Shown here: piece by piece, positions 1-64,000 of the stretch | How the letters are laid out: each line of letters opens with the position of its first letter | Position numbering within the stretch: position 1 is the first letter of the stretch | Source of the DNA: Acidobacteriota bacterium | Lineage (GTDB): Bacteria; Acidobacteriota; Thermoanaerobaculia; UBA5066 | Direction: 5' to 3' | Assembly: GCA_029567505.1 (NCBI GenBank) | Contig: JAKPXO010000136.1 | Span: 11,545-75,544, forward strand | Length of the DNA stretch: 64,000 nucleotides | Position numbers and translations under genes: made by a program | The notes under the pieces: generated by a model | What the model saw: only the letters and a program-made list of their open reading frames with translations | The model's database searches: none | Told to the model about the DNA's origin: nothing

Positions 1-2
1 TG

Positions 3-1328
3 ACGCAGCGGCGCCGGACGGAGGAGCGGATCCGCTACCTCGCGCTGCACGACCCGCTCACGGACCTCGGGAACCGGCGCGCCGCGGAGGAGAGCCTCGA
101 GCGGATCGTGGCCCGGGCGCGCCGCGGGACGCCCGGCTCGCTCCTCCTCCTCGACCTCGACCACTTCAAGGTCGTCAACGACACGCTCGGGCACGGTGCG
201 GGGGACGTCGTCCTCGTCGAGCTGGCGCGGCTCCTCGGGACGCTGCGCCGGCCGGGCGACGAGCTCGCGCGCCTCGGTGGCGACGAGTTCGTCCTCGTCC
301 TCGAGGGGATCCCGGCCGAGGCGGGACGAATGGTCGCCGAGCGTGTCCGCCGGGCCGTGCACGAGCATCGGTTCGAGGTGGGGGGGCGCCGGTTCGACCT
401 CGGCGTGAGCGTCGGGGTCGTCCCGATCGACGGCCGCCTCAAGCCCGCCGCACTCCTCGCCCTGGCCGACTCGGCGCTCTACGCCGCCAAGGAGAAGGGC
501 CGCAACCGCGTCATGCTGTTCGACGGCTCCGTGCAGCCGACGCCCCTCTCGGAGGCGAGCCTCTGGGCCTCGCGCGTGAAGGACGCGCTCCGCGAAAGGA
601 AGTTCGTCCTCGTCTACCAGCCGATCCTGCGGCTCGAGAACGGACGGACCGCGCATTACGAGGCGCTCCTCCGCCTCTCGGACGGCGACGGGGCCCTCGT
701 CGCCCCGGGGGACTTCCTTCCCGCCGCGGAGCAGTTCGGCCTCCTCCCCCAGGTCGACGCGTGGGTCGTCGACGAGGTCCTCTCGGTCCTCAGGACCCGG
801 AACGACGTCGAGGTCTTCGTCAACCTCTCCGGCGCCAGCCTCGGCGAGGAGGGGCACCTCGCCGCGCTCGAGGAACGGATCCGGGAGAGCGGCATCGGCC
901 CCGGGCGCCTCGCCTTCGAGCTGACCGAGACGACCGCCGTCCGGGACCTGATCGGGGCCCGCGAGTGGATGAGGCGCCTGCGCGACCTCGGCTGCCGCTT
1001 CGCGCTCGACGACTTCGGGATCGGCTTTTCGTCGTTCTCCTACCTGCAGGGGCTGCCGGCGGACTACGTCAAGATCGACGGCTCGTTCATCCGCGACCTC
1101 GAGACGAACCCCTCGAACCGGGCCCTCGTGAAGGCGATCGACACCGTCGCCCACACGCTCGGCAAGGAGACGATCGCCGAGCACGTGGAGAGCCTGGACG
1201 CCGTGGCCGTCCTCCGGGAGCTGGGCGTCGAGTACGGGCAGGGGTTCGCGCTCGGCCTGCCGGAGCGGGAGCTGCCCGGCCTCCCGGATGCCTGCAACGC
1301 GGCGACGTCGCCCGGCACGCTCCGTTAG
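3..1328 (+). CDS. Diguanylate cyclase/phosphodiesterase (GGDEF-EAL), 5' truncated by window edge
   Basis: Frame is open from nt 3 (..RYLALHDPLTDLGNRR). It has the RxxD I-site (RPGD), GGDEF, YEALLRL, FALDDFG and VKIDGSF. Confidence 0.95.
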   Translation, partial: TQRRRTEERIRYLALHDPLTDLGNRRAAEESLERIVARARRGTPGSLLLLDLDHFKVVNDTLGHGAGDVVLVELARLLGTLRRPGDELARLGGDEFVLVLEGIPAEAGRMVAERVRRAVHEHRFEVGGRRFDLGVSVGVVPIDGRLKPAALLALADSALYAAKEKGRNRVMLFDGSVQPTPLSEASLWASRVKDALRERKFVLVYQPILRLENGRTAHYEALLRLSDGDGALVAPGDFLPAAEQFGLLPQVDAWVVDEVLSVLRTRNDVEVFVNLSGASLGEEGHLAALEERIRESGIGPGRLAFELTETTAVRDLIGAREWMRRLRDLGCRFALDDFGIGFSSFSYLQGLPADYVKIDGSFIRDLETNPSNRALVKAIDTVAHTLGKETIAEHVESLDAVAVLRELGVEYGQGFALGLPERELPGLPDACNAATSPGTLR

Positions 1329-1373
1329 GATGTCCGGTCGCGGGCCGGCGCAGCCGGCCCGGAGGAGACGAGG

Positions 1374-3611
1374 ATGCCGAGCGAGAGCCCGCGCCGTGTC
1401 GCGATCCTGACGAGCGGCGGCGACGCCCCGGGAATGAACGCCGTCGTGCGGGCCGCGGTCCGCGCGGCGCTCGAGAGGGGGCTCGAGGTCCTCGCCGTGG
1501 AAGAAGGCTTCCAGGGGCTGGTCGACGGGGGAGAGCGATTCCGCCGGATGGCCTGGGGCGACGTCGGCGGCATCCTCCCGAAGGGGGGGACCGTCATCGG
1601 CACGGCGCGCTGTCCGGCGTTCCGCACCCGCGAAGGTCGTCTCGCTGCCGCCCGGAACCTGGCCCGCGAGAGGGTCGAGGCCCTGATCGTCGTCGGCGGG
1701 GACGGGTCGCTCACGGGCGCGGACCTCTTCCGGCGCGAGTGGCCCTCTCTCCTGAAGGAGCTCGCCGCCGGCGGGGAGATCCCGCCCGAGGCGGCGAGGA
1801 GCGCGTCGCCTCTCGCGCTCGTCGGCCTCGTCGGGTCGATCGACAACGACATGGCCGGGACCGACATGACGATCGGCGCCGACACGGCCCTTCACCGGAT
1901 CGTGGAAGCCGTGGACGCGCTCGTCTCCACCGCCGCCAGCCACCAGAGGACCTTCGTCGTGGAGGTGATGGGGCGCCACTGCGGTTACCTGGCGCTGATG
2001 AGCGCGCTCGCGACGGGCGCCGGGTGGGTCTTCATCCCCGAGGCGCCGCCGGAGGGGGACGACTGGGAGGAGAAGCTCTGCGCCGTCCTGGCCGAGGGGC
2101 GGAAGGCGGGCCGCCGCCACTCGACGGTGATCCTGGCCGAAGGGGCGGTCGACCGGCAGGGGCGCCCCATCGAGGCGGAGCGGATCCGGAAGCTCCTCGA
2201 GGAGCGGCTCGGGACGGAAACGCGGACGACCGTTCTCGGCCACGTCCAGCGCGGCGGCGCCCCGAGCGCCTTCGACCGGACGATGGGGACGCTCCTCGGC
2301 GTCGCGGCGATCGAGGAGGTCGTCCGCTGGGGGCCCGACGACGTCCCGTGCCTCATCGGGCTCCGCGAGAACCGCGTGACGCGCGTGCCGCTCCTGGAGA
2401 ACGTCGAGAAGGCGCGGGCGGTCGGCGAGGCGATCCGGGCGGGCGACTTCGAGCGGGCGATGACGCTCCGCGGGACGTCCTTCCGGAGCTCCTTCCGGAT
2501 CATGAAGACGCTCGTCCGTGCCTTTCCCCACGGGCCGCGCGACGGTCAGCGGCGGAGGCGGTTCCTCGTCCTCCACGCCGGACCGCCCGCGCCGGGAATG
2601 AACACCGCCGTGCGCGCGGCGGTCCGCCTCCTCGTCGACCAGGGGCACGTCGTCCTCGGCGCGCGGGGCGGCTTCGACGGGCTCCTCGCCGGCGACGTCG
2701 TGCCTCTCGACTGGATGAGCGTGAACGGCTGGGTCTCGCTCGGCGGCGCCGAGCTCGGGACGAGCCGCAGGGTCCCGGCGGCGGAAGACCTCGGGGCGCT
2801 CGCCGAGGTGCTCGCGGCGCGCCAGGTCGAAGGCGTGCTCCTCGTCGGCGGCTGGGCGGCCTACCAGGCAGCGGGCAGAATGCAGGCCGCGCGCGCGGAG
2901 CACGCGGCCTTCCGCGTCCCGCTCGTCTGCGTCCCGGCGGGGATCGACAACTCCCTCCCCGGCTCCGAGCTCGCGATCGGCGCCGACACGGCGCTGAACG
3001 CGATCGTCGAGGCGGTGGACCGGATCAAGCAGTCGGCCGTGGCCTGGAAGCGAACGTTCGTGGTAGAGGTCATGGGGCGCTGGTGCGGCTACCTCGCGGT
3101 CCTCTCCGGACTCGCGACCGGCGCCGAGAGGGTCTTCACGCACGAGGAAGGGATCACGATGAAGGCGCTCGAGCGCGACGTGGCGAGCCTCGTCGAGGGG
3201 TTCCGGAAGGGGAAGCGTCTCGCGCTGATGATCCGGAACGAGAACGCCAGCCCCGTCTTCACGACGGGCTTCCTCCGGCGACTGTTCGAGGCGGAGGGCC
3301 GAGGCGCGTTCGACGCGCGGCAGGCGATCCTCGGGCATCTCCAGCAGGGGGGCGACCCGACCCCCTTCGACCGGATCGTGGCGACCCGCTACGCGGCCCG
3401 GGCGGTGGAGGTCCTCCTCGAGGAGAGCGCGAAGGAGAGCCCGGCGGCCGTCTTCCTCGGCGTCCAGTCGGGCCGCCTGACGGCGTTCCCGCTGGACGCC
3501 CTCGCGTCGATGGTCGAGCCGGAGTTCGAGCGCGCCAGGGACCCGTGGTGGCGCTCGATCGAGCCCGTCGTCCGGCTGCTCGGCCAGCCGGGGCCCTCGG
3601 CGAAGGCCTGA
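1374..3611 (+). CDS. pfkA: ATP-dependent 6-phosphofructokinase, tandem-duplicated eukaryote-type (745 aa)
   Basis: N-half: TSGGDAPGMN, GGDGSLTG, GSIDND, EVMGRHCG, GHVQRGG. C-half repeats the fold: HAGPPAPGMN, PAGIDNS, EVMGRWCG, GHLQQGG. RBS upstream. Confidence 0.92.
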   Translation: MPSESPRRVAILTSGGDAPGMNAVVRAAVRAALERGLEVLAVEEGFQGLVDGGERFRRMAWGDVGGILPKGGTVIGTARCPAFRTREGRLAAARNLARERVEALIVVGGDGSLTGADLFRREWPSLLKELAAGGEIPPEAARSASPLALVGLVGSIDNDMAGTDMTIGADTALHRIVEAVDALVSTAASHQRTFVVEVMGRHCGYLALMSALATGAGWVFIPEAPPEGDDWEEKLCAVLAEGRKAGRRHSTVILAEGAVDRQGRPIEAERIRKLLEERLGTETRTTVLGHVQRGGAPSAFDRTMGTLLGVAAIEEVVRWGPDDVPCLIGLRENRVTRVPLLENVEKARAVGEAIRAGDFERAMTLRGTSFRSSFRIMKTLVRAFPHGPRDGQRRRRFLVLHAGPPAPGMNTAVRAAVRLLVDQGHVVLGARGGFDGLLAGDVVPLDWMSVNGWVSLGGAELGTSRRVPAAEDLGALAEVLAARQVEGVLLVGGWAAYQAAGRMQAARAEHAAFRVPLVCVPAGIDNSLPGSELAIGADTALNAIVEAVDRIKQSAVAWKRTFVVEVMGRWCGYLAVLSGLATGAERVFTHEEGITMKALERDVASLVEGFRKGKRLALMIRNENASPVFTTGFLRRLFEAEGRGAFDARQAILGHLQQGGDPTPFDRIVATRYAARAVEVLLEESAKESPAAVFLGVQSGRLTAFPLDALASMVEPEFERARDPWWRSIEPVVRLLGQPGPSAKA

Positions 3612-3612
3612 G

Positions 3613-4956
3613 CTACAGCCTCTCCCCCTCGAAGTACGAGCCGCTCCCGGGGCCGGTCTCGTCGCGATGGCCCGAGGGCAGGAGGACGATCGGCGGGAGC
3701 TCGTTCTCGACGAGGTAACCGAAGCGGGCGCGGAAGTCTGCGAGCGACATGCCGCACGTCGCGGCGAACTTCGCGAGCTCGTGCGGGTCCTCGAAGTCGT
3801 CCTTGCGGAGCCGGATCATGTAGCGACGCGCGATCGCGTAGCGGGTCGAGTGGACGTCGACCATCCGCACACGCGTTCGGCCGGTCTGCGGGTCGAGCAT
3901 CTCGGCGAAGGGGATCGCGACGAAGTTCCCTCCCTGCATCGAGACCATCGCGCCCGTCCCTCCCGAGAGGATGTACTTGGCCGCGCAGTAGCCGAGGTCG
4001 CGCGTGTACTCGAGGTCGAACGGGATCGGGTCGGCGCAGCGGAGCTCGTAGCCGATGTTCTTGTCGGTGACCGTCGCCTTCACGCCGAGCTTCTTCAGCT
4101 CCTCCTGGACGGCCGCCTTCAGGATCTCGCCGATGTTCACGTCGGCGATCCGGAGGTGACCGTGGGCGTCGCGCTCGGCCTCGGCGAGCCCCTTCAGCTC
4201 CTCCGGGTCGAGCTCGAGGACGAGCCCCTCGGCGATGATCGCCACGCCGTCACGCCGCCCGTAGCTGAGGCGCTTCAGGATCGCGCCGACGAGCGTGTCG
4301 ACGATCGCCTTGAACCGCACCTTCTGCCCCTGGAACTCCTCCGGGATCAGCGTGAGTGTGGCGCCGGCGGCCTTGCCGATGCCGAGTGCGAGGTGGCCGG
4401 CCTTCCGTCCCATCGCGATGACGAAGTACCAGCGCGAGGTCGTCCGCGCGTCGACCATCAGGTTCTTGACGATCTCGACGCCGACGTGCCGCGCCGTCTG
4501 GAAGCCGAACGTGTCGACGTCGGGGGGGAGGTCGAGGTCGTTGTCGATCGTCTTCGGGACGTGGACGACCGCGATCCGACCGTCGGCCTTCTCGGCGAGC
4601 TTCATCGCCGAGAAGGCGGTGTCGTCGCCGCCGATCGTGACGAGCCGCGAGACGTTCAGCCGGAGGAGGGAGATGACCGCGGCCTCGAGGAGCTGCGGGT
4701 CCTTCGTCGGGTTCGCGCGGGCGATGCCGATGTGGGAGCCGCCGCGGAAGTGGATCCGGCTCACCTCGTCGATCGTGAGCGGGTGGACGTGCTCGATGTT
4801 CCCCTGCATGAGCCACTGGAAGCCGTCGCGGATGCCGAGGACCGAGACCCCCTCGAGCTCGGCGCGGATCGTCGCCGCGCTGATGACGCTGTTGATGCCG
4901 GGCGCCGGCCCGCCGCCGACGAGGATCGCCATGTTCTTGTGCTGGCTCGTGGTCAT
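3613..4956 (-). CDS. pfp: Pyrophosphate-dependent phosphofructokinase (diphosphate--fructose-6-phosphate 1-phosphotransferase)
   Basis: GGGPAPGIN, GGDDT (Asp), PKTIDND (Lys) and AMGRKAG. The Asp and Lys are the established PPi-specificity residues. GGAGG RBS. Confidence 0.88.
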   Translation of the reverse strand: MTTSQHKNMAILVGGGPAPGINSVISAATIRAELEGVSVLGIRDGFQWLMQGNIEHVHPLTIDEVSRIHFRGGSHIGIARANPTKDPQLLEAAVISLLRLNVSRLVTIGGDDTAFSAMKLAEKADGRIAVVHVPKTIDNDLDLPPDVDTFGFQTARHVGVEIVKNLMVDARTTSRWYFVIAMGRKAGHLALGIGKAAGATLTLIPEEFQGQKVRFKAIVDTLVGAILKRLSYGRRDGVAIIAEGLVLELDPEELKGLAEAERDAHGHLRIADVNIGEILKAAVQEELKKLGVKATVTDKNIGYELRCADPIPFDLEYTRDLGYCAAKYILSGGTGAMVSMQGGNFVAIPFAEMLDPQTGRTRVRMVDVHSTRYAIARRYMIRLRKDDFEDPHELAKFAATCGMSLADFRARFGYLVENELPPIVLLPSGHRDETGPGSGSYFEGERL

Positions 4957-5027
4957 GGGACCTCCGTGAGGCGGGGAAGTCTACGGCAGCGGAAGGGGGA
5001 GGGAGGACCCCGCGGGTCCGCGGCCCC

Positions 5028-6947
5028 TCACGCGGACGGCGCGAGCGGGCGCGTGAGCGCCGCGAACGTCGCGGGCCAGGAGGACGGGCGGGCGGCGTCG
5101 CGGGCGAGCGCGGTACCGGGGAAGTAGGGCGCGACGGCCTCGCCGAGCCGCGCGGCGAGGGGGAGGTCCCCGGCGTCGCGCGCGGCGAGCGCGCGGACGA
5201 CGAGGACGGAGGGGCCGCTCACGCGCTCCTCGGGCAGGGAAGCGAACGCCGCGCGGAGCGCTTCGGTCCGGCGGAGAAGCCGCAGGCTCTCGAGGAGGAG
5301 GGCGTCGGAACCCTCCCCGGGGTCGAGGCGTGCGAGCTTCCGGGCGAGGTCGAGCCCCCGTTCGAGCCGTCCCGTCTCGTGCGCCCGGCCGACCTGCTCG
5401 GAGAGGGCGGCGAGGTAGACGGAGAACGACGCCGGGTCCGCGATCCCCCGCCCGAGCGCACGGCCGAAGAAGCTCCACCCGAGCGGCGGCGCGACGACGT
5501 CGGCGAGCTCCGGCGGGAACGGCACGAGGCGAGGCCCGAGCCCGGGCCGCGTCTCGTACCAGGGGGGGCGGGCGAGCCGGTCCGCCCGGCTCTCCGCGGA
5601 GCGCGGCGCCGAGGCGGCCGCGTACCACGGGTAGAGGAGGAACGGCGAGGCGAGCGGCTCCTTCGAGAGGACGTTCTCGGGGGAGACGCTCGGCCTTCCG
5701 GCGTCGTCGGGGCCGACGGCGAGGGCGGGGACCTCGCGCTCGAGCTCCGGCGTGAGCGGGGCGCGCCGGCAGTTCGCGACGTAGGTGTCGACGAGCGAGG
5801 GGTGGACGAGGAGAGGCGGCAGGTTGAGCGTCACGGAGAGGACCGCGACGGCGCGCCGGCCCCCGGCGCCGAGGCCCTCGGCGGCGAGCGCGGCCCACGG
5901 CGCGAGGAGCGGCACGGCGGGGACGAGGAGACGCGGTCCCCAGCCCCCGACGCCGTGCCAGGCCCACCAGGCGGCGGCGGTCCCCAGCAGGGCGAGGAAC
6001 GCGAGCGCCGAGCCGGCCGCGGCGAGGCGGAGCGGCGCGTCGCCCGGGCGGCGGAGCGCGTGCGAAAGGGCCGCCGCGGCGAGGAGCGCGGCCGGGAAGA
6101 AGAGGACGAGGCCGCGGTTCGGCCCCACGAGGAGCCGCCAGAGGCCGTCGGGGAGCGGGTGGGTGAAGCCTTCCCCTTCGTAGCCGGCGAAGAGGCGGCC
6201 GAACCGGTGGAGCTCGAAGGCGACCCAGGCGGCGACGGGGAGGAAAGCGCCGACCGCGGCGGCCGCGAGCCGCCGCCCGCGGAGCGCGGACGCCGCGAGG
6301 AGCGGGAGGAGCAGGGCGGGCGCCACGGCGGCGAGGCTCGACTTGATTAGGAGCGCGGCTCCGGCGGCGAGGCCCGCCGCGAACGCGCGGCGGCGAGAGG
6401 CGCGCGGGTCGCTCTCTCGGGCGGCGCCGAGGGCGAGGAGGAGGGCGCCGGCGAGAGCGGCCGCCTGGAGTGCTTCGGAGAAGTCGGAGGTGGCGTACGA
6501 CCCGAGCGGCCCGCCGAGCGAGGCGAGGAGGACGGCGAGGCCCTGGAGGGAGGTCGAGGCGCCGGCCAGCCGCGCGATCCCGCCTGCGGCGGCCGCCGCG
6601 AGGAGGACCCCCGCGAGCGGCGCGAGGAGGAAGAGCGGCTGCGAGGTGCCGGGCCCGAACGCGCTCTCCACGGCGGGCGCGGCGGCTGCCGCCGGGAGCT
6701 GGGCGAGGCTCGCCCCGAGGCCGTAGCGCGAGACGGCGTCGGCCTCGCGCTCGAACGCGCGCGGGGCTCCCTTCCCGATCCCGAGCTCGCCCGTCTCGAC
6801 GATCGCGACCGCCGTGCCGATCGTCTGGCGGCCGTCGGAGACCTTCCCCGCGTGCCGGTCGTCGGCCGAAAGGAGAAGCGCCGCGGCGACGGCGAGGAGC
6901 GCTCCGCGGGCGGGGCGCGGCCGGGCGGGGACGGACCGGGGCGGCAC
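5028..6947 (-). CDS. Multi-pass membrane protein, probable GT-C (lipid-carrier-dependent glycosyltransferase-like)
   Basis: Only the 3' part of track ORF 5028..7949 looks coding; GTG start chosen at 6947. Many hydrophobic segments, and motifs SRYGLG, DFSEAL, GWGPRLLVP typical of ArnT/PMT-like proteins. Confidence 0.6.
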   Translation of the reverse strand: MPPRSVPARPRPARGALLAVAAALLLSADDRHAGKVSDGRQTIGTAVAIVETGELGIGKGAPRAFEREADAVSRYGLGASLAQLPAAAAAPAVESAFGPGTSQPLFLLAPLAGVLLAAAAAGGIARLAGASTSLQGLAVLLASLGGPLGSYATSDFSEALQAAALAGALLLALGAARESDPRASRRRAFAAGLAAGAALLIKSSLAAVAPALLLPLLAASALRGRRLAAAAVGAFLPVAAWVAFELHRFGRLFAGYEGEGFTHPLPDGLWRLLVGPNRGLVLFFPAALLAAAALSHALRRPGDAPLRLAAAGSALAFLALLGTAAAWWAWHGVGGWGPRLLVPAVPLLAPWAALAAEGLGAGGRRAVAVLSVTLNLPPLLVHPSLVDTYVANCRRAPLTPELEREVPALAVGPDDAGRPSVSPENVLSKEPLASPFLLYPWYAAASAPRSAESRADRLARPPWYETRPGLGPRLVPFPPELADVVAPPLGWSFFGRALGRGIADPASFSVYLAALSEQVGRAHETGRLERGLDLARKLARLDPGEGSDALLLESLRLLRRTEALRAAFASLPEERVSGPSVLVVRALAARDAGDLPLAARLGEAVAPYFPGTALARDAARPSSWPATFAALTRPLAPSA

Positions 6948-7031
6948 GACGGGAGGGTATCGCAACGACGCGGAGCGGCGGGGCCGGGGCGTTGCCGGGC
7001 GGGAGCGGAGGCACGTGGATAATCCGTCCGA

Positions 7032-8153
7032 ATGAACGCCTCCTCCCCGGACGACGTCTCCCGATCCTCCGCGCCCCTCTCCGGCGCCCCTCGCCTGGTG
7101 GCGAGCCCCTACCTCCACTTCGACGGCTGGCAGGTCGTCAACCCGCTCACGAACGTGACCCTGACCCCGACGGACCGCCTCTTCGCCCCGCTCCACGAGC
7201 TCCGGGGCGGCCGCCCTGTCGACGGCGCGATCGAGCGGGAGCTTCGGGCCGGGCTCTGGGCGATCCCGGACGGCGAGGACCTTTCCCACCGGTTCCGCCT
7301 CAAGGTCGTCTCTCTCGAGGCGCACTCCGTCTGCAACCAGGCCTGCTACTTCTGCCCGGTTTCGGTCGCCCCCCGCGAGAAGAGCTTCATGCCGACCGAG
7401 CTCTACGAGCGGATCGTCGCGGAGCTCTCCGCCTTCCGCGACTCGATCGAGGGCGTCTGCATGAACAACTACAACGAGCCGACGGTCGACCGCCGGTTCG
7501 TCCAGCAGGTGGCGACGATCAAGGCGGCGGGCCTTCCGCCGGCCGTCCTCTCGAACGGCTCCGGCCTGACGCCGGACCGGGTCGACGCGCTCCTCGGCCT
7601 CGGCGGCCTGCGCTACCTCTCGGTCAACATCTCGACGCTCGAGAAGGACCGCTACGCCCGGGATCGGGGCGTCGACCAGCTCGAGACCGTCGTCCGCAAC
7701 ATCGACTACATGCGCGACAAGCCGGTCGCGCAGGAGATGGACCTCGTCGTCCTCGGCGGGGGGGACGAACCGCACCGGAAGGCCCACCGGGAGATCACCG
7801 AGCGGTACGGCGGGAGCCGCTTCAACGTCCGGCCGTTCGAGGCGCGGGACCGCGCGGGGTGGCTGCCGAACGGAGTCCGGCCTGCCGAGAAGCACCGGAA
7901 GCTGCGGGGATGCGACAACGTCGGCTCGCGGCCGCTGGAGCACCTCCACGTCACGGCGGAGGGGAAGTGCATCTTCTGCTGCGAGGACTACGACGAGAAG
8001 CTCGTCGTGGGCGACCTGAAGACGCAGAGCGTCCGGGAGGTCCTGGAGGGGCCGGCCCTCGCCCTCCTGCGGCGGTGGTCGTACGGCGTCGAGGAGGCCC
8101 CGGACGACTTCATCTGCCGTTCGTGCATCGCCGCCCGGACCGAAGGTGAGTGA
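7032..8153 (+). CDS. Radical SAM protein with SPASM/twitch domain (rSAM-1)
   Basis: CxxxCxxC = CNQACYFC. C-terminal cysteines: GCDN, GKCIFCCED, CRSC. Confidence 0.88.
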   Translation: MNASSPDDVSRSSAPLSGAPRLVASPYLHFDGWQVVNPLTNVTLTPTDRLFAPLHELRGGRPVDGAIERELRAGLWAIPDGEDLSHRFRLKVVSLEAHSVCNQACYFCPVSVAPREKSFMPTELYERIVAELSAFRDSIEGVCMNNYNEPTVDRRFVQQVATIKAAGLPPAVLSNGSGLTPDRVDALLGLGGLRYLSVNISTLEKDRYARDRGVDQLETVVRNIDYMRDKPVAQEMDLVVLGGGDEPHRKAHREITERYGGSRFNVRPFEARDRAGWLPNGVRPAEKHRKLRGCDNVGSRPLEHLHVTAEGKCIFCCEDYDEKLVVGDLKTQSVREVLEGPALALLRRWSYGVEEAPDDFICRSCIAARTEGE

Positions 8154-9327
8154 CGCCGCCTTCGCCTTCGAGGGGCTTTCGAAGGTCTACCGCCTCTATG
8201 CGTCTCCCCGCGACCGCCTCCTCGAGGCGATCACGGGGCGCCCGCGGCACACTCCGGTCCACGCGCTCCGGGGCGTCTCCGCGACCGTCCTCCGCGGCTC
8301 GGTCCTCGGGGTCATCGGCGAGAACGGCTCCGGGAAGTCGACGCTCCTGAAGATCCTCGCGGGGACGACGGAGCCGACCTCCGGGACGGTCCATCTCCCC
8401 GGGCGCGTCGCCGCGATCCTGGAGCTCGGCTCCTCGTTCCACCCGGAGGTGACCGGCCGCCGGAACGCGGTCCTGCAGGCCGCGCTCGCCGGCCTCACGA
8501 AGGCCGAGATCGCGGCGGCCCTTCCCGAGATCGAGGCCTTCGCCGAGCTGGGAGACTTCTTCGACCGGCCCGTGAGGACCTACTCCTCGGGCATGACGAT
8601 GCGGCTCGCGTTCGCCGTCGCGACGGCGGTCCTCCCCGACGTCGTGATCCTCGACGAGGCTCTCGCCGTGGGCGACGGGCGCTTCCAGAAGAAGTGCGTC
8701 GACCGCCTCCACGACCTCCGCTCGCGCGGCCGGACGATCTTCCTCTGCAGCCACGCCCTCTACTACGTCTCCACGCTCTGCGAGACGGCGATCTGGCTTC
8801 GGGACGGGGAGGTCGCCGCGCTCGGCGAGGCCCAGAAGGTCGTCCTCCAGTACGAGGAGTACCTCGCGCGCAAAGAGCAGGAGCGGACCGTGGCGGCCCC
8901 GGCGGCGCTCCAGGACTCGCTCGGCCGGTTCACGTCGATCCGGCTCCTTGACGGGGCCGGGAAGGAGACGGCCGCCTTCGCACCGGGGGACCCCTGGGTC
9001 CTGGAGCTCGCGTTCGAGGGGGACACGCCGGAGCGTCCCCTCCACGTCCACGTCGCCGTCGTCACGCCGGACCAGGTCACCTGCTTCGTCGCCGACTCGA
9101 AGGTCTCCGGCACGGGGCCCTTCGTCGGGAAAGCGCGCCACGAGATCCGGCTGTCGGTGGAGTCCCTCCCGCTCGCGAAGGGGGAGTTCATCCTCGTCAT
9201 CTTCCTCGGCGACGAGAAGGGCCTCGCCCTCTACGACGCCCGGAGCGACGTTCGGTTCCGGGTGGAGTCGGACCGCTGGACGAGCGGCTTCATGACGGTC
9301 CCGGTCGGCTGGGAGACGCTCGGATGA
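8146..9327 (+). CDS. wzt: Polysaccharide export ABC transporter ATPase with C-terminal Wzt_C domain
   Basis: Walker A GENGSGKS, signature YSSGMTMRLAFA, Walker B ILDEALAVGD..FQKKC, and a ~130-aa C-terminal beta-rich extension. Start overlaps the upstream stop. Confidence 0.9.
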   Translation: MSDAAFAFEGLSKVYRLYASPRDRLLEAITGRPRHTPVHALRGVSATVLRGSVLGVIGENGSGKSTLLKILAGTTEPTSGTVHLPGRVAAILELGSSFHPEVTGRRNAVLQAALAGLTKAEIAAALPEIEAFAELGDFFDRPVRTYSSGMTMRLAFAVATAVLPDVVILDEALAVGDGRFQKKCVDRLHDLRSRGRTIFLCSHALYYVSTLCETAIWLRDGEVAALGEAQKVVLQYEEYLARKEQERTVAAPAALQDSLGRFTSIRLLDGAGKETAAFAPGDPWVLELAFEGDTPERPLHVHVAVVTPDQVTCFVADSKVSGTGPFVGKARHEIRLSVESLPLAKGEFILVIFLGDEKGLALYDARSDVRFRVESDRWTSGFMTVPVGWETLG

Positions 9328-10397
9328 AGGTCGTCTACCTCCTCAACGGCACCGCGCTCTGCGGCGGGGTGAAGGTCGTCTACCAGCACGTCGCGATCCT
9401 GCGCCGCCTCGGCGTCGACGCCGAGGTCGTGGCCACCACGCCGCCGAGCGACTGGGCGCCGGAGTCGTGGTCGTTCTACCGGCAGGTCCCCGACCTGACG
9501 CCGGAGGCGATCGGGCCGGCCGACGTCGCGGTCGGCACGATGTACCACACCGTTCCGCAGGCGATGGCCGTGCCGGGAGCGCGCCCCTTCCACCTCTGCC
9601 AGGCCTACGAGGCGATCTACGAGCCGGCGCGTCCGCTCTGGCCCGAGATCGAGGAGGTCTATCGCCTCCCGGCGACGAAGCTCGTCGTCTCGCCACACCT
9701 CGCGGACCTCGTGAGGGAGCTCTACGGGCAGGAAGCGATCCACATCCCCCAGCCGTTCGACGCCGACGCCTTCTCGCCGCGGAGCGGGGAGCGCCCGCAG
9801 GACGGGACGTTCCGGGTCCTCCTGACGGGGCAGTGGAGCGTCCCCTTCAAGGGGATCCCCTGGGCGACGGCGGCGCTCCGCGCGCTGAAGGCCGAGATTC
9901 CGCGGCTCCGGCTCGTCCGGATGTCGCAGGACGCTCCCGCCGAGGAGGTGGCCGCCTGGCCGGAGGCGGAACGGCACATCTGGGTGCCGCCCGCCTTCGT
10001 CCCCGACGTCTACCGGAACGTCGACCTCTTCCTTGGCCCGTCGACGGAGGTCGAGGGGTTCGGCCTGCCGACGATCGAGGCGATGTCGTGCGGCCTCCCG
10101 TCGGTCCTGACCGACATCGGGGCCTTCCGCGGCATCGACCCGGACGCGCGGGCCTCGATCCGGATCCCGGTCTTCGACGCCGGGGCGCTCCAGGCGGCGG
10201 TGCGGCGCCTCGCGGACGATCCCGGCCTCTGCGCCCGGCTCGGCCGCGAGGGACGGGAGATCGCCCGGACCTTCCACTCCGATCGGACCGGCGAGGCGCT
10301 CCTGGCGGCGTTCCGCGCGCGGCCGGCAGGCGCCGGGTCGGGTCTACGCCGGGCCGCGCGCGCGCTGGTGTCCTTCGGCCGGGGAAGCGCCGGGTGA
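9324..10397 (+). CDS. Glycosyltransferase family 4 (GT-B)
   Basis: GGVKVVYQH near the N-terminus and the GT4 motif EGFGLPTIEAMSCGLP. ATGA overlap with wzt. Confidence 0.88.
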   Translation: MKVVYLLNGTALCGGVKVVYQHVAILRRLGVDAEVVATTPPSDWAPESWSFYRQVPDLTPEAIGPADVAVGTMYHTVPQAMAVPGARPFHLCQAYEAIYEPARPLWPEIEEVYRLPATKLVVSPHLADLVRELYGQEAIHIPQPFDADAFSPRSGERPQDGTFRVLLTGQWSVPFKGIPWATAALRALKAEIPRLRLVRMSQDAPAEEVAAWPEAERHIWVPPAFVPDVYRNVDLFLGPSTEVEGFGLPTIEAMSCGLPSVLTDIGAFRGIDPDARASIRIPVFDAGALQAAVRRLADDPGLCARLGREGREIARTFHSDRTGEALLAAFRARPAGAGSGLRRAARALVSFGRGSAG

Positions 10398-10518
10398 CGG
10401 CACGGCCCCGTGGAGCGCTCGTTCGCTCGACGGGGAGACGGAGGCCCGCCGGGACGCTGGGATACCATCCTGAAGGAATGAGACGGATGCGCATCCATCG
10501 ACCCCGCGGGAGGCGCTC

Positions 10519-11439
10519 GTGGCCGACGTGAAGACGACCTGCGAGACGGTGGTCTTCTGCTCCTCTGCGGGCCACTGCCAGCTCGACTGCGACTACTGCA
10601 TCATCCATCCCGTCGTCAAACGGGAGCCGTCCCTCGCCTACGAGGACCTGCGCTTCTTCCTCGACGAGGTCGGGACGCGGACGTTCTTCATCTTCTCTGG
10701 CAAAGGGGACTTCTTCGCCGGCTACCCGAAGCGGGACCGTTTCCTCGACCGGCTCCTCGACCACGACGTCGAGGTGGCGCTCGACGTGAACGGCGTCCTC
10801 CTGAACGAGTACCCGGAGCTTTCCGAGGAGAAGCTCGCGAAGGTCCGCGCGATCAACCTGACGCTCCACTACAAGCAGGTGCGGGACAAGCGCGTCGAGA
10901 AGGCCTGGGAGGCGAACGCGCGGACGATCCTCGAGAAGCACCGGGGCGAGCTGATCCTCGGGACGATCTTCTCGCCGCTCCTCTCCGACCTCTGGGAGGA
11001 GGGGCTCGCGTATTACCGCGACACGGTCTTCGCGGCGACCAGCCGGAAGGTCTGGGCGATCCGGGACTGCGACCGGCCGTTCGACCCGGCGCAGGAGGAG
11101 CTCTTCTCGAGCCTCCTCGAGCGCTACTCCGGCATCGTGGAGAAGGAGCACAAGGACGACTTTTCCGCGCCGTTCGCCGGGAAGGAGGCGGTCCTCTGCC
11201 CGGCCGGGCGCGACTACTTCCGGATCTGGAACGACGGGCGCGTACAGGGCTGCCCCTGGATTCCCGGCCTCGCGGACCTCGGGAACGTGAAGGAGCGCCG
11301 GCTTGCGCGGCGAGCGGCCCCCTTCCGGTGTACGACACCGAGCTTCTGCGACTGCTACGACATCCACCAGCTGGGGAAGATGGGCTACGAGGACGCGACC
11401 CCGGCACTGCCCGTCCTCTCCTCCGGGACCGCGCGATGA
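10519..11439 (+). CDS. Radical SAM protein (rSAM-2), atypical
   Basis: CQLDCDYC near the N-terminus. C-terminal CPAG...GRVQGC...CTTPSFCDC. GGAGG RBS; TACCAT -10-like hexamer upstream. Confidence 0.8.
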   Translation: MADVKTTCETVVFCSSAGHCQLDCDYCIIHPVVKREPSLAYEDLRFFLDEVGTRTFFIFSGKGDFFAGYPKRDRFLDRLLDHDVEVALDVNGVLLNEYPELSEEKLAKVRAINLTLHYKQVRDKRVEKAWEANARTILEKHRGELILGTIFSPLLSDLWEEGLAYYRDTVFAATSRKVWAIRDCDRPFDPAQEELFSSLLERYSGIVEKEHKDDFSAPFAGKEAVLCPAGRDYFRIWNDGRVQGCPWIPGLADLGNVKERRLARRAAPFRCTTPSFCDCYDIHQLGKMGYEDATPALPVLSSGTAR

Positions 11440-12422
11440 GCGACGCCGTCCCGCAGGGCGCGGAGCTCGAGGTCCGCGCGCTCTTCCGGGACGAGGCGGC
11501 GGAGGCCCACGCCGAGCGGCGCGCCCGGCTCGCCTCCGACGACCCGGACCGCTGGGAGGGGATTGCCTTCCCGGTCGAGTTCGCGCTCGAGCTGGCCGCC
11601 GTCTGCAACCTCGCGTGCGTCATGTGCCCCGTGCCGACGACGAGCCGGAAGCGGCGCCTCATGGACGAGGCGCTGTTCCGGAAGAGCGTGGACGAGATCG
11701 CCTCGGAGACGGGCTTCGTCCTCTTCCCGCAGGGATTCGGAGAGCCGATGCTCCACCCGAAGTGGGCGGAGCTCCTCGCCCACGCGAAGGCGAAGGGGAT
11801 CGGGCCGATCGTCGTCCTGACGAACGGGACGCTCCTCGACGAGCGGAACGTGGCGCGGCTGCTCGACCTCGACCTCGACGCGGTGGTCGTCTCGATCGAC
11901 GGCGTCGAGCCGGAGACCTACGCGGCCGTGCGGGTCGGAGGGGACCTCGGCGTCGTCGAGGCGAACGTCCGGCGGTTCCTGGCCGCCCGCGGCGCCGCGG
12001 CGCGCCCGCGCCTCGTCCTCCGGATCATCCGGATGAAGGAGACCGCGGCCCAGATCACCGCCTTCTTTGATCGGTGGAGGCCGCTTCTCGGCCCCGCGGA
12101 CGAGATCGCGATCAACGAGTTCAACGACTGGGCCGGGAAGGTCGAGGACCGGAGCGACGCGTCGCGTCCGCAGCCGGCCGCCGCGACGGAGCGCCGCCCG
12201 CCGTGCCGGATGCTCTGGATGAACCTCTCCGTCCACGCCGACGGCAAGGTCTCGGCGTGCTGCCACGACAGCGAGGACGAGCTGATCGTCGGCGACCTCG
12301 CGAAAGGGGACACGGTCCGCGGGATCTGGGAGGGGCCGGCCCTCGCCCGCTTGCGCCGGATCCACCGCGAGGGGCGCTTCGAGGAGCTGCCGATCTGTCA
12401 CGCCTGCCGCAACCAGGCGTAG
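11436..12422 (+). CDS. Radical SAM protein with SPASM/twitch domain (rSAM-3)
   Basis: ATG at 11436 overlaps the rSAM-2 stop. CNLACVMC, GFGEPMLHP, PCRMLW, GKVSACCHD, CHAC. Confidence 0.9.
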   Translation: MSDAVPQGAELEVRALFRDEAAEAHAERRARLASDDPDRWEGIAFPVEFALELAAVCNLACVMCPVPTTSRKRRLMDEALFRKSVDEIASETGFVLFPQGFGEPMLHPKWAELLAHAKAKGIGPIVVLTNGTLLDERNVARLLDLDLDAVVVSIDGVEPETYAAVRVGGDLGVVEANVRRFLAARGAAARPRLVLRIIRMKETAAQITAFFDRWRPLLGPADEIAINEFNDWAGKVEDRSDASRPQPAAATERRPPCRMLWMNLSVHADGKVSACCHDSEDELIVGDLAKGDTVRGIWEGPALARLRRIHREGRFEELPICHACRNQA

Positions 12423-12441
12423 ACGGCCGCTCGTCGGCTCC

Positions 12442-13407
12442 TCAGAAGACGTCGTGGTCGGCGAAGCGGTAGTCGAGCGTCGCGCCCGGGGCGAGGAAGT
12501 CGAAGCCGTCGGCGATCGGGTGCATGAGGAGGACCGTGTCCGACGGCTCGGGCACGAACGCGAGCTCCCCCTCGAGACGGGACGCGAGGAGCCCTCGCTG
12601 GGGGGAGCGAAGGACCATCCGGTCCGCCGCGATCGCCCCGAGCCGCTCCTGGACCGCCGCGAGCAGGTCGACGAGCGTGCCGTCGGACTCGGAAGCGACC
12701 TGCAGGTCGACGAGGGCGGCGCGCCCCTCGCGGATCGCGACGACGGCGTACCCGCGCGATGTCCCGCGCCAGTCGAGGAGCTGGAACGTCCGGTAGGCGA
12801 AGCCGGGACGCGAGAAGCGCCAGGCGAGCGTGGGGGCCGAGCGGTCGGTCCGCCAGCCGGGCCGCGCGTGGAGGAGCTCGGCGAGCGGCTCGTGCGCGCG
12901 ACCGAACGGCTCCCCCTCGCTCACGCGGAGGAGCCGGCGCCGCAGCCGTCCGAGGAGCGGCGGTGCGTCGAGCCGGCGGCCCCGCTCCGCGCACGGCTCG
13001 GCCAGGACGCAGCCGAAGAGGCGTTCCTCGATCTTCCTCGCGCGCGCGTTCGGGAAGCCGAAGTCGAAGAGCGTCCCGGCCTCCGCGTTGATCCGCCGGA
13101 AGAGCTCGCCGAGCCGCTTGAACATCCCCGCCCGCCCGAGGGCGCGCGAGTCGGGGCGCGTCATGACGTCGACGACCGTGTTCCCCCGCTGGTCCATCGC
13201 CTCGCCCCGGTAGCGCGTCCCGAGGGCCCCGATGAAGCCGAGCGCCCGGCCGTCCTCGATCGCGAGGGCGCTGAGCGCCGGGTGGGGGTTGACGTCGTAC
13301 TTCCAGGCGAGGTCGGCGGCATTCGCCGGCGCCTTGAACGCCACCTCGAAAAGCTCCAGGATGGCGGCCCGATCGCTCTTCCCGGCCGGTCGGAATTCGA
13401 TCGCCAC
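12442..13407 (-). CDS. GNAT-family N-acyltransferase
   Basis: N-terminal FRPAG.SD..AILEL, DVMTRPDSR..G..G acetyl-CoA-loop-like segment, FGFPN motif. Confidence 0.72.
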   Translation of the reverse strand: MAIEFRPAGKSDRAAILELFEVAFKAPANAADLAWKYDVNPHPALSALAIEDGRALGFIGALGTRYRGEAMDQRGNTVVDVMTRPDSRALGRAGMFKRLGELFRRINAEAGTLFDFGFPNARARKIEERLFGCVLAEPCAERGRRLDAPPLLGRLRRRLLRVSEGEPFGRAHEPLAELLHARPGWRTDRSAPTLAWRFSRPGFAYRTFQLLDWRGTSRGYAVVAIREGRAALVDLQVASESDGTLVDLLAAVQERLGAIAADRMVLRSPQRGLLASRLEGELAFVPEPSDTVLLMHPIADGFDFLAPGATLDYRFADHDVF

Positions 13408-13430
13408 GGCGCGCGGAAGGGTACCACCCG

Positions 13431-14492
13431 ATGATCTCAGCCGTCTTCGTCTCCTATCGCAGCGCCACGCTCACCGCGCGCGCGATCGCGACGTTCCGCG
13501 AGGAGGCGCGCCGCGCCGGACGGGAGGCCGAGGCGGTCGTGGTCGTGAACTCGGGCGACGCCGCCGAGCGCGACGCCCTCGTCCCTCACGCCGACCGGGT
13601 CCTCTTCCCGCCCCGGAACCTCGGCTTCGCCGGGGGGCTGAACGCCGGGATTGCGGCCGCGCGCGGCGGGACGCTCCTCCTCGCGAACCCCGACCTCCTC
13701 TTCTGCGAGGGCTCGGTCGCGGCGCTCACCGCGGCGGTCGAAGCCGGCGGACCCGTCGCGGCCGGGCCGGCGCTCTGGGCCGACACCGCGCGGAGCGTCC
13801 TCCTTCCCCCGGCGGAGGAGGGGCGCCCCGAGGAGCTGGCGCGCCGGGCGCTCGCGGCCGACCCGGCGCGCGCGGACCGCGTCTTCCGGCGCGACGCCCG
13901 GCGGGCGGCGGCTCAGGCGGAGCGGGCCGCTGCCGGCGCGAGCGCCGTCGTCCGCGGTCTCTCCGGGGCCGCCGTCGCCGTCACCCGCGCGACGCTCGGG
14001 GCGGTCGGGCCGTTCGACGAGGGATACCCGCTCTACTACGAGGAGAACGACTGGCAGAGGCGGCTTCTCCTGCGCGGGGGCCGGCTCGTCTTCGTCGGCG
14101 GCGCGCACGTCGTCCACCTGTTCGCGCAGAGCACGAAGACCGAGCCGAGGGCCGGCTCCTGGTTCGCGGAGTCGGAGGCGAGGTACTACGCGACCCACTT
14201 CGGCGAGGTGGGGAAGAGGGGTCTCGCGCGCCTCGCCGCCTGCGCGTCGTTCGAGGCGCCGCCGCTCCCCGCCGCCGAAGGCCTCGCGTGGAGCGACCCG
14301 GCCCCGGCGGCGGTCGCGATCTCGCCGTTCCGCCACTTCCGGCCGTTCGCGCTCGCCCTCGTGCCGACCGACGAGAGGCGCTGGACGCCCCCGGCCGACC
14401 TCGCCGAGGCGCACTCCGGAGAGGCCCTCTTCCTTCGAGCCTTCGCGCGGGCGACGGGCGCCACTCTCGCCGAGGTCCGCTTCGCGGGATGA
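13431..14492 (+). CDS. Glycosyltransferase family 2
   Basis: ISAVFVSYR, NLGFAGGLNAG, ANPD, LYYEENDW. Confidence 0.85.
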   Translation: MISAVFVSYRSATLTARAIATFREEARRAGREAEAVVVVNSGDAAERDALVPHADRVLFPPRNLGFAGGLNAGIAAARGGTLLLANPDLLFCEGSVAALTAAVEAGGPVAAGPALWADTARSVLLPPAEEGRPEELARRALAADPARADRVFRRDARRAAAQAERAAAGASAVVRGLSGAAVAVTRATLGAVGPFDEGYPLYYEENDWQRRLLLRGGRLVFVGGAHVVHLFAQSTKTEPRAGSWFAESEARYYATHFGEVGKRGLARLAACASFEAPPLPAAEGLAWSDPAPAAVAISPFRHFRPFALALVPTDERRWTPPADLAEAHSGEALFLRAFARATGATLAEVRFAG

Positions 14493-14535
14493 AGCGGCGG
14501 CTCGCCGGGACCCCCGGCCGGTAGAATCGCGCCGC

Positions 14536-17500
14536 GTGGCGCCCCCTTCCCCGGATCCCTTTCCCGAGCGACGACTCCTCCCCTACGAGACGACCCGCCT
14601 CGAGGCGCGGCGCGTCCTCGTCCTGGCGCCGCATGCCGACGACGAGACGTTCGGCTGCGGCGGGGCGCTCGCCGCCCTTCTCGACGGCGGCGCGCGGCTC
14701 GACGTCCTCGTCGTGACCGACGGCGCGGGGGACGAGGCGGATACTGCGGCTCGGCGGCTCGTCGGCGAGCGGCGGCTCGAGGAGACGCGCGAGGCGCTCC
14801 GCCGGCTCGGGGGAGGAGCGGCGCGCTGCGCCTTCCTCCCGGACCGCGGGCTCGGTCTCGCCGGGGAGTCGCTCGCGGCGGCGCTCGAGGGCGAGTTCCT
14901 CGCGACGAGACCCGACCTCGTCTTCGTCCCCTCGCCGGTCGAGATCCATCCCGATCACCGCGCGGTCGCGGAGGCGTTCCTCTCCCTCTTCGCGGGCGAG
15001 GCCGGCCGTCGCTTCGCCGCCGCGCTCCCGGACGGCGCGCGCGCCGCTTTCTACGAGGTCTCCCAGCCGTTCCGTCCGAACGTCCTCGTCGACGTCTCGA
15101 GGACGGTCGCGCGCAAGGAGGCGGCCGTCGCGGCGTTCGTCTCGCAGCTCGGCGGCCACGACTACGCGGCGTTCGCGCGGGGGCTGGGGCAGTACCGGCG
15201 GATGAGCCTTCCCCGGAGCGTGGCGTCGGCGGAAGGGTTCTTCCTCGTCGCGCTCGCCCACCTGCCCTCCCTCGATCCCCTCCGCCTTGCGCGGGCGATC
15301 GGTCCGACGCTCTCCGTCGAGGAGCTCCTCCCGCCGCAGGCCCGATCGGTCGAGGAGGAGACGCCGTCCGGCGCGGCCGTCGTCGCTCCCGTCGCGGAGG
15401 CGCAGGCCCGGCCTCTCGTCAGCGTCGTCGTCCGGACGAAGGACCGTCCCGAGCTCCTCGCCGAGGCGCTCGAGAGCGTCGCGTCGGAATCGGGCGTACC
15501 GCTCGAGACGGTCGTCGTGAACGACGGCGGCGCCGACGTCGCCGACGTCCTCGCGCGGTTCCCGCAGCTCCGCCTCCGTCTCGTCGATCTCCGGCCGGGG
15601 CGTGGCCGAGCGGCGGCGGCGAACGCGGGGGTCGAGGCCGCGACCGGGCGCTTCGTCCACTTCCTCGACGACGACGACCTGCTCCTCCCGGGCGGGCTCC
15701 CGGCGCTCGCCGCGGAGGCGCGAGAGGGCGAGGTCGTCTACGGGCGCGTCGAGGCGTTCCGCTGGAGCGGGACCGGGGAGGGACGGCTCCGGACGCCGTT
15801 CCGTTCCTTCGCCGAGCCGTTCGACGAGGCGGCGCTCCTCCTCGAGAACTTCATTCCGATGAGCGCGCCTCTACTCCCGCGGGAGGCGCTGCTCGGCGCC
15901 GGCGGTCTCGACGCGGCGCTTCAGCGCTTCGAGGACTGGGACCTCTTCCTCCGCCTCTCGCAGACGCACCGCTTCCGCCTCGTCGACGTCCCCGTCTCGG
16001 AGTACCGCGTCTTCCCGGGACACTTCGTCGACGACCCCGACGCCGCGACGACGCAGGAGCGGCACCGCGTCGACGTCCTCCGCAAGCACGCCGGCCGCTA
16101 CGGGCCGGAGACGCTCTCGGCGATCCTCCTCCACGTCAAGAAGGACCTCCTGCCGAGGGAGGTCCGGCGGGAGGTCGCCGCGGTCGAGCGGCTCCTGTCG
16201 CACGCGACGGAGGAGTCGGCCCGCGAGAGGGACCGACTCGAGGCGGAGCGGACCGACGCGGAGCGCCGCGCGGGGCGGACGCTCGCGACGCGGGCCTCGG
16301 TCGTCGTCGTCAACTTCGACGGCCGGCACCACCTCGAGAAGTGTCTCCCCGCCCTCGAGGCGTCGGACCCGAAGCCGGGAGAGGTGATCCTCGTCGACAA
16401 CGGCTCGTCGGACGACAGCGTCGCGTGGGTCCGCGAGCACCACCCGGCCGTGAAGGTCCTGCCGATGGGGGCGAACCTCGGCTTCGGCGAGGCGAACCGG
16501 CGCGGCGCGCTGGAGGCGCGCGGCGACTTCCTCGTCCTCCTGAACTCCGACACGGTCGTCGAGGAGGGCTGGCTCGCGGGGCTCCTCGCGCCTCTCGAGG
16601 CGGAGCCGGAGATCGCGGCGACCTGCTCGACGCTCCGGCTCCTCGCGACGCCGGAGCTCCTGAACGGCCTCGGGGGCGGGATGACGCGCCTCGCCTACGC
16701 GTTCGACCACGGCTACCGCTTCCCGTACGCGCCGTGGCCGCCGTCGGGCGAGGAGCCGCGCTGGCACGACGTCCTCTTCCCGACAGCCGCGGCGATGGCG
16801 ATGCGCCGCCACGAGTTCTTCGGCCTCGGCGGCTTCGACCCGGCGTTCTTCATGTACCACGAGGACGTCGACCTCGGCTGGAGGCTCTGGATTCTCGGAC
16901 GGCGGGTCGTCGTCTGCCGGGACTCGGTCGTGCGGCACGCGTTCCTCGGGACCTCGAAGGCCGTCCGGGGGCTCGACTGGAGGCTGAAGCTCGGCGTCCG
17001 TCACGCCGTCCGCTCGATCCTGAAGTACGTCGAGCCGCTCGAGGCGGCGAAGGTCCTCCGGTGGCACGCGGTGGTCCTGGCACGGGCCGGCGCGTGGCGA
17101 CTCCTCGGTCACACCGTCCTCTGGAACCTCCGGCACCTGCCGGGGACGCTCCGCCTCCGCGCCGCCATGAGCGCGGGGCGGAAGCGGTCCTCGGAAGACC
17201 TCCGTCGCGCGGGCCTCGTCCTTCGGGCGCTTCAGCCGCCTCCACCGCCCGAGGCGCCGCGATTCCGCGAGGAGGGGCCCGACGCCTGGATCGTCTCGAA
17301 CGTCCTCCTCCCGGGCGAGCCCTCGGGCGAGAGCCGTCTCGGCTGGGGCTGGTACGGGCCGGAGCACGACGGGACGGCCTCGTTCCGGTGGACCGTCGGC
17401 GACGCCCGGCTCGGAATGCGTGTGGCGGCGGGAGCCGAGGGGCGCCTTCGCATCGCCGCGATCGGCAGCCCGGCCGCGCCCGCCGGTCCGCTCCGGGTGA

Positions 17501-18618
17501 CGTGCAACGGGCGCGAGGCGGAGGCGGCGCTCGAGCCGGGCGCCTGGCGCGAGGTCGAAGTCCAAGTTTCCGCGGGCGCGGACGGCCTCCTCGACGTCGT
17601 CCTCCGCTCCCCGTCCGGGGTGCCGGACGAGGTCCACGGAAGCTGGGACTTCCGCAGGCTCGGGGCCGGCGTTCGGAGCGTCGCATTCGTCCCGGCCTCG
17701 CCCGAGGAGCGTCACCCTCCCGCGAGGCTCTCCGTCGTCATCCCGACGTACGAGCGGAAGGCGGTCCTCGAGGAGACGGTTCGCGCCCTCGCGGCGCAGA
17801 GCGCCCGGCCGTTCGAGGTGATCGTCGTCGACGACGGCTCGAACGACGGGACGACGGACCTTCTCCATCGCCTCCGGGAGGAGCTCTCCGACCGTCTCGA
17901 CCTCGTCCCGCTCCGACAGCCGAACCTGAAGCAGGGGCGGGCGCGGAACCTCGGCGTGGCGCGGGCGAAGGGGGAGCTCGTCCTCTTCCTCGGGGACGAC
18001 ACGATCCCGGAGCCCGCCTGCGTCGCCGAGCACCTCGCCGCGCACGCGTCCCGTCCCGGCCCCTGTGCCGTGATCGGCTTCACCGGCTGGCACCGGGAGA
18101 AGATGCGGGTGACGCCGTTCCTCGACTTCGTCAACGGCCACGGTCCGCAGTTCTCGTTCGACCTCCTCCGCGACGGCCAGGAGGTCCCGTTCACGACGCT
18201 CTACACCTCGAACGTCTCGATCCCGCGCGAGCACCTCGGCGCCGAGCCGTTCGACCACCGCTTCACGTCGTACGGCTGGGAGGACTGCGAGCTCGGCTGG
18301 CGCCTCTCCTCGGCGGGCCTGCCGATCGTCTACCGGAAGGCCGCCGCCACCCGGCACGTCCACCCGCAGACGATGGCGCAGTTCCTGGCGCGGCAGGCGC
18401 ACGTCGGCCGGGCGATCGACGTCCTCTACGAGATCCACCCGGAGCTCGAAGGGAACCGCTGGCTCCCCCCGCCGCGTCCGCGCTTTCGCCACAGGGCCTT
18501 CTCGTTCGCGTATCGCGCCCTGGGGCGGGTCGGCGCGCTCCTCGACTCGGCCGGGGTGCCGCTCCCGCTGCGCGCCTACCACGCGCTCGTTGGGTGGGCT
18601 TTCCACTCCGGCCGCTGA
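14536..18618 (+). CDS. PIG-L de-N-acetylase fused to three GT2 domains (1360 aa)
   Basis: GTG at 14536, 8 nt after TAGAAT. PIG-L: APHADDE..G, HPDH. GT2-1: SVVVRTKDR/FLDDDD/EDWD. GT2-2: SVVVVNFDG/LNSD/MYHEDVD. GWY..E..RWT beta-domain. GT2-3: SVVIPTYER/FLGDD/YGWED. Confidence 0.88.
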   Translation: MAPPSPDPFPERRLLPYETTRLEARRVLVLAPHADDETFGCGGALAALLDGGARLDVLVVTDGAGDEADTAARRLVGERRLEETREALRRLGGGAARCAFLPDRGLGLAGESLAAALEGEFLATRPDLVFVPSPVEIHPDHRAVAEAFLSLFAGEAGRRFAAALPDGARAAFYEVSQPFRPNVLVDVSRTVARKEAAVAAFVSQLGGHDYAAFARGLGQYRRMSLPRSVASAEGFFLVALAHLPSLDPLRLARAIGPTLSVEELLPPQARSVEEETPSGAAVVAPVAEAQARPLVSVVVRTKDRPELLAEALESVASESGVPLETVVVNDGGADVADVLARFPQLRLRLVDLRPGRGRAAAANAGVEAATGRFVHFLDDDDLLLPGGLPALAAEAREGEVVYGRVEAFRWSGTGEGRLRTPFRSFAEPFDEAALLLENFIPMSAPLLPREALLGAGGLDAALQRFEDWDLFLRLSQTHRFRLVDVPVSEYRVFPGHFVDDPDAATTQERHRVDVLRKHAGRYGPETLSAILLHVKKDLLPREVRREVAAVERLLSHATEESARERDRLEAERTDAERRAGRTLATRASVVVVNFDGRHHLEKCLPALEASDPKPGEVILVDNGSSDDSVAWVREHHPAVKVLPMGANLGFGEANRRGALEARGDFLVLLNSDTVVEEGWLAGLLAPLEAEPEIAATCSTLRLLATPELLNGLGGGMTRLAYAFDHGYRFPYAPWPPSGEEPRWHDVLFPTAAAMAMRRHEFFGLGGFDPAFFMYHEDVDLGWRLWILGRRVVVCRDSVVRHAFLGTSKAVRGLDWRLKLGVRHAVRSILKYVEPLEAAKVLRWHAVVLARAGAWRLLGHTVLWNLRHLPGTLRLRAAMSAGRKRSSEDLRRAGLVLRALQPPPPPEAPRFREEGPDAWIVSNVLLPGEPSGESRLGWGWYGPEHDGTASFRWTVGDARLGMRVAAGAEGRLRIAAIGSPAAPAGPLRVTCNGREAEAALEPGAWREVEVQVSAGADGLLDVVLRSPSGVPDEVHGSWDFRRLGAGVRSVAFVPASPEERHPPARLSVVIPTYERKAVLEETVRALAAQSARPFEVIVVDDGSNDGTTDLLHRLREELSDRLDLVPLRQPNLKQGRARNLGVARAKGELVLFLGDDTIPEPACVAEHLAAHASRPGPCAVIGFTGWHREKMRVTPFLDFVNGHGPQFSFDLLRDGQEVPFTTLYTSNVSIPREHLGAEPFDHRFTSYGWEDCELGWRLSSAGLPIVYRKAAATRHVHPQTMAQFLARQAHVGRAIDVLYEIHPELEGNRWLPPPRPRFRHRAFSFAYRALGRVGALLDSAGVPLPLRAYHALVGWAFHSGR

Positions 18619-18660
18619 CCGTCCGGTCGGCGCCCGTCCCGCCGCCTGGACGGGCCGAGC

Positions 18661-18676
18661 CGGCAGGGAGATTGCT
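18661..18676 (+). promoter_or_regulatory. Candidate sigma54 -24/-12 promoter for the PEGA gene
   Basis: CGGCAGGGAGATTGCT has GG-N10-GC spacing with GGCA and TTGCT consensus bases, about 60 nt upstream of ATG 18737. Confidence 0.6.
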
Positions 18677-18736
18677 TCTGACTCGTCGAGCGGCCCACCG
18701 GTCCCTCGGGGAGGACGGGCCGCAGCGGAGGCCGCC

Positions 18737-20125
18737 ATGACCCATCCGAGACTCTCCAGCACGTCCTCCCGGGCGAAGACCTGGTCGCGCCCGGGCCTCG
18801 CCGGCGCGCTCCTCGCGTTGCCGGCCCTCCTCGTCGCGACCTCGGCGGTCGCGCAGCGCGAGCCGGGGACGGCCTCGCCGGACACGGGGTCCGCTCCGGC
18901 GCCCTCCTACTCGGCGCCGGCGCCGTCCTACTCCGCTCCATCGCCCTCCCACTCCTCTCCGTCGCCGTCCTATTCCGCGCCCGCCCCTTCGGCGCCGCGA
19001 AGCGCTCCGGCGCCCTCGGCCGGGTCACCCTCCACGCCCCGCCGCGCGACCGCCCCGAGGGAATCGACCTCGGGGACGCCGGCGCGCCCGGGAAGGCGCG
19101 TCGTCGGCGCCGAGCCGCGGGACGGGCGGAGCGGCGGCCCGACGACCGCGACGGCAGGCGGCGGGGGCAGCCGGGTCCCGCGAATCGTTCCGACGCATCC
19201 GCGCGGCTCCGGCTCGGGCGGGCATCACCATCCGCGCCGCCGCTACTACTCGCCGTACGCCGGCTGGGGCGGGACGTCGTGGTGGTGGGGTGGCCCGTGG
19301 GACTGGTGGTGGTGGGGAAGCCGCTTCGGCCCGTACCACTGGGGCTTCGGCGGCGTCGTCATCGTCGAGGACTACAGCCCGGACCCGAACCGGTACGCGC
19401 GGGTCGACACCGACGTCAGCCCGGAGGCGGCGGAGGTCTACCTCGACGGCACGTTCATCGGCTCGGCCGACGACTTCGACGGCTACCCCGACTTCCTCTG
19501 GCTCGAGGAGGGGAAGTACACGCTCGAGTTCCGGCATCCCTCGTACGAGACCGTCAAGCACGACCTGGAGGTCGAGCCGGGACAGAGCCTCCGTTTCCGG
19601 GACGACCTGAAGCTCGAGCCGGGCAAGAGGAGGCTCGAGGCGGTCGAGCCTCCGCGACGCGGCACGCCTCACGGGCGGGTCTTCGGCAAGCCCGAGGAGC
19701 CCCGCCGCGACAGGACCGGCCGGTTCGAGGCACGGGCCGAGGCCGACCGGGAGCGTGACCTCGAGGAGCTCGAAGACCTCGAGGAGCTCGAGGAGCTGGC
19801 CGAGGAGCTGGACGAGGCGGACGAGGACCTCGCCCCGGCGCCGAAGGTCCGGGGCGAGGTGAAGGAGGGGCGCTCCGGTCGCGAGGCGCTTCCCGCCGAG
19901 CGGTCCCGGCTGCGCTTCGAGATCGAGCCTTCCGACGCGGCGGTCTATCTCGACGACGACTACGTGGGCACGGGAAAGGAGCTCGCCGGCCTGAGCCGCG
20001 GCGTCCCGGTCGACGCCGGAAAGCACACCGTCTCCGTCGTCCGCCCGGGCTTCGTCACGAAGACGATCGAGGTCGAGGTGAAGCCGGGGGTCGCGATCGA
20101 CGTCGTCGTCGAGCTCGAGAAGTAA
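18737..20125 (+). CDS. Secreted PEGA-domain protein with Pro/Ser-rich N-terminus
   Basis: Signal-like helix ending in AVA-Q, SAPAPSY repeats, a Trp/Gly-rich patch, and two PEGA-like domains (VSPEAAEVYLDG; IEPSDAAVYLDD..G..GKHTVSVVRPGF). Confidence 0.8.
   Translation: MTHPRLSSTSSRAKTWSRPGLAGALLALPALLVATSAVAQREPGTASPDTGSAPAPSYSAPAPSYSAPSPSHSSPSPSYSAPAPSAPRSAPAPSAGSPSTPRRATAPRESTSGTPARPGRRVVGAEPRDGRSGGPTTATAGGGGSRVPRIVPTHPRGSGSGGHHHPRRRYYSPYAGWGGTSWWWGGPWDWWWWGSRFGPYHWGFGGVVIVEDYSPDPNRYARVDTDVSPEAAEVYLDGTFIGSADDFDGYPDFLWLEEGKYTLEFRHPSYETVKHDLEVEPGQSLRFRDDLKLEPGKRRLEAVEPPRRGTPHGRVFGKPEEPRRDRTGRFEARAEADRERDLEELEDLEELEELAEELDEADEDLAPAPKVRGEVKEGRSGREALPAERSRLRFEIEPSDAAVYLDDDYVGTGKELAGLSRGVPVDAGKHTVSVVRPGFVTKTIEVEVKPGVAIDVVVELEK
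18890..18995 (+). repeat. Degenerate 21-nt coding tandem repeat (about 5 copies; SAPAPSY-like heptads)
   Basis: Translation reads SAPAPSY-SAPAPSY-SAPSPSH-SSPSPSY-SAPAPSA. Boundaries are approximate. Confidence 0.7.
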
Positions 20126-20142
20126 CGGTCACCTCCTCCGTC

Positions 20143-20175
20143 CGGGCGGGGCGCACCCTCGGGGGCACCCCGCCC
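20143..20175. terminator. GC-rich hairpin between convergent PEGA gene and holB
   Basis: GGGCGGGG...CCCCGCCC inverted repeat; no long U-tract. Confidence 0.5.
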
Positions 20176-20185
20176 GTCTCGCGTT

Positions 20186-21145
20186 TCAAAGGGCCCGCAG
20201 CGAGAGGGCGAAGGCCTCGGCGGCGAGGCGCGGGTTCCGGCGCGAGTCGGGAAGGTCCCCGGCCGCCTGGAGCGCCCGGCGCGCCGCCTCGAGGAGGACC
20301 GTGTCCCCGGCTTCGGAGAGGCGGGCGAGGTCCCGGTACCGTTCGACGTGATGGACGGTCCGGCCGGCCGGGTCGGTTCCGGCGGCGACCGCGTCCCGGA
20401 GGAGCCCCGCGAGGAGCGAGAGGCGGTCCGCGGTCGCGCCCGCGTCCTCGGCGGCGAGCCGGCCGGCGAGGACGAGGGCCCAGCCCGTCGAACGGGACAG
20501 GAGGAGCCCCGAGACCGCCTCGAGGAGGGCGTCCCGGCCCTCCCGCGCGGCGGCGAGGTCCAGGTCGCGTGCCTCCTCCTCGCCGGGCGGGCCGAAGGCG
20601 GCTCGCCCGGCCGCTTCCTCGGGAGACATCCCGCCGCCGGTGAGGGCGGCGACGAGCGCCTCCCGGGAGAGCGCGGGAAGCCGGCGGAGGACGAGCCGCG
20701 AGAGGATCGTCGGCGGGAGGAGACGGGGACGCGTCGCGGTCAGGACGAATCGGGCGCGCGACGGCGGCTCCTCCAGGATCTTCAGGAGCGCGCTGAACGC
20801 GGCCGCCTCGGTCCGGTCGACGTCGAGGAGGACGAGGACGCGGCGCGTCCCTTCGTACGGCAGGCGCGAGGCGTCGGCCGAGATCGCGCGGACGAGCGCC
20901 GTCGGAATCGTCGTCTCCTTCGAGCCCGAGGTCTCGTCGAACGGAGGGGTGTTCGCGCGCCGGCCGCTTTCCGGGGCGGCGACGAGGAGATCCGGGTGCT
21001 CGCGGCGCGCCACGCGACGGCAGTCGGGGCAGGAAGCCGTCCGGTCGCCGCTCCGACAGAGGAACGACGCGGCGACGTCGAGCGCCTCCGCCTCGAGACG
21101 CTTCGAGCCGCGCCCCGTCAGGAGCTGGACCGGGACGTCGGTCAT
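20186..21145 (-). CDS. holB: DNA polymerase III subunit delta'
   Basis: Directly follows tmk with an ATGA overlap. Zn-finger remnant (C..SCPDCRR), HPDL, AAFSALLKILEEPP, LLPPTILSR. Confidence 0.85.
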   Translation of the reverse strand: MTDVPVQLLTGRGSKRLEAEALDVAASFLCRSGDRTASCPDCRRVARREHPDLLVAAPESGRRANTPPFDETSGSKETTIPTALVRAISADASRLPYEGTRRVLVLLDVDRTEAAAFSALLKILEEPPSRARFVLTATRPRLLPPTILSRLVLRRLPALSREALVAALTGGGMSPEEAAGRAAFGPPGEEEARDLDLAAAREGRDALLEAVSGLLLSRSTGWALVLAGRLAAEDAGATADRLSLLAGLLRDAVAAGTDPAGRTVHHVERYRDLARLSEAGDTVLLEAARRALQAAGDLPDSRRNPRLAAEAFALSLRAL

Positions 21146-21777
21146 CGCGCGGCCCGGAGCGTGTCGAGGTCGCCGGCGACCCGCTCCGCGAGCTCCTCGA
21201 CGGGGCGGGTCCCGTCCAGGACGAGGAAGCGGCCCGGCTCCTTCCGCGCCCGGGCGAGGTAGGCGGCCCGGACGCGCCGGTGGAACGCGAGCGCCTCGCG
21301 CTCGATCCGGTCCTTCCCCCCGCGAGCGGCGGCGACGCGGGCGAGCCCCGTCGCGGGCGGGCAGTCGAAGAGGTACGTCCGGTCGGGCTCGAGCCCGCAG
21401 AAGCGCGCGTGGAGGAGGTCGACGAGGTCCTCCCCGAGGCCACGTCCCGCCCCCTGGTAGGCCCGCGAGGCGTCGGTGTAGCGGTCGCAGAGGACGAGCG
21501 TGCCGGCGGCGAGCGCCGGCTCGATCGACTCCGTCAGGTGCTGCCGCCGGTCGGCGAACATCAGGAGGAGCTCGGCCCTCGGATCGATCCGGCCGGCGTG
21601 AAGGAGGAGCCGCCGCAGGCGGGCTCCGGCCGGAGTTCCGCCCGGCTGGCGGGTCACGAGGAGCGGCACGCCGAGCCGGCGGAGGCGCCGGGCGAGGATT
21701 CGGAGCTGGGTCGACTTGCCGGAGCCCTCGATCCCCTCGAAGGTGACGAAGAGGCCCCGCCTGCTGCGGGCGGTCAC
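21142..21777 (-). CDS. tmk: Thymidylate kinase
   Basis: FVTFEGIEGSGKST, TRQPGG, ELLLMFADRRQH, LCDRYTDAS.AYQG. An alternative ATG lies at 21795. Confidence 0.95.
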   Translation of the reverse strand: MTARSRRGLFVTFEGIEGSGKSTQLRILARRLRRLGVPLLVTRQPGGTPAGARLRRLLLHAGRIDPRAELLLMFADRRQHLTESIEPALAAGTLVLCDRYTDASRAYQGAGRGLGEDLVDLLHARFCGLEPDRTYLFDCPPATGLARVAAARGGKDRIEREALAFHRRVRAAYLARARKEPGRFLVLDGTRPVEELAERVAGDLDTLRAAR

Positions 21778-21885
21778 GAGGCGCGATTCTCGCATGCAGG
21801 CGGCACGGCTCGCCGAACCGGCCGGGATGGCCTCCGTATACTTCGTGCGCCCCCCGACGCGAGAGCCGATCGAGAGAAGAGTGCC

Positions 21886-24450
21886 GTGACCCCCGCGCCG
21901 CCTGCAGCCCGCCGGAGGGCCATCGTCGTCGTCGGGATCCTCGGCGCGCTGATCGCGGCGATGTCGGTGGCCGACATGTTCCTGCCGAAGGCATGGGACG
22001 GTGTCGTGCCGGACACCTACGCCGAGAGCGGGCTCCAGGTCCGCGCCGTCGTCCGCGGCGGTCCCGCGGAGGGGGCGGGCATCCGCCCGGGGGACACGAT
22101 CCTCGGCATCGGGCGGCGAATGCTGAACACGCCGGCCGAGGCGGCCTCGGAGCTCGGCCGGCTGGCGGCGGGCGAGACCGTCCCGTACCTCGTCAAGCGT
22201 GGAGAGCAGGTCCTCGAGCGCGAGGTCCTCCTTTCGCCCTACCGGCTCGGGTCGGCCTCGTACGTCTACTACGCCCTCCTCGGCGGGCTCTTCTTCGGTC
22301 TCGGCCTCTTCGTCTACTCGAGGCGGGCCAGGGACGAGGCCGCGGAGGTCTTCTTCCTCCTCTGCGTCCTCTTCATGCTCTTCTTCGTCTGTCGCCTCCG
22401 GCCGTCCAGCTACTACTGGATCGACTGGTTCGTGCAGGTGGCGGGGACGCTCGCCCTCTTCCTCCTCGGCGCGGTCTTCCTCCACTTCTTCCTCCTCTTC
22501 CCGCGCCGGAAGGTCTTCCGCTTCGCCGAGGCGCGGCCGGGAGAGGACCCGCCGGCGGCGCCGCTCGTCTACCTTCAGAGGTTCCTGAACGGATCGCCCG
22601 CGCTCTTCGTCCTCCTCTACACGCTCCCGCCGGCGTTCTACGCGCTCCAGATGGCGGTCCTCCGGAGGACCGGCGACCGATCCGTGCTCGTCTACGGCGC
22701 GCCCCGGGCGAACTGGATCCTCCTCGCCGACTACCTCGTCCTCGGCCTCCTCGCGCTCGCCCACTCCTGGTGGACGGCGCGCGAGAGGACGACCCGGCGG
22801 CCGATCCTCGTCCTGCTGCTCGGCACGCTCGGCGGGATCGTTCCGTTCGTCCTCTTCGCGGTCTACTTCCCGTCGCTCTTCCGGGACGAGCGCTATCTCG
22901 CCTGGGGCGTCGTCCCGATGGCGCTCGTGCCGCTCACCTTCGCATACGCCATCGTCCGGTTCCGCCTCTTCGACGTCCAGGTGATCGTCGGCAAGTCGAT
23001 CGTCTACGCGATCCTCACGGCGATCGTCACGGGCCTCTACGCCCTCGCCGTCGTGGCGGGGAACGCCCTCGTCTCCTCGCGGACCCTCTCGCCGCTCTTC
23101 GCGTTCGCGTTCGGCCTCGCGGTCGTCCTGCTGGTCGACCCGCTCCGGCGGAGGATGCAGGCGGTCGTGGACCGGCTCTTCTTCCGCGACCGGGCCGACT
23201 TCCAGTCGGCGTTCCGCGACATCAGCCGCCAGGTCGTCGCCCAGCTCGACCGCGGCAAGATGCAGCAGCTCCTCACCGAGAGGACGGCGGAGCTCCTCCG
23301 GCTGAGCCGGCTCGACCTGCTGACGCCCCGTCCCGAGGACGGGGCGCTCGCCGACCCGCGGCGGGGAGACGTCTCGCTCCCGGTCGGCGCCGCGCTCGGG
23401 CGGCTCCTCGTGGAGCGGGACGCGCCTGTCCCCCTGCGCGACCTCGACCCCTGGGCGCTCGACGCCCCCTCTCGGAGCTTCCTGAAGGCCCAGCTCGAGC
23501 GCGGGGCGCGCGTCCTCGTCCCGGTCGCGACGCGCGGCCGGCTCCTCGGCGTCCTCGCGGCCGGAGAGAAGAAGTCGGAGGAGGAGTTCCACAAGGAGGA
23601 CCTCGACAACCTCGTGACGATCGCGAACCAGGGGGCCCTCGGCCTCGAGGTGGCGGCCCTCCACGAGCAGCTGACCCGCCGGGCCGAGGTCGAGCGTGAC
23701 CTCGAGATCGCCCGCGACATCCAGGTGAGCCTCTTCCCGCGGGAGCTCCCCCGGATCGCCGGGATCGAGCTCTACGGCGTCAGCCTCCCGGCGAAGGTCG
23801 TCGGCGGCGACTTCTACGATTTCCTTCCCGTCGACGGCGGGTTCGACGGGCGGGTCGCGCTCGTCGTCGGCGACGTCTCCGGCAAGTCGATCCCCGCGTC
23901 GCTCCTGATGGTCGCGGCCAAGGAGATCGTCTACGCCCGGGCGATGCAGGACCCGGAGCCGTCCACCGTCTTCCGCGAGTCGAACCGCCGCATCTACGAG
24001 ATCAAGCGGAGGATGTTCGTCTCGCTCGGCTATTTCCTCTACGACCCGGTCCAGCTCACCCTCCACTACTCCATCGGAGGGCAGCCTCTCCCGCTCGTCG
24101 TCCGTGGCGGCGAGGCCGTCGAGCTGCCGGCGCCGGTCAGCCGGCTCCCGCTCGGCGCCCTCCGCGAGACGACGTACGACGCGAAGACGTTCTGGCTCCG
24201 GAGAGGCGACCTCCTCCTCTTCTACACCGACGGCCTGAACGAGGCGATGTCGGTGGAGAGCGCCTACTTCGGCGACGAGCGCCTGAAGGCCTCCCTCGTC
24301 CGCCACTCCGCGGCACCCCTCCCGGAGATGGCGGAGGAGATCCTGGAGGACATCCGCCAGTTCACGTTCGGGGCCGAGCAGTCCGACGACGCCACGTTCG
24401 TCCTCCTGCGGGTGACGGGGGCGAAACCCGCACCTCCGGGGTCCGTATAG
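21886..24450 (+). CDS. Membrane PP2C/SpoIIE (RsbU-like) phosphatase: PDZ - multi-TM - GAF - PP2C (854 aa)
   Basis: PDZ (GPAEGAGIRPGDTILGI), about 8-10 TM helices, a GAF region, then PP2C motifs VGGDFYD, GDVSGK, YTDGLNEA, DDAT. TATACT -10-like hexamer at 21837. Confidence 0.88.
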   Translation: MTPAPPAARRRAIVVVGILGALIAAMSVADMFLPKAWDGVVPDTYAESGLQVRAVVRGGPAEGAGIRPGDTILGIGRRMLNTPAEAASELGRLAAGETVPYLVKRGEQVLEREVLLSPYRLGSASYVYYALLGGLFFGLGLFVYSRRARDEAAEVFFLLCVLFMLFFVCRLRPSSYYWIDWFVQVAGTLALFLLGAVFLHFFLLFPRRKVFRFAEARPGEDPPAAPLVYLQRFLNGSPALFVLLYTLPPAFYALQMAVLRRTGDRSVLVYGAPRANWILLADYLVLGLLALAHSWWTARERTTRRPILVLLLGTLGGIVPFVLFAVYFPSLFRDERYLAWGVVPMALVPLTFAYAIVRFRLFDVQVIVGKSIVYAILTAIVTGLYALAVVAGNALVSSRTLSPLFAFAFGLAVVLLVDPLRRRMQAVVDRLFFRDRADFQSAFRDISRQVVAQLDRGKMQQLLTERTAELLRLSRLDLLTPRPEDGALADPRRGDVSLPVGAALGRLLVERDAPVPLRDLDPWALDAPSRSFLKAQLERGARVLVPVATRGRLLGVLAAGEKKSEEEFHKEDLDNLVTIANQGALGLEVAALHEQLTRRAEVERDLEIARDIQVSLFPRELPRIAGIELYGVSLPAKVVGGDFYDFLPVDGGFDGRVALVVGDVSGKSIPASLLMVAAKEIVYARAMQDPEPSTVFRESNRRIYEIKRRMFVSLGYFLYDPVQLTLHYSIGGQPLPLVVRGGEAVELPAPVSRLPLGALRETTYDAKTFWLRRGDLLLFYTDGLNEAMSVESAYFGDERLKASLVRHSAAPLPEMAEEILEDIRQFTFGAEQSDDATFVLLRVTGAKPAPPGSV

Positions 24451-24487
24451 CTTTCCGAGGGCCCGGTGGCCCGGAAGGGACCAGTCC

Positions 24488-25906
24488 GTGACGAAACCGC
24501 GCGTCCGAAAGCTCTTCCTCGCGGTCGCGGCCCTCGCCGTGGCCGCCGGGGGGACCGCGTTCGCCGTCCTCGCACGGGACCGGCGCGAGGTGACGACCCG
24601 GTCGGCGGAGGCCTACCGCTTCTACCGGCAGGGGCTCGAGAACGAGCGCCGGCTCTACCACAAGGACGCCCTCGCCTCCTACGCGAAGGCGCTGGAGCTC
24701 GACCCTCACTTCGCGATGGCGACCGTGCGCCTGGCCGGCCTCCTCGCCGGGAGGGACCGGGACCGGGCGAAGTCGCTCGTCCAGTGCGCGTCCCAGAGCC
24801 GCGAGGTCCTGAACGAGCGCGAGCGGCTGACCCTCGAGATCGTCGAGGCGGAGCTCCTGGCCGGCGAGCCGAAGAAGGCGGCGGAACGGGTCCGGGAGTA
24901 CGTCCGGCGCTTCCCGGAAGACCCCGAGGGCTATTTCCGTCTCGCGAACGTCCTGGCCCGCGAAGGGAAGCCGGACGAGACGCTCGCCACCTACGAGCGC
25001 CTCGTCGCGCTCGACCCGAACCAGGCCATCGCCTACAACTACCTCGGCTACTACTTCCTCCGGCGCCGCGACTTCGTCAAGGGGGAGGACTTCTTCAAGC
25101 GCTACCGCTTCCTCGCCCCCGACCAGGCGAACCCCTACGACTCCCTCGGGGAGCTCTACGCGAACACGGGCCGCTACGCCGAGGCGGAGGAGCACCTGAA
25201 GCGGGCGCTCGAGATCAAGCCGGACTTCCTCCCGGCCGTCGGCCACCTGGGGACCGTCGAGGCCTGCCGCGGGAACGCGGAAGGCGCGGTGACCTGGTAT
25301 CGGCGCGCCTCCGAGCTCGCGGAGACGTGGAAAGACCGCTACTCCTTCGCCGGCGCCGCCGTCATGGCGCTCCTCGACGCGGGGCGCGCCGAGGACGCGC
25401 TCGTCCTCCTCGACGAGGTCGCCGTCGCCGCTCCCGCCCGGGAGGGCGTGGACGCGCTCGTGCTCCGCTGGAACGTGGCTCGCTCCCGGGCGATCGTCCT
25501 CGCGATCGCCGGGCGCGTCGAGGAGGCGGAGGCGGAGCTCGCGGGCCTGCCGGAGCTGCCGCCCGATTTCGACCCGAAGGGCAAGGCCGCTCTCGAGACG
25601 AGCCTTTCGGGACCGAAGGCGGCGATGGCCGTCGCCCGGGGAGACCTCGAGGGGGCCGTCCGGCATTTCCGGGAGATCCTCGCGACCGAGGCGGAGCGCG
25701 GGATGGGCGACTTCTCGTACTACCCGTCGATCTTCCGCGTGAGGACCCGCCTCGCGGACGCGCTCGTCACGCTGGGGCGGCCGGACGAAGCGCGGGAGGA
25801 GCTGCGGCCCGTGCTGGCCGTGAACCCGAGGTTCGCGCCGGCGCTCGAGGTCCTCGCCCGGATCGGCGGGCGTTCCTCCGCGACGACGGGAGGCGCCGGG
25901 CGCTGA
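24488..25906 (+). CDS. Tetratricopeptide-repeat protein with N-terminal membrane anchor/signal
   Basis: N-terminal hydrophobic helix; repeated TPR-like units (ALELDPHFAMA, LDPNQAIAYNYLG, ANPYDSLGELY, ALEIKPDF). Confidence 0.8.
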   Translation: MTKPRVRKLFLAVAALAVAAGGTAFAVLARDRREVTTRSAEAYRFYRQGLENERRLYHKDALASYAKALELDPHFAMATVRLAGLLAGRDRDRAKSLVQCASQSREVLNERERLTLEIVEAELLAGEPKKAAERVREYVRRFPEDPEGYFRLANVLAREGKPDETLATYERLVALDPNQAIAYNYLGYYFLRRRDFVKGEDFFKRYRFLAPDQANPYDSLGELYANTGRYAEAEEHLKRALEIKPDFLPAVGHLGTVEACRGNAEGAVTWYRRASELAETWKDRYSFAGAAVMALLDAGRAEDALVLLDEVAVAAPAREGVDALVLRWNVARSRAIVLAIAGRVEEAEAELAGLPELPPDFDPKGKAALETSLSGPKAAMAVARGDLEGAVRHFREILATEAERGMGDFSYYPSIFRVRTRLADALVTLGRPDEAREELRPVLAVNPRFAPALEVLARIGGRSSATTGGAGR

Positions 25907-25907
25907 G

Positions 25908-27395
25908 ATGGCGGTCCGGGTCGCGCGCTCCAGCGAGTCGTTCGACCTCCGCAAGAAGGTCCTCCGCCTCGAGACCCTCTACGACGTCTCGCGGGCGCTG
26001 AACGTGCTGCGGGACGAGCAGGCCCTCGTCGACGAGATCGTGGCGCGCTCCGTGGCCCTCCTCGACGCCGAGCGCGGCTTCGGGGTCGTCTTCGAGGAGC
26101 AGGGCGGCCCGGCCGTCGTCTCGACGGTCGCGTTCCCGACGTTCCCGGGAAGCCTCGCCGCCGCGTCCGACCCGTTCGTCCTCGACCTCTGCCGGGCCCG
26201 CGGCCCCCTCTCCCGGACGGAGGAGACCGTCTTCGGAAGCCCCGCGGGGAGCGTCGTCGGGGCCCCGCTCGTCGTGCGGGACCGCGTCCTCGGCGTCCTC
26301 GTCGCTCTCGACCGGGAGGCCCGGGAAGGCCCGGCGGCGGCGTTCGACGACGGCGACCGGCGTTTCCTCGAGTCGGTCGCGGCCCTCGCGGCGCCGGCGC
26401 TCGACGCCCTCCGCCAGCTGCGTGCCCTCGAGGCCGACGTGGACCGCCTCCGGGAGGAGAACCGGGCGCTGAAGGGCTCGCTCGGGATCGACGACCTGCT
26501 CGTGGGCGACTCGGCCGGGATGCGGCGGGTCAAGGAGCTCGTCGTGCGCGCGGCCGCGTCCCGTGTCGGCGTCCTGATCCGCGGCGAGAGCGGCACGGGC
26601 AAAGAGCTCGTCGCCCGGCTTCTCCACGCGGCCTCCCCGCGCCGCGACGGGCCGTTCCTGGCCCTCAACTGCGCGGCGGTGCCGGAGACGCTCCTCGAAG
26701 CCGAGCTCTTCGGCATCGAGCGGGGCGTGGCGACGGGGGTCGAGGCGCGGCAGGGGAAGTTCGAGCTCGCCTCGGGCGGGACGATCTTCCTCGACGAGAT
26801 CGCCGACGCCCCGCTCGCGATCCAGGCCAAGCTGCTCCGGGTCCTTCAGGAGCGGGAGATCGAACGGCTCGGCGGGCGGCGGCGGATCCCGGTCGACGTC
26901 CGCGTCGTGGCGGCGACGAACGCGGACCTCGAGCGGTCGATCCGGGAGAAGCGGTTCCGCGAGGACCTCTACTACCGGATCCGGGTCGTCGAGATCCCGC
27001 TTCCTCCGCTTCGCGAGCGGCGGGAGGACATCCCACGTCTCATCGGGCACTTCCTGTCGCGGATCGCGGCGCGCGAGGGTCGGCGGCCGAAATCCCTCGC
27101 GCGCGAGGCGGTCGCGCGCCTGCTCGACTACCCGTTCCCGGGAAACGTCCGCGAGCTCGAGAACCTGCTCGAGGGGGCGGTGGCGCTCGTGCCGGGAGAG
27201 ACGATCGAGGCCGGCGACCTGCAGCTTCGCGGTGGACGTCCGGGGCCCGGGTCGAACGGCTCCCAGGACCTGGCGACGCTCGAGCTCGAGCACATCCGCA
27301 GAGTCCTCGAGTCGGTCAGCGGGAACAAGAGCGAGGCCGCGCGCATTCTCGGCATCAACCGCCGGACTCTCTACCGGAAGCACGTGTCTAATTAG
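25908..27395 (+). CDS. Sigma54-type enhancer-binding protein (GAF - AAA+ - Fis HTH)
   Basis: GESGTGKE, ELFG..GVATGV, IFLDEI, FREDLYYR, FPGNVRELEN, and HTH GNKSEAARILGINRRTLYRK. Confidence 0.92.
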   Translation: MAVRVARSSESFDLRKKVLRLETLYDVSRALNVLRDEQALVDEIVARSVALLDAERGFGVVFEEQGGPAVVSTVAFPTFPGSLAAASDPFVLDLCRARGPLSRTEETVFGSPAGSVVGAPLVVRDRVLGVLVALDREAREGPAAAFDDGDRRFLESVAALAAPALDALRQLRALEADVDRLREENRALKGSLGIDDLLVGDSAGMRRVKELVVRAAASRVGVLIRGESGTGKELVARLLHAASPRRDGPFLALNCAAVPETLLEAELFGIERGVATGVEARQGKFELASGGTIFLDEIADAPLAIQAKLLRVLQEREIERLGGRRRIPVDVRVVAATNADLERSIREKRFREDLYYRIRVVEIPLPPLRERREDIPRLIGHFLSRIAAREGRRPKSLAREAVARLLDYPFPGNVRELENLLEGAVALVPGETIEAGDLQLRGGRPGPGSNGSQDLATLELEHIRRVLESVSGNKSEAARILGINRRTLYRKHVSN

Positions 27396-27493
27396 GACAC
27401 CGGGGCATAATGTCCCATGCCGCGTAAGCAATTGGACCAGAGCTATTTGTGCGACTGCGAGCTTTCGATCCAAGCGGGATGTGGCATTATGCC
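27384..27493. promoter_or_regulatory. Cluster of palindromes, candidate upstream activator sites
   Basis: GTGTCTAATTAGGACAC (27384-27400), GGGGCATAATGTCCC (27402-27416) and GGCATTATGCC (27483-27493). The last two are related motifs in opposite orientation. Confidence 0.5.
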
Positions 27494-27521
27494 GCTATCC
27501 CTTCGGGCGACGATCGGGGGC

Positions 27522-27560
27522 GTTGTTGTAAGTAGCTGTAAACAAGGTGTTTAGATAGAA
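27522..27560. promoter_or_regulatory. AT-rich IHF-like bending segment between palindromes and sigma54 promoter
   Basis: GTTGTTGTAAGTAGCTGTAAACAAGGTGTTTAGATAGAA is AT-rich in a very GC-rich background. It matches WATCAA-N4-TTR only loosely. Confidence 0.35.
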
Positions 27561-27580
27561 TATTCTCGACAGGGTCGTTC

Positions 27581-27595
27581 TGGCGCAGCTGTTGC
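27581..27595 (+). promoter_or_regulatory. Sigma54 (RpoN) -24/-12 promoter
   Basis: TGGCGCAGCTGTTGC has exact TGGC-N7-TTGC spacing, followed by RBS GGAGGAG and ATG 27620. Confidence 0.85.
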
Positions 27596-27619
27596 GTCAT
27601 TCCGTCGCGGGAGGAGTCG

Positions 27620-27844
27620 ATGGAACGCAGCATGGGACTGTCGGATCGGCCGGTGCCGGGGCGGCTCGTCGGGCGTCTCCGCGCCGAGGGCGACCGACCC
27701 ACCACCGTCGAGGGCGAGCGCCGTGTCCCGGGCCTGCTCTCCCTCCTCCTGCTCGGCGAGGCTGCGGCGTTCGCGGCGCTCCAGGTGTCGGGTAACATCC
27801 CCGAAACCGTGACCGTGCTCGTCCGGGCTCTCCTGCTGCTCTGA
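27620..27844 (+). CDS. 74-aa putative membrane microprotein, first gene of the partner-switching operon
   Basis: Strong RBS, directly downstream of the sigma54 promoter, hydrophobic C-terminal half. Confidence 0.6.
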   Translation: MERSMGLSDRPVPGRLVGRLRAEGDRPTTVEGERRVPGLLSLLLLGEAAAFAALQVSGNIPETVTVLVRALLLL

Positions 27845-27861
27845 CGCGCCGAACACCGCCG

Positions 27862-28305
27862 ATGTCGACGGCAGACACCCGAGAGGTCCACCTCACCATT
27901 CCGGTCGCCCCGGAGATGGAGATCGCCGCGACGGCCCAGGTCGCGGCGCTGGGCGAATGGATGGAGCTCGGACGGGACAAGATCGACGAAGTGAAGATGG
28001 CCGTCGTCGAGGCGTGTATCAACGCGTTCGAGCACAGCGGGACCCCCGACCACCGCGTGGAGCTGAGGTTCCGGGTCGGCACCGAGAGACCCGGGAACGG
28101 CGGCCGCGCCTACCTGGAGGTCGACGTCCTCGACAACGGTCACGGCTTCGACCCGGCGTGCGTCGCGTCGCCCGAGATCGGGAAGAAGCTCCGGGCACCG
28201 CACAAGAGGGGGTGGGGGCTTCGTATCATCCGGAGCCTGATGGACGACGTGAGGATCGAGAGCGGCGAGCGCGGAACGATGATCGTGATGCGGAAGTACC
28301 GCTGA
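27862..28305 (+). CDS. RsbW/SpoIIAB-like anti-sigma factor / Ser kinase (HATPase_c_2)
   Basis: IDEVKMAVVEACINAFEH, DNGHGFD, RGWGLRIIRSLMD. Confidence 0.88.
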   Translation: MSTADTREVHLTIPVAPEMEIAATAQVAALGEWMELGRDKIDEVKMAVVEACINAFEHSGTPDHRVELRFRVGTERPGNGGRAYLEVDVLDNGHGFDPACVASPEIGKKLRAPHKRGWGLRIIRSLMDDVRIESGERGTMIVMRKYR

Positions 28306-28314
28306 AGGGCGACG

Positions 28315-28677
28315 ATGAGCGAGACGTTGAAAGTGACCCTGGAGAAGCCCGACGGGACGGTCGCGATCCTCCGGACGGACGGGTACATCAACAACACCGG
28401 CGGAGAGGAGATCGCCCGGCAGGCCTACACCCTCCTCGGCGAGGGAACGATCCGCCTCCTGCTCGACCTCGAGAAGACGAAGATCGTGAACTCCATCGGG
28501 ATCTCGATCCTGATCGAGGTGCTCGAGAAGGTCCTGGACCAGGGGGGACGCCTCGCGTTCTGCCGCCTGACGCCGACGATCGAGAAGACGTTCCAGATCA
28601 TGGGGCTCGCGCAGTACGCGCGGATCTTCCCCGCGCCGGAGGACGCCCTGGCGTGGCTGCGCGGTGAGGCGGAGTAG
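28315..28677 (+). CDS. STAS-domain anti-anti-sigma factor (RsbV/SpoIIAA-like)
   Basis: 120 aa with LLLDLEKT.IVNSIGISIL (phospho-acceptor Ser), then IEKTFQIMGL. Confidence 0.9.
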   Translation: MSETLKVTLEKPDGTVAILRTDGYINNTGGEEIARQAYTLLGEGTIRLLLDLEKTKIVNSIGISILIEVLEKVLDQGGRLAFCRLTPTIEKTFQIMGLAQYARIFPAPEDALAWLRGEAE

Positions 28678-28686
28678 CGCGGGCCG

Positions 28687-30375
28687 ATGCGCGCCGACGT
28701 CCCGGGGGCCCACGCGCTCCTCGCGACGCTCGATCCGGCCTCGGCCGGGACCGCTCTTCTCGAGCCGATCCTCGAAGCGCTCCTGAAGGGGGCGGGAGGC
28801 GCCCGAGGCCTCGCGCTCGACGCGGGGGCCCGCTGCCATCCCGCCGCCCGCGGCCTCGACCCGCTCCCGTCGGAGCTCGCCGGGCTCGCCGCGAGCCTGG
28901 CGCGGGGCAGCGCCCACGTCGCGAGCTACGACCAGGAGCTCCTCGTCCGGGTCTTCGGGACGGACCCTCCCGAGGGAGAGCCCCCCTTCGACCCGCGCGT
29001 CGTCCCGCTGACCGTCGGCGACGAGACGCTCGCCTGGGTCGCCCTCGAGCGCTCCCCGGCCGACCCGGTCGGCTTCGCGTCCGTCGCGGCGCACGCCGCC
29101 TCCCTCCTCGCCTGGGTGCGGATGTCGGAGAAGGTCCGCGAGGCGGACTTCGAGCTGAAGTACCGGGTCTGGGAGCTCGAGAGCATCTACGACGTCGGCC
29201 TCTCGATCGCGAGGACCCTCGACCTCGAGTCGCTCGCCGACGAGATCCTCATGAAGTCGGTCTCGCTCCTGAACGCGCGGAGCGGGACGCTCGTCGTCCG
29301 GCCCGGCGGCCCGGCGGACGGCGGGAACGCCGTCTTCGTCCGGAGCTTCGGGACCCCGCTCGTGGAGCCGGGCTCGGTGGAGGAGCCCGACGGGGCCGTC
29401 CTCGTCTGCAATCGGCGCGAGGACCGTCCCGCGTCGCTCGCGGGGGCGCCGGCCGAGAAGCTCCTGGCGGTCCCGATCTCCTCGGAGGGACGTCCGCTCG
29501 GCCTCCTCGTCGTCGCCGACAAGGAGAACCGGCAGGGAGGGATCGACGATTTCGGCCCGGCCGACGTGAGGATCCTCTCGCTGTTCGGGAACCAGGCCGC
29601 CATCGCGCTCGAGAACGCGCGCCTGCACCGCGAGGCGGTCGAGAAGGAGAAGATGGAGCGCGAGATCGAGATTGCCGCCTCCATCCAGCGGGCGATCCTC
29701 CCGACGACGCTCCCGGCCGTCTCCGGCATCCTGATCGCCGCCGGGAACCGGCCGACGCGGCAGGTCGGCGGAGACTTCTACGACGTCTACCCGCTCCCGG
29801 ACGGACGCGTCGCGTTCTGCGTGGCCGACGTCGCGGGGAAGGGGATCCCTGCGGCGCTCCTCGTCTCGACCGTCCACGCCTGCATCCACCTCCTCGTCGA
29901 GGCCGGGGCGTCCGACCTGACGGCCCTCGTCGCCCGGACGAACCGCCACCTCGCCCGCTTCTCCTCCACGAGGAAGTTCGTGACGCTCTTCCTCGCGGTC
30001 TACGACCCGTCGGACCGGAGCCTCCGCTACGTGAACGCGGGACACAACCCCGGCATCCGGATCTCGGCAGCCGGGACGGAGCTCCTGCCGAGCGGCGGAG
30101 TCCCGATCGGGATGTTCGAGTCGGCGACGCAGACGGAGAGCCGGCTCTTCCTTTCTCCGGGCGACCTCGTCGTCCTCTATTCCGACGGGATCACGGAGGC
30201 GGTCGACGCGAAGGACGAGGAGTTCGGGATGGAGCGGCTGACGCGCCTCCTCGAGTCGGGGCGCGCGCTGCCGCCGAACGTCCTGAAGGACCGGATCTTC
30301 GCCGCGGTCGAGGGCTTCACCCGGGGCGTTCCTCAGTACGACGACCAGACGGTCCTCGTCGCGCGTCCGACCTGA
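28687..30375 (+). CDS. Cytoplasmic GAF-PP2C/SpoIIE (RsbU-like) phosphatase
   Basis: GAF region (LSLFGNQAAIALENARL), then VGGDFYD, ADVAGKG, YSDGITEA, YDDQT. Confidence 0.9.
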   Translation: MRADVPGAHALLATLDPASAGTALLEPILEALLKGAGGARGLALDAGARCHPAARGLDPLPSELAGLAASLARGSAHVASYDQELLVRVFGTDPPEGEPPFDPRVVPLTVGDETLAWVALERSPADPVGFASVAAHAASLLAWVRMSEKVREADFELKYRVWELESIYDVGLSIARTLDLESLADEILMKSVSLLNARSGTLVVRPGGPADGGNAVFVRSFGTPLVEPGSVEEPDGAVLVCNRREDRPASLAGAPAEKLLAVPISSEGRPLGLLVVADKENRQGGIDDFGPADVRILSLFGNQAAIALENARLHREAVEKEKMEREIEIAASIQRAILPTTLPAVSGILIAAGNRPTRQVGGDFYDVYPLPDGRVAFCVADVAGKGIPAALLVSTVHACIHLLVEAGASDLTALVARTNRHLARFSSTRKFVTLFLAVYDPSDRSLRYVNAGHNPGIRISAAGTELLPSGGVPIGMFESATQTESRLFLSPGDLVVLYSDGITEAVDAKDEEFGMERLTRLLESGRALPPNVLKDRIFAAVEGFTRGVPQYDDQTVLVARPT

Positions 30376-30379
30376 GGTC

Positions 30380-30410
30380 CCGCCGGGCCGCGGCGCCGGG
30401 GGCCCGGCGG
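30380..30410 (+). terminator. Hairpin after the partner-switching operon
   Basis: 10-bp stem CCGCCGGGCC / GGCCCGGCGG, with a short T run about 8 nt downstream. Confidence 0.5.
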
Positions 30411-30435
30411 CGTTCCCGTTTCAGGACGGTCGGCG

Positions 30436-30456
30436 CGGCACGGCGATCGCTAGAAT
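30436..30456 (+). promoter_or_regulatory. Overlapping candidate sigma54 (CGGCACGGCGATCGCT) and sigma70 -10 (TAGAAT) elements upstream of pcm
   Basis: GG-N10-GC with GGCACG at 30437-30442. TAGAAT at 30451-30456 is 8 nt before GTG 30465. Confidence 0.45.
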
Positions 30457-30464
30457 GCTCCTTC

Positions 30465-31229
30465 GTGAGGACGTCGCACGCGTCGCCGGCCGCCGGGTGG
30501 AGAATCGGGAGCGTGGTGGCCCTCCTCGGCGGGCTCCTCGGCGCGGGATGCCCCGGCTCGACCGGAGGCCCCGACCCGACGGCCCGCGCCCGCGCGGGAA
30601 TGGTCGATCGGCAGATCGTCGCCCGGGGTGTGAAGGACGCCCGCGTCCTCGCGGTCCTCCGGGAGGTCCCGCGGCACCTTTTCGTCCCGCCGGACCAGGC
30701 GGCGCAGGCCTACGACGACCATCCCCTTCCGATCGGGAGCGGCCAGACGATCTCCCAGCCCTACGTCGTCGCCTTCATGAGCGAGCAGCTCCGTCTGACC
30801 GGGACGGAGAAGGTCCTGGAGATCGGGACCGGCTCCGGCTACCAGACCGCCGTCCTTTCCCGTCTTGCCGCGCGCGTCTTCTCGGTCGAGATCCGGCCCG
30901 AGCTCGCCGAGCAGGCCGAGGCCCGGCTGGCGGTGTTCGGGGCGACGAACGTCGAGCTGCGCGCCGGCGACGGCTACTTCGGATGGCCGGAGGAGGCCCC
31001 CTTCGACGCCATCCTCGTCACGGCGGCGCCGGAGAAGGTCCCCGAGCCCCTCGTCGCCCAGCTCGCGCCGGGAGGGCGGATGGTGATCCCGGTCGGAGGC
31101 TTCTACCAGGAGCTGAAGGTCCTCGAGAGGACTCCCGACGGGATCCGGGAGACGAGCGTCCTCCCGGTCCGGTTCGTCCCGTTCGTCGGGGAGGCTGAGC
31201 GGCACCGCGAGGGAGACGGCGAGCCTTGA
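30465..31229 (+). CDS. pcm: Protein-L-isoaspartate O-methyltransferase
   Basis: VPRHLFV, AYDDHPLPIG.GQTISQPY, VLEIGTGSGYQTA, GDGYFGWPEEAPFD, VRFVPF. An internal ATG lies at 30600. Confidence 0.95.
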   Translation: MRTSHASPAAGWRIGSVVALLGGLLGAGCPGSTGGPDPTARARAGMVDRQIVARGVKDARVLAVLREVPRHLFVPPDQAAQAYDDHPLPIGSGQTISQPYVVAFMSEQLRLTGTEKVLEIGTGSGYQTAVLSRLAARVFSVEIRPELAEQAEARLAVFGATNVELRAGDGYFGWPEEAPFDAILVTAAPEKVPEPLVAQLAPGGRMVIPVGGFYQELKVLERTPDGIRETSVLPVRFVPFVGEAERHREGDGEP

Positions 31230-31276
31230 GTCCGACGCTCCCTCCGACCGCGGCGTCACGATAGTCTCGTTCGAGC

Positions 31277-34200
31277 ATGCGCGCACCGATCGCAGCCATC
31301 GCGGCGCTGGGTCTCCTCGCCGGCGCGCCGCTTTCGGGCGTCCGCGCGGAGGTCGACCTCGCCCGCCCCTCGGTCGCGACCTACGGAGAAAGGGACGGGC
31401 TCCCGCAGGGGACGGTCCACGCGATCGCGTTCGATCGCAGCGGATACCTCTGGGTCGGCACGCAGGACGGCGCGGCGCGGTTCGACGGACGGAGCTGGCA
31501 CCCGTTTGACATGCCCGACCGGGCCGTCTCGAACTACGTGCGGTCCGTCGTCGGGACGCGGGACGGGAGCCTCTGGTTCGGTCGCGAGGAAGGAGGCGCG
31601 GTCCGGCGCCGGGGCGGCGTGACCGAAGTCTTCGACGGCGCCGCCGGCCTCCCCGCCGCACGGGTCAACCATCTCCTCGAGACCGCGGACGGGACGCTCT
31701 GGGCGGCGACTCATGGCGGAGGGATCGCCCGCTTCGACGGGGCGAGGTTCGAGCCGGTCGGGAGCGGGCTTCCCGATCCGAGGGTCTGGACCCTCCTGGA
31801 GCGGCGGGCCGGTTCGGGAAAGGCGCGCCTCGTCGCGGCCTGCGAAGGGGGCGTGGCGGAGCTGGGCGAAGGGGAGCGCTTTTCGCCGATCGACCTCGGC
31901 GTGTCGCTCGCCGGGTTCAGCGTGAACGCGCTCCTCGAGACGGAAGACGGCGGGGAGCGCTCGCTCTGGGTCGGGACGTTCGGAGCCGGCCTCTTCCGCG
32001 TGCGCGCCGGGGGCGTCACGCGCTTCGGACCGGAGGAGGGCCTCGGGAGCCGTTTCGTCACGAGCCTCGCGGCGACCGGCCCCCGCGGCTCGCAGACGGT
32101 CTGGGTCGGGACCCGCGACGCGGGCCTCTACCGGCTGCGGGGAGGAGCGTTCGAGGGCGTGGCGCTCGGGGCGGAGCCGCTCTCGATCTACGCGCTCGCC
32201 GGCGGCGGCGCCGGAGCGCCGGAGACCCTCTGGGTCGGGACGCGCCTCTCCGGGCTCCTCCGAGTTCAACCGACGCCGTGGGCGCCGTTCGATGCGGATT
32301 CGGGCCTGCCGGGCGACGAGGTCTTCTCGTTCTTCGAGACCCGCGGCGCGGAGGGTGGGCCCGAGGTCTGGATCGGCACGAGCCGTGGGGCCGCCCTCCT
32401 TCGCGGCGGACGGCTGGCGGTGATCGGGCCGGCGTCGGCGCTTCCCGCCGGCGAGGTCCGCTCGTTTGCCGAGGTCCGAGGCCCGGGAGAAGCGTCGGAG
32501 ATCTGGGCGAGCCTGACCGGCGCGGGGATCTTCCGTCGGGAGGGCCCCCGATGGCGTCCGATCGAGGCGCGGCCGGCCTTCCGCTCCGACGACGCGAGCG
32601 TCCTCCTCGCCACGCGGGACGAAGCCGGGCGCCCCGTCGTCTGGGCCGGGAGCGAGAGGTCCGGGCTCGGCCGTTTCGCGGCGGGCCGCTGGACGACCCT
32701 CGGGGAGAGCGAGGGCCTCCCGGCTCGCTCCGTCCTCTCGCTCCTCGAGACGCGCACGGGCTCCCGCCGAACGCTGTGGGCCGGGACGCGCGGCGGCGGC
32801 CTCGCCGAGGTGGCGGACGGCCGGGTCGTGAAGATCCACGACCGGACGAACGGGCTTCCGAACAACGTCGTTCTCTCGCTCGCCGAGGTGGCCTTGCCAG
32901 GCGGTCCGCGCGAGCTCTGGGTCGGGACTCGCGGAGGCCTCGCGCGCCGGAGCCTCGAAGACCCGGGCGAAACCTGGTCGCTCCTCACCGAGGAGAGCCG
33001 GCCGCCGCTTCCGAGCGACGTCGTCCTCTCGATTGCGCCGGTCCCCGGCGGTCCCGTCTTCCTCGGCACGAACCGGGGCGTCGCGCGCCTCGCGCCCTCC
33101 CGCGCACGCGGCGGGCTCGAGGTCGCCGTGTTCGGCACGAACGAAGGGCTCCCGAGCGCCACCTGCAACCAGGGGAGCCTCGTGGACGGGGCCGGCCGTG
33201 TCTGGATCTCGACGGCGGCGGGTGCGGCGATCTTCGACCCCGCGCGGACCTCCGCGGCGAAACCGGCTCCCCACCCGCTCGTCCTCGAGCGGTTCGTCGC
33301 CGGTGGTGCCGCCCGCCCGACGGACGGCGCCGTGACCCTCCGCCCTCGCGAGGCCGACGTCGCGTTCGAGTACGCCCTCCTCGCCTACCACGGCCCGTCG
33401 CTCCTCCGCTACCGGACGCAGCTCGGCGGACGGGAGGCCACGCCGACGGAGTGGACGACGGCGCACCGCCGCGAGTACACGAACCTCCCTCCCGGCGAGT
33501 ACGTCTTCCGCGTCTGGGGGCGCGACGCCGACGCGACGGTCTCGGGCCCGCTGGAGGTCCCGTTCCGCGTGACGCAGGCCTTCTGGCGCCGCCCCGCCGC
33601 GCTCGTCCTCTGGTCTCTCCTCGCGGCGGCGCTCGGCCTGGCGGTCGTCCACCTGCGCGAGAGGCAGCTGCGCCGGAAGGCGAGCGACCTGGAGGCGCTC
33701 GTCCGCCTCCGGACGCGGGAGCTGGAGGCGGCGCGGGACGCGGCGCAGGAAGCGATGGAGAGCAAGGCCCGGTTCCTCGCCCACATGAGCCACGAGGTGC
33801 GGACACCGCTGAGCGCGGTCCTCGGCTACGCGGATCTCCTCGGGGAGGAGCTGCGGGAGCGGGGCGCCGAGGATCTCCTCCCCGACGTCGCGAAGATCCA
33901 GCGGGCGGCCCGGCAGCAGCTCGCGCTCGTCAACGAGGCGCTCGACCTCTCGAAGCTCGAAGCCGGCGGCGCCGAGCTCCACCTGACCGAGTTCGACGCG
34001 GCGGCGCTCGTCCGCGAGGTGGCGGAGACGGCGTGGCCCCTGGTGAAGCGGGGGCACAACCGGCTCGAGACCCGCGGCGTCGACGGCCTCGGGCGGGTCC
34101 TCTCCGACGAGGGGAAGCTCCGGCAGGTCCTCCTCAACCTCCTCTCGAACGCCGCCCGGTTCACGGAGGGGGGGACGGTTTCGGTGGAGGCCGCGATCGA

Positions 34201-34462
34201 CGGGGGCTTCCTGACGATCCGCGTGGCCGACACCGGGATCGGGATGACGCCCGAGCAGCGCGAGCGGATCTTCACCCCCTTCGCGCAGGCGAGCCCGGGG
34301 CACGCGGCGCGCTTCGGCGGGACCGGCCTCGGCCTCGTCATCTCACGGGGCTACTGCGAGCTCCTGCACGGCTCGCTCGAGATGGAGAGCGAGCCGGGGG
34401 TCGGCTCCACGTTCACGGTGCGGGTGCCGGCGCGTCTCGACCGCCGGGGAACCGGCCGCTGA
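31277..34462 (+). CDS. Sensor histidine kinase with two-component-regulator propeller repeats and Y_Y_Y domain
   Basis: Signal peptide, many (L/I)WVGT.GG repeats, Y_Y_Y (YTNLPPGEYVFRV), one TM, H-box FLAHMSHEVRTPL, N-box NLLSNA, DTGIGM, GGTGLGL. No receiver domain. Confidence 0.92.
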   Translation: MRAPIAAIAALGLLAGAPLSGVRAEVDLARPSVATYGERDGLPQGTVHAIAFDRSGYLWVGTQDGAARFDGRSWHPFDMPDRAVSNYVRSVVGTRDGSLWFGREEGGAVRRRGGVTEVFDGAAGLPAARVNHLLETADGTLWAATHGGGIARFDGARFEPVGSGLPDPRVWTLLERRAGSGKARLVAACEGGVAELGEGERFSPIDLGVSLAGFSVNALLETEDGGERSLWVGTFGAGLFRVRAGGVTRFGPEEGLGSRFVTSLAATGPRGSQTVWVGTRDAGLYRLRGGAFEGVALGAEPLSIYALAGGGAGAPETLWVGTRLSGLLRVQPTPWAPFDADSGLPGDEVFSFFETRGAEGGPEVWIGTSRGAALLRGGRLAVIGPASALPAGEVRSFAEVRGPGEASEIWASLTGAGIFRREGPRWRPIEARPAFRSDDASVLLATRDEAGRPVVWAGSERSGLGRFAAGRWTTLGESEGLPARSVLSLLETRTGSRRTLWAGTRGGGLAEVADGRVVKIHDRTNGLPNNVVLSLAEVALPGGPRELWVGTRGGLARRSLEDPGETWSLLTEESRPPLPSDVVLSIAPVPGGPVFLGTNRGVARLAPSRARGGLEVAVFGTNEGLPSATCNQGSLVDGAGRVWISTAAGAAIFDPARTSAAKPAPHPLVLERFVAGGAARPTDGAVTLRPREADVAFEYALLAYHGPSLLRYRTQLGGREATPTEWTTAHRREYTNLPPGEYVFRVWGRDADATVSGPLEVPFRVTQAFWRRPAALVLWSLLAAALGLAVVHLRERQLRRKASDLEALVRLRTRELEAARDAAQEAMESKARFLAHMSHEVRTPLSAVLGYADLLGEELRERGAEDLLPDVAKIQRAARQQLALVNEALDLSKLEAGGAELHLTEFDAAALVREVAETAWPLVKRGHNRLETRGVDGLGRVLSDEGKLRQVLLNLLSNAARFTEGGTVSVEAAIDGGFLTIRVADTGIGMTPEQRERIFTPFAQASPGHAARFGGTGLGLVISRGYCELLHGSLEMESEPGVGSTFTVRVPARLDRRGTGR

Positions 34463-34465
34463 CCC

Positions 34466-36088
34466 TCAGCGGCCGCTCTCGTCCCACTCCTTCAGCTTCC
34501 GATAGAGCGTCGCGACGCCGATCCCGAGCCGCCGCGCGGCCTTCTCCCGGTGGCCCTCCTCCTCGCCGAGGACGAAGAGGACGTGGGCCTTCTCCACCTC
34601 GGCGAGCGTCTCGCCCTCGGCGCCGCCGCCGCGTGCGGGGCGGACGATCTCGTCCGGGAGGTCCTCCGCGCCGACGCGCGCGCCGTCGGCGAGGACCGCG
34701 GCCCGCTCCACCGCGTTCGCCAGCTCGCGGACGTTCCCCGGCCAGCGGTGGCGCTGGAGGAGGCGCGCCGCCTCCGGCGTGAAGCCGGCCACCTTCGCGC
34801 CGGTCCGGCGCGCCGCGTCGAGAAGGAGCGCCCTCGCGAGCGGCAGGACGTCCTCCGGCCTCTCCCGGAGCGGCGGGATCGGGATCTCGATCACCCGGAG
34901 CCGGTAGTAGAGGTCGCGCCGGAAGTGCCCCGTCTCGACGTCCTTCCCGAGGTCGCGGTTCGTCGCGGCGACGACGCGGACGTCGACCTTGCGGCTCCGG
35001 TTCTCGCCGACGCGCCGCACCTCGCGCTCCTGGAGCGCGCGGAGGAGCTTGGCCTGCAGGCCCAGCGGCACCTCGCCGATCTCGTCGAGGAAGAGGGTGC
35101 CGCCGTTCGCCGCCTCGAAGAGCCCGGGGCGGTCGGAGGCGGCGCCGGAGAACGCGCCCCGCGCGTGACCGAAGAGCTCGCTCTCGAGGAGGCTCTCGGG
35201 GAGCGCCGCGCCGTTGATCGCGACGAAGGGCCCCGCGGCTCGTGGCGAGCGCTCGTGGATCACCCGCGCGAGGACCTCCTTCCCCGAGCCGCTCTCGCCC
35301 GTCAGGAGGATCGTCGAGTCGACGCGCGCGACGCGGGACGCCAGGTCGAACGCGCGCCGCATCCCGGGGCTCTGCGCCACGACGCCTGGGTGCGGCTCCT
35401 CGACCTTCAGCCGCGTCAGCTCGCTCCGCCGCGCCTTCAGCTTCTGCTCGGTTGCGCGGAGCGCGTCGCGGACGCGCCCCAGCTCTCCCTCGAGGCAGCG
35501 CTCCGAGAGGCCCGAGAGCGCCTTCCGGGTCGCCTCGTCCCACTCCTCCTCGGGCTCGCCCGCCATCCGGCAGGCCGGGTCCCCCTTCCCGACGCACTCC
35601 TCCTCGACGACGCGGATCGACCGGCCGTGGCAGGCGGAGAGGTAGCCGCTCGCGAAGCCGGTGAGCGTCCAGCAGACCGGCTCGTCGGAGCGGCCGAAGT
35701 GCAGCAGGTGCTGCTCCGCCTCGTACGACTCGTCCCAGAACGCCTGCGAGAAGTGCCGCGGCGGCTCGTCCGGCGCGCGCGGCACGGGACGGAACGTGAC
35801 GAGCCCCTTCAGGCGGTGGAGGCGTCCCCCGGCGTGGATCCACTCCTTCGGGCTCTCCCACTCGAAGGCGTCCCGCATCGCCTCGGCCGTCCGCCACCCG
35901 TGCGCCCAGCCGAAGCGGTAGAGGACCCCGCGCGCCACGCTCGTCGAGAGGGTCTCGATGAGCTCCTTGCGGAGGAGGCCGAGCGCGGCCGTGTCGAGGA
36001 GGATCGCGCGCTCCCCGGCGAAGCGGTAGATCCCGCCCTTCGGATCGGCGTCGAAGAGGGCGTCGAGCGTCAGGTCGTCTGCGCGCAT
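34466..36088 (-). CDS. XylR/DmpR-type sigma54 activator (XylR_N - V4R - AAA+ - HTH)
   Basis: [11 protein letters not shown] and [10 protein letters not shown] (V4R), [39 protein letters not shown]-terminal HTH. Confidence 0.92.
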
Positions 36089-36248
36089 GGAGGGATCTTC
36101 TCAAAGCGAGAGGTCGCCGCCTCTCGAATCGACGGGTCCCGGCCGGCGGCGGCGCGCTTTGCGCCGTCTCCGTGTGGCGCGGCGCGGCTCCGGGCCGTCG
36201 ATCGCGCCCGCGCGAGGGTGGTCCGGTCCGTGCACTGGCCCGGAGAGC

Positions 36249-36270
36249 GGGACCCCGGCTCCGGGGTCCC
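36249..36270. repeat. Perfect inverted repeat in the pirin 5' leader
   Basis: GGGACCCCGG-CT-CCGGGGTCCC sits immediately before the GGGGAGG RBS. Confidence 0.65.
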
Positions 36271-36282
36271 GGGGAGGTCCCG

Positions 36283-36984
36283 ATGATCCGAATCCGAAAG
36301 AGCGCCGACCGCGGCCGCTTCGACCACGGCTGGCTCGACACCCGCCATACGTTCTCGTTCGCCGACTACTGGGATCCCGAGCACGTCCACTTCCGCTCCC
36401 TGCGGGTGATCAACGAGGACCGCGTCGTCGCCGGCGCCGGCTTCGGGACGCACGGGCACAACGACATGGAGATCCTCTCGTACGTCCTCTCGGGCTCTCT
36501 CGCCCACGAGGACAGCCTGGGGAACGGCTCCGCGATCGTCCCGGGCGACGTCCAGTACATGAGCGCCGGGACGGGCGTGAGGCACAGCGAGTTCAACGCC
36601 TCCGAGAGCGAGCCGGTCCACTTTCTCCAGATCTGGATCGTCCCCGACAGGCGCGGCTACGCCCCGCGCTACGGGCAGAAGCGGTTCGAGGAGGAGGAGA
36701 AGCGCGGTCGGCTTCGCCTTCTCGCGTCCGAGACGGGCGAGGCCGGCTCGATCGCGATCCGCCAGGACGTGCGGCTCTTCTCGACGATCCTCCGCGAAGG
36801 GGAGAGCGTCCCGCTCCAGATCGCGGAAGGAAGGCACCTCTGGGTCCAGGTCGCGCGCGGCGAGGCCGAGGTGAACGGCCACCGCCTCGAAGCGGGGGAC
36901 GGCCTCGCCGCCTCGGACGAGACCTCCTTCACTCTGCGCGGCGCGGGAGCGGAGGCCGAGCTCCTCGTCTTCGACCTGGCGTGA
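36283..36984 (+). CDS. Pirin family protein (YhhW-like)
   Basis: RG.FDHGWLDTRHTFSF, LRVINED, GFGTHGHNDMEI, HEDSLGN, MSAGTGVRHSEFN, LQIWI. Confidence 0.93.
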   Translation: MIRIRKSADRGRFDHGWLDTRHTFSFADYWDPEHVHFRSLRVINEDRVVAGAGFGTHGHNDMEILSYVLSGSLAHEDSLGNGSAIVPGDVQYMSAGTGVRHSEFNASESEPVHFLQIWIVPDRRGYAPRYGQKRFEEEEKRGRLRLLASETGEAGSIAIRQDVRLFSTILREGESVPLQIAEGRHLWVQVARGEAEVNGHRLEAGDGLAASDETSFTLRGAGAEAELLVFDLA

Positions 36985-36990
36985 GGCGCG

Positions 36991-37016
36991 GCGGGGAGCC
37001 CTTCGGGCCTCCCCGC
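36991..37016. terminator. Hairpin with cUUCGg loop between convergent pirin and aguB
   Basis: GCGGGGAG-CCC-TTCG-GGC-CTCCCCGC. Confidence 0.55.
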
Positions 37017-37022
37017 ACGCGA

Positions 37023-37892
37023 TCAGACCTTCTGCCGTCCGTCGGCCGTCGTCAGGACGCCGTAGAGCTCCGGCCGCCGGTCGCGGAAGAAGCCCCAGGA
37101 GGCCCGTTCGCGCCGGATCGCCGCGAGGTCGACCGTGACGACGCGGACCCCGGTTTCGTCGCGCCCCAGCTCCGCGAGGAAGGAACCGTCGGTCCCGGCG
37201 ACGAACGAGGAGCCATAGAAGAGCTGGCCGTCCTCCTCGCCGATCCGGTTCGACGCCGCGACGGGGATGACGTTCGAGACTGCGTGGCCGACCATCGCGC
37301 GCCGCCAGCGGTCGCGCGTGTCGAGAGCGGGGTTCGCGGGCTCGGAGCCGATCGCCGTCGGGTAGACGAGGACGTCGGCGCCGAGGAGCGCGAGGGCCCG
37401 CGCGCATTCGGGGTACCACTGGTCCCAGCAGACGGCGCCGCCGACCTTCCCCGCCTTCGTCTCGAAGACGCGAAAGCCGGTGTCGCCGGGGCGGAAGTAG
37501 AACTTCTCCTCGTAGCCCGGGCCGTCGGGGATGTGGCTCTTGCGGTACGTGCCGAGGAGCGCGCCGTCGGCGTCGACCATCGCGAGGGTGTTGTAGTAGG
37601 CGTTCCCCGCCTTCTCGAAGAACGAGAAGGGGAGGACGACGCCGAGCTCCTTCGCGAGGGCCTGGAAGCGCGCGAGCGTGACGTTCCCCTCGACGGGGCG
37701 CGCCCACTCGAAGAAGGAGTCCTTCTCCTCGCGGCAGAAGTAGGGCCCCTCGAGGAGCTCCGGCGTCACGACGAGCTGCGCGCCCCCCTTCGCCGCCTCG
37801 CGAACGAGGGCGAGGACGCGCTCCGCGTTCTCCACGCGAGAGCCGCCGAGCGCGCACTGGACGATCCCGATCGAGAGCGTCTCGGCCGTCAT
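37023..37892 (-). CDS. aguB: N-carbamoylputrescine amidohydrolase
   Basis: Nitrilase-family triad PELL / YRKSHIPDGPGYEEKFYF / CWDQWYPE. Directly follows aguA. Confidence 0.92.
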   Translation of the reverse strand: MTAETLSIGIVQCALGGSRVENAERVLALVREAAKGGAQLVVTPELLEGPYFCREEKDSFFEWARPVEGNVTLARFQALAKELGVVLPFSFFEKAGNAYYNTLAMVDADGALLGTYRKSHIPDGPGYEEKFYFRPGDTGFRVFETKAGKVGGAVCWDQWYPECARALALLGADVLVYPTAIGSEPANPALDTRDRWRRAMVGHAVSNVIPVAASNRIGEEDGQLFYGSSFVAGTDGSFLAELGRDETGVRVVTVDLAAIRRERASWGFFRDRRPELYGVLTTADGRQKV

Positions 37893-38941
37893 CCGCGGCC
37901 TCCCTTCGGCTGCTGCTGGCTGATGCAGTGGAACGCCCCGCCGCCGAGGAGGAGCTCGCGCGCGGGGACGTCGCAGACGCGCCGGCCCGGGAAGAGGGCC
38001 TCGATCCGCTTCAGGGCGGGCGCGTCGTTCGGCGTCCCGTAGACCGGGACGGTGACCGTCGTGTTCGCGACGTAGAAGTTGACGTAGCTCGCCGCCATCA
38101 GCTCGCCGTCGGGATCGGTGACGACGCCGGGCGACGGCACCGTGAAGACCTCGAGCCTCCGCCCCCGCGCGTCGCGCATCGACGCGAGGTCGCGGAGGAT
38201 CTCCTTCAGCGCGACCGCGTTCGGGTCGCCGCCGCCGGAGGGCTCCATGCAGACGGCGACGCCCGGGGCGACGAAGCGGGCGACCGTGTCGACGTGCCCG
38301 TCGGTGTGGTCGTTGATCAGTCCGTCGCCGAGCCAGAGGACGCTCTCCGCGCCGAGGCCGTCCCGGAGCCGCCGCTCGAGCGCCGCCTGCGAGAGGCCCG
38401 GGTTCCGGTTCGGGTTCAGGAGGCACTGCCGCGTCGTCAGGAGCGTCCCCTCGCCGTCCGGCTCGACGGAGCCCCCTTCCAGGACGAGCTCGTCGCGAAA
38501 CGTGCGGAGGCCCGACGCCGCGGCGACGCGCGACGAGACCTCCCTGTCGCCGGGGAGGTCGTACTTGTTCCCCCAGCCGTTGAAGACGAAAGAAGCCGCC
38601 GCGACCTCGCCCGCCTCCGACGTCACGAAGATCGGCGCGATGTCGCGCATCCAGATGTCGCCGAACGGGATCTCGTGGACGCGCGCTCCGAGTCCTTCGA
38701 GCCGTGCCCGCGCCTCCTCGGCCCGCTCCGCCGTCGGCGCGAGGACCTCGAGCCGCTCGCCGCGCGGGCCCTCGGGGCCCGGGTCGGCGATCGCGCGGGC
38801 GAAGCGGACGAAGGCGCCCTGCACGGGGCCGAGCGCCTCCTTCCAGAGCTCCCCGTGGCTGGGCCAGGCGAGCCAGCACGCCTCGTGCGGCGTCCACTCC
38901 GCGGGCTGCGCGAAGCCCGCCGCGCGGGGCGATTCGCTCAT
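37889..38941 (-). CDS. aguA: Agmatine deiminase
   Basis: PAEW.PHEACWLAWP, DIWMRD, LEGGS, DHTDGHVD, GGGAFHCISQQQP. ATG at 38941. Confidence 0.93.
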   Translation of the reverse strand: MSESPRAAGFAQPAEWTPHEACWLAWPSHGELWKEALGPVQGAFVRFARAIADPGPEGPRGERLEVLAPTAERAEEARARLEGLGARVHEIPFGDIWMRDIAPIFVTSEAGEVAAASFVFNGWGNKYDLPGDREVSSRVAAASGLRTFRDELVLEGGSVEPDGEGTLLTTRQCLLNPNRNPGLSQAALERRLRDGLGAESVLWLGDGLINDHTDGHVDTVARFVAPGVAVCMEPSGGGDPNAVALKEILRDLASMRDARGRRLEVFTVPSPGVVTDPDGELMAASYVNFYVANTTVTVPVYGTPNDAPALKRIEALFPGRRVCDVPARELLLGGGAFHCISQQQPKGGRG

Positions 38942-40266
38942 GGCAGCTCGGGGCGGGTCAGGTTCCGGATCCCGTGCTCCTCGACGAAGACGTCGTCCTC
39001 GATGCGGATGCCGCCGAACGGCGTGAGCCTGTCGACGATCGCCCAGTCGACGTCGGCCCGGTTCGCCCCCTCCCGGTGCGTCTCGAGGAGCATCGGGATG
39101 AAGTAGAGCCCGGGCTCGATCGTGAAGAGCATTCCCGCCTCGATCGTCCGGGTCGTCCGGAGCGCGGGGTACTCGGCGGGCGGAGGGGCGAGCGTCCCCT
39201 CGCGGTCCGCCTGGCGCCCGGCGACGTCGTGGACCTGGATGCCGAGGAAGTGCCCGAGGCCGTGCGGGAAGAACGGGCGCGTCAGCCCCTTCGCGACGGC
39301 GGCCTCGCCGGCGACTTTCAGGATGCCGGCGCGGTGGAGGAGGTCGCCGATCAGGACGTGCGCCTTCACGTGCAGGTCGAGGTACTTCATCCCGGGCCGC
39401 GGCGAGGCGGCGAGCTCCTGCTCGATCGCCTCCATCCCGGCGATCAGGTCGCGGAAGAGCGGGTCGCACCCGTCGCCGGCGAACGTCCGGGTGATGTCGG
39501 AGGCGTAGCCGCGGACGGCGGTTCCGGCGTCGACGAGCATCGTCTTCCCCGGCGCGGCCCAGGTGCCCCGCTTGCCGTGGTAGTGGAGCGTCGCGGAGCG
39601 TTCGTCGAACCCGATGATCGTCGGGTAGGGGAGGTGCTCCTCCATCACGGCGGCGGCGGCGAGGAAGGCGTGGTGGACCTCCATCTCCGTCGCGCCCTCC
39701 CGGAAGGCCGCCTCGGCGGCGCGGAACCCGCGCGCGGCGGGGGCCTCCGCCTCGGCGACGGACTCCACCTCGTAGGCGCTCTTGTACGACCGCTCCCAGT
39801 CGAGCCGGGCGACGAGCCCCTTCGGATTCACCGCGTCGGCCGGGAGGCCGAGCGCGGCGGCCTCGGAGACGGCGCCTCCGATGAACGCGGTCCGCCCGCC
39901 GTTCGCTCCGATCGCGGCACGGACCGCTTCGGGAGTCTCCGCGTCGAGGATCTCCATCTCCGCGGCGACGAACTCCGGCGCGGGCTTCGGCGGCTCGTAC
40001 CAGTAGTCGCGCGGCTGGTGGCGGGCGAGGCGCGGCCTCTTCCCGGGGCGGACCTCGAGGAGGTGCCCCGGCCCCTCGACCGGTGCCCAGTGCGTGAAGT
40101 GGGGCGTCGAGCGGAACGGCGCGTCGTTGTCGTCGGCGAAGTAGGTGAAGGGGACGCCGGAGTGGATCAGGAGGCGGTCGAAGCCGGTCTCGGCCAGGGC
40201 CTGCTCCGTCGTCCGCTGCCGCTCGGCGACGTGGGCGCGATAGAGGTCCGCGAGGGCGCTGTTCAT
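38938..40266 (-). CDS. pepQ: Xaa-Pro dipeptidase (prolidase)
   Basis: DAG..GYASDITRT, FFPHGLGHFLGIQVHDV, FTIEPGLYF, GGIRIEDD. Confidence 0.92.
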   Translation of the reverse strand: MNSALADLYRAHVAERQRTTEQALAETGFDRLLIHSGVPFTYFADDNDAPFRSTPHFTHWAPVEGPGHLLEVRPGKRPRLARHQPRDYWYEPPKPAPEFVAAEMEILDAETPEAVRAAIGANGGRTAFIGGAVSEAAALGLPADAVNPKGLVARLDWERSYKSAYEVESVAEAEAPAARGFRAAEAAFREGATEMEVHHAFLAAAAVMEEHLPYPTIIGFDERSATLHYHGKRGTWAAPGKTMLVDAGTAVRGYASDITRTFAGDGCDPLFRDLIAGMEAIEQELAASPRPGMKYLDLHVKAHVLIGDLLHRAGILKVAGEAAVAKGLTRPFFPHGLGHFLGIQVHDVAGRQADREGTLAPPPAEYPALRTTRTIEAGMLFTIEPGLYFIPMLLETHREGANRADVDWAIVDRLTPFGGIRIEDDVFVEEHGIRNLTRPELP

Positions 40267-40333
40267 GGAGGTGGATGTTAACGAAAGGGCTGTCGGTGGA
40301 GGGGGACCCCGTCGCGGCGCCTCGTCGCGAACA

Positions 40334-40399
40334 GGGGGTCAGATCTACAATCTACACTCTGTGGGAGCCCGCAGAGTGTAGAGGGTAGATCTGACCCCC
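40334..40399. repeat. 66-nt long hairpin / REP- or MITE-like element
   Basis: GGGGGTCAGATCTAC-AA-TCTACACTCTG-TGGG-AG-CCCG-CAGAGTGTAGA-GG-GTAGATCTGACCCCC: perfect 15-bp and 11-bp arms plus a short top stem. Confidence 0.85.
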
Positions 40400-40451
40400 G
40401 CTTGCCGCGAAAGGTTCGGCGCTCGCGAGGCACTTCCCCGGGGAGGCACAG

Positions 40452-43400
40452 ATGCCGCGACTGGTGAGGGCCGTCCTTTTAGTCGTGCTCTTTCACTCCT
40501 GGGTCTCGCTGACGGCCGACACCGTCTGGAAGGTCGCAGACGAGGGCCCACGGACTCCGGTCGCCGTCGAGATCGTCGGGGACGACTCGAGGACGATCGC
40601 CGTCGCGGCCGGGGGGGCCGCGGAATTCGACGGGACGCGCTGGCTTCCGGTCGCCCTGAACACCGACGCGGTCCTGCCGAAGGAGCGGGAGATGTACGCC
40701 GTCGGCGGCCGAATCGGGGCGTACTCCGCCAGTGGCACCTCGGTGCGCCTCTACCTCCTGCAGGGAAGCACGTGGGCCCTGGCGGCGTCCGAGCCCCTCT
40801 CAAATTGGCCGTTCGGGTGGAACGGCCCGATCGTCGTGCCGCGCGCCGCCGATCGCATCTACCTGCCCGATCCCGCCTTCGGCAGCTGCGAGACCATGCA
40901 GGGCTGCCCGGCTGACGCGGTCGAGCGCCGCCTCCGGTCGATCTCGCTCGCCGACGGCTCCATCCGGGAAGAGCCCGATCTCCCTGTCTGCTCGGGTCTC
41001 CTCTTCGGCGTCGCCGATCGACTCTTCGTCATCGACATGCCGCCGCCCTGCTGCGGAGCCTGTCCGAGCAGCGCGGGGCCGCGCACGGTGGCGCTCGACG
41101 CCGGTCTCCCCGCCTATCGCCTCGACGGCGACCACTGGACGGAGCTCCCACCGTGGACACGACCGCTTCCCGACACCTTCTCCGCGAGCGCGGCCTGGCT
41201 GTTCGAGAGGGACTCGGCGACGGCTTCCAGGTCGCTCACCCTCTTCACCGCGAGCGGGTTCTCGGATCCGATCCCGATTCCGGCGGGTCAGGTGACGAAA
41301 GACCCACGACCGATCGAGTGGAACGGTCGGATGCTGCTGCAGGCCGAGAGGCTCTACGAGGTGCGCGACGGCGCATTGCTCCCGGTCGCCCCGGAATGCC
41401 CGATACCCGGCGCGAGGCTCTTCGCAGCCGGGAGTCGGCTGTTCGCCTGGGACGAGGGCTGGGCGGTCTCCGCGCTCTCGGGCTCGGCGTGGGAGGAAAC
41501 CTCCGGCGTCCCCGAGGTCGCCGGTGGGCAGGTCTTCTTCAAGGGACGGACGAAGCACTACGCGATCCGGGGGAATCGCCTCTTCCGGCGGGACGACTCC
41601 GGCTGGGTCGGTCTTCCTCCTTCGCCCTCGTCGGCCGACCTTCGGTACCTGTACGCCGGCCAGTTCGTCTTCCTTGAGGACGATCCGGTCTTCCTCGATC
41701 AGGGCTATTCGGGCACTTATGGCGCGTGGCGATACGACGCCCCGTCCGGCTCCTGGGTGGACCTCCAACCCCCGCCCGCGATCCGCGGCCCGGCCCTCGT
41801 CCACGACGGGGACCTGTACGTCGGGAATCGCAGCGAGGCGGAGGGGAAGCTCGTGGTTCGGCACGACGGGGTGTGGAGCACGCTGGAGACCGGTGCCGCC
41901 GTCTGGCAGCTTCGGGAAGCGAACGGGCAGCTCTACGTTTTCGGATGCCGGACGAGCGAGTCCGACTACGACGTCTGCCGGCTGGACGAGGACCGGCTGG
42001 TCCCCGCCTTCCCGGGGCTCGAGGCTGCGGGGATGCGGGCGCTCGATGTCACCGGGAGGAACGGAGAGACTCTCGTCTCCGTCGAGGACCAGAAACCTCC
42101 CGAGTACCCGCCGTCCTTGCGCAGGGTGCTCGTCTCGGCGGATGGCGCGGGCTACCGAACCGTCCTCCGCCAGGGGGACCTCCGGGACGCGGGGCACGGC
42201 AGCTACACCCAGGGCCTGCTCTCGCCGCTCGTCCCCTTCGGCGAGGAGCTCCTCCTGCCGGGCCTCTCCTTCCGTGACGGTCAGCTGCGCGCGCAGCGGA
42301 GCCCGATCGTCCCGAGCGTCCTCGACCCGAAGGGACGGTTCGCATTCCGGGACAGCGCCTCGACGGAGTACATCCACTACCGCGGTCCTCTGCTCGTCCC
42401 GACCGCGAGGGTCCGGAAGAACCTCGTCGCGGCGGTCGACACGACGGGCGTCGGCGGGACCCGGTATCGGAGCGTCCTTCTGGTTGCCAACTTCTCGGAG
42501 ACCGAGACGGCCGTCGCACGCGTCTTCGCGGCGGCCCACTGGGACCCGTTCCTCGAGATTCCTCTGCCTCCGCGAGCCCAGGTGGCGATCGACGATCCGA
42601 AGCCGGGATTCCTCGGGCCGATGGCGGTGGAATTCGAGGGACTGACGGACGAGGCCGACGCCTGGGCCGCGATTCGTGTCTGGAGCCCGTCGGACGGAGG
42701 GACGGCCGGGACGGCGATCGTGGGCACGAACCCGGGAGTCGTCCCGCTGAACGCCGTCGTCGTCCCGCCTCACGCTAAGAGCGGCAGCCGGACCCAGGCG
42801 GCCTTCTCGGCGTCGGGCGACGGCGGTCACGGACCGGTACGCGCGAGCGCTTGTCCATTGGCAGGGCGGGAGCCGGGCGAGCCCGACCCGTGCGTCGCGG
42901 TGGAGCTTCTTCGGAACGGTGCCTTCTTCCAGGCCGGCGTCCCACCAGCGGCTCTCCGCTCGCCCATCCAGTTCTGGAGCACCTGCTACAACAACTGGTG
43001 CTCTCTGCTTCAGCGAACGGACGACCTCGGGGGGTATCTCGTCCGGAACGAGGAAGGGACGAACGACGGCGCGATCGTGCCATTCGAGCGTCCCGACGTC
43101 ATGGAGGGGCGAAAAGTCCGATTCCTCCCCGCCCTCGTCTCGCTCACCTCGGCCCGGGGCACCTATCGGACCGAGCTGACGCTCGGGTGGCGATCCCCGG
43201 ACGTGTACCCTCCGCTGAGCCTCGACTTCGGGGTGACGTACCGGAGCGACGACGGGGCGTGGACGATCCCGATCACGATTCCTGCCCGCGAGGTCGTCGG
43301 GATCCCGGACGCGGGGGCTTGGCTGGCTGCTCACGGCGTCCCGGTCGACCCGGCGAACGCGGAGGGGACGCTCACGTTCACCTCCGGTCGCGAGGAGGGT

Positions 43401-43841
43401 GCGGCGAGCCTGCTCGTGACGGCCATCGTGACGGCCCGAGGCCCGGGGGCCTCCGGCGACTACGGCGTAAGCGTCCCGGTCTTCAACGAGGTCGAGTGGG
43501 CGTCGAGCGAAGCGATCGTGCCTGGCCTCAGGGAAGACGGGGCATTCCGGTCGAACCTCGCGCTGGCCAACCCGGAACCGAGCAGTGGCCCCTCCACGAC
43601 GCTCGAGGTCTCGGTCCACAGTGCGTCGGACGGGAAGGCCGTCGGGACCTTCCCGCAGGTGACGCTCGGTCCGGGACAGCGTGTCCAGCTGAACCAGCTC
43701 CTGTCGACGGTCGACTACTCCGGCGAAGCGTTCGCGCTGGTCCGGCGAACGGGAGGGGAGGGACGGTTCGTCGCCTACGCGGCGATGAACGACAACGTCA
43801 CCGGAGACGGCACGCTCTTCCCCATGACTCGGTCGCGATAG
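40452..43841 (+). CDS. Large secreted hypothetical protein (1129 aa), beta-propeller-like N-region and beta-sandwich-like C-terminal domains
   Basis: GGAGG RBS, signal peptide ending in LTA-D, recurring W..L / G..W repeats, C-terminal FRSNLALAN ... AYAAMNDNVTGDG. More A/T-ending codons than neighbouring genes. Confidence 0.8.
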   Translation: MPRLVRAVLLVVLFHSWVSLTADTVWKVADEGPRTPVAVEIVGDDSRTIAVAAGGAAEFDGTRWLPVALNTDAVLPKEREMYAVGGRIGAYSASGTSVRLYLLQGSTWALAASEPLSNWPFGWNGPIVVPRAADRIYLPDPAFGSCETMQGCPADAVERRLRSISLADGSIREEPDLPVCSGLLFGVADRLFVIDMPPPCCGACPSSAGPRTVALDAGLPAYRLDGDHWTELPPWTRPLPDTFSASAAWLFERDSATASRSLTLFTASGFSDPIPIPAGQVTKDPRPIEWNGRMLLQAERLYEVRDGALLPVAPECPIPGARLFAAGSRLFAWDEGWAVSALSGSAWEETSGVPEVAGGQVFFKGRTKHYAIRGNRLFRRDDSGWVGLPPSPSSADLRYLYAGQFVFLEDDPVFLDQGYSGTYGAWRYDAPSGSWVDLQPPPAIRGPALVHDGDLYVGNRSEAEGKLVVRHDGVWSTLETGAAVWQLREANGQLYVFGCRTSESDYDVCRLDEDRLVPAFPGLEAAGMRALDVTGRNGETLVSVEDQKPPEYPPSLRRVLVSADGAGYRTVLRQGDLRDAGHGSYTQGLLSPLVPFGEELLLPGLSFRDGQLRAQRSPIVPSVLDPKGRFAFRDSASTEYIHYRGPLLVPTARVRKNLVAAVDTTGVGGTRYRSVLLVANFSETETAVARVFAAAHWDPFLEIPLPPRAQVAIDDPKPGFLGPMAVEFEGLTDEADAWAAIRVWSPSDGGTAGTAIVGTNPGVVPLNAVVVPPHAKSGSRTQAAFSASGDGGHGPVRASACPLAGREPGEPDPCVAVELLRNGAFFQAGVPPAALRSPIQFWSTCYNNWCSLLQRTDDLGGYLVRNEEGTNDGAIVPFERPDVMEGRKVRFLPALVSLTSARGTYRTELTLGWRSPDVYPPLSLDFGVTYRSDDGAWTIPITIPAREVVGIPDAGAWLAAHGVPVDPANAEGTLTFTSGREEGAASLLVTAIVTARGPGASGDYGVSVPVFNEVEWASSEAIVPGLREDGAFRSNLALANPEPSSGPSTTLEVSVHSASDGKAVGTFPQVTLGPGQRVQLNQLLSTVDYSGEAFALVRRTGGEGRFVAYAAMNDNVTGDGTLFPMTRSR

Positions 43842-43901
43842 GAGCGGGAGCTCCTCCTCGAGGACGCGGCCCGAAGCGGCCGGGCGAAACCCGGTCCGAC
43901 C

Positions 43902-45125
43902 TCAGGCCGGAGAGGAGAGCCCCTCGGCGCTGCCGGCCGCCTCGACGAGCCGCTCGAGCGCGTCGACGAGGCTCTGTCGGGTCCGCTCGATCTCGGCGCG
44001 GAGCTCCTCGACCCGGATCTCGGCGAGCGCCTTGGCGCGCTGGCCGCGAAGGCGGGTCCCGGCGGCCGCGGCCGAGAGCGCCGCGGCGTAGTCGGCGCGC
44101 AGCTTCTCCAGCTGCGCGGCCGCCCGCTGGCGTGAGGCCTCGAGCTCGGCGAGCCTGTGGGAGGCGGAGGCGAGCGCCGTCTCGCGCCGCGCGGCCCAGG
44201 CCGCGGAGAGCTGCTCGGCGCGCGCATCCCACGACGCCTGCGCCGCGTCGAACGCCTCGCGGGCCCGCTCGAACGTCCTCCCCGTGAAGTGCCAGGCGGC
44301 CCGTTCGCGGGCGAGGGCGACGACCCGCTCCGGCACCGGGCGGAGGTCCCGCGCGATCCCGAAGAGCCGGCCGAGCCGGAGGAGCCAGAGGCTCGGGTCG
44401 GCCTGCCACCAGAGGAAGCCCTGTGCGGCGGAGGCCTGGAAGTGGTGGTGGTTGTTGTGCCACCCCTCGCCCATCGTCACGAGCGCCATCAGGAAGCTGT
44501 TCCGGCTCGTGTCCTTCGTCTCGAAGACGCGTCGCCCGAAGACGTGCATGACGCTGTTGATCGCGAACGTCCCGTGCCAGAGGAGGACCGTCGAGAGGAA
44601 GAAGCCCCAGAAGAGGCCGGTCCAGGAGAACGCGAGCCAGAGGCCGAGCCCGTAGAGCATCGGCGCGAGGAACTGGTTCCGGTCGAGCCAGACGAGCTCG
44701 GGGACCTTCGCGAAGTCGCGGATCGCGTCGAGGTCGGTCTCCTCGTAGTCGTCCGCGAGGATCCAACCCATGTGGCTCCACCAGAAGCCCTTCTGAACGG
44801 GCGAGTGGATGTCCTCGGGCTGGTCGGAGAAGCGGTGGTGGTGCCGGTGGTGCGCGGCCCACCAGAGGACTCCCTTCTGCGCCGCCGTCTGACCCAGGAA
44901 GGCCATCAGGAACTGCCAGAAGCGGTTCATCTTGTAGGTCCGGTGGGCGAAGTAGCGGTGGAAGCCCGCGGTGATCGCGAACATCCGCAGGTAGTACGAC
45001 GCGAGGCAGAGGGCGACGCCCTGCCAGGAGAGCCCGACCCACAGGACGCCGAGCGCGGCGACGTGGACGAGGCCGAAGCCGAAGGCGGCGGCGAAACGGA
45101 TGCGGGGGCGCGAGGTCGTCGTCAT
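43902..45125 (-). CDS. Acyl-CoA/acyl-lipid delta-9 desaturase (OLE1-like) with C-terminal coiled-coil tail
   Basis: His boxes HRYFAH, HHRHHH and GEGWHNNHH; motifs SHMGW, FAINS. Confidence 0.92.
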   Translation of the reverse strand: MTTTSRPRIRFAAAFGFGLVHVAALGVLWVGLSWQGVALCLASYYLRMFAITAGFHRYFAHRTYKMNRFWQFLMAFLGQTAAQKGVLWWAAHHRHHHRFSDQPEDIHSPVQKGFWWSHMGWILADDYEETDLDAIRDFAKVPELVWLDRNQFLAPMLYGLGLWLAFSWTGLFWGFFLSTVLLWHGTFAINSVMHVFGRRVFETKDTSRNSFLMALVTMGEGWHNNHHHFQASAAQGFLWWQADPSLWLLRLGRLFGIARDLRPVPERVVALARERAAWHFTGRTFERAREAFDAAQASWDARAEQLSAAWAARRETALASASHRLAELEASRQRAAAQLEKLRADYAAALSAAAAGTRLRGQRAKALAEIRVEELRAEIERTRQSLVDALERLVEAAGSAEGLSSPA

Positions 45126-45183
45126 CAGGCGTACGTCCTTCGGGAAGCGTGAGGGCTTTCGCGGTCCGGGCCGCAGACACCGG

Positions 45184-45242
45184 ATCTTACGGCGTTGCGA
45201 CGCCCGCGCAACTCGACGTTCTCGCAGCCTCGCGACACGCGA
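45184..45242 (-). promoter_or_regulatory. Candidate -10 (TAAGAT) and palindromic operators upstream of the delta-9 desaturase
   Basis: TAAGAT on the minus strand (45184-45189), GTTGCG-N7-CGCAAC (45194-45212) and TCGCG-ACA-CGCGA (45230-45242). Confidence 0.4.
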
Positions 45243-45296
45243 AAGAGTGAGATCGTGCTGGAGGCGCGGGCGGTGACGCGGAATGGCGGGGCGCGG

Positions 45297-46064
45297 TCAG
45301 GAGCGGGCGGCCGCCGTCTCCGCCGCCAGGGCGTCCTGCGCCTCCTGCATCCGGCCGCGGACGGTCGCGATCAGCTCTTCGAGGTCCGCCTCGCCGAGCC
45401 CTTCCGTCGGGATGGGCGGGAGGACGCGGATCCGGATCGTCCCGGGGAAGACGAGAAGGCGGTGGCCGTCGAGGACGTCGTCGAGCGGACCGCAGACGAT
45501 CGGCACGATCGGCACCTGCGCGGCGATCGCGAGGTGAAACGAGCCCTTCTTGAACGGCAGGAGCGTCGGCGAGCCGTTCCGGTGCCCTTCCGGGAAGACC
45601 CAGACGGAGATCCGCTTCTCCCGGACCCGCCTGGCCGCCGCTGCGATCGAGGCGATCGCGCTCGCCAGGTCCTTCCGGTCGAGGAGGATGTTGCCGGTCG
45701 CGCGGAAGAACCAGCCGAAGACGGGGATCTTCGCGATCTCCTTCTTGCCGATGACGACCGTCCGCTTCGGGAAGAGGCCGCCGTAGACGACGATGTCGAG
45801 GTTCGACCGGTGAGAGGCCATCAGGATCGCCGGCGCCACCTCGGTGACGCGCGGACGGTCCTCGACCGTGATCCGCCATCCGAGGAGCGTCCGGACGATC
45901 CAGTGGAAGAGCCGGGAGAGGTGAACGGGGGCGCTTCCGCGGCCGGCGCGAAGCGCGACGTAGAGGAGGCCTCCGATCGAGAGCCCGACGAACGCGAGCG
46001 CGCCGACGACGCACGCGAGGAGGAAGTGGACCCGCGCAAACGCGCGCCGGACGGGCCCCCTCAC
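45297..46064 (-). CDS. plsC: 1-acyl-sn-glycerol-3-phosphate acyltransferase (copy 1)
   Basis: GTG at 46064 overlaps the upstream stop. SHRSNLD (HxxxxD), IDR-like LLDR, FPEGHR, FKKGSF. Confidence 0.9.
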   Translation of the reverse strand: MRGPVRRAFARVHFLLACVVGALAFVGLSIGGLLYVALRAGRGSAPVHLSRLFHWIVRTLLGWRITVEDRPRVTEVAPAILMASHRSNLDIVVYGGLFPKRTVVIGKKEIAKIPVFGWFFRATGNILLDRKDLASAIASIAAAARRVREKRISVWVFPEGHRNGSPTLLPFKKGSFHLAIAAQVPIVPIVCGPLDDVLDGHRLLVFPGTIRIRVLPPIPTEGLGEADLEELIATVRGRMQEAQDALAAETAAARS

Positions 46065-46864
46065 GCCGGGGCCTTCTCGCCGGACGGAGCCGGGCTCGCG
46101 AGCATCGGCGGCACCGCGCCGGACGCGAGGTCGCGCTGCGCCGTCTCCATCGCGTCCCGCACGCGGGCCAGGAGAGCGCCGACGTCCCCTTCCGGAAGGT
46201 CGGCCACGGGGACGGGAGGGAGGACACGGATGCGGATCGTCCCGGGGCGGACGGCCCAGCGACGGGCGTCGAGGACCGTGTCGAGCGGGCTCACGGCGAG
46301 CGGGAGGATCGGAAAGCGCGCCCCGAGCGCGAGGTGGAAGACCCCCTTCTTGAAGGGGAGCAGCTCGCGCGACATGTTGCGATGCCCTTCCGGGGCGACC
46401 CAGACCGACACCCCGGCGCTCTTCGCCACCTCGGCGGCCTGCCGGATCGCCTCCATGGCGGCCGCCGTGTGCCGCCGGTCGATCAGGACGTTCCCGGTCG
46501 CGGTCCAGAGCCGCCCGAAGAACGGGATCCACTCGAGCTGCTTCTTGCCGATCGCGATCGCGCCGCGCGGGAAGATCTCCCCGTAGACGATGACGTCGAG
46601 GTTCGACTGGTGGCGCGCCATGACGACGGAGGGGGCGCACTCGGCGAAGCGCTCGGTCCCCTCCGCCTCGATGCGCCAGCCGAGCACCCGCTGCATCGCC
46701 CGCGAGTAGGACCGCGCGGCGAAGACGGCGGCGTGCCCCTCCGGCCCGCGGACGAGGGCGATCGCGAGCGCCGCCGCGGAGACGCCGAAGAAGAGGACTC
46801 CCCCGACGATCGACGCGGCGACGAAGTGGAGCGTGTAAACGCAGCGGCGGAGGAGGTACGGCAT
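46061..46864 (-). CDS. plsC: 1-acyl-sn-glycerol-3-phosphate acyltransferase (copy 2)
   Basis: RHQSNLD, LIDR, APEGHR, FKKGVF. Confidence 0.9.
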   Translation of the reverse strand: MPYLLRRCVYTLHFVAASIVGGVLFFGVSAAALAIALVRGPEGHAAVFAARSYSRAMQRVLGWRIEAEGTERFAECAPSVVMARHQSNLDVIVYGEIFPRGAIAIGKKQLEWIPFFGRLWTATGNVLIDRRHTAAAMEAIRQAAEVAKSAGVSVWVAPEGHRNMSRELLPFKKGVFHLALGARFPILPLAVSPLDTVLDARRWAVRPGTIRIRVLPPVPVADLPEGDVGALLARVRDAMETAQRDLASGAVPPMLASPAPSGEKAPA

Positions 46865-46899
46865 GGAGCCCGCTTCCGGGAAGCGGCATTATCCCCGCG

Positions 46900-48147
46900 A
46901 TGGAGACGGGCGTCGCGATCCTCGGCGGAGGGGCCGCGGGGCTCCTCGCGGCGGCGTCGGCGGCGAGCCGGCTCCGCGCGGCCGGGAGCGCCGCGCGCGT
47001 CGTCGTCCTCGAAGCGGCCCGCGAGCCGGGGAGGAAGGTCCTCGTCTCGGGAGGCGGACGCTGCAACGTCCTTCCGTCGCGCGAGGCGCGAGAGCGCTTC
47101 GTCTCCTCCTCCCCGCGCCGCCTCGTCGACCGCTTCCTCGACCGCTTCCCGCTCGCCGCCCAGCGCGCCTTCTTCGAGGAGCTCCTCGGCGGCGCGCTCC
47201 GCGAGGAGCCGGAGAGCGCGAAGCTCTTCCCGCCGACGAACCGGGCGCGCGACGTGCGCGACGCGCTCCTGACGCGCGCCCGGGCGGAGGGCGCCGACGT
47301 TCGGACCGCCTCGCCCGTCCGCGGCCTCGTGGCGCGAAGCGAGGGCGGCTTCGACGTCCGCCTCGACGCGGGGACGCTCTCAGCGTCCGCGGTCGTCCTC
47401 GCCACGGGCGGGCGCTCGGTCCTCGCGGGAGGCGCCGACGCGGCGGGCTTCGACCAGGCCTCGTCGCTCGGCCACACGGTGCGGGCCCTGCGCCCCGCCC
47501 TCGTCCCGCTCACCGGCTCCTCTCCCGCCCACGCGGCCCTCTCGGGAGTCGCGCTCGAGGCGTTCGTCACGGCGCGGAGCGGCGACGAGAGCGCCGCGGC
47601 CCGCGGCGGCTTCCTCTTCACCCATCGAGGATGGAGCGGTCCGGCCGTCCTCGACGTCTCCCACGTCGTGACGCGCGCCCTCGCCGAGGAGAAGCCGTTC
47701 TCCGTCACGGTCTCGTTCGGCGGCGACGCGGCGTCCCGGGACGAGGCGCTCCGGGCCGGCTCGGGGAACGTCCTCTCGCTCCTCCGTCGCTCGCTCCCCG
47801 ACCGCGTCGCGTCGCTCCTCTTCGTCGAAGCCGGCGTCGCGCCCGAGACGCCGCTCCACCGGCTGACGCGCCAGGCGAGGCGTGCCGTCGTCGCGGTGCT
47901 TACGGCCCTTCCGCTCCCGGTCGACGGAAGCGAGGGCTACCGCACGGCCGAGGTGACCGCCGGCGGCGTCGCGCTCGAAGAGGTCGACCCGGGGAGCGGC
48001 GGGAGCCGCCTCGTTCCGGGCCTCTTCCTCGCAGGAGAGATCCTCGACGCCGTCGGACCGATCGGCGGCTTCAACTTCCAGTGGGCCTGGGCGACGGGGC
48101 GGACGGCGGGAGAAGGAGCGGCGCGGGCCGTTCTCGCGGGCGGCTGA
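46900..48147 (+). CDS. HI0933/BaiN(YhiN)-family FAD-dependent oxidoreductase
   Basis: ILGGGAAG, GRKVLVSGGGRCN, LATGG, GFLFTHRGWSGPAVLD, AEVTAGGV, GEILD..GPIGGFNFQWAWATG. Confidence 0.92.
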   Translation: METGVAILGGGAAGLLAAASAASRLRAAGSAARVVVLEAAREPGRKVLVSGGGRCNVLPSREARERFVSSSPRRLVDRFLDRFPLAAQRAFFEELLGGALREEPESAKLFPPTNRARDVRDALLTRARAEGADVRTASPVRGLVARSEGGFDVRLDAGTLSASAVVLATGGRSVLAGGADAAGFDQASSLGHTVRALRPALVPLTGSSPAHAALSGVALEAFVTARSGDESAAARGGFLFTHRGWSGPAVLDVSHVVTRALAEEKPFSVTVSFGGDAASRDEALRAGSGNVLSLLRRSLPDRVASLLFVEAGVAPETPLHRLTRQARRAVVAVLTALPLPVDGSEGYRTAEVTAGGVALEEVDPGSGGSRLVPGLFLAGEILDAVGPIGGFNFQWAWATGRTAGEGAARAVLAGG

Positions 48148-48160
48148 GCCGCGCTCGCGA

Positions 48161-48502
48161 TCAGCCTTTCACGACGAAGCCACGCGCGGCGAGGAGCGGA
48201 CGCACGCGTTCGCGCACGTCTCCTGCGAGCTCGACCGCGCCGGGACGGACCGTCCCGCCGACCGCGCACGCCTTCTTCAGCGCCTTCGCGAGCTCCTCGA
48301 GGAACGGTCCGTTGTCGGGGAGCGCGTCGATCACCGTCACGCTCTTCCCGCCACGGCCCTTCTTCTCGATCCGGAGCTTCGCCGTCACCTTCGCGGGGAC
48401 CGGCTCGTCGAGCTTCTTCGAGCAGCGGCAGTCGTCGGCCGGCCAGCCGCACGTCGGGCAGATCCGCCCCTGACCGCTCGACCAGACGACGCGTCCGCTC
48501 AC
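48161..48502 (-). CDS. yciH: SUI1/eIF1-like translation initiation factor
   Basis: N-terminal CPTC...C.C, EKKGRGGKSVTVI, LKKACAVGGTV, ELAGD. Confidence 0.92.
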   Translation of the reverse strand: MSGRVVWSSGQGRICPTCGWPADDCRCSKKLDEPVPAKVTAKLRIEKKGRGGKSVTVIDALPDNGPFLEELAKALKKACAVGGTVRPGAVELAGDVRERVRPLLAARGFVVKG

Positions 48503-48625
48503 GGGAGGATCTTCTCAGACGGAGCGGATCCGGCCTTCGGCCGTGACTGGCCTCACGGGAAATTGAGATAGACTTGCAACTAACCCGACGGGACACCAGA
48601 TTGACGTTTCGAGGCACCCCCTCGG

Positions 48626-49522
48626 ATGACGTTTGGCATGCGCACGGAAGAGCTCGAGATCCGCGCCGGAGACGGCTTTTCGCTGGCGGCGACTCTCCAT
48701 CACCCGGAGGCGCCGGAGGAGGAATCCGTCGTCCTCGTGAACGCCGGAACCGGGATTCGCCGCGGCTTTTACGCGCGATTCGCGGCCTTCCTCGCGTCGT
48801 GCGGCTTCCCGGTCCTGACGTGGGACTACCGCGGGATCGGCGATTCGCGTCCCGCCTCGCTCCGAGGGTTTCGCGCGGCGATGCGGGACTGGGGGCGCGA
48901 GGACCTCGAGGCGCTTCTCGGCTGGGTCGGCGAGAGGCACCCGGGCCGTCCGATCCTCGTCGTCGGCCACAGCGCCGGAGGGCAGATCCTCGGTCTCGCC
49001 CCGTCGGCCTCGCGGATCTCCGCGGTCCTCGCCGTCGCCGCGCAGAGCGGCTGGTACCGGCACTGGCCCGTGCCGCGCCGGTACCTGATGGCCGGCCTCT
49101 GGTGGGGGCTCATGCCGGCGGCCACGGCGCTCTGCGGCTACTTCCCGTCGCGGGCGCTCGGCCTCGGCGAAGACCTGCCGAAGGGGGTCGCCCTCGAGTG
49201 GGCCCGCTGGTGCCGGAATCCGCAGTACATGGTCGACGCGAGCGGCGCCCCCCTCAGGCCTCATTTCGCCGACCTGCGCGCTCCGGTCCTCGCCTTCAGC
49301 TTCGCCGACGACCCGTTCGCCCCGCGCGCGGCCGTCGAGCAGCTGCTCTCCTTCTACACGGAAGCGAACGTCAGCCACCGCCACGTCGTCCCGGCGGAGA
49401 TCGGCCTCCGGGGCGTCGGCCATTTCGGCTTCTTCCGAGAGACCTGCCGCGAGGTGCTCTGGAAGGAGTGCGTCGACTGGCTGCGGCGCCGGGGCGCCGC
49501 GGCCGAAAGAGGAGTCGCATGA
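48626..49522 (+). CDS. Alpha/beta hydrolase (COG4757-like)
   Basis: TWDYRGIGDS, nucleophile elbow GHSAGG, SFADD, GHFGFF. Confidence 0.85.
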   Translation: MTFGMRTEELEIRAGDGFSLAATLHHPEAPEEESVVLVNAGTGIRRGFYARFAAFLASCGFPVLTWDYRGIGDSRPASLRGFRAAMRDWGREDLEALLGWVGERHPGRPILVVGHSAGGQILGLAPSASRISAVLAVAAQSGWYRHWPVPRRYLMAGLWWGLMPAATALCGYFPSRALGLGEDLPKGVALEWARWCRNPQYMVDASGAPLRPHFADLRAPVLAFSFADDPFAPRAAVEQLLSFYTEANVSHRHVVPAEIGLRGVGHFGFFRETCREVLWKECVDWLRRRGAAAERGVA

Positions 49523-50790
49523 AGAACGTCTCTCCGGAGCCCGCGCCGGTCCCCGAGGACGCGCAAGAGGAGCGCCGAGGGCCCGTGGCCGTTCCCGCCG
49601 CCGCACCGTCGCGGGCGCGTCGGCTCTTCCTCGACGCGCTCTCGGAGCATCTCACCGGCGCGCGGGTCGTCTTCCGGACGGAGGACGGCCGGCACGAGGT
49701 CGGCCGGGGCGAGGCCGTCGCCGCCGTCGTGAGGGTCCACCGCGAGCGCTTCTTCGAGAGGGCTCTCGCCCAGGGGAACCTCGGGCTCGGCGAGTCGTTC
49801 ATGGACGGGGACTGGGAGGTCGAGCAGGGGACGCTCGAAGGGCTCCTCGAGGCGCTCCTGCGGGCCCGGCTCGACCGAAAGCTCGCCGGCAACCCGGGCG
49901 TCGCGCTGAAGGTCCTCGCGCTCCAGCTCCTGAACGGCCTGCGGGGCCGGCAGTGGGCGCACGTCCAGCGCCACTACGACGTCGGCGACGACCTCTTCGA
50001 GCTCTTCCTCGACCGCTCCCTCGTCTACTCCTGCGGCTACCTCGTGAAGGAGGACGACTCGATCGAGAAGATGCAGGAGCAGAAGCTCGACCGGATCTGC
50101 CGGAAGCTCGGCCTGGCGCCAGGCGAGCGGCTCCTCGACATCGGCTGCGGCTTCGGCGGCCTCCTGATCCACGCCGCCTCGCGATTCGGTGTGACGGGCG
50201 TCGGCATCACGACGAGCGCGCGCCACGCGGCGAAGGGGATGGAGCGGGTCCGCGCGGCGGGGCTGGAGGGGCGCGTCGCCCTCGAGCTGCGCGACCACCG
50301 GACCGTCGAGGGGCGCTTCGACAAGGTCGTCAGCGTCGGGATGATGGAGCACCTGCCGCGGGGCGAGTACGCGCGCTACTTCGAGCGGATCGCGGCGGTC
50401 CTCACGCCCGAGGGGCGCGGCCTCGTCCACACGATCGGCTGCAACGCCGCGCGGAACCGCCACGACCCCTTCATCCAGAAGTACGTCTTCCCCGGCTCGG
50501 GGCAGCCGAAGCTCTCGGAGATGGCGGCGGAGTGCGAGCGGCACGGCCTCGCGATCCTGGACGTCGAGAACATGGTGCGGCACTACGCGCACACGGCCCG
50601 GCGCTGGCTCGACCGCTTCCGCGAGCGGGCGCACCTCCTCGACCCGAAGCGCTACGACGCCTCCTTCCGTCGGATGTGGGAGTACTACCTCTGCTGCTGC
50701 ATCGCCGGGGCGCGCGCCTCGGACGGCGCGCTCTACCAGGTGCTCTTCGCCCGCGACTACGCGGCCGAGATGCCCCTTCACCGCGTCTGA
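49519..50790 (+). CDS. cfa: Cyclopropane-fatty-acyl-phospholipid synthase-family SAM methyltransferase
   Basis: LGESFMDGDW, HYDVGDDLF..FLD..LVYSC, LLDIGCGFGG, DKVVSVGMMEH, FIQKYVFPG, RMWEYYL. RBS GAGGAG. Confidence 0.92.
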   Translation: MKNVSPEPAPVPEDAQEERRGPVAVPAAAPSRARRLFLDALSEHLTGARVVFRTEDGRHEVGRGEAVAAVVRVHRERFFERALAQGNLGLGESFMDGDWEVEQGTLEGLLEALLRARLDRKLAGNPGVALKVLALQLLNGLRGRQWAHVQRHYDVGDDLFELFLDRSLVYSCGYLVKEDDSIEKMQEQKLDRICRKLGLAPGERLLDIGCGFGGLLIHAASRFGVTGVGITTSARHAAKGMERVRAAGLEGRVALELRDHRTVEGRFDKVVSVGMMEHLPRGEYARYFERIAAVLTPEGRGLVHTIGCNAARNRHDPFIQKYVFPGSGQPKLSEMAAECERHGLAILDVENMVRHYAHTARRWLDRFRERAHLLDPKRYDASFRRMWEYYLCCCIAGARASDGALYQVLFARDYAAEMPLHRV

Positions 50791-50803
50791 GGAGGCCGAG
50801 ACC

Positions 50804-51886
50804 GTGAACGCCCTCTCCGTCCTGAACCAGCGGTGGGTCGAGGCCGGCTACACGCGCAAGCCCGTCGGCGTCCACCTCCTCCAGCTCGCGGCCCACGTCG
50901 CGTTCGCGCTCGGGGGCACGGCGCTCTACTTCCTCGTGCCGGGGCTCGCCGCGAAGGCGCTCGGGCTGCTCGTCTCCTCCTACGGGATGATCGGCATCTC
51001 GACGCACGCGCACACCTCCTCGCACAACGCGATCTTCGACGCGACGCCGCCGAACCGGGGCCTCGTCCACCTCGGCTTCCCGTTCCTCTGCGGCGTCTCG
51101 GCGCTCTACTGGTGGAACAAGCACGTCCACGTCCACCACCCGACGCCGAACGTCGTCGGCCTCGACGACGACGTCGACCTGATGCCGTTCTTCGCGCTCA
51201 CGCGCGAGGAGGCCGAGCGTGGCGGTCCGCTCCTGAAGCTCTGGTTCCGGGTCCAGGGAATTGCGATCGTCCCGATCCTCGCCCTCAACTGCTTCAACAT
51301 CCAGAAGACGGGCTGGTCGTACTGGCTCCGGACCCTCCGGGGTCCCGGGGCGAAGCGGGGCGCCCACGCGCTCGACCTCGCCCTCCTCCTCGGCCACTAC
51401 GTCTTCTGGATCGGCCTCCCGGCGCTCTTCTTCCCGCTCGGCGAGGTCGTCCTCTTCTACGTCGTCCGGATGCTCCTCCTCGGCTACGGGATGTTCGCCG
51501 TCTTCGCACCGGCCCACTTCCCGGCGCGGGCCAGCTTCGTCTCGGCGGAGGGGGAGACGAACCGGCTCGCCTACAAGAAGTCGAAGGACTTCATCCTCCT
51601 CCAGACGGCGACGACGGTGAACTTCCGGACCGGTCCGATCGGCCGCCTCCTCTGCCTCGGCGTGGAGTACCAGATCGAGCACCACCTCTTCCCCGGGATC
51701 TCGCACGTCCACTACCCGCGGCTCTCGGTGGAGCTGAAGCGCTTCTGCGAGGAGAACGGCTACCCGTATCGGACGCTCGGCTGGTGGGAGGGGATCGTCG
51801 AGTCGATCCGGGCGTTCCGGCACTTCAAGCCGGTCGAGCCGCGGCTCGAGGAGCTTCGCCTGCCGGCGGAGGGACAGGCGGCGTGA
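50804..51886 (+). CDS. Membrane fatty-acid desaturase, front-end (delta-6-like) type without cytochrome b5 domain
   Basis: His boxes HTSSH, HVHVHH and QIEHH (Gln-substituted third box), plus several TM helices. Confidence 0.88.
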   Translation: MNALSVLNQRWVEAGYTRKPVGVHLLQLAAHVAFALGGTALYFLVPGLAAKALGLLVSSYGMIGISTHAHTSSHNAIFDATPPNRGLVHLGFPFLCGVSALYWWNKHVHVHHPTPNVVGLDDDVDLMPFFALTREEAERGGPLLKLWFRVQGIAIVPILALNCFNIQKTGWSYWLRTLRGPGAKRGAHALDLALLLGHYVFWIGLPALFFPLGEVVLFYVVRMLLLGYGMFAVFAPAHFPARASFVSAEGETNRLAYKKSKDFILLQTATTVNFRTGPIGRLLCLGVEYQIEHHLFPGISHVHYPRLSVELKRFCEENGYPYRTLGWWEGIVESIRAFRHFKPVEPRLEELRLPAEGQAA

Positions 51887-52770
51887 GAGGGGAGCACGGT
51901 GACGGGGCGCTCCGGCGCCTCGGCGCCGCGCTCGACCGCCGTTGGGCCCGCTCCGCACGCCCGTCACGCGGAGAGGAGATCGAGCTCGCCGCCGGGCGCC
52001 TCCGCGTTCGCCGCGGGGGCGGGCCCGACGGCGTCCCGGTCGTCGTCGTCCCCGACCCGCCGAACGTCGTCGAGCACTACGACGGCGTCTTCGACGCCCT
52101 CGCGGCCGGCGGCCCCGTGGTGGTCGTCGAGGCGCCCGGATTCGGGTTCTCGGCGCCCCGGGAGGGCGCGCGCTACCGCATCGAGGAGCTCTCCTCCGCG
52201 CTCGAGGAGCTCCTCCTGCGCTTCGGCTTCCGCGGCGCGACCCTCTCGCTCGCCTGCGTCGGCGCGTTCGCGGCGGTGGACCTCGCGGCGCGCCGGCCGG
52301 ACCTCGTGGGCCGCCTCGTCCTCTCGCAAGTCGCGTCGCGGCGCGAGATGGCGTCGTGGGTGAGGCGCAAGGACGTCTGCGGGGTCATCCAGGCGCCGCT
52401 CCTCGGCCCGGTCGCGGTCCGGGCGGCGCGCCGGCGGATCGCGCGGTGGTGGTACCGCGCCGCCCTGCCGCCCGGGGCCGATCCCGGCCCCTTCGCCGCA
52501 CCCGCGCTCGCCGCGCTCCGTGCCGGGGCCGCGTTCCCGCTCGCCTCGGCCTTCCAGGAGTTCGCGCGCTTTCCGGGCGACCGCCTCCGGCCCGCCTGCC
52601 CCGTCACCGTCCTCCTCGGGACGGCCGACCCCACTCACGCGGGGACGGAGCTCGGCTCGGTCGCGGAGGAGCTCCCGGGCGCGCGCGTTCTCGTCTTTCC
52701 CCGCTCGGGGCACTTCCCCGACCTCGAGAACCCCGGGGAGTGGCTCGCCGCCCTACGCGCTCCCGCCTGA
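51883..52770 (+). CDS. Alpha/beta-hydrolase-fold protein with Cys at the nucleophile position
   Basis: GTG overlaps the desaturase stop. PDPPNVVEHY, EAPGFGFS, elbow SLACVGAF, C-terminal SGHFPDLE. Confidence 0.75.
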   Translation: MRGEHGDGALRRLGAALDRRWARSARPSRGEEIELAAGRLRVRRGGGPDGVPVVVVPDPPNVVEHYDGVFDALAAGGPVVVVEAPGFGFSAPREGARYRIEELSSALEELLLRFGFRGATLSLACVGAFAAVDLAARRPDLVGRLVLSQVASRREMASWVRRKDVCGVIQAPLLGPVAVRAARRRIARWWYRAALPPGADPGPFAAPALAALRAGAAFPLASAFQEFARFPGDRLRPACPVTVLLGTADPTHAGTELGSVAEELPGARVLVFPRSGHFPDLENPGEWLAALRAPA

Positions 52771-54597
52771 AGCCGGTGCGTCCGCTCGTGCGAGGGCCTC
52801 GCCGGCCGGAGAAGCGAGGACCTGGGCTGCGTGTTCGTAGCCGACCCGCTCCAGCTCCCGGATGAGCGAGAAGTCGAAGATCGAGTACTTCTCGATCGGG
52901 GGGTGGAAGAAGACGTCCGACAGGCGCTGCATCTCATCGACCTGCTGGACGCTCGCAAGCCCGGACGAGCGCATGAGGAGCTCGAAGAAGCCGGGCACCT
53001 GCGGCTTCTTCCCGAGGAGCTTGCGGAAGAGAAGCCCCCAGGAATTCGGCGCCATCGTCAGCGCCGGGTCGACGCTCAGGTCCTCCACGGGACTGACGTC
53101 GATCGTGACGACGGTCCCGGAGCAGCGGCCGCGCATCACGTCGACGGGGAGATTCGCGAGGACGGCGCCGTCGACGAGGAGGTCGCCCCCCTCGAAGGCC
53201 GGTGGCGCGAGGCCCGGCACCGCGATGCTCGCGCCGAGGGCCCTCCAGGCGGGCCCGGCGTCGTGCACCTCGACGCGCGCCCGCGTCAGGTTGCTCGAGC
53301 AGCAGAAGAACGGGATCCGGAGGTCTTCGAGACGCGCCTCGCCGTAGATCGCGCGGGCCACGGAGTAGAAACGCCGCCCGGTGACGAAGCCGAGATACGG
53401 AAACGTGTAGTCCTTCAGCGGCTTCGTCCGGGTCCACGTCACCTCGTTGAACGTGAGCATCTTCCGCGCGTCCCACCCCATCGCGACCTGCGCGCCGAGG
53501 AACGCGCCCATGCTCGTCCCGCCCACGACGTCGAACGAGACGCCCCGTTCCGCGAGCGCCCGGAGGACGCCGATCTGCGCGAACGATCGGGCTCCGCCGC
53601 CGCCGAGGACGAGGCCGCGCACCTCGCCCGTCAGCGACCGGACGAGACGCTCCATCTCGCCCGGTGCGCTCTCGGCGACGTGGTGATGGGCCCGGACGCG
53701 CCGCGGCGCGAGCCACGTGCTCGTCCCGAGGTAGAGCGGCTTCGTCTCGCGGTGGAGGAGGACGAGGTCGGCGGTCCTCACGTCGGCGAGACCCTGGCGG
53801 GCGAGGAGCGCCTCGATCGGCCCGGGAGCGGGGCTCCCGTCGTCGGGCGCGACGAAGAGGATCCGGTCGGCCTGGCGGAGGCAGCGGCTCGTCCAGGACG
53901 AGGGGCCGGGCTCTGCCTCGTAGACTACGAAGCGGTGCTTCTCCTCCTGCTCGTTCAGGTACGCCACGATCCCGGAGTTGCGAGAGGAGTCGCGGGCGGC
54001 CTGGGCGGCGCCCTCGCCGAGGGCGCTGTCGAGAGCGGACGCGTCGAGGTGCCGGACGCTCCCGCGCTTTCCGAGAGCTTCGACGAGCCGCCGGGTGAAC
54101 TCCGCGATCCGTCCGTCCTTCTGCGTCGTGGCCACGGCGATCGTCGAGATCCGCCCGGCGGAGGCGCCGCGTCGGCCGGCGAGGACCGACTGGTAGTGGC
54201 CGATGATCCGCCGCGTCAGCCCGTGCATGAGGCGCGGATGCGTCTCGAGGAGCCGCCGGAACGCCTCACCCGACAGGCGGAGGAGGTCGGTGTCGCGCCG
54301 CGAGCGGGCCGTTGCGCTTCGCCGCTCGCCCGTCAGGAGCGCCATCTCGCCGAGGCACTCTCCGGGGCCGGCCTCGCCGATCGGGCGCAGCGAGCCGTCG
54401 GGGAGCGTCAGCGACACTTCGATCCGGCCGCTTGCGACGATGTAGAGGCAGTCGCCCGTCTCCCCGTGCTCGAAGACGGTCTCGCCTCCGGGGACCCGGA
54501 CCGGCTCGAACTCCGGGCCGATGCGCGCGAGGTCTTCCGGGGCGAGCCCCCCGAACAGGCGCGTCGTCGACAGGATCTCGGGAATCGACAGGCTCAC
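52753..54597 (-). CDS. cNMP-binding domain + patatin-like phospholipase (NTE-like)
   Basis: GTG at 54597 with GGAGG RBS. cNMP GEMALLTGERRSATA, patatin GGGGAR, GTSMG, DGA. Confidence 0.92.
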   Translation of the reverse strand: MSLSIPEILSTTRLFGGLAPEDLARIGPEFEPVRVPGGETVFEHGETGDCLYIVASGRIEVSLTLPDGSLRPIGEAGPGECLGEMALLTGERRSATARSRRDTDLLRLSGEAFRRLLETHPRLMHGLTRRIIGHYQSVLAGRRGASAGRISTIAVATTQKDGRIAEFTRRLVEALGKRGSVRHLDASALDSALGEGAAQAARDSSRNSGIVAYLNEQEEKHRFVVYEAEPGPSSWTSRCLRQADRILFVAPDDGSPAPGPIEALLARQGLADVRTADLVLLHRETKPLYLGTSTWLAPRRVRAHHHVAESAPGEMERLVRSLTGEVRGLVLGGGGARSFAQIGVLRALAERGVSFDVVGGTSMGAFLGAQVAMGWDARKMLTFNEVTWTRTKPLKDYTFPYLGFVTGRRFYSVARAIYGEARLEDLRIPFFCCSSNLTRARVEVHDAGPAWRALGASIAVPGLAPPAFEGGDLLVDGAVLANLPVDVMRGRCSGTVVTIDVSPVEDLSVDPALTMAPNSWGLLFRKLLGKKPQVPGFFELLMRSSGLASVQQVDEMQRLSDVFFHPPIEKYSIFDFSLIRELERVGYEHAAQVLASPAGEALARADAPASGGSA

Positions 54598-54720
54598 GGG
54601 CACCCTCCGTCGGCGTTGTTCGGCGTTCCGGCGATTTTTGGGGGCGGATGCTAGCAAGAAGAGGGCGGGGAGCGCGCGGAACGCTGCGGCGGCGAGGGCG
54701 CGTCGACGGAGGTCGCCGCG

Positions 54721-55875
54721 TCAGGCGTCGTCGTCCCCGGCGGCGCCGGCGACGAGGAGGTCGAAGCCGTCGGACCCCGCGAGGAGGCGGTCGACCGTAC
54801 CAGGGAGAAGGCGCGCCGCGAGGCCGCGCCGCGACGGGGGGCCGACGATCACGATCCCGACGCTCTCGTCCCTCACGAAGCGGAGGACCTCGGCGGCCAC
54901 GTCCTCGGCCTCCCTCACGACGGCCGTCGCGCCGAGGGTCATCGCGAGCTCGACGTTCTCGGTCAGGGCGCGGTGCTGCCGGGCCGAGAGGCGCTCGGGC
55001 CGTTCCCTCGCCCGGCGGACGTGGAGGGCGAACCAGCGCGTGTTCATCCTCCCGGCGACGCGCGAGCCGCGGAGGATCAGCCTCCTCCCCGTCTCGGGCT
55101 CGAGCGGAATGGCGACGGCCACGCGCGCCTGCGTCGAGGCGGCCTCGAACGCCCCGGAATCGTGGGCGTCGGCCTCGATGTGATCGGCCGTCTGGAAGAG
55201 CGTCAGCTCGCGCAGGCGGGTCAGCTTCTCCTCGGTGAAGAAGCTCGAGAGCGCCTGCTCGGCTTTCTCCGGCGCGTAGACCTTCCCGATCCGGATCCGC
55301 TCGCGGAGCTCCTCGACGGGGAGGTCGACGACGACGAGGGCGTCGGCGTCGCGGACGACCCGGTCGGGGATCCGCTCGCGCACCTCGATCCCGGTGACGG
55401 AGCCGACGACGTCCTGGACCCCCTCGAGGTGCTGGACGTTGACCGCGGCCATGACGGAGATCCCGGCCGCGAGGATCTCCTCGACGTCCTTCCAGCGCTT
55501 CTCGTTCCGGCAGCCCGGGGCGTTCGTGTGGGCGAGCTCGTCGACGATGACGACGTCGGGCTTACGCCGGAGGATCGCGTCGAGGTCCATCTCCGGAAGG
55601 ACGACCCCCTGGTAGCTCACCTGCTTGCGCGGCACGACCGGGAGGTCGCCGATCCGCGCCTCCGTCTCCGGGCGGCCGTGGGCCTCCACGTAGCCGACGA
55701 CGACGTCGGTGCCGTGCCGGAGCAGGGAGTGGGCGTCGTCGAGCATCTTGTAGGTCTTGCCGACCCCGGCCGCCATCCCGAGGTAGACCTTGAGCCGGCC
55801 CGGGCGCGCGTCGCGCGCGGCCCTCCGGAGAAAGGCCTCCGGGTCGGGGCGGCGGACGTCCGCGAGGAGCGGCAT
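54721..55875 (-). CDS. kdpD: Stand-alone cytoplasmic KdpD N-terminal part (KdpD domain + Usp domain)
   Basis: GRLKVYLGMAAGVGKTYKML, EMDLDA, VDELAHTN, KRWKDV, NVQHLE, ERIRIGKVY, then a Usp-like domain. It stops at 384 aa with no TM or kinase domain. Confidence 0.92.
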   Translation of the reverse strand: MPLLADVRRPDPEAFLRRAARDARPGRLKVYLGMAAGVGKTYKMLDDAHSLLRHGTDVVVGYVEAHGRPETEARIGDLPVVPRKQVSYQGVVLPEMDLDAILRRKPDVVIVDELAHTNAPGCRNEKRWKDVEEILAAGISVMAAVNVQHLEGVQDVVGSVTGIEVRERIPDRVVRDADALVVVDLPVEELRERIRIGKVYAPEKAEQALSSFFTEEKLTRLRELTLFQTADHIEADAHDSGAFEAASTQARVAVAIPLEPETGRRLILRGSRVAGRMNTRWFALHVRRARERPERLSARQHRALTENVELAMTLGATAVVREAEDVAAEVLRFVRDESVGIVIVGPPSRRGLAARLLPGTVDRLLAGSDGFDLLVAGAAGDDDA

Positions 55876-55882
55876 GGCTCGA

Positions 55883-56485
55883 TTATCGAGGCGGCGGCTC
55901 GCCGCCCGCCGGGGGCGGACGCCGGGAGAGGACGTCGAGGTTCAGGAGGAGGACGTTCACGCGCGGCTCGCCGTAGAGGCCGAGGAAGCGGCCCTCGGTG
56001 CGCCGGGCGACCATCGCCTCGAGCTCGATGGCGGGGATCCCCGACTCGCGCGAAACGCGCGGTACCTGCCAGAGAGCGAACTCGGGCGAGACGTGGGGGT
56101 CGAGGCCGGAGCCCGAAGCCGTGACGGCGTCGGCCGGGACGGGTCCCTTCGTGCTCGGGTTCTCGGCCCTGGCGCGGGCCACCTCCGCCGTGACTCGGTC
56201 GGCGAGCGCCTTCGAGGTGGGGCCGCGGTTCGAGCCGCACGAGGCAGCCGCGTCGTGGCCCGCCCCGGCGGCGGACGGTCGGGGCCGGAAGAGGCCCGGC
56301 GAAGTCACGGCCTGGCCGATCCGCTCGGAGCCGACGACCTTTTCGCCGTGCGTCACGAACGAGCCGCCCGCGGGACGCGGGAACGCGACGCGGCCGACGG
56401 CCCAGACGACGGCCGGGTAGGCGAAGCCGAGGAGCAAGGTGAAGACGACGAGGAGGCGGGCGGAGACGAGGACGTGGTCTTTCAC
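55883..56485 (-). CDS. kdpC: K+-transporting ATPase subunit C
   Basis: GFAYP, GSERIGQ, FRPRPSA, GSNRGPTS, DAVTASGSGLDPH, EPRVNVLLLN. Confidence 0.95.
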   Translation of the reverse strand: MKDHVLVSARLLVVFTLLLGFAYPAVVWAVGRVAFPRPAGGSFVTHGEKVVGSERIGQAVTSPGLFRPRPSAAGAGHDAAASCGSNRGPTSKALADRVTAEVARARAENPSTKGPVPADAVTASGSGLDPHVSPEFALWQVPRVSRESGIPAIELEAMVARRTEGRFLGLYGEPRVNVLLLNLDVLSRRPPPAGGEPPPR

Positions 56486-56495
56486 GGCAGTCCCC

Positions 56496-58535
56496 TCAGG
56501 CCAGCTTGAGGGCGACGAGGAGGAGGTCGATGGCCTTGATCCCGACGAAGGGGACGACGAGGCCGCCGAGGCCGTAGATCAGGAGGTTCCTCCGGAGGAT
56601 CCGACCCGCGCCGAGCGGGCGGTAGGAGACCCCCCGGAGCGCGAGCGGGATCAGGACGACGATGATCAGCGCGTTGAAGATGACGGCCGAGAGGATCGCG
56701 CTCTCGGGCGTCGCGAGCTTCATGACGTTGAGGGCCTGGAGCTGGGGATAGGTCGCGACGAAGAGGGCGGGGAGGATCGCGAAGTACTTCGCGACGTCGT
56801 TGCTGATCGAGAACGTCGTCAGAGCTCCGCGGGTCATCAGGAGCTGCTTGCCGATCTCGACGACCTCGATGAGCTTCGTCGGGTTCGAGTCGAGGTCGAC
56901 CATGTTCCCGGCTTCCTTCGCCGCCTGGGTGCCCGTGTTCATCGCCATGCCGACGTCGGCCTGCGCGAGCGCGGGAGCGTCGTTCGTCCCGTCGCCGGTC
57001 ATCGCGACGAGGTTCCCGGCCGCCTGTTCCTTCCGGATGAGGGCGAGCTTGTCCTCGGGCCTGGCCTCGGCAAGGAAGTCGTCGACCCCCGCCTCGCGGG
57101 CGATGCTCGCGGCGGTGAGCGGGTTGTCGCCCGTGATCATGACGGTCCGGATCCCCATGGCGCGGAGCCGGTCGAAGCGTTCCTTCATTCCGCCCTTGAC
57201 GACGTCCTTGAGGTAGATTGTCCCGGCGACCTGCCCGCCGTCGGCGACGACGAGGGGCGTCCCCCCGTCGCCGGCGATCCGGGAGACGTCGCGCCGGACC
57301 TCCTCGGGGAAGAGGCCGCCGAGGCCGCGGACGAACGCGTCGACGGCGTCGGCCGCCCCCTTGCGCACCTTCCGCCCCCCCTCGAAGTCGAGGCCCGACA
57401 TCCGGGTCCGCGCCGTGAACGGCACGCAGTGGGCGTGCAGGTCGCGCAGCTCGCGGCCGCGAAGGCCGTGCTTCTCCTTGGCGAGGACGACGATCGAGCG
57501 CCCCTCGGGGGTCTCGTCGGCGAGGGAGGCGACCTGGGCGAGCTCGGCGAGCTCGCGCTCGGAGACGCCCGGCGCGGGGAGGAGCTGCGTGGCCTGGCGG
57601 TTGCCGAGCGTGATCGTCCCGGTCTTGTCGAGGAGGAGGACGTTCACGTCGCCCGAGGCCTCGACGGCGCGCCCCGACATCGCGAGGACGTTGTGCGTCA
57701 GGACGCGGTCCATCCCGGCGATGCCGATCGCGGAGAGGAGCCCGCCGATCGTCGTCGGGATCAGGCAGACGAGGAGGGCGACGAGAACCGTCGGCGAGAC
57801 GTCTCCCCCGGAATAGAGGGCGAAGGGGCGGAGCGTGACCGTCGCGAAGAGGAAGACGATCGTCAGGCCGGCGAGGAGGATGTCGAGGGCGATCTCGTTC
57901 GGCGTCTTCTGCCTCTCGGCCCCTTCGACGAGCCCGATCATCCGGTCGAGGAACGTGGAGCCGGGCTCGGAGGTGATCTCGACGACGATCCGGTCGGAGA
58001 GAACCCGCGTCCCTCCCGTCACGGCGGAGCGGTCGCCGCCCGCCTCGCGGATGACGGGGCCCGACTCGCCCGTGATGGCCGACTCGTCGACCGAGGCGAT
58101 CCCCTCGACGACGGTCCCGTCGCCCGGGATCAGCTGGCCGGTCTCGACGACGACGAGGTCGCCCTTCCGGAGGCTCGAGGCCGGGACCTGCTCCTCGCGC
58201 CGCCCGGCGCCGACGAGGCGGCGGGCGACGGCGTCGGTCTTCGTCTTCCGGAGCGCGTCGGCCTGCGCCTTCCCCCGCCCTTCGGCGACCGCCTCGGCGA
58301 AGTTCGCGAAGAGGACGGTGGCCCAGAGCCAGAGGACGACCTGGAGCTGGAACGAGAGCGATCCGCGCGTGCCGAGGCCGACGAGCGGGAGCGTCGCGAG
58401 GACGGCGCCCGCCTCGACGACGAACATCACCGGGTTCCTCGCCATGTGGCGGGGGTGGAGCTTGCGGAAGGCGTCCCGGGCGGCGCGACCCAGGAGGGTC
58501 GGGTCGAGGAGCCGGGACTCGGCGTGTTTCGTCAC
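56496..58535 (-). CDS. kdpB: K+-transporting ATPase subunit B
   Basis: GTG at 58535. [45 protein letters not shown]. Confidence 0.97.
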
Positions 58536-58543
58536 GGAAGGCC

Positions 58544-60253
58544 TCAGAAGGTCCGGCCCGCGGCCATCAGCAGCTGCTCGACGACCGGGCCGAGGGAGAG
58601 GACGGGAAAGAAGGTGAGCGCCCCGACGACGACGAGGACCCCGGCGAGGAGCAAGGTGAACAGGGGGCCGTCGACCGGGAACGTCCCGGCCGACTCGGCG
58701 AGCTTCTTCTTGGCGGCGAGCGACCCGGCCATGCCGAGGATCGGCACGATCATCAGGAACCGGCCGAAGAACATCGAGAGGCCCAGCAGCAGGTTGTAGA
58801 AGTCCGTGTTCGCGTTCAGGCCGGCGAAGGCGCTCCCGTTGTTCCCGGCCGCGCTCGTGAACGCGTAGAGCGCCTGCGAGAGGCCGTGCGGCCCGCCGTT
58901 CGTGAGCCCCCAGAGGCCGGCCTTCGTCGCGACGGCCGCGGCGGTCCCGACGAGGATGCAGAAGGTCAGGACGAGGACCGAGAGCATCGCGAGCTTTACC
59001 TCGCCGCCCTCGATCTTCTTGCCGAGGTACTCGGGCGTCCGGCCGACCATCAGGCCCGCGATGAAGACCGAGAGGACGACGAAGACGAAGGCCCCGTAGA
59101 GCCCCGCGCCGACGCCGCCGAAGATCACCTCGCCGAGCTGGACGTTCACGAGCGGGACGAGGCCGCCGAGCGGCGTGAAGGAGTCGTGCATCCCGTTCAC
59201 GGCGCCGCAGGAGGCGGCGGTCGTGACCGTCGCGAAGAGGGCGGTGTCGCCCGGCCCGAAGCGGACCTCCTTCCCCTCCATGTTGCCGGCGCTCGGGTCG
59301 ACGCCCGCCGCGTGGTGGATCGGGTCGCCTCGGGTCTCGGCCCACGCCGCGACGCCCGCCCCGACGAGGAAGAGGAGCCCCATGGCCCAAAAGACGGCCC
59401 AGCCGTGGCGCGTCTTGCCGGTCATCGACCCGAGCGTGTACGTCAACCCCGCGGGGATCGCGAAGATGAGGACCATCTCGAGGAGGTTCGTCGCGGGCGT
59501 CGGGTTCTCGTACGGGTGGGCGGAGTTCGCGTTGAAGAAGCCGCCGCCGTTCGTCCCGAGCTCCTTGATCGCCTCCTGCGAGGCGACGGGCCCGAGCGGG
59601 ATCGTCTGAGTCGCCCCGTCGAGCGTCGACACCTTCGCCGACGGGGAGAAGGACTGCACGACCCCCTGCGACATCAGGACGACCGCCGCGAGGACGGAAA
59701 GCGGCAGGAGGACCCAGAGCGTCGAGCGGGTCAGGTCGACCCAGAAGCTGCCGATCGTCCGGGATTCGGCGCGCGCGATCCCCCGGATGACGGCCACGGC
59801 GATCGCGATCCCGGTGGCGGCCGAGAGGAAGTTGTGGACGGCGAGGGCCGACATCTGCGTCAGGTGCGACATCGTCGACTCGCCCGCGTAGGCCTGCCAG
59901 TTCGTGTTCGTCACGAACGAGATCGCCGTGTTCCAGGCGAGCGCGGGCGGGACGGCCGGGAGCCTGTCCGGATTCAGCGGGAGGAGGTGCTGGAGCCTCT
60001 CGAACGCATAGACGCCGAGGACCCCGAGGACGCTGAAGACGAGCATCGAGGAGACGTAGGCCTTCCAGTCCTGCTCCTTCTTCGGGTCGACGCCGCCGAG
60101 GCGATAGAGGGCCCTCTCCACCGGGAGGAGGACGGGGTCGAGGAACGTCCGCTCGCCGGAGAAGGCCCGGCGCATGTAGAGGCCGAGCGGCTTCGTCACC
60201 GCGAGGACGAGGAGGAAGTAGACCGCGATCTTCAGGAACGCGAGCGCTGTCAC
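58544..60253 (-). CDS. kdpA: K+-transporting ATPase subunit A
   Basis: [68 protein letters not shown]. Confidence 0.97.
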
Positions 60254-60254
60254 G

Positions 60255-60344
60255 TCAGAGCTTCTTCGGCTTCAGCAGGGCGAACAGAAGGTAGGCGAGC
60301 GCCAGGCCCGCCAGGACGAGGCCGGCGAGCGATTCAGCGCTCAT
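60255..60344 (-). CDS. kdpF: KdpF (29 aa)
   Basis: Not in the ORF track. Translated by hand: MSAESLAGLVLAGLALAYLLFALLKPKKL. It has a GGAGGAG RBS and ends immediately before the kdpA GTG. Confidence 0.88.
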   Translation of the reverse strand: MSAESLAGLVLAGLALAYLLFALLKPKKL

Positions 60345-60441
60345 CGCGCTCCTCCCCGAGGAGCGCGGCGCAGCCGCGGACGTAGAGGAGCGCGAGGGCT
60401 CCGAGGAGGAGAGTGAGGACGACGAGGGTCGGGTCGTTCAT
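60334..60441 (-). CDS. 35-aa hydrophobic micropeptide upstream of kdpF
   Basis: Translated by hand: MNDPTLVVLTLLLGALALLYVRGCAALLGEERDER. Its 3' end overlaps the kdpF start. Confidence 0.7.
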   Translation of the reverse strand: MNDPTLVVLTLLLGALALLYVRGCAALLGEERDER

Positions 60442-60475
60442 CGGCGTGGGCCTCGGCATCGCCGGGGGCGGACTG

Positions 60476-60559
60476 TCAGAGCCGGTCGCCCGGCTTGCCG
60501 CGGTAGATGTCGGCGAGGACGAGCACGATTCCGGCGACGAGGGCGATGAGGAGCGGCAT
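60476..60559 (-). CDS. 27-aa hydrophobic micropeptide, first ORF of the kdp operon
   Basis: Translated by hand: MPLLIALVAGIVLVLADIYRGKPGDRL. GGGAG RBS; an alternative in-frame GTG lies at 60577. Confidence 0.55.
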   Translation of the reverse strand: MPLLIALVAGIVLVLADIYRGKPGDRL

Positions 60560-60632
60560 CAGGTATCTCCCTTCCACGCCGGGAAAGGTGCCGCCGCCGC
60601 CCGGAGGAAGTCCGGAAGGAACGCGAAGGAAA

Positions 60633-60690
60633 CCCTAAGTCGTCGGGAGACGTCCGGCGGACCGCCGGGCGTCTAAAGAATGGCTAAAGA
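60633..60690 (-). promoter_or_regulatory. KdpE-type direct-repeat box and -10 of the kdp operon
   Basis: Minus strand: TCTTTAG-N4-TCTTTAG (60673-60690; 11-bp period, TTTA-N7-TTTA pattern), then TAGGGT at 60633-60638. Confidence 0.7.
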
Positions 60691-60767
60691 TCGTGCCTTC
60701 GGGCGCTCCGCGGAGGGCACGGAGCCTTCGGAAACCCGCCGACGGCCGGTAGAGTCACCGGCTGGCC

Positions 60768-62756
60768 ATGTCGATCCTCCAGGCCGCGCGCCGCCTCGTC
60801 ATCGGGAAGGAGCGCGACCCTCTCGATCCGAAGATCTTCCATCACGTCTCGCTGGCGGCGTTCCTGGCCTGGGTCGGCCTCGGCGCGGACGGGCTCTCCT
60901 CGTCCTGCTACGGCCCGGAGGAAGCATTCGTCACCCTCGGGGCGCATTCGCACCTCGCGGTCTTCCTCGCGATCGCCATGGTGATCACGATCGCCGTCAT
61001 CTCCGCGTCGTACTCCCAGGTCATCTCCCTCTTCCCGTCGGGGGGCGGCGGCTACCTCGTCGCGACGAGCCTCCTCGGGAGAGGAGCCGGCGTCGTCTCG
61101 GGCTCGGCGCTCGTCGTCGACTACGCGATGACGATCGCCATGCAGGTCGCGGCCTGCGTGGCGGCGCTCTGCTCGCTCGCCCCCCGGGCCGTCCCCCAGC
61201 GGGAGCAGCTCGTCCTCTCCCTCGTCCTCCTCATCGCGCTCGTCGTCCTGAACCTCAGGGGGGTTAAGGAGTCGGTCCTCGTCCTCCTCCCGATCTTCGT
61301 CCTCTTCCTCGTGACGCACGCGCTCCTCATCGCCTACGGGATCGGGAGCCACGTTTCCGCGATGCCCGAGGTCGTCGCGGCGACCGCCCGCGAGACCCGG
61401 GAGACGTGGACGTCGCTCGGCGCCGTCGGCACGCTCGCGCTCCTCCTCCGCGCGTTCTCGATGGGCGGCGGCACCTACACGGGGATCGAGGCGGTGTCGA
61501 ACGGCCTGCAGATCCTGCGCGAGCCGCGCGTGAAGACGGGCCGCCGGACGATGGTCTACATGGGGACGTCGCTCGCGCTCACCGCGGGCGGCCTCATCCT
61601 CTGCTACCTGCTCGCGGGGGTTCACCGGGTCCCCGGGCGGACGCTCAACGCGGTTCTCATCGAGAGGCTCGCGACAGAGGCTCTCGGCCCGGGCTCGCTC
61701 GCGGCCGCCTTCCTCCTGATAACGCTCGTCGCCGAGGGGGCGCTCCTCCTCGTCGGCGGGCAGGCGGGGTTCCTCGACGGCCCGCGCGTCCTCTCGAACA
61801 TGGCGATCGACTCCTGGGTGCCGCGCCGGTTCAGCCTCCTCTCGGACCGGCTCGTGACGCAGAGCGGGATCCTCGTCATGGGCGGCGCGGCGTTCGGCAT
61901 CCTCCTCTACACGGGCGGCTCGATCGACGTCATCGTCGTCATGTACTCGATCAACGTCTTCCTCACGTTCAGCCTCTCGCAGCTCGGTATGTGCGTCCAC
62001 TGGTGGCGGGTGAGGCGCGAGGACCCTCTCTGGAAGCGCCACCTCTCGATCAACGGCTTCGGCCTGACGCTCACGGCGACGCTCCTCGTGGCGACGGTGG
62101 CGATGAAGTTCCGCGCCGGGGGATGGGTGACGGTCCTGATCACCGGGTCCCTCGTCGTCGTCTGCGTCCTCGTGCGGCGTCACTACAGCTCGATCCGCCT
62201 CTACCTGAAGCGGACGGACGACGTCCTGACGACGCTGAAGCCGCCGAAGCCGAGCGACTCGGGGGAGCTCCCGAAGATCGAGCCGCCGAAGCGCGGGACT
62301 CCGACGGCCGTCTTCCTCGTCTCGGGGTTCAACGGGCTCGGGATGCACTCGTTCCTGAACGTGCAGCGCTACTTCCCGGGCTACTTCCGGCACTGCATCT
62401 TCCTGTCGGTCGGGGTCGTCGACTCGGCGAGCTTCAAGGGAGTGAAGGAGATCGAGAACCTCCGGCGCGAGACGGAGCGCGACCTCGTCCGCTACGTGGC
62501 GTTCGCGCGGGGGAACGGGCTCGCGGCCGAGCACCACCTCTCGGTCGGGACGGACCTCCTCGACGAGCTCGTCGACCTCTGCCGCAAGGTGAGGGACGAC
62601 TGGGACCGCCCGATCTTCTTCATGTCCAAGCTCGTCTTCCCGAAGGAGAACGCGCTGAACCGCCTCCTCCACAACCAGACGCCGTTCGCCCTGCAGCGAC
62701 GCCTCCAGATGGAGGGGATGCACTCCGTCATCATGCCGATCCAGACGGGGATCTGA
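60768..62756 (+). CDS. APC-superfamily transporter, KimA/YdaO-like (probable K+ importer)
   Basis: GADGLSSSCYGPEE, YSQVI..FPSGGGGY.VA, YTGIEAVSNG, about 12 TM helices, a C-terminal cytoplasmic domain (LLHNQT), and location inside the kdp locus. Confidence 0.8.
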   Translation: MSILQAARRLVIGKERDPLDPKIFHHVSLAAFLAWVGLGADGLSSSCYGPEEAFVTLGAHSHLAVFLAIAMVITIAVISASYSQVISLFPSGGGGYLVATSLLGRGAGVVSGSALVVDYAMTIAMQVAACVAALCSLAPRAVPQREQLVLSLVLLIALVVLNLRGVKESVLVLLPIFVLFLVTHALLIAYGIGSHVSAMPEVVAATARETRETWTSLGAVGTLALLLRAFSMGGGTYTGIEAVSNGLQILREPRVKTGRRTMVYMGTSLALTAGGLILCYLLAGVHRVPGRTLNAVLIERLATEALGPGSLAAAFLLITLVAEGALLLVGGQAGFLDGPRVLSNMAIDSWVPRRFSLLSDRLVTQSGILVMGGAAFGILLYTGGSIDVIVVMYSINVFLTFSLSQLGMCVHWWRVRREDPLWKRHLSINGFGLTLTATLLVATVAMKFRAGGWVTVLITGSLVVVCVLVRRHYSSIRLYLKRTDDVLTTLKPPKPSDSGELPKIEPPKRGTPTAVFLVSGFNGLGMHSFLNVQRYFPGYFRHCIFLSVGVVDSASFKGVKEIENLRRETERDLVRYVAFARGNGLAAEHHLSVGTDLLDELVDLCRKVRDDWDRPIFFMSKLVFPKENALNRLLHNQTPFALQRRLQMEGMHSVIMPIQTGI

Positions 62757-62762
62757 GGCGCG

Positions 62763-63464
62763 TCAGTCCGGGAGCGGCTCGGCGACGAAGCGGTAGCCGA
62801 CCCAGGGCTCGGTGACGACGTAGCGGGGCGCCGACGGGTCGGGCTCGAGCTTCTTCCTCATCGTCCCGACGTGGACGCGGACGACGTCGACCGTCGTCCC
62901 CGGAGCCCCCTTCCAGACACGCGCGATGATCCTCGCCGTCGTCACCGGCCTGCCGGCATTCGTCGCGAGGAGCTCGAGGATCGCGAACTCGGTCGGCGTC
63001 AGCTTCACCTCGCGCTCCCCCTGGACGACGCGCCGCCGGTCGAGGTCGATCGAGAGCCCTTCGAACTCGAGGACGGTCCGGGCGGGGGCGACGCCGCTCC
63101 TCCGGAGCTGGGCCCGGAGCCGGGCGAGGAGCTCGGGGACGGAGAACGGCTTCGTGACGAAGTCGTCGGCGCCGAGGTCGAGGGCGCGGATCTTGTCGAC
63201 GTCCGCGCCCCGGACGGAGAGGACGACGACGGGGGTGGCGCCGGTGCGGCGCACCTCGCGGATCAGCTCGAAGCCGTCGGCGACCGGCATGGCGAGGTCC
63301 GTGAGGACGAGGTCGGGCGCGCCGCTCCCGAAGAGGGCGATTCCCTGCCGGCCGTCGGCCGCCTCGAGCACGTCGTAGCCGGCGGCGCCCAGCTCGGTCG
63401 CGAGGCCCCTCCGGATCGTCGGGTCGTCCTCGACGACGAGGACGCAGGCGCTCCCGTGCGTCAC
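62763..63464 (-). CDS. kdpE: OmpR-family response regulator KdpE
   Basis: VVEDD, LTDLAMP, ALDLGADDFVTKPF, KLTPTEF, VHVGTMRKKLE.DPSAPRYVVTEPWVGYRF. Confidence 0.9.
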   Translation of the reverse strand: MTHGSACVLVVEDDPTIRRGLATELGAAGYDVLEAADGRQGIALFGSGAPDLVLTDLAMPVADGFELIREVRRTGATPVVVLSVRGADVDKIRALDLGADDFVTKPFSVPELLARLRAQLRRSGVAPARTVLEFEGLSIDLDRRRVVQGEREVKLTPTEFAILELLATNAGRPVTTARIIARVWKGAPGTTVDVVRVHVGTMRKKLEPDPSAPRYVVTEPWVGYRFVAEPLPD

Positions 63465-64000
63465 GGCGCGGGCTCCTCGGCGGTCGGCGCGGCGGGAAGG
63501 TCCACCCGCGCGATCGTCCCGCCGCCGGGCCGCGGATGCAACGAGAGGCGCCCGCCGTTCGCCGACGCGAGGCCGCGCGCGATCTCGAGGCCAAGCCCGC
63601 GCCGGCCGACGTCAGCGGGCTCCGCCTCAGCTCCCGGGAGCGTCTCCTGCGGGAGGCCGGGGCCGCGGTCGGCGATCTCGAGCCTCACGAGGAGCGGCTC
63701 GACCGGGTGCCGCGTCGCCGTCAGCTCGATCGCCGTCCCCTCGGCGGCGGCGCGGGCGGCGTTCTCGACGAGGTTGACGAGGACCTCGGCGACGAGCGAC
63801 GGGTCCGCGAGGACGTCGGGTACGTCCGAGGCGACGGAGACGTGGACCGGGTGCGCGTCGAGGACGAGCGTGAGGCTCTCGCGCGCCGCCCGGAAGAGGT
63901 CGGCGGGCGGCGTCGGCTCGGGGTGCGGGACGCTGCGCCCCGTCTCGAGCCGCGCGAGCGCGAGGAGGTTGTCGATGCGCCGCGAGAGACGGCTGCTTTC
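63461..64000 (-). CDS. Sensor histidine kinase C-terminus (probable KdpD kinase part), 5' truncated by window edge
   Basis: Frame is open to the edge: ESSRLSRRIDNLLALARL...VLVNLVENAAR...DRGPGL...GLGLEIARG. Its stop overlaps the kdpE start. Confidence 0.85.
   Translation of the reverse strand, partial: ESSRLSRRIDNLLALARLETGRSVPHPEPTPPADLFRAARESLTLVLDAHPVHVSVASDVPDVLADPSLVAEVLVNLVENAARAAAEGTAIELTATRHPVEPLLVRLEIADRGPGLPQETLPGAEAEPADVGRRGLGLEIARGLASANGGRLSLHPRPGGGTIARVDLPAAPTAEEPAP

Follow-up and report, generated by a model that had tools for sequence, protein, structure and literature searches.

BtrN, the 2-deoxy-scyllo-inosamine dehydrogenase of the butirosin pathway (PDB 4M7T), joins a radical SAM core to a C-terminal twitch domain, lacks a B12 domain and is encoded in an aminoglycoside cluster. 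DesII and BlsE, both antibiotic-pathway enzymes that act on nucleotide-linked sugars, provide precedent for radical tailoring of such a sugar in one step; the N-terminal domain of DesII consists of six helices, and the enzyme is without an auxiliary cluster (PMC11434129). In the Wzm/Wzt pathways for O-polysaccharides and S-layer glycans, we used E. coli O9a, A. aeolicus Wzm-Wzt and G. stearothermophilus slg for comparison. The locus described here resembles these pathways in encoding a Wzt with both the nucleotide-binding domain and a C-terminal Wzt_C domain, together with multi-domain, polymerase-like GT2 enzymes and a GT4. It differs from them in the place of radical SAM enzymes, which are here an integral part of the system and conserved partners of Wzt and GT4, an association of which our literature searches found no report.

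Within the 64-kb window (the whole stretch of DNA analyzed), the genes of the locus were called by GC3 frame analysis and Pfam, and an independent metagenome gene call on an identical contig gave the same genes. The host is an uncultured soil or sediment acidobacterium, represented by a Thermoanaerobaculia/Holophagales metagenome-assembled genome. Positions 7032–18618 encode, in order, rSAM1, a Wzt-type ABC ATPase, GT4, rSAM2, rSAM3, a GNAT-like protein (minus strand), GT2 and a PIG-L+3xGT2 protein, the order given in the first-pass annotation, which had proposed a surface-glycan cluster built around three radical SAM enzymes. The start/stop overlaps it listed are real by direct reading of the sequence: rSAM1 and wzt overlap by 8 nt, and a shared ATGA links wzt to GT4 and rSAM2 to rSAM3. 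As a correction, the PIG-L+3xGT2 gene begins 44 bp downstream of GT2, with no overlap. The absence of a B12-binding domain, a precursor-peptide ORF and nucleotide-sugar genes was also borne out: no B12-binding domain was found, the intergenic gaps (122 bp or less) leave no room for a precursor ORF, and the window ORFs that passed the GC3 filter included neither an NDP-sugar gene nor wzm nor a gene for an initiating phosphoglycosyltransferase.

For the radical SAM enzymes, which are oxygen-sensitive, the tests that the first-pass annotation had set itself came out mostly in its favor: the nearest characterized relative of rSAM3 and rSAM1 was BtrN, a carbohydrate/aminocyclitol dehydrogenase, rather than MoaA, anSME or a peptide maturase. 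rSAM3 (11436–12422, plus strand; Pfam Radical_SAM 1.2e-17, SPASM 3.2e-11) contains the RS-cluster cysteines C57, C61 and C64 (nt 11604–11627) and the twitch cysteines C257, C275-C276, C321 and C324 (nt 12204–12407). Its family profile covered both the core and the twitch domain of BtrN at 4.8e-21, with all four auxiliary-cluster cysteines matched (C169/C188/C232/C235-equivalent), whereas the next solved protein scored 1.6e-8, 12 orders of magnitude weaker. The top matches of a single-sequence PDB search were BtrN, BlsE and DesII, all sugar enzymes, with DesII and BlsE matching rSAM3 far more weakly than BtrN (2.4e-7 and 9e-8). The sequence thus characterizes rSAM3 as a putative BtrN-like radical SAM/twitch enzyme.

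rSAM1 (7032–8153, plus strand; Radical_SAM 3.6e-14, SPASM 3.4e-8) is a paralog of rSAM3 (hhalign probability 99.4%), and BtrN is its best solved relative (profile 6e-13, Foldseek 2.6e-10), with DesII also among the top fold matches of its AF2 model (pLDDT 80). The cysteines of its CNQACYFC motif, a CxxxCxxC for the radical SAM [4Fe-4S] cluster (C101, C105 and C108; nt 7332–7355), occupy invariant columns of alignment A1. Its twitch-type auxiliary-cluster region (7911–8126) has the invariant cysteines C294-x18-C313-x2-C316-C317 ... C362-x2-C365, which include the spacing found in BtrN (C-x18-C ... C-x2-C), and aligns with the rSAM3 twitch region, which in turn aligns with the BtrN twitch domain. 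The family is tightly conserved and comprises at least 1721 homologs, the best 120 of which share about 60% identity. rSAM1 is accordingly predicted to be a radical SAM enzyme whose auxiliary-cluster domain is of the BtrN twitch/SPASM type and which bears an additional domain at its N-terminus. Both enzymes differ from BtrN in an extra invariant cysteine beside the second ligand (a CC pair), in being extended at the N-terminus (rSAM1 by a 95-aa domain, rSAM3 by a helical stretch of about 50 aa), in low identity (about 17% for rSAM1 in the Foldseek alignment) and in their context, an ABC-exporter glycan cluster.

rSAM2 (10519–11439, plus strand) gave a Radical_SAM match of 1.7e-4 (22 bits, under the Pfam cutoff of 29.5), and its homologs carry PF04055. 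It contains a CxxxCxYC motif at residues 20–27 (nt 10576–10599), with cysteines invariant in alignment A4, and a Cys-rich C-terminus. The family is rare (39 matches among 1.84 billion representative proteins), no relative was found in the PDB, and its genomic context is not glycan-specific. rSAM2 is thus a predicted, highly divergent radical SAM protein of an orphan family, and the proposal of a cluster built around three such enzymes fails on this gene, whose neighborhood is not conserved.

The conserved partners of rSAM1 were read from 56 non-redundant loci whose flanks each spanned 3 kb or more. In 50 of them Wzt was encoded within 3 kb of rSAM1, in 41 directly next to it and in the same orientation; GT4 lay within 5 kb in 48. 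The canonical order in Thermoanaerobaculia is Wzt-rSAM1-GT2-GT4-GT2-MTase-YfhO-LtaS-like-PIG-L/GT2; as in the window, and in a departure from the known Wzm/Wzt pathways, wzm is missing from most Thermoanaerobaculia loci, and most rSAM1 loci have none within 10 kb. GT4 is a conserved partner of rSAM3 as well, lying beside it in five of the six neighborhoods read and abutting it in four. A cassette encoding Wzm-Wzt-GT2-GNAT and rSAM3-GT4-methyltransferase recurs in distant low-GC lineages, Nitrospirae-like and others, with 44–48% (rSAM3), 39–40% (Wzt) and 28–30% (GT4) identity to the window proteins; like known Wzm/Wzt systems, related cassettes have an adjacent Wzm and methyltransferases, and even a GT4-methyltransferase fusion of the kind seen in chain-terminating enzymes. 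In related locus L092, the rSAM3 homolog overlaps a gene for an SDR NDP-sugar epimerase/dehydratase. The expected conservation of wzt and glycosyltransferase neighbors therefore held for rSAM1 and, in distant lineages, for rSAM3, but not for rSAM2; rSAM2 and rSAM3 together form a clade-specific insertion.

The Wzt-type ATPase (8146–9327, plus strand; ABC_tran 5.6e-21) has intact Walker A, signature, Walker B and H-loop motifs and a carbohydrate-binding-type Wzt_C domain (9.6e-10; 39 bits versus a cutoff of 30.4). Its best PDB matches were TarH (3.5e-62) and A. aeolicus Wzt (9e-61), and it is 39–40% identical over its full length to the Wzm-paired Wzt of loci L091, L093 and L095. It is followed by a retaining glycosyltransferase, GT4 (9324–10397, plus strand; Pfam). 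GT2 (13431–14492, plus strand; 353 aa; PF00535 24.5 bits versus a cutoff of 23.3) belongs to canonical-cluster family F5 and clusters with the GT2 downstream of rSAM1 in 43 loci. The PIG-L+3xGT2 protein (14536–18618, plus strand; 1360 aa, GTG start) contains a PIG-L domain (1.6e-21; about nt 14617–14985) and three PF00535 stretches (1e-65; starting at about nt 15403, 16300 and 17722), with AHADDE, HPDH and three DxD motifs in its translation, making it a candidate glycan polymerase/deacetylase.

The GNAT-like gene (12442–13407, minus strand) encodes a putative N-acyltransferase of 321 aa (Acetyltransf_9-type, E=0.0097); as with rSAM2, the gene assigned by the first-pass annotation is present, but the Pfam match behind its label is weak and below cutoff. 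An ortholog in locus L005 is 82% identical, and equivalent 315–316-aa Acetyltransf_9 genes, whose PF13527 matches are unmarked, adjoin GT2-Wzt-Wzm in L091 and L093. Divergently transcribed from rSAM1, and probably also part of the unit, is a gene for a GT-C-like polytopic membrane protein (5028–6947, minus strand; 639 aa; PMT_2 E=0.012, below cutoff), a candidate periplasmic glycan transferase with about 8–9 hydrophobic segments in its hydropathy profile and a C-terminal region that is soluble and TPR-like; the adjacency is kept in clade loci L007, L008 and L011. A secreted protein with a signal peptide and two PEGA domains (18737–20125, plus strand; 4.8e-11), carrying SAPAPSY Ser/Pro-rich repeats and a Trp-rich stretch, may belong to the cluster by its position; L005 has a gene 46% identical to it in the same place.

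We consider it reasonably probable that, taken as a whole, the locus directs an ABC-exported (Wzt-type) cell-surface glycopolymer tailored by BtrN-like radical oxidation or epimerization, and is a condensed form of a surface-glycopolymer pathway present across the lineage. GT4, GT2 and the PIG-L+3xGT2 protein would assemble the polymer at the cytoplasmic side of the membrane; the PIG-L domain would de-N-acetylate GlcNAc residues, with the GNAT-like protein probably re-N-acylating them. Wzt would power export with a Wzm encoded elsewhere, and the GT-C-like protein may pass the glycan on in the periplasm. In rSAM3 and rSAM1, the 5'-deoxyadenosyl radical would abstract hydrogen at a sugar carbinol carbon to give a keto-sugar, or an epimer if the extra conserved cysteine of the CC pair gives a hydrogen atom back. 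The most likely target of rSAM3 is the donor or the product of the GT4 with which it is paired; rSAM1 would be functionally tied to Wzt and may make the feature read by the Wzt C-terminal domain, while rSAM2 would be a recently recruited orphan of uncertain role.

Radical tailoring of an ABC-exported glycan, as first proposed, is thus supported by the kinship to BtrN and the wzt/glycosyltransferase neighborhoods, but not as regards a three-enzyme core or a wzm gene in the window. Support is partial because rSAM2 is an orphan, rSAM2 and rSAM3 are an insertion, the fold ranking of the rSAM1 N-terminal domain is RiPP-like, wzm is missing from the window, and the substrate might be an NDP-sugar, a lipid-linked glycan or a protein. 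Also counting against a glycan role are the lack of an initiating phosphoglycosyltransferase, an NDP-sugar gene and an aminotransferase or other keto-sugar-consuming enzyme, the low identity to BtrN, and NCBIfam searches in which none of the three enzymes reached a trusted cutoff (best matches: a tungsten-enzyme maturase, spiro-SPASM and a metalloenzyme maturase). No terminator (kinase or methyltransferase) was recognizable in the window.

The rSAM1 N-terminal domain (residues 18–95; nt 7083–7316) has a beta-beta-beta-alpha-alpha-beta arrangement (AF2 pLDDT 90) with a conserved NPFLH...YNPLTDRTL...GWL motif, and is possibly a docking or recognition domain; 9 of 18 members match PF08793 2C_adapt weakly. 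With the radical SAM core and Cys-rich C-terminal domain it gives the domain order of RiPP maturases with an RRE (SuiB, SkfB, CteB, PqqE/PqqD, MftC/MftB), and the good fold matches of whole rSAM1 include SuiB, SkfB and EpeE. rSAM1, and possibly rSAM3, might accordingly be a protein or peptide maturase: the N-terminal domain, as an RRE-like recognition element, would bind the leader or tail of some protein, whether encoded at another site or within the cluster (a PKD giant, the secreted 446-aa family, Wzt), and the radical chemistry would cross-link or epimerize amino acids. The glycosyltransferases would then simply modify the product, or act on a separate glycan. In canonical loci, PKD giants and multi-copy secreted proteins do lie just upstream; the window and L090 lack the PKD and F2 genes, yet retain Wzt and GT4. 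RRE-containing enzymes (TbiB1, ThcOx, lasso B1, TigE, MibB, MadB, McbB) made up 13 of the top 20 Foldseek matches of the isolated domain in the PDB, but all at a non-significant E of 0.4 or more, and it has no PqqD Pfam match. Genes for a precursor peptide, a peptidase or a leader-type protein are all absent from the locus, no conserved small ORF occurs within 4 kb of rSAM1 on either side in about 70 loci, and the conserved partners of rSAM1 are Wzt and glycosyltransferases. Its C-terminal cysteines number six versus seven or eight in a full SPASM, and rSAM3 lacks the N-terminal domain yet is nearer to BtrN. We regard a maturase role as unlikely.

It is very unlikely that the product, in place of a tailored polysaccharide repeat, is a small glycoside built on a cyclitol or inositol, or else a glycolipid anchor, made by mycothiol/GPI/aminoglycoside-like logic: GT4 would act on an inositol-type acceptor, the PIG-L domain would deacetylate, the GNAT-like protein would acylate, and a BtrN-like enzyme would oxidize the cyclitol. 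The closest solved GT4 relatives, PimA (2.3e-13) and MshA (4.2e-10), are inositol-acceptor enzymes, and the PIG-L domain, of the GlcNAc-PI/GlcNAc-Ins deacetylase family, matches BshB1 at 1.2e-19. BtrN acts on an aminocyclitol, and butirosin biosynthesis brings together BtrN, BtrM (GT4) and BtrD (PIG-L family). However, the GT4 similarities are modest and typical of any GT4, and inositol-phosphate or 2-deoxy-scyllo-inosose synthase, aminotransferase and Cys ligase are all absent. The four or five GT2 domains, the Wzt CBM-type domain and, in related loci, the YfhO, LtaS-like and Wzm genes point to a polymer.

Least probable is that the radical SAM enzymes mature enzymes or cofactors (anSME-like on LtaS/sulfatase-type proteins, or a metallo-cofactor) and are linked to the adjoining glycan genes only indirectly. 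In favor of this reading, the best NCBIfam matches are maturase families (W_rSAM_matur, 2.4e-13 and 4.1e-23; rSAM_Geo_metal, 1.7e-23), and sulfatase-family genes are present in 24 related loci. Against it, those matches fall far under the trusted cutoffs (e.g. 50–82 versus 380–400 bits), the rSAM3 profile matches anSME in the PDB at 4.7e-4 versus 4.8e-21 for BtrN, the window has no sulfatase, Wzt rather than the sulfatase is the conserved partner of rSAM1, and the 750-aa membrane 'sulfatases' are transferases of the LtaS/OpgB type, for which formylglycine is not required.

For a tailored, exported glycopolymer, the presence of two BtrN-resembling enzymes suggests a candidate case of radical sugar chemistry in ordinary cell-envelope biosynthesis.

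Because the window has a G+C content of 73%, genes were selected by third-position GC (GC3) and then annotated with Pfam and NCBIfam. The gene order claimed for 7032–18618 in the first-pass annotation proved exact. The radical SAM gene rSAM1 (7032–8153, +) is followed by genes assigned by Pfam to a Wzt-type ABC ATPase (8146–9327, +), a GT4 glycosyltransferase (9324–10397, +), rSAM2 (10519–11439, +; a weak Radical_SAM match of 22 bits against the Pfam cutoff of 29.5), rSAM3 (11436–12422, +), a weakly matching GNAT-like protein (12442–13407, −; E = 0.0097), a GT2 (13431–14492, +), and a 1360-aa protein combining a PIG-L de-N-acetylase domain with three GT2 domains (14536–18618, +). The start/stop overlaps described earlier are real when read from the sequence, with 8 nt shared by rSAM1 and wzt, and an ATGA at both the wzt/GT4 and rSAM2/rSAM3 junctions. 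Independent gene calls on an identical 9-kb metagenome contig agree with those of the window. The CxxxCxxC motif is invariant in all three radical SAM proteins, and the PIG-L catalytic motifs AHADDE and HPDH are present in the 1360-aa protein. This protein, a candidate multi-domain polymerising enzyme, makes up the cytoplasmic glycosyltransferases of the cluster together with the GT4 and the GT2. The absence of a precursor ORF, a B12-binding domain, and a nucleotide-sugar gene also held: a Pfam search gave no PF02310 match in any of the three radical SAM proteins, and no NDP-sugar gene was found elsewhere in the window either. The window likewise contained no initiating phosphoglycosyltransferase (WecA/WbaP type; Glycos_transf_4 or Bac_transf domains) and no methyltransferase or kinase as chain terminator. 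Genes for both functions are often located elsewhere in the genome, and methyltransferases do occur in loci related to the window.

The surroundings of these genes were also annotated. A divergent, GT-C-like polytopic membrane protein with a weak PMT_2 match (5028–6947, −) is probably part of the glycan unit. Directly downstream of the glycosyltransferase genes lies a gene for a secreted protein (18737–20125, +) with a signal peptide, SAPAPSY-type Ser/Pro/Tyr repeats, two PEGA domains, and the tryptophan run WWWGGPWDWWWWG; a counterpart of 46% identity occupies the equal position in the homologous locus L005. This protein may be a cluster member and a substrate for glycosylation. On its upstream side, the cluster is directly preceded by two convergent phosphofructokinase genes (1374–3611, +; 3613–4956, −). 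One encodes a long form of 745 aa that contains two PFK stretches, the other a protein of 447 aa, and ahead of both lies a gene for a GGDEF-EAL protein (108–1328). Elsewhere in the window, two long GC3-supported ORFs had no Pfam match (40452–43841, +, 1129 aa; 60768–62756, +, 662 aa), and a region of ~2 kb (36984–38938) was mostly devoid of GC3-supported ORFs and had no Rfam match. Rfam detected no RNA families anywhere in the window.

None of the three radical SAM proteins reached any curated NCBIfam cutoff, and the decisive evidence for their identity came from comparison with solved structures. The rSAM3 family profile matched BtrN, the 2-deoxy-scyllo-inosamine dehydrogenase of the butirosin pathway, with an E-value of 4.8e-21, followed by SkfB (1.6e-8) and then by BlsE and DesII. 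The BtrN match spans the radical SAM core and the C-terminal twitch domain; profile positions 252–329 align to the BtrN twitch, where the four Cys ligands of the auxiliary cluster correspond to invariant rSAM3 cysteines. When the single rSAM3 sequence was compared with solved structures, the top three matches were BtrN, BlsE, and DesII, all sugar-directed enzymes. BtrN was also the best match of rSAM1, both by sequence profile (6e-13) and by Foldseek (2.6e-10, using an AF2 model with pLDDT 80). The two proteins are paralogous (hhalign probability 99.4%, E = 1.3e-21), sharing the motif H..DGK...CC.D.....VGDL and aligning with each other over the twitch region. The cysteines of the radical SAM cluster motif are invariant in both (C101/105/108 in rSAM1, C57/61/64 in rSAM3). 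Both families contain six C-terminal Cys with BtrN-like spacing, including an extra invariant Cys beside the second ligand, whereas a full SPASM domain has more. The twitch domains of rSAM1 and rSAM3 are each predicted from sequence to provide a four-Cys site for one auxiliary [4Fe-4S] cluster. If the analogy with BtrN holds, both enzymes are candidates for oxidising a secondary alcohol on a sugar or cyclitol by two electrons.

The prevalence of rSAM1 was examined in sequence databases. Its homologues number 1721 or more, and the top 120 show 56–95% identity over nearly the full length. GTDB species representatives contained 234 loci with rSAM1 relatives; the best 80 of these belong almost entirely to Thermoanaerobaculia, Holophagales, or other Acidobacteriota MAGs, and three of them are 95–96% identical to the window. 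The window proteins were compared with these loci (numbered with the prefix L), and GC3-supported ORFs of 82 non-redundant loci were clustered. In 56 of the loci, rSAM1 was flanked by 3 kb or more on either side; a Wzt homologue lay within 3 kb in 50 of these and was the immediate same-strand neighbour in 41, and a GT4 lay within 5 kb in 48. The rSAM1 neighbourhood with wzt and glycosyltransferases is thus conserved. The canonical locus runs from an FG-GAP protein, a secreted 446-aa family, a PKD giant, and an arylsulfotransferase-like gene to Wzt and rSAM1, and then to GT2, GT4, a small DPM1-like GT2, one or more methyltransferases, YfhO, an LtaS/sulfatase-type membrane enzyme, and PIG-L/GT2, with a 2OG-Fe oxygenase, a GNAT-like gene, and a GT-C-like gene as optional members. 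The window is a condensed version of this locus, retaining Wzt, rSAM1, GT4, GT2, the GNAT-like gene, and PIG-L/GT2, lacking the PKD, YfhO, LtaS, and methyltransferase genes, and having gained rSAM2–rSAM3 between the GT4 and GNAT-like genes. Among its closest sequenced relatives, L007–L009 share the rSAM2–rSAM3 insertion, and L005 has rSAM2 only.

Several features of the related loci are worth recording. In canonical Thermoanaerobaculia loci, the genes upstream of wzt–rSAM1 are co-directional (L002:1–8642; L003:539–6752; families F11, F2, F3, and F8), with the secreted 446-aa family present in one to five tandem copies without a Pfam match and the PKD-domain giant measuring ~1500–1800 aa. These FG-GAP, 446-aa, PKD, and arylsulfotransferase-like genes, all absent from the window, may encode glycosylation targets or matrix proteins. 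In a subgroup of loci (L020:5583–8426, L022, L043, and L086), the wzt–rSAM1 pair occurs without a glycosyltransferase gene within ~10 kb. Its neighbours there encode a gingipain-like protein (Peptidase_C25) and a membrane protein of GT-C-like type, with rho and lon coming next; this subgroup defines wzt–rSAM1 as the minimal conserved module. In L046 (9104–11092), one ORF runs without a stop through the C-terminal two-thirds of Wzt into rSAM1, which it covers completely. This apparent fusion was set aside as probably an indel artefact, since the MAG seems to derive from long reads and the beginning of wzt is out of frame.

Homologues of rSAM3 with 43–67% identity were examined in six independent genomic settings. 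The system of L090 is reduced to rSAM3–GT4 facing Wzt–rSAM1. A recurring cassette was found in L091 (annotated as Nitrospirae, 50% GC) and in the locus pairs L093/L094 and L095/L096 (42–43% GC), with GNAT (Acetyltransf_9), GT2, Wzt with its Wzt_C domain, and Wzm on one strand, and an rSAM3-like gene, an abutting GT4, and a methyltransferase on the other; YfhO, FG-GAP, PIG-L, and another radical SAM/SPASM gene lie nearby. Window proteins are 39–40% (Wzt, full length), 28–30% (GT4), and 44–48% (rSAM3) identical to their cassette counterparts. In L093 (10973–12955), the rSAM3 homologue is followed by a GT4 that carries a fused class I methyltransferase domain, giving a 660-aa protein that resembles the bifunctional chain-terminating enzymes of ABC-dependent O-antigen pathways, and in L092, the rSAM3 homologue overlaps a gene for an SDR NDP-sugar epimerase/dehydratase. 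The association of rSAM3 with GT4 and Wzt is therefore conserved across distant lineages (L090, L091, L093, and L095), and the recurrence of these cassettes indicates a link that is ancient and spans phyla. In L091 (9390–9764) and L095 (8813–9166), a conserved gene for a small secreted protein of 117–124 aa precedes the rSAM3-like gene at close range; the window has no counterpart. The 115–124-aa genes upstream of radical SAM genes in L087, L090, and L091 were set aside, as they are not all mutually homologous.

rSAM2 gave a different picture. It matched 39 of 1.84 billion representative proteins, no solved structural relative was found, and its alignment with rSAM3 was marginal. One homologue, in a Chromatiaceae genome, is near GT2, GNAT, and PIG-L–GT2 genes, and another is placed among housekeeping genes; given these differing contexts, it is uncertain whether rSAM2 takes part in the glycan pathway. 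In L088, from a relative of the window organism, an rSAM2 homologue of ~66% identity (10001–10918) sits between a sigma-54 activator and HATPase_c_2/STAS partner-switching genes, and the syntenic spot in the window is an empty 467-bp gap (27395–27862), so that rSAM2 has apparently relocated to the glycan cluster. The surrounding window block (21280–31229), which is syntenic with L088, encodes a PDZ-GAF-SpoIIE phosphatase, a TPR protein, a sigma-54 activator, an anti-sigma-type kinase, a STAS protein, a second GAF-SpoIIE phosphatase, and PCMT, and looks like a partner-switching regulatory module beside holB. The original description of a glycan cluster built around three radical SAM enzymes is supported as to the glycan cluster, the BtrN-like proteins, and the conserved wzt and glycosyltransferase neighbourhoods, and was overstated as to rSAM2, with its few matches in contexts that are not glycan-specific.

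For the exporter, Wzt matched ABC_tran at 5.6e-21 with its ATPase motifs intact in the sequence, its best PDB matches were TarH (3.5e-62) and Aquifex (A. aeolicus) Wzt (9e-61), and residues 260–383 matched Wzt_C (PF14524) with 39.1 bits against a cutoff of 30.4. No Wzm (ABC-2) permease gene was found in the 64-kb window, including by tblastn with the bona fide Wzm of L091, and this absence is the main anatomical gap of the window cluster. In the related cassettes of L091, L093, and L095, Wzm is adjacent to Wzt. Across ~80 rSAM1 loci, tblastn with L091 Wzm gave matches only in L016, where wzm is directly upstream of wzt (6415–7059), and at the far upstream edge of L055 (a fragment at 4–309), beyond the FG-GAP, secreted-protein, and PKD genes. 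These positions suggest that inserted surface-protein genes have driven wzm and wzt apart in this lineage.

The main rival explanation is that rSAM1 acts on a protein or peptide, and it concerns the N-terminal domain (residues 18–95; window 7083–7316), which is conserved across the rSAM1 family and absent, as an RRE-like domain, from rSAM2 and rSAM3. Modelled alone (pLDDT 90), this domain adopts a beta3-alpha2-beta fold, and Foldseek ranked RiPP leader-peptide recognition domains (RRE) first, with 13 of the 20 top PDB matches, all at E ≥ 0.4. Pfam and PDB sequence searches gave no PqqD-like match. The motif YNPLTDRTL..G..GY..L gave nine of 18 family members a weak match to 2C_adapt (PF08793), with E = 6.4e-4 at best; apart from this, Pfam, PDB profile search, and BFVD returned nothing significant. 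Against the rival stands the lack of an adjacent precursor-peptide gene: no precursor ORF was found in the window junctions, where intergenic gaps of at most 122 bp do not fit such a gene, and no conserved small ORF, only antisense shadow ORFs, occurred within 4 kb on either side of rSAM1 in ~70 loci. A RiPP maturase system with an adjacent precursor was rejected on the same grounds. The PKD and secreted-protein genes neighbouring rSAM1 are dispensable, being missing from the window and L090. Given the lack of a significant sequence match, of a small ORF, and of obligatory PKD or secreted-protein partners, the domain is treated as a candidate adaptor.

Several other assignments were rejected. 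The clustering with MoaA or anSME that had been named as counter-evidence was not seen: rSAM3 matched anSME at 4.7e-4, compared with 4.8e-21 for BtrN, and anSME was rejected given only six C-terminal Cys and no sulfatase in the window. MoaA and viperin, like anSME, the B12 methylases, and mycofactocin, scored far under the NCBIfam, Pfam, and PADLOC cutoffs. Mycofactocin biosynthesis was rejected, with mycofact_rSAM at 62.6 bits against a cutoff of 265 and no MftA, B, D, or E; an MftF match (207 bits, cutoff 280) was spread across three generic GT2 domains. A B12-dependent radical SAM methylase was dismissed for want of PF02310 in rSAM1, rSAM2, and rSAM3, and anti-phage defence, prompted by a 'GT4-conflict' Pfam match, received no system assignment from PADLOC, which yielded only generic ATPase matches and weak pVip matches (best 6.5e-11, confined to the radical SAM core).

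Taking sugars as the substrates, we propose the following pathway. The GT4, the GT2, and the PIG-L/GT2 enzyme would build a lipid-linked GlcNAc-containing polymer, in which the PIG-L domain would convert GlcNAc to GlcN and the GNAT-like protein would re-acylate GlcN. rSAM3 would abstract hydrogen, as BtrN does, from a sugar carbinol carbon of the donor or product of GT4, leaving a ketone or, should the extra Cys return the hydrogen, an epimer. rSAM1 would carry out related chemistry in partnership with Wzt and may make a terminal feature read by the Wzt C-terminal domain. Wzt, with a Wzm encoded elsewhere, would export the polymer, and the GT-C-like membrane protein would pass it onward. In its most specific form, which we consider improbable, the BtrN-like rSAM1 would dock through its N-terminal adaptor to Wzt or the nascent glycan machinery and place an oxygen-independent keto or epimer mark on the non-reducing end of the polymer, serving as a chain-termination and export signal read by the Wzt C-terminal domain. 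Such a mark, if true, would be the first radical SAM 'cap' known from a polysaccharide pathway that relies on an ABC transporter, and the first case in primary envelope biosynthesis of a radical SAM enzyme modifying sugars at the polymer level.

ABC-transporter-dependent glycan synthesis is a well-known pathway type, and BtrN-type chemistry is known from aminoglycoside biosynthesis. To our knowledge, characterised radical SAM sugar chemistry (BtrN, DesII, BlsE, AprD4, and NeoN) comes almost entirely from antibiotic pathways. Full-text literature searches found no relevant report linking radical SAM/SPASM proteins with Wzt, O-antigen, LPS, or capsule, and no published report of a BtrN-like radical SAM protein partnered with Wzt and GT4 in envelope-glycan loci. 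Here, BtrN-like enzymes are conserved partners of a Wzt ATPase and a GT4, often with translational coupling, in surface-glycan loci of hundreds of uncultured Thermoanaerobaculia and also of low-GC lineages unrelated to them. If they act on proteins, a RiPP-like maturation would be linked to glycan export, which would likewise be new. If they act on sugars, they would represent a new source of unusual envelope sugars in abundant soil and sediment bacteria, and may provide a new kind of export signal, with rSAM3–GT4 and rSAM1–Wzt offering compact two-gene systems for the discovery of radical carbohydrate reactions.

Follow-up and report, generated by a model that had tools for sequence, protein, structure and literature searches.

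The closest characterised precedent for the genes described here is the cyanobacterial pair FshF/FshD, with which we compared them by description. The pair belongs to fsh, the fischerazole cluster of Fischerella sp. PCC 9431, where FshF, a CFAS-like enzyme, works on ACP-bound chains and gives non-cyclopropane products; the published account mentions many uncharacterised homologues across several phyla (PMC13548996). Another described system is UfaM-UfaD-UfaO of Rhodobacter and Rhodopseudomonas, in which a phospholipid acyl chain is modified first by a Cfa-family methylase and next by a desaturase. UfaD is a soluble, phytoene desaturase-like protein with predicted NAD/FAD binding, and UfaO is a DUF1365 protein (PMC7380195).

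Our locus lies in a 64-kb window, by which we mean the whole stretch of DNA that was analysed; the source organism is a wastewater Acidobacterium. Four genes were read from the sequence, all on the plus strand: A, a Ser-Asp-His alpha/beta hydrolase (48626-49522); B, a CFAS/CMAS-family SAM-dependent methyltransferase (49519-50790); C, a membrane desaturase whose third box is QIEHH and which lacks cytochrome b5 (50804-51886); and D, a Cys-Asp-His alpha/beta hydrolase (51883-52770). For A, an alternative ATG at 48638 agrees with the N-terminus of the orthologue at locus L002. B starts at ATG 49519 within gcATGAag, which gives a 4-nt ATGA overlap with the TGA of A, and is preceded by an AGAGGAG Shine-Dalgarno sequence. 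C starts with a GTG at 50804, after a 13-nt gap (50791-50803) that includes GGAGG, and D starts with GTG 51883 in a 4-nt GTGA overlap with C. These junctions bear out the preliminary description of the four genes as one tightly coupled unit. We found no internal terminator or strong internal promoter in the operon. RNA-Seq metatranscriptome contigs cover it and span the A-B and B-C junctions, although they are unstranded and DNA carry-over is possible. The 123-nt intergenic region between A and the divergent SUI1/YciH gene (48503-48625) is presumed, from its position alone, to be the promoter region; it gave no Rfam match and no sigma-70-like hit.

As in fsh, the genes for a CFAS-like methyltransferase (B) and a membrane fatty-acid desaturase (C) occur together, and FAAL, ACP and P450 genes like those of fsh also occur in three relatives of the operon (L003, L004, L168). 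However, fsh is a PKS/NRPS/halogenase natural-product cluster working on acyl-ACP, whereas tblastn found no FAAL or P450 in the 64-kb window and the scanned window genes included no ACP, PKS or NRPS. Moreover, the operon contains alpha/beta hydrolases, which go unmentioned in the available part of the fsh description. B and C likewise resemble UfaM and UfaD in combining a Cfa-family methylase with a desaturase, but C is predicted to be a membrane di-iron enzyme and UfaD is soluble. A family scan of the window genes found neither the UfaD nor the UfaO family in or beside the operon. The known furan-fatty-acid pathway was therefore ruled out, and the furan, conjugated and cyclopropene acids named earlier as products are guesses.

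In Actinobacteria, the BfaA/BfaB (TmsA/TmsB) pathway makes 10-methyl stearate, and again the substrate of a Cfa-family methyltransferase is a lipid-bound acyl chain with a cis double bond at mid-chain. There, however, an FAD-binding oxidoreductase partner is needed to reduce the methylene group; our locus lacks a conserved partner of this kind, as its HI0933 flavoprotein (46900-48147) does not recur with the module. In fungal sphingolipids, a Delta8-desaturase of the front-end QxxHH type reportedly acts first, and a C9-methyltransferase of the CMAS family then methylates the new double bond. The fungal enzymes belong to the same families as C and B, but the system is eukaryotic, with unlinked genes, a ceramide long-chain base as substrate, a desaturase carrying cytochrome b5, and no hydrolases. 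That pathway is the subject of Ternes et al. (2006), as cited in PMC6920741.

Judged by its sequence, B belongs to a distinct paralogue clade of the CFAS/CMAS family and is not an equivalog of E. coli Cfa. It scored 246 bits against PF02353 (CMAS) and 324 bits against NCBIfam PRK11705, below the equivalog cut-off of 400. Its best PDB match is E. coli Cfa itself (6BQC, 1e-69, residues 67-413 aligned), with which it shares the two-domain length, the SAM motif, the N-terminal domain and the active site. All five bicarbonate-site residues are kept: C172, E277, H304, I306 and Y356 of B align with C139, E239, H266, I268 and Y317. The N-terminal domain of Cfa serves phospholipid binding. In contrast to E. 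coli Cfa, B is almost always paired with a dedicated desaturase, and 25 residues invariant in the B clade differ from those of two solved CFAS enzymes.

C is predicted to be an integral-membrane di-iron fatty-acid desaturase of the front-end type, without a fused cytochrome b5. It scored 96 bits against PF00487 (FA_desaturase), and its His boxes (H70xxxH74, H107xxxH111H112 and Q290IEH293H294) are invariant in 15 homologues. Homologues in JGI carry the label 'linoleoyl-CoA desaturase'. The front-end signature proposed earlier was confirmed, with QIEHHLFP present and a cytochrome b5 domain absent. Hydrophobic segments span residues 28-58, 143-164 and 192-235. The structural model (pLDDT 83) matched AlkB and two chains within algal Ycf2/Orf2971-FtsHi motor complexes. 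Two bacterial front-end desaturases that act on lipid-bound acyl substrates, the cyanobacterial Delta6 enzyme DesD and the Bacillus Delta5 enzyme Des, are similar to C in size and likewise lack a cytochrome b5 domain; DesD also has a QxxHH third box. The C-family gene of Symploca and Caldora differs from these in lying within a transferable A/B/C/D cluster, whose surroundings do not look like those of a housekeeping desaturase. The earlier view that heterotrophic bacteria seldom have QxxHH desaturases holds only in a relative sense. In one scan, the relatives confirmed in species genomes numbered at least 577, of which the 80 kept and inspected were mostly from Actinomycetota, Chloroflexota and Bacteroidota. 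The rarity lies in the clade to which C belongs and in the coupling of this clade to a Cfa paralogue.

The nucleophiles assigned to the two hydrolases, Ser in A and Cys in D, proved right. A (Abhydrolase_6/Hydrolase_4 in Pfam) has the triad Ser116-Asp229-His266 with a GHS116AGGQ motif, invariant in 10 orthologues, and no TM segment or signal peptide was found in it. With monoacylglycerol lipases among its best PDB matches in the profile search (~1e-8), it appears to be a soluble alpha/beta hydrolase distantly resembling monoacylglycerol lipases and lysophospholipases. D (Abhydrolase_1) has the triad Cys125-Asp249-His277, invariant in 20 homologues and kept in orthologues of five phyla, and the family-specific motifs DPPN..EH and PGFGFS. 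In a model with pLDDT 94, C125 sits at the strand-turn-helix nucleophile elbow. Foldseek matched D with epoxide hydrolases, dehalogenases and esterases (TM ~0.7), and the profile search with MCP hydrolases, a PHB depolymerase and 6I8W, which we take to be the membrane phospholipase PlaF. D is a putative soluble acyl (thio)ester hydrolase or transacylase. Family members at 33–37% identity occur in unrelated contexts, for instance in a propionyl-CoA carboxylase operon.

The grouping of the four genes, and above all the adjacency of B and C, is beyond chance. A B-type gene lay within 3 kb of C at 26 of the 36 loci of the close clade (C relatives with at least 41% identity), versus none of the 72 control loci with distant QxxHH desaturases. 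This conserved synteny across phyla supports the functional link between Cfa-type enzyme and desaturase that the preliminary description had proposed. All four families occur together in Acidobacteriota (our window and L002), Myxococcota (Hyalangium, L014 and L132), Betaproteobacteria (Achromobacter kerstersii, L008/L009), Gammaproteobacteria (Bermanella L011 and Granulosicoccus L152) and Cyanobacteria (Symploca and Caldora, L169-L172), and on a metagenome contig (L183). In Archangium L118, also of the Myxococcota, A, B and C were seen up to the locus end. B precedes C in almost all clusters. The hydrolases do co-occur with B and C across phyla, but A is present in 9 of 17 clusters and D in 6; they are accessory to the module and missing from about half of the clusters. 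C occurs without B at about 10 of the 36 close loci and in a Nannocystis subclade. Conversely, B-clade genes looked up independently had C alongside at L167, L168, L169, L173 and L174, with L170 as the exception. A-D is best explained as the compact version of a conserved, horizontally spread module.

Recurrent neighbours of the module are PlsC acyltransferases, an ACP-FAAL-PlsC fusion, P450, further desaturases, patatin and FakA/DegV. Several genes on the minus strand of our window may belong with it. A Delta9-type (HHRHH/HNNHH) acyl-lipid desaturase with a C-terminal extension of ~140 aa (43902-45125; PF00487, NCBIfam DesA-family), 3.5 kb upstream, is a possible accessory gene, and in Bermanella L011 the gene immediately before the Cfa gene encodes a homologue with 46% identity. 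Two tandem PlsC-type 1-acylglycerol-3-phosphate acyltransferases (45297-46067 and 46061-46864; PF01553) are further candidates, and PlsC domains are also present in related clusters (L003, L004, L168, L169). The same role is possible for a cNMP-binding NTE-type patatin phospholipase (52753-54657; Pfam cNMP_binding, NTE_Ploop and Patatin), which is convergent with D and shares 18 nt with the 3' end of that gene; patatins also lie beside C-family desaturases in L018 and L117.

Our tentative preferred reading, to which we give a probability of roughly 40%, is an acyl-chain tailoring module in which C desaturates, B cyclopropanates or methylates, and A and D set the chain free or transfer it; the product, the step order and the hydrolase roles are inferred. 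C would use O2 to introduce a cis double bond into an acyl chain bound to lipid, with an electron donor presumably encoded elsewhere; A-D encodes no ferredoxin or cytochrome b5. B would then add the SAM methyl carbon across a cis double bond, most likely that made by C, and yield a chain bearing a cyclopropane ring or a methyl or vinyl branch, in a position not found in the products of housekeeping Cfa. Known CFAS enzymes require a cis olefin (PMC13548996). C occurs without B, but B almost always with C, which fits a dependence of B on the product of C. A and D might detach the tailored chain from its carrier, a glycerolipid or a thioester, or hand it over, in a deacylation/reacylation cycle with the neighbouring PlsC acyltransferases and patatin. 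For the substrate pool, the reading draws on the Cfa-like N-domain and active site of B, the likeness of A to monoacylglycerol lipases, the match of D with 6I8W, and the PlsC, ACP-FAAL-PlsC, FakA/DegV and patatin neighbours. As counterpoints, no module member has a known product, A and D are missing from about half of the clusters, D relatives occur in unrelated contexts, FshF works on ACP-bound chains and makes non-cyclopropane products, and the nearby Delta9-type desaturase could supply the olefin for B, which would leave C to act later.

The order may be reversed, although we consider this rather unlikely. B would modify an existing Delta9 or Delta11 bond, from the Delta9-type desaturase or from FAS, and its product would then be the substrate of C. 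The new double bond could fall between ring and carboxyl, or on the ring or branch itself, in which case the outcome is a cyclopropene or a conjugated methyl-diene of the furan-precursor type. Front-end desaturases usually act on chains already bearing a Delta9 or other mid-chain feature, and both the position of B before C and the Delta9-type gene near B here and in Bermanella suit this order. The furan pathway, from UfaM to UfaD, is a precedent for methylation followed by desaturation (PMC7380195). However, several lineages have C-family genes without any B gene, so C needs no B product there, and the module is accompanied by neither a UfaO (DUF1365) nor a UfaD-type gene. We know of no bacterial cyclopropene fatty acid, and none was found in a literature search, which also counts against this order.

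It is improbable that B and C instead act on a chain bound through a thioester to ACP or to the Cys of D, with the hydrolases loading or off-loading a secreted lipid product and not a membrane lipid. The fsh cluster does combine FAAL, ACP, a membrane desaturase, a CFAS-like methyltransferase and P450, with FshF working on acyl-ACP (PMC13548996). In three relatives (L003, L004, L168) the ACP-FAAL-PlsC fusion and a P450 lie directly upstream of B-C-A-A; PPTase, 4HBT thioesterase and FAAL genes come after the Hyalangium cluster; the Cys of D suits thioester chemistry; and a D-like gene lies within an acyl-CoA carboxylase operon. Yet tblastn found neither the FAAL-PlsC fusion nor the P450 of these relatives in our window, and B retains the Cfa N-terminal domain. 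Quite improbable, too, is independent membrane adaptation, with B as a second Cfa, C as a homeoviscous or stress acyl-lipid desaturase, and unrelated housekeeping esterases on the same transcript. The intact cyclopropane-synthase active site of B, the classic role of both enzyme families in membrane adaptation and the absence of the hydrolases from half of the clusters are in line with it. Against it, the pairing is clade-specific, persists in five phyla and is absent from the control loci; distant phyla have families A and D, the latter with its rare Cys nucleophile, together with B and C; and the NCBI Cfa equivalog models reject B. A role in defence, as also suggested in the preliminary description, is unsupported; PADLOC gave only generic domain hits and no match to a known defence system.

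The tailoring module proposed here, hitherto uncharacterised, recurs in five bacterial phyla; its probable task is to build a modified fatty acid and then to free it or hand it on.

The four genes at 48626-52770 represent a conserved lipid-tailoring module that is real and so far uncharacterised, and our literature search found no description or characterisation of this gene combination. All four lie on the + strand. Gene A (48626-49522; Pfam Abhydrolase_6/Hydrolase_4) encodes a Ser alpha/beta hydrolase, gene B (49519-50790) a CFAS/CMAS methyltransferase, gene C (50804-51886, GTG start; PF00487 FA_desaturase) a membrane fatty-acid desaturase of 360 aa, and gene D (51883-52770, GTG start; Pfam Abhydrolase_1) a Cys alpha/beta hydrolase. 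Our reading of the sequence agrees with the gene boundaries proposed in the preliminary description. A second possible start of A, ATG 48638, agrees with the orthologue of a Holophagales MAG (L002). The ATG start codon of B at 49519, within gcATGAag, has a 4-nt overlap with the stop codon of A, the 13-nt spacer between B and C contains GGAGG, and C and D are joined by a GTGA overlap. Neither an internal terminator nor a convincing internal promoter was found within the operon. Its G+C content (~72%) is the same as that of the remainder of the window. A plasmid-borne or mobile origin was rejected, with no homologues of C among 72,556 plasmids, and a riboswitch or leader 5' of A was likewise rejected, as the upstream spacer had no Rfam match.

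The window derives from a lineage of activated-sludge or wastewater Acidobacteriota, with 94–95% protein identity to the Holophagales MAG and to 'Acidobacteria bacterium RA.bin138'. The operon is covered by contigs of two RNA-Seq metatranscriptomes (wastewater and biofilm; strains 95–99% similar). One contig crosses the A-B junction (49322-49569) and two cross the B-C junction (50484-50806 and 50305-51810). These contigs, which are unstranded and may include DNA, support transcription and co-transcription of the operon but are not proof of it. Immediately upstream lies a divergent gene for a SUI1/YciH translation factor (48161-48502, - strand). In Hyalangium, too, a SUI1/YciH gene precedes the cluster, at a distance of ~4 kb (L014, 1287-1670); its presence near both clusters is probably a coincidence.

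The preliminary description had suggested a check of neighbourhood conservation, which we carried out by tblastn scoring of ~185 loci from species genomes and metagenomes. A B-type gene was present within 3 kb in 26 of the 36 loci with enough upstream flank whose desaturase is at least 41% identical to C (the close clade), not counting two cyanobacterial loci of this band in which B lies at 3–4 kb. This dropped to 1 of 11 loci at 33–41% identity (mostly Nannocystis), and to none of the 72 control loci below 33% identity, which carry QxxHH desaturases of Actinomycetota, Chloroflexota and Bacteroidota. Likewise, A-type genes occurred in 9 and D-type genes in 6 of the 17 close-clade loci with at least 3 kb of flank on both sides, versus 0 of 63 controls. 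Looked up independently, B-clade genes adjoined C in five loci (L167, L168, L169, L173 and L174). The exception was L170, whose B-clade product (54% identical, with a weak DUF7884 match) has a different neighbourhood. In L167 (4559-7293), the C-type desaturase gene is immediately preceded by two tandem CMAS genes, the first encoding 481 aa with a weak DUF7884 match.

Hyalangium (L014, L132) shares the gene order of the window, A-B-C-(A2)-D, and so, as far as each locus reaches, do Archangium (L118) and a Myxococcaceae MAG (L148). Other carriers show rearranged versions: B-C-A-A-D in Achromobacter kerstersii; A, A (divergent), a Delta9-type desaturase, B, C, a third desaturase and D in Bermanella; C-A-desaturase-D-(A)-B-PlsC in the cyanobacteria Symploca and Caldora; and B-C-(LCM-type methyltransferase)-A-D in one metagenome contig (L183). 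That the four families are kept together in five phyla at 30–60% identity is strong evidence for a shared function. In L183, the gene for the LCM-family enzyme (PF04072; 5147-6010) separates the desaturase gene from that of the A-type hydrolase; its product could act as an O-methyltransferase on a free acid once this has been released.

Protein B carries a CMAS domain (PF02353) that scores 246 bits against a Pfam gathering score of 27, and it aligns with E. coli Cfa (6BQC) at 1e-69. All five bicarbonate-site residues of E. coli Cfa (C139, E239, H266, I268 and Y317) are kept in the alignment, as C172, E277, H304, I306 and Y356 of B. However, B misses every NCBIfam Cfa equivalog cut-off: it reaches 324 bits with the E. 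coli-type model PRK11705 (cut-off 400), and also stays under the cut-offs of the Brucella and CfaB models. Its homologues are named by NCBI merely 'class I SAM-dependent methyltransferase', and its clade has 25 invariant residues unlike both E. coli and Aquifex CFAS. Judged from these comparisons, B is a putative dedicated Cfa paralogue of a non-canonical clade. A search for signal peptides and transmembrane segments returned none in A, B or D.

Protein C has the hydrophobic segments typical of membrane desaturases and the three His boxes of a front-end desaturase (HTSSH, HVHVHH and QIEHH), which, like H238, are invariant in 15 homologues (H70xxxH74, H107xxxH111H112 and Q290IEH293H294). The fused N-terminal cytochrome b5 of the eukaryotic type is absent, FA_desaturase being the sole Pfam domain in its 360 aa. 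A sequence search against the PDB gave no matches, and only the fold search was informative: the model of C (pLDDT 83) matched AlkB and two chains labelled as parts of algal Ycf2/Orf2971-FtsHi motor complexes. QxxHH desaturases had been described as uncommon in heterotrophic bacteria. This is true only in a relative sense: one scan of species genomes confirmed at least 577 relatives, of which the 80 inspected came mostly from heterotrophic Actinomycetota, Chloroflexota and Bacteroidota; what is rare is the clade of C and its pairing with a Cfa paralogue. Further Cfa-like genes were seen in tandem in two Nocardioides loci (Actinomycetota; L180, L181), and a Rhodospirillales locus (L182) gave tblastn matches to FAAL, two Delta9-type desaturases and a Cfa-like gene (36% identity).

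The two hydrolases differ in their predicted nucleophile, as the preliminary description had recognised. In A, the Ser-Asp-His triad with its GxSxG elbow (GHS116AGGQ, D229, H266) is invariant in ten orthologues, and monoacylglycerol lipases are among the best matches of a PDB profile search (~1e-8), alongside other esterases. D has C125, D249 and H277 instead, and neither 20 homologues from databases nor orthologues drawn from five phyla show any change at these three residues. In the AlphaFold model of D (mean pLDDT 94) they take up the classic triad positions: C125 sits at the turn that leads from strand 119-124 into helix 127-137, and D249 and H277 come after strands 241-246 and 268-272, respectively. 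Two further motifs are invariant in the family, D58-P-P60-N..E64-H65, at the usual place of HG-type oxyanion motifs, and P85GFGFS.

By sequence, D does not fall in the dienelactone hydrolase (DLH) family; Pfam gives only Abhydrolase_1 and Abhydrolase_6. Profile matches include meta-cleavage-product (MCP) C-C hydrolases, PHB depolymerase, enol-lactonases and 6I8W, which we take to be the membrane phospholipase A PlaF, and fold matches (TM ~0.7) include epoxide hydrolases, fluoroacetate dehalogenases and esterases. The nearest solved structures (MCP hydrolases, epoxide hydrolases, dehalogenases) are Ser- or Asp-nucleophile enzymes. Because none of the matched enzymes is Cys-dependent, to our knowledge, D is a Cys-Asp-His alpha/beta hydrolase subfamily of its own. 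Relatives of 33–37% identity occur in other contexts. In L184 (7001-7930), one that is 37% identical separates the genes for the carboxyltransferase and the biotin-carboxylase subunit of a propionyl-CoA carboxylase and adjoins methylmalonyl-CoA mutase and MeaB, a position that hints at thioester chemistry. The Cys-dependent lipid enzymes Lnt, LRAT/PLAAT and PHA synthase hold an acyl thioester and then transfer it; by analogy, a role of D as transacylase is therefore plausible.

The theme common to the accessory genes around the module is the activation, esterification, modification and de-esterification of acyl chains. Upstream of the operon, on the - strand, the window contains a Delta9-type desaturase with HHRHH and HNNHH boxes (43902-45125) and two tandem PlsC-type acyltransferase genes (45297-46067 and 46061-46864) that overlap by 7 nt. 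The desaturase has a ~140-aa C-terminal extension of helical appearance, enriched in Ala, Glu and Arg, that its Bermanella homologue (314 aa) does not have. The PlsC paralogues are ~45–50% identical to each other, as estimated from cross-hits in L002 and L013. Downstream, a gene for a patatin phospholipase with cNMP-binding and NTE P-loop domains (52753-54657, - strand) is convergent with D, with an 18-nt coding overlap. A 1965-nt contig crosses this overlap; it comes from a library labelled metatranscriptomic, and its RNA origin is uncertain. An HI0933-type flavoprotein (46900-48147) was considered as a conserved reductase partner and rejected, being found in the same lineage only and once, at a distance, in Longimicrobium. 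Further downstream lies a kdp locus (54721-60253, - strand) with KdpC, KdpA, an ORF taken as KdpB, and a 384-aa protein in which Pfam matched the KdpD sensor domain alone and no kinase domain was found. It is followed by a 662-aa ORF without Pfam matches (60768-62756) and an OmpR-type response regulator (62763-63464).

Related loci vary this theme. Three unrelated sources (Sulfurifustaceae L003, Kofleriaceae L004 and metagenome L168) share the layout [extra desaturase]-[ACP-FAAL-PlsC fusion]-[unknown]-[P450]-B-C-A-A, in which the extra HxxHH desaturase of the eight-gene variant was seen in L004 and L168 and the unnamed protein gave a weak Peptidase_C26 match. The Hyalangium cluster is followed by PPTase, 4HBT thioesterase and FAAL genes, DegV and FakA are encoded divergently from B on one Acidobacteriota-type contig, and in a Blastocatellales locus that lacks B, two patatin genes precede C.

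Several known systems were compared with the module. In the furan pathway (UfaM/UfaD/UfaO), UfaD is a predicted NAD/FAD-binding, phytoene-desaturase-like protein and UfaO a DUF1365 protein (PMC7380195). Both families are absent from the operon, the tested neighbours and the annotated related clusters. The BfaA/BfaB 10-methyl pathway was also rejected, as the module has no conserved FAD_binding_4 oxidoreductase partner; there is none in the operon of the window, and the only relative with such a gene (L167) has it ~2.4 kb downstream of the desaturase on the opposite strand. A Methylomirabilota MAG (L007) carries B and C, but no literature or chemical link of the pair to the 10-methyl-16:1 acid of Methylomirabilis was established, and this remains an idea. 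For anti-phage defence, PADLOC gave only generic matches, to a methyltransferase domain in B (mad2) and to the cNMP and patatin domains of the neighbouring protein. The four-gene unit of the preliminary description is confirmed, and its reading as a modified-fatty-acid pathway is supported in part. Membership of the known furan pathway and of a known defence system was rejected, with no UfaD- or UfaO-type gene beside the methylase and no specific PADLOC match.

We consider it most probable (roughly 0.4) that C desaturates, B tailors the new bond, and A and D release or transfer the product. C would place a cis double bond in a lipid-bound chain, B would then cyclopropanate this bond or convert it to a methyl or vinyl branch, and the tailored chain would be released or transferred by A and D together with the neighbouring acyltransferases and patatin. 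This order is favoured because C occurs without B but B seldom without C, because CFAS enzymes need a cis olefin, and because two precedents, a fungal one and the fsh cluster, use the same enzyme families. In the fungal precedent, a Delta8-desaturase acts and then a C9-methyltransferase, corresponding to C and B. Both fungal enzymes are listed in PMC6920741. The Delta9-type desaturase nearby and the position of B before C in the gene order would also suit the reverse sequence, in which B acts before C; we regard this as possible yet rather unlikely.

In the fsh cluster, the CFAS-like FshF turns ACP-bound 16:1 into vinyl-branched and cyclopropane products, and its gene neighbours encode the membrane desaturase FshD, FAAL, ACP and P450 (PMC13548996). 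A similar carrier-bound natural-product pathway would fit the ACP-FAAL and P450 variants among the relatives, L003, L004 and L168 sharing the FAAL and ACP of fsh-type clusters as the ACP-FAAL-PlsC fusion. The window differs, as tblastn with the fusion and P450 of these relatives found nothing in it, and for our operon such a pathway seems improbable. To place FshF and FshD relative to the clades of B and C, genomes were scanned from the cyanobacterial homologue of B; Fischerella was not recovered. That the four proteins are ordinary membrane enzymes acting independently is quite improbable, as it is at odds with synteny that is specific to one clade.

A bolder reading is that the module makes an undescribed class of bacterial fatty acids and that D is the first alpha/beta-fold Cys-dependent lipid transacylase, taking the chain off a phospholipid or thioester and placing it on a different acceptor; we consider this unlikely. 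Products of such a class may carry a cyclopropane or a methyl or vinyl branch near the carboxyl end, from the pairing of a front-end desaturase with Cfa, or a cyclopropene; our literature search on bacterial cyclopropenes returned nothing characterising the module. More speculatively, since many Acidobacteriota carry B and C, the pair could be a source of front-end methyl branching of the kind seen in the C5 and C6 methyls of brGDGT (branched tetraether) lipids. We know of no enzymes for these methyls, and a literature search on brGDGT methylation genes found nothing.

Unusual bacterial fatty acids, such as mid-chain methylated, cyclopropanated and furan acids, protect against stress, act as signals and are used as environmental biomarkers and industrial feedstocks, and for many of them we know of no genes. 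In the module, a non-canonical Cfa has a front-end desaturase as its dedicated partner, joined by a new Cys-type alpha/beta hydrolase family. The enzyme families are familiar; the set of four, with its Cfa clade, its b5-less desaturase clade and its Cys hydrolase, points to a fatty acid and a turnover step that are both undescribed. The operon is a compact, transferable gene set that occurs in cultivable Hyalangium, Archangium, Achromobacter kerstersii and Variovorax ureilyticus, so the question of its product is directly testable. Our searches recovered large clades, with 731 C-type matches at E ≤ 1e-10 and several thousand Cfa-like matches, and many of their members are labelled only generically as 'class I SAM-dependent methyltransferase' or 'acyl-CoA desaturase'. 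Knowing the product would give function to these large protein clades, and could also account for orphan fatty-acid biomarkers.
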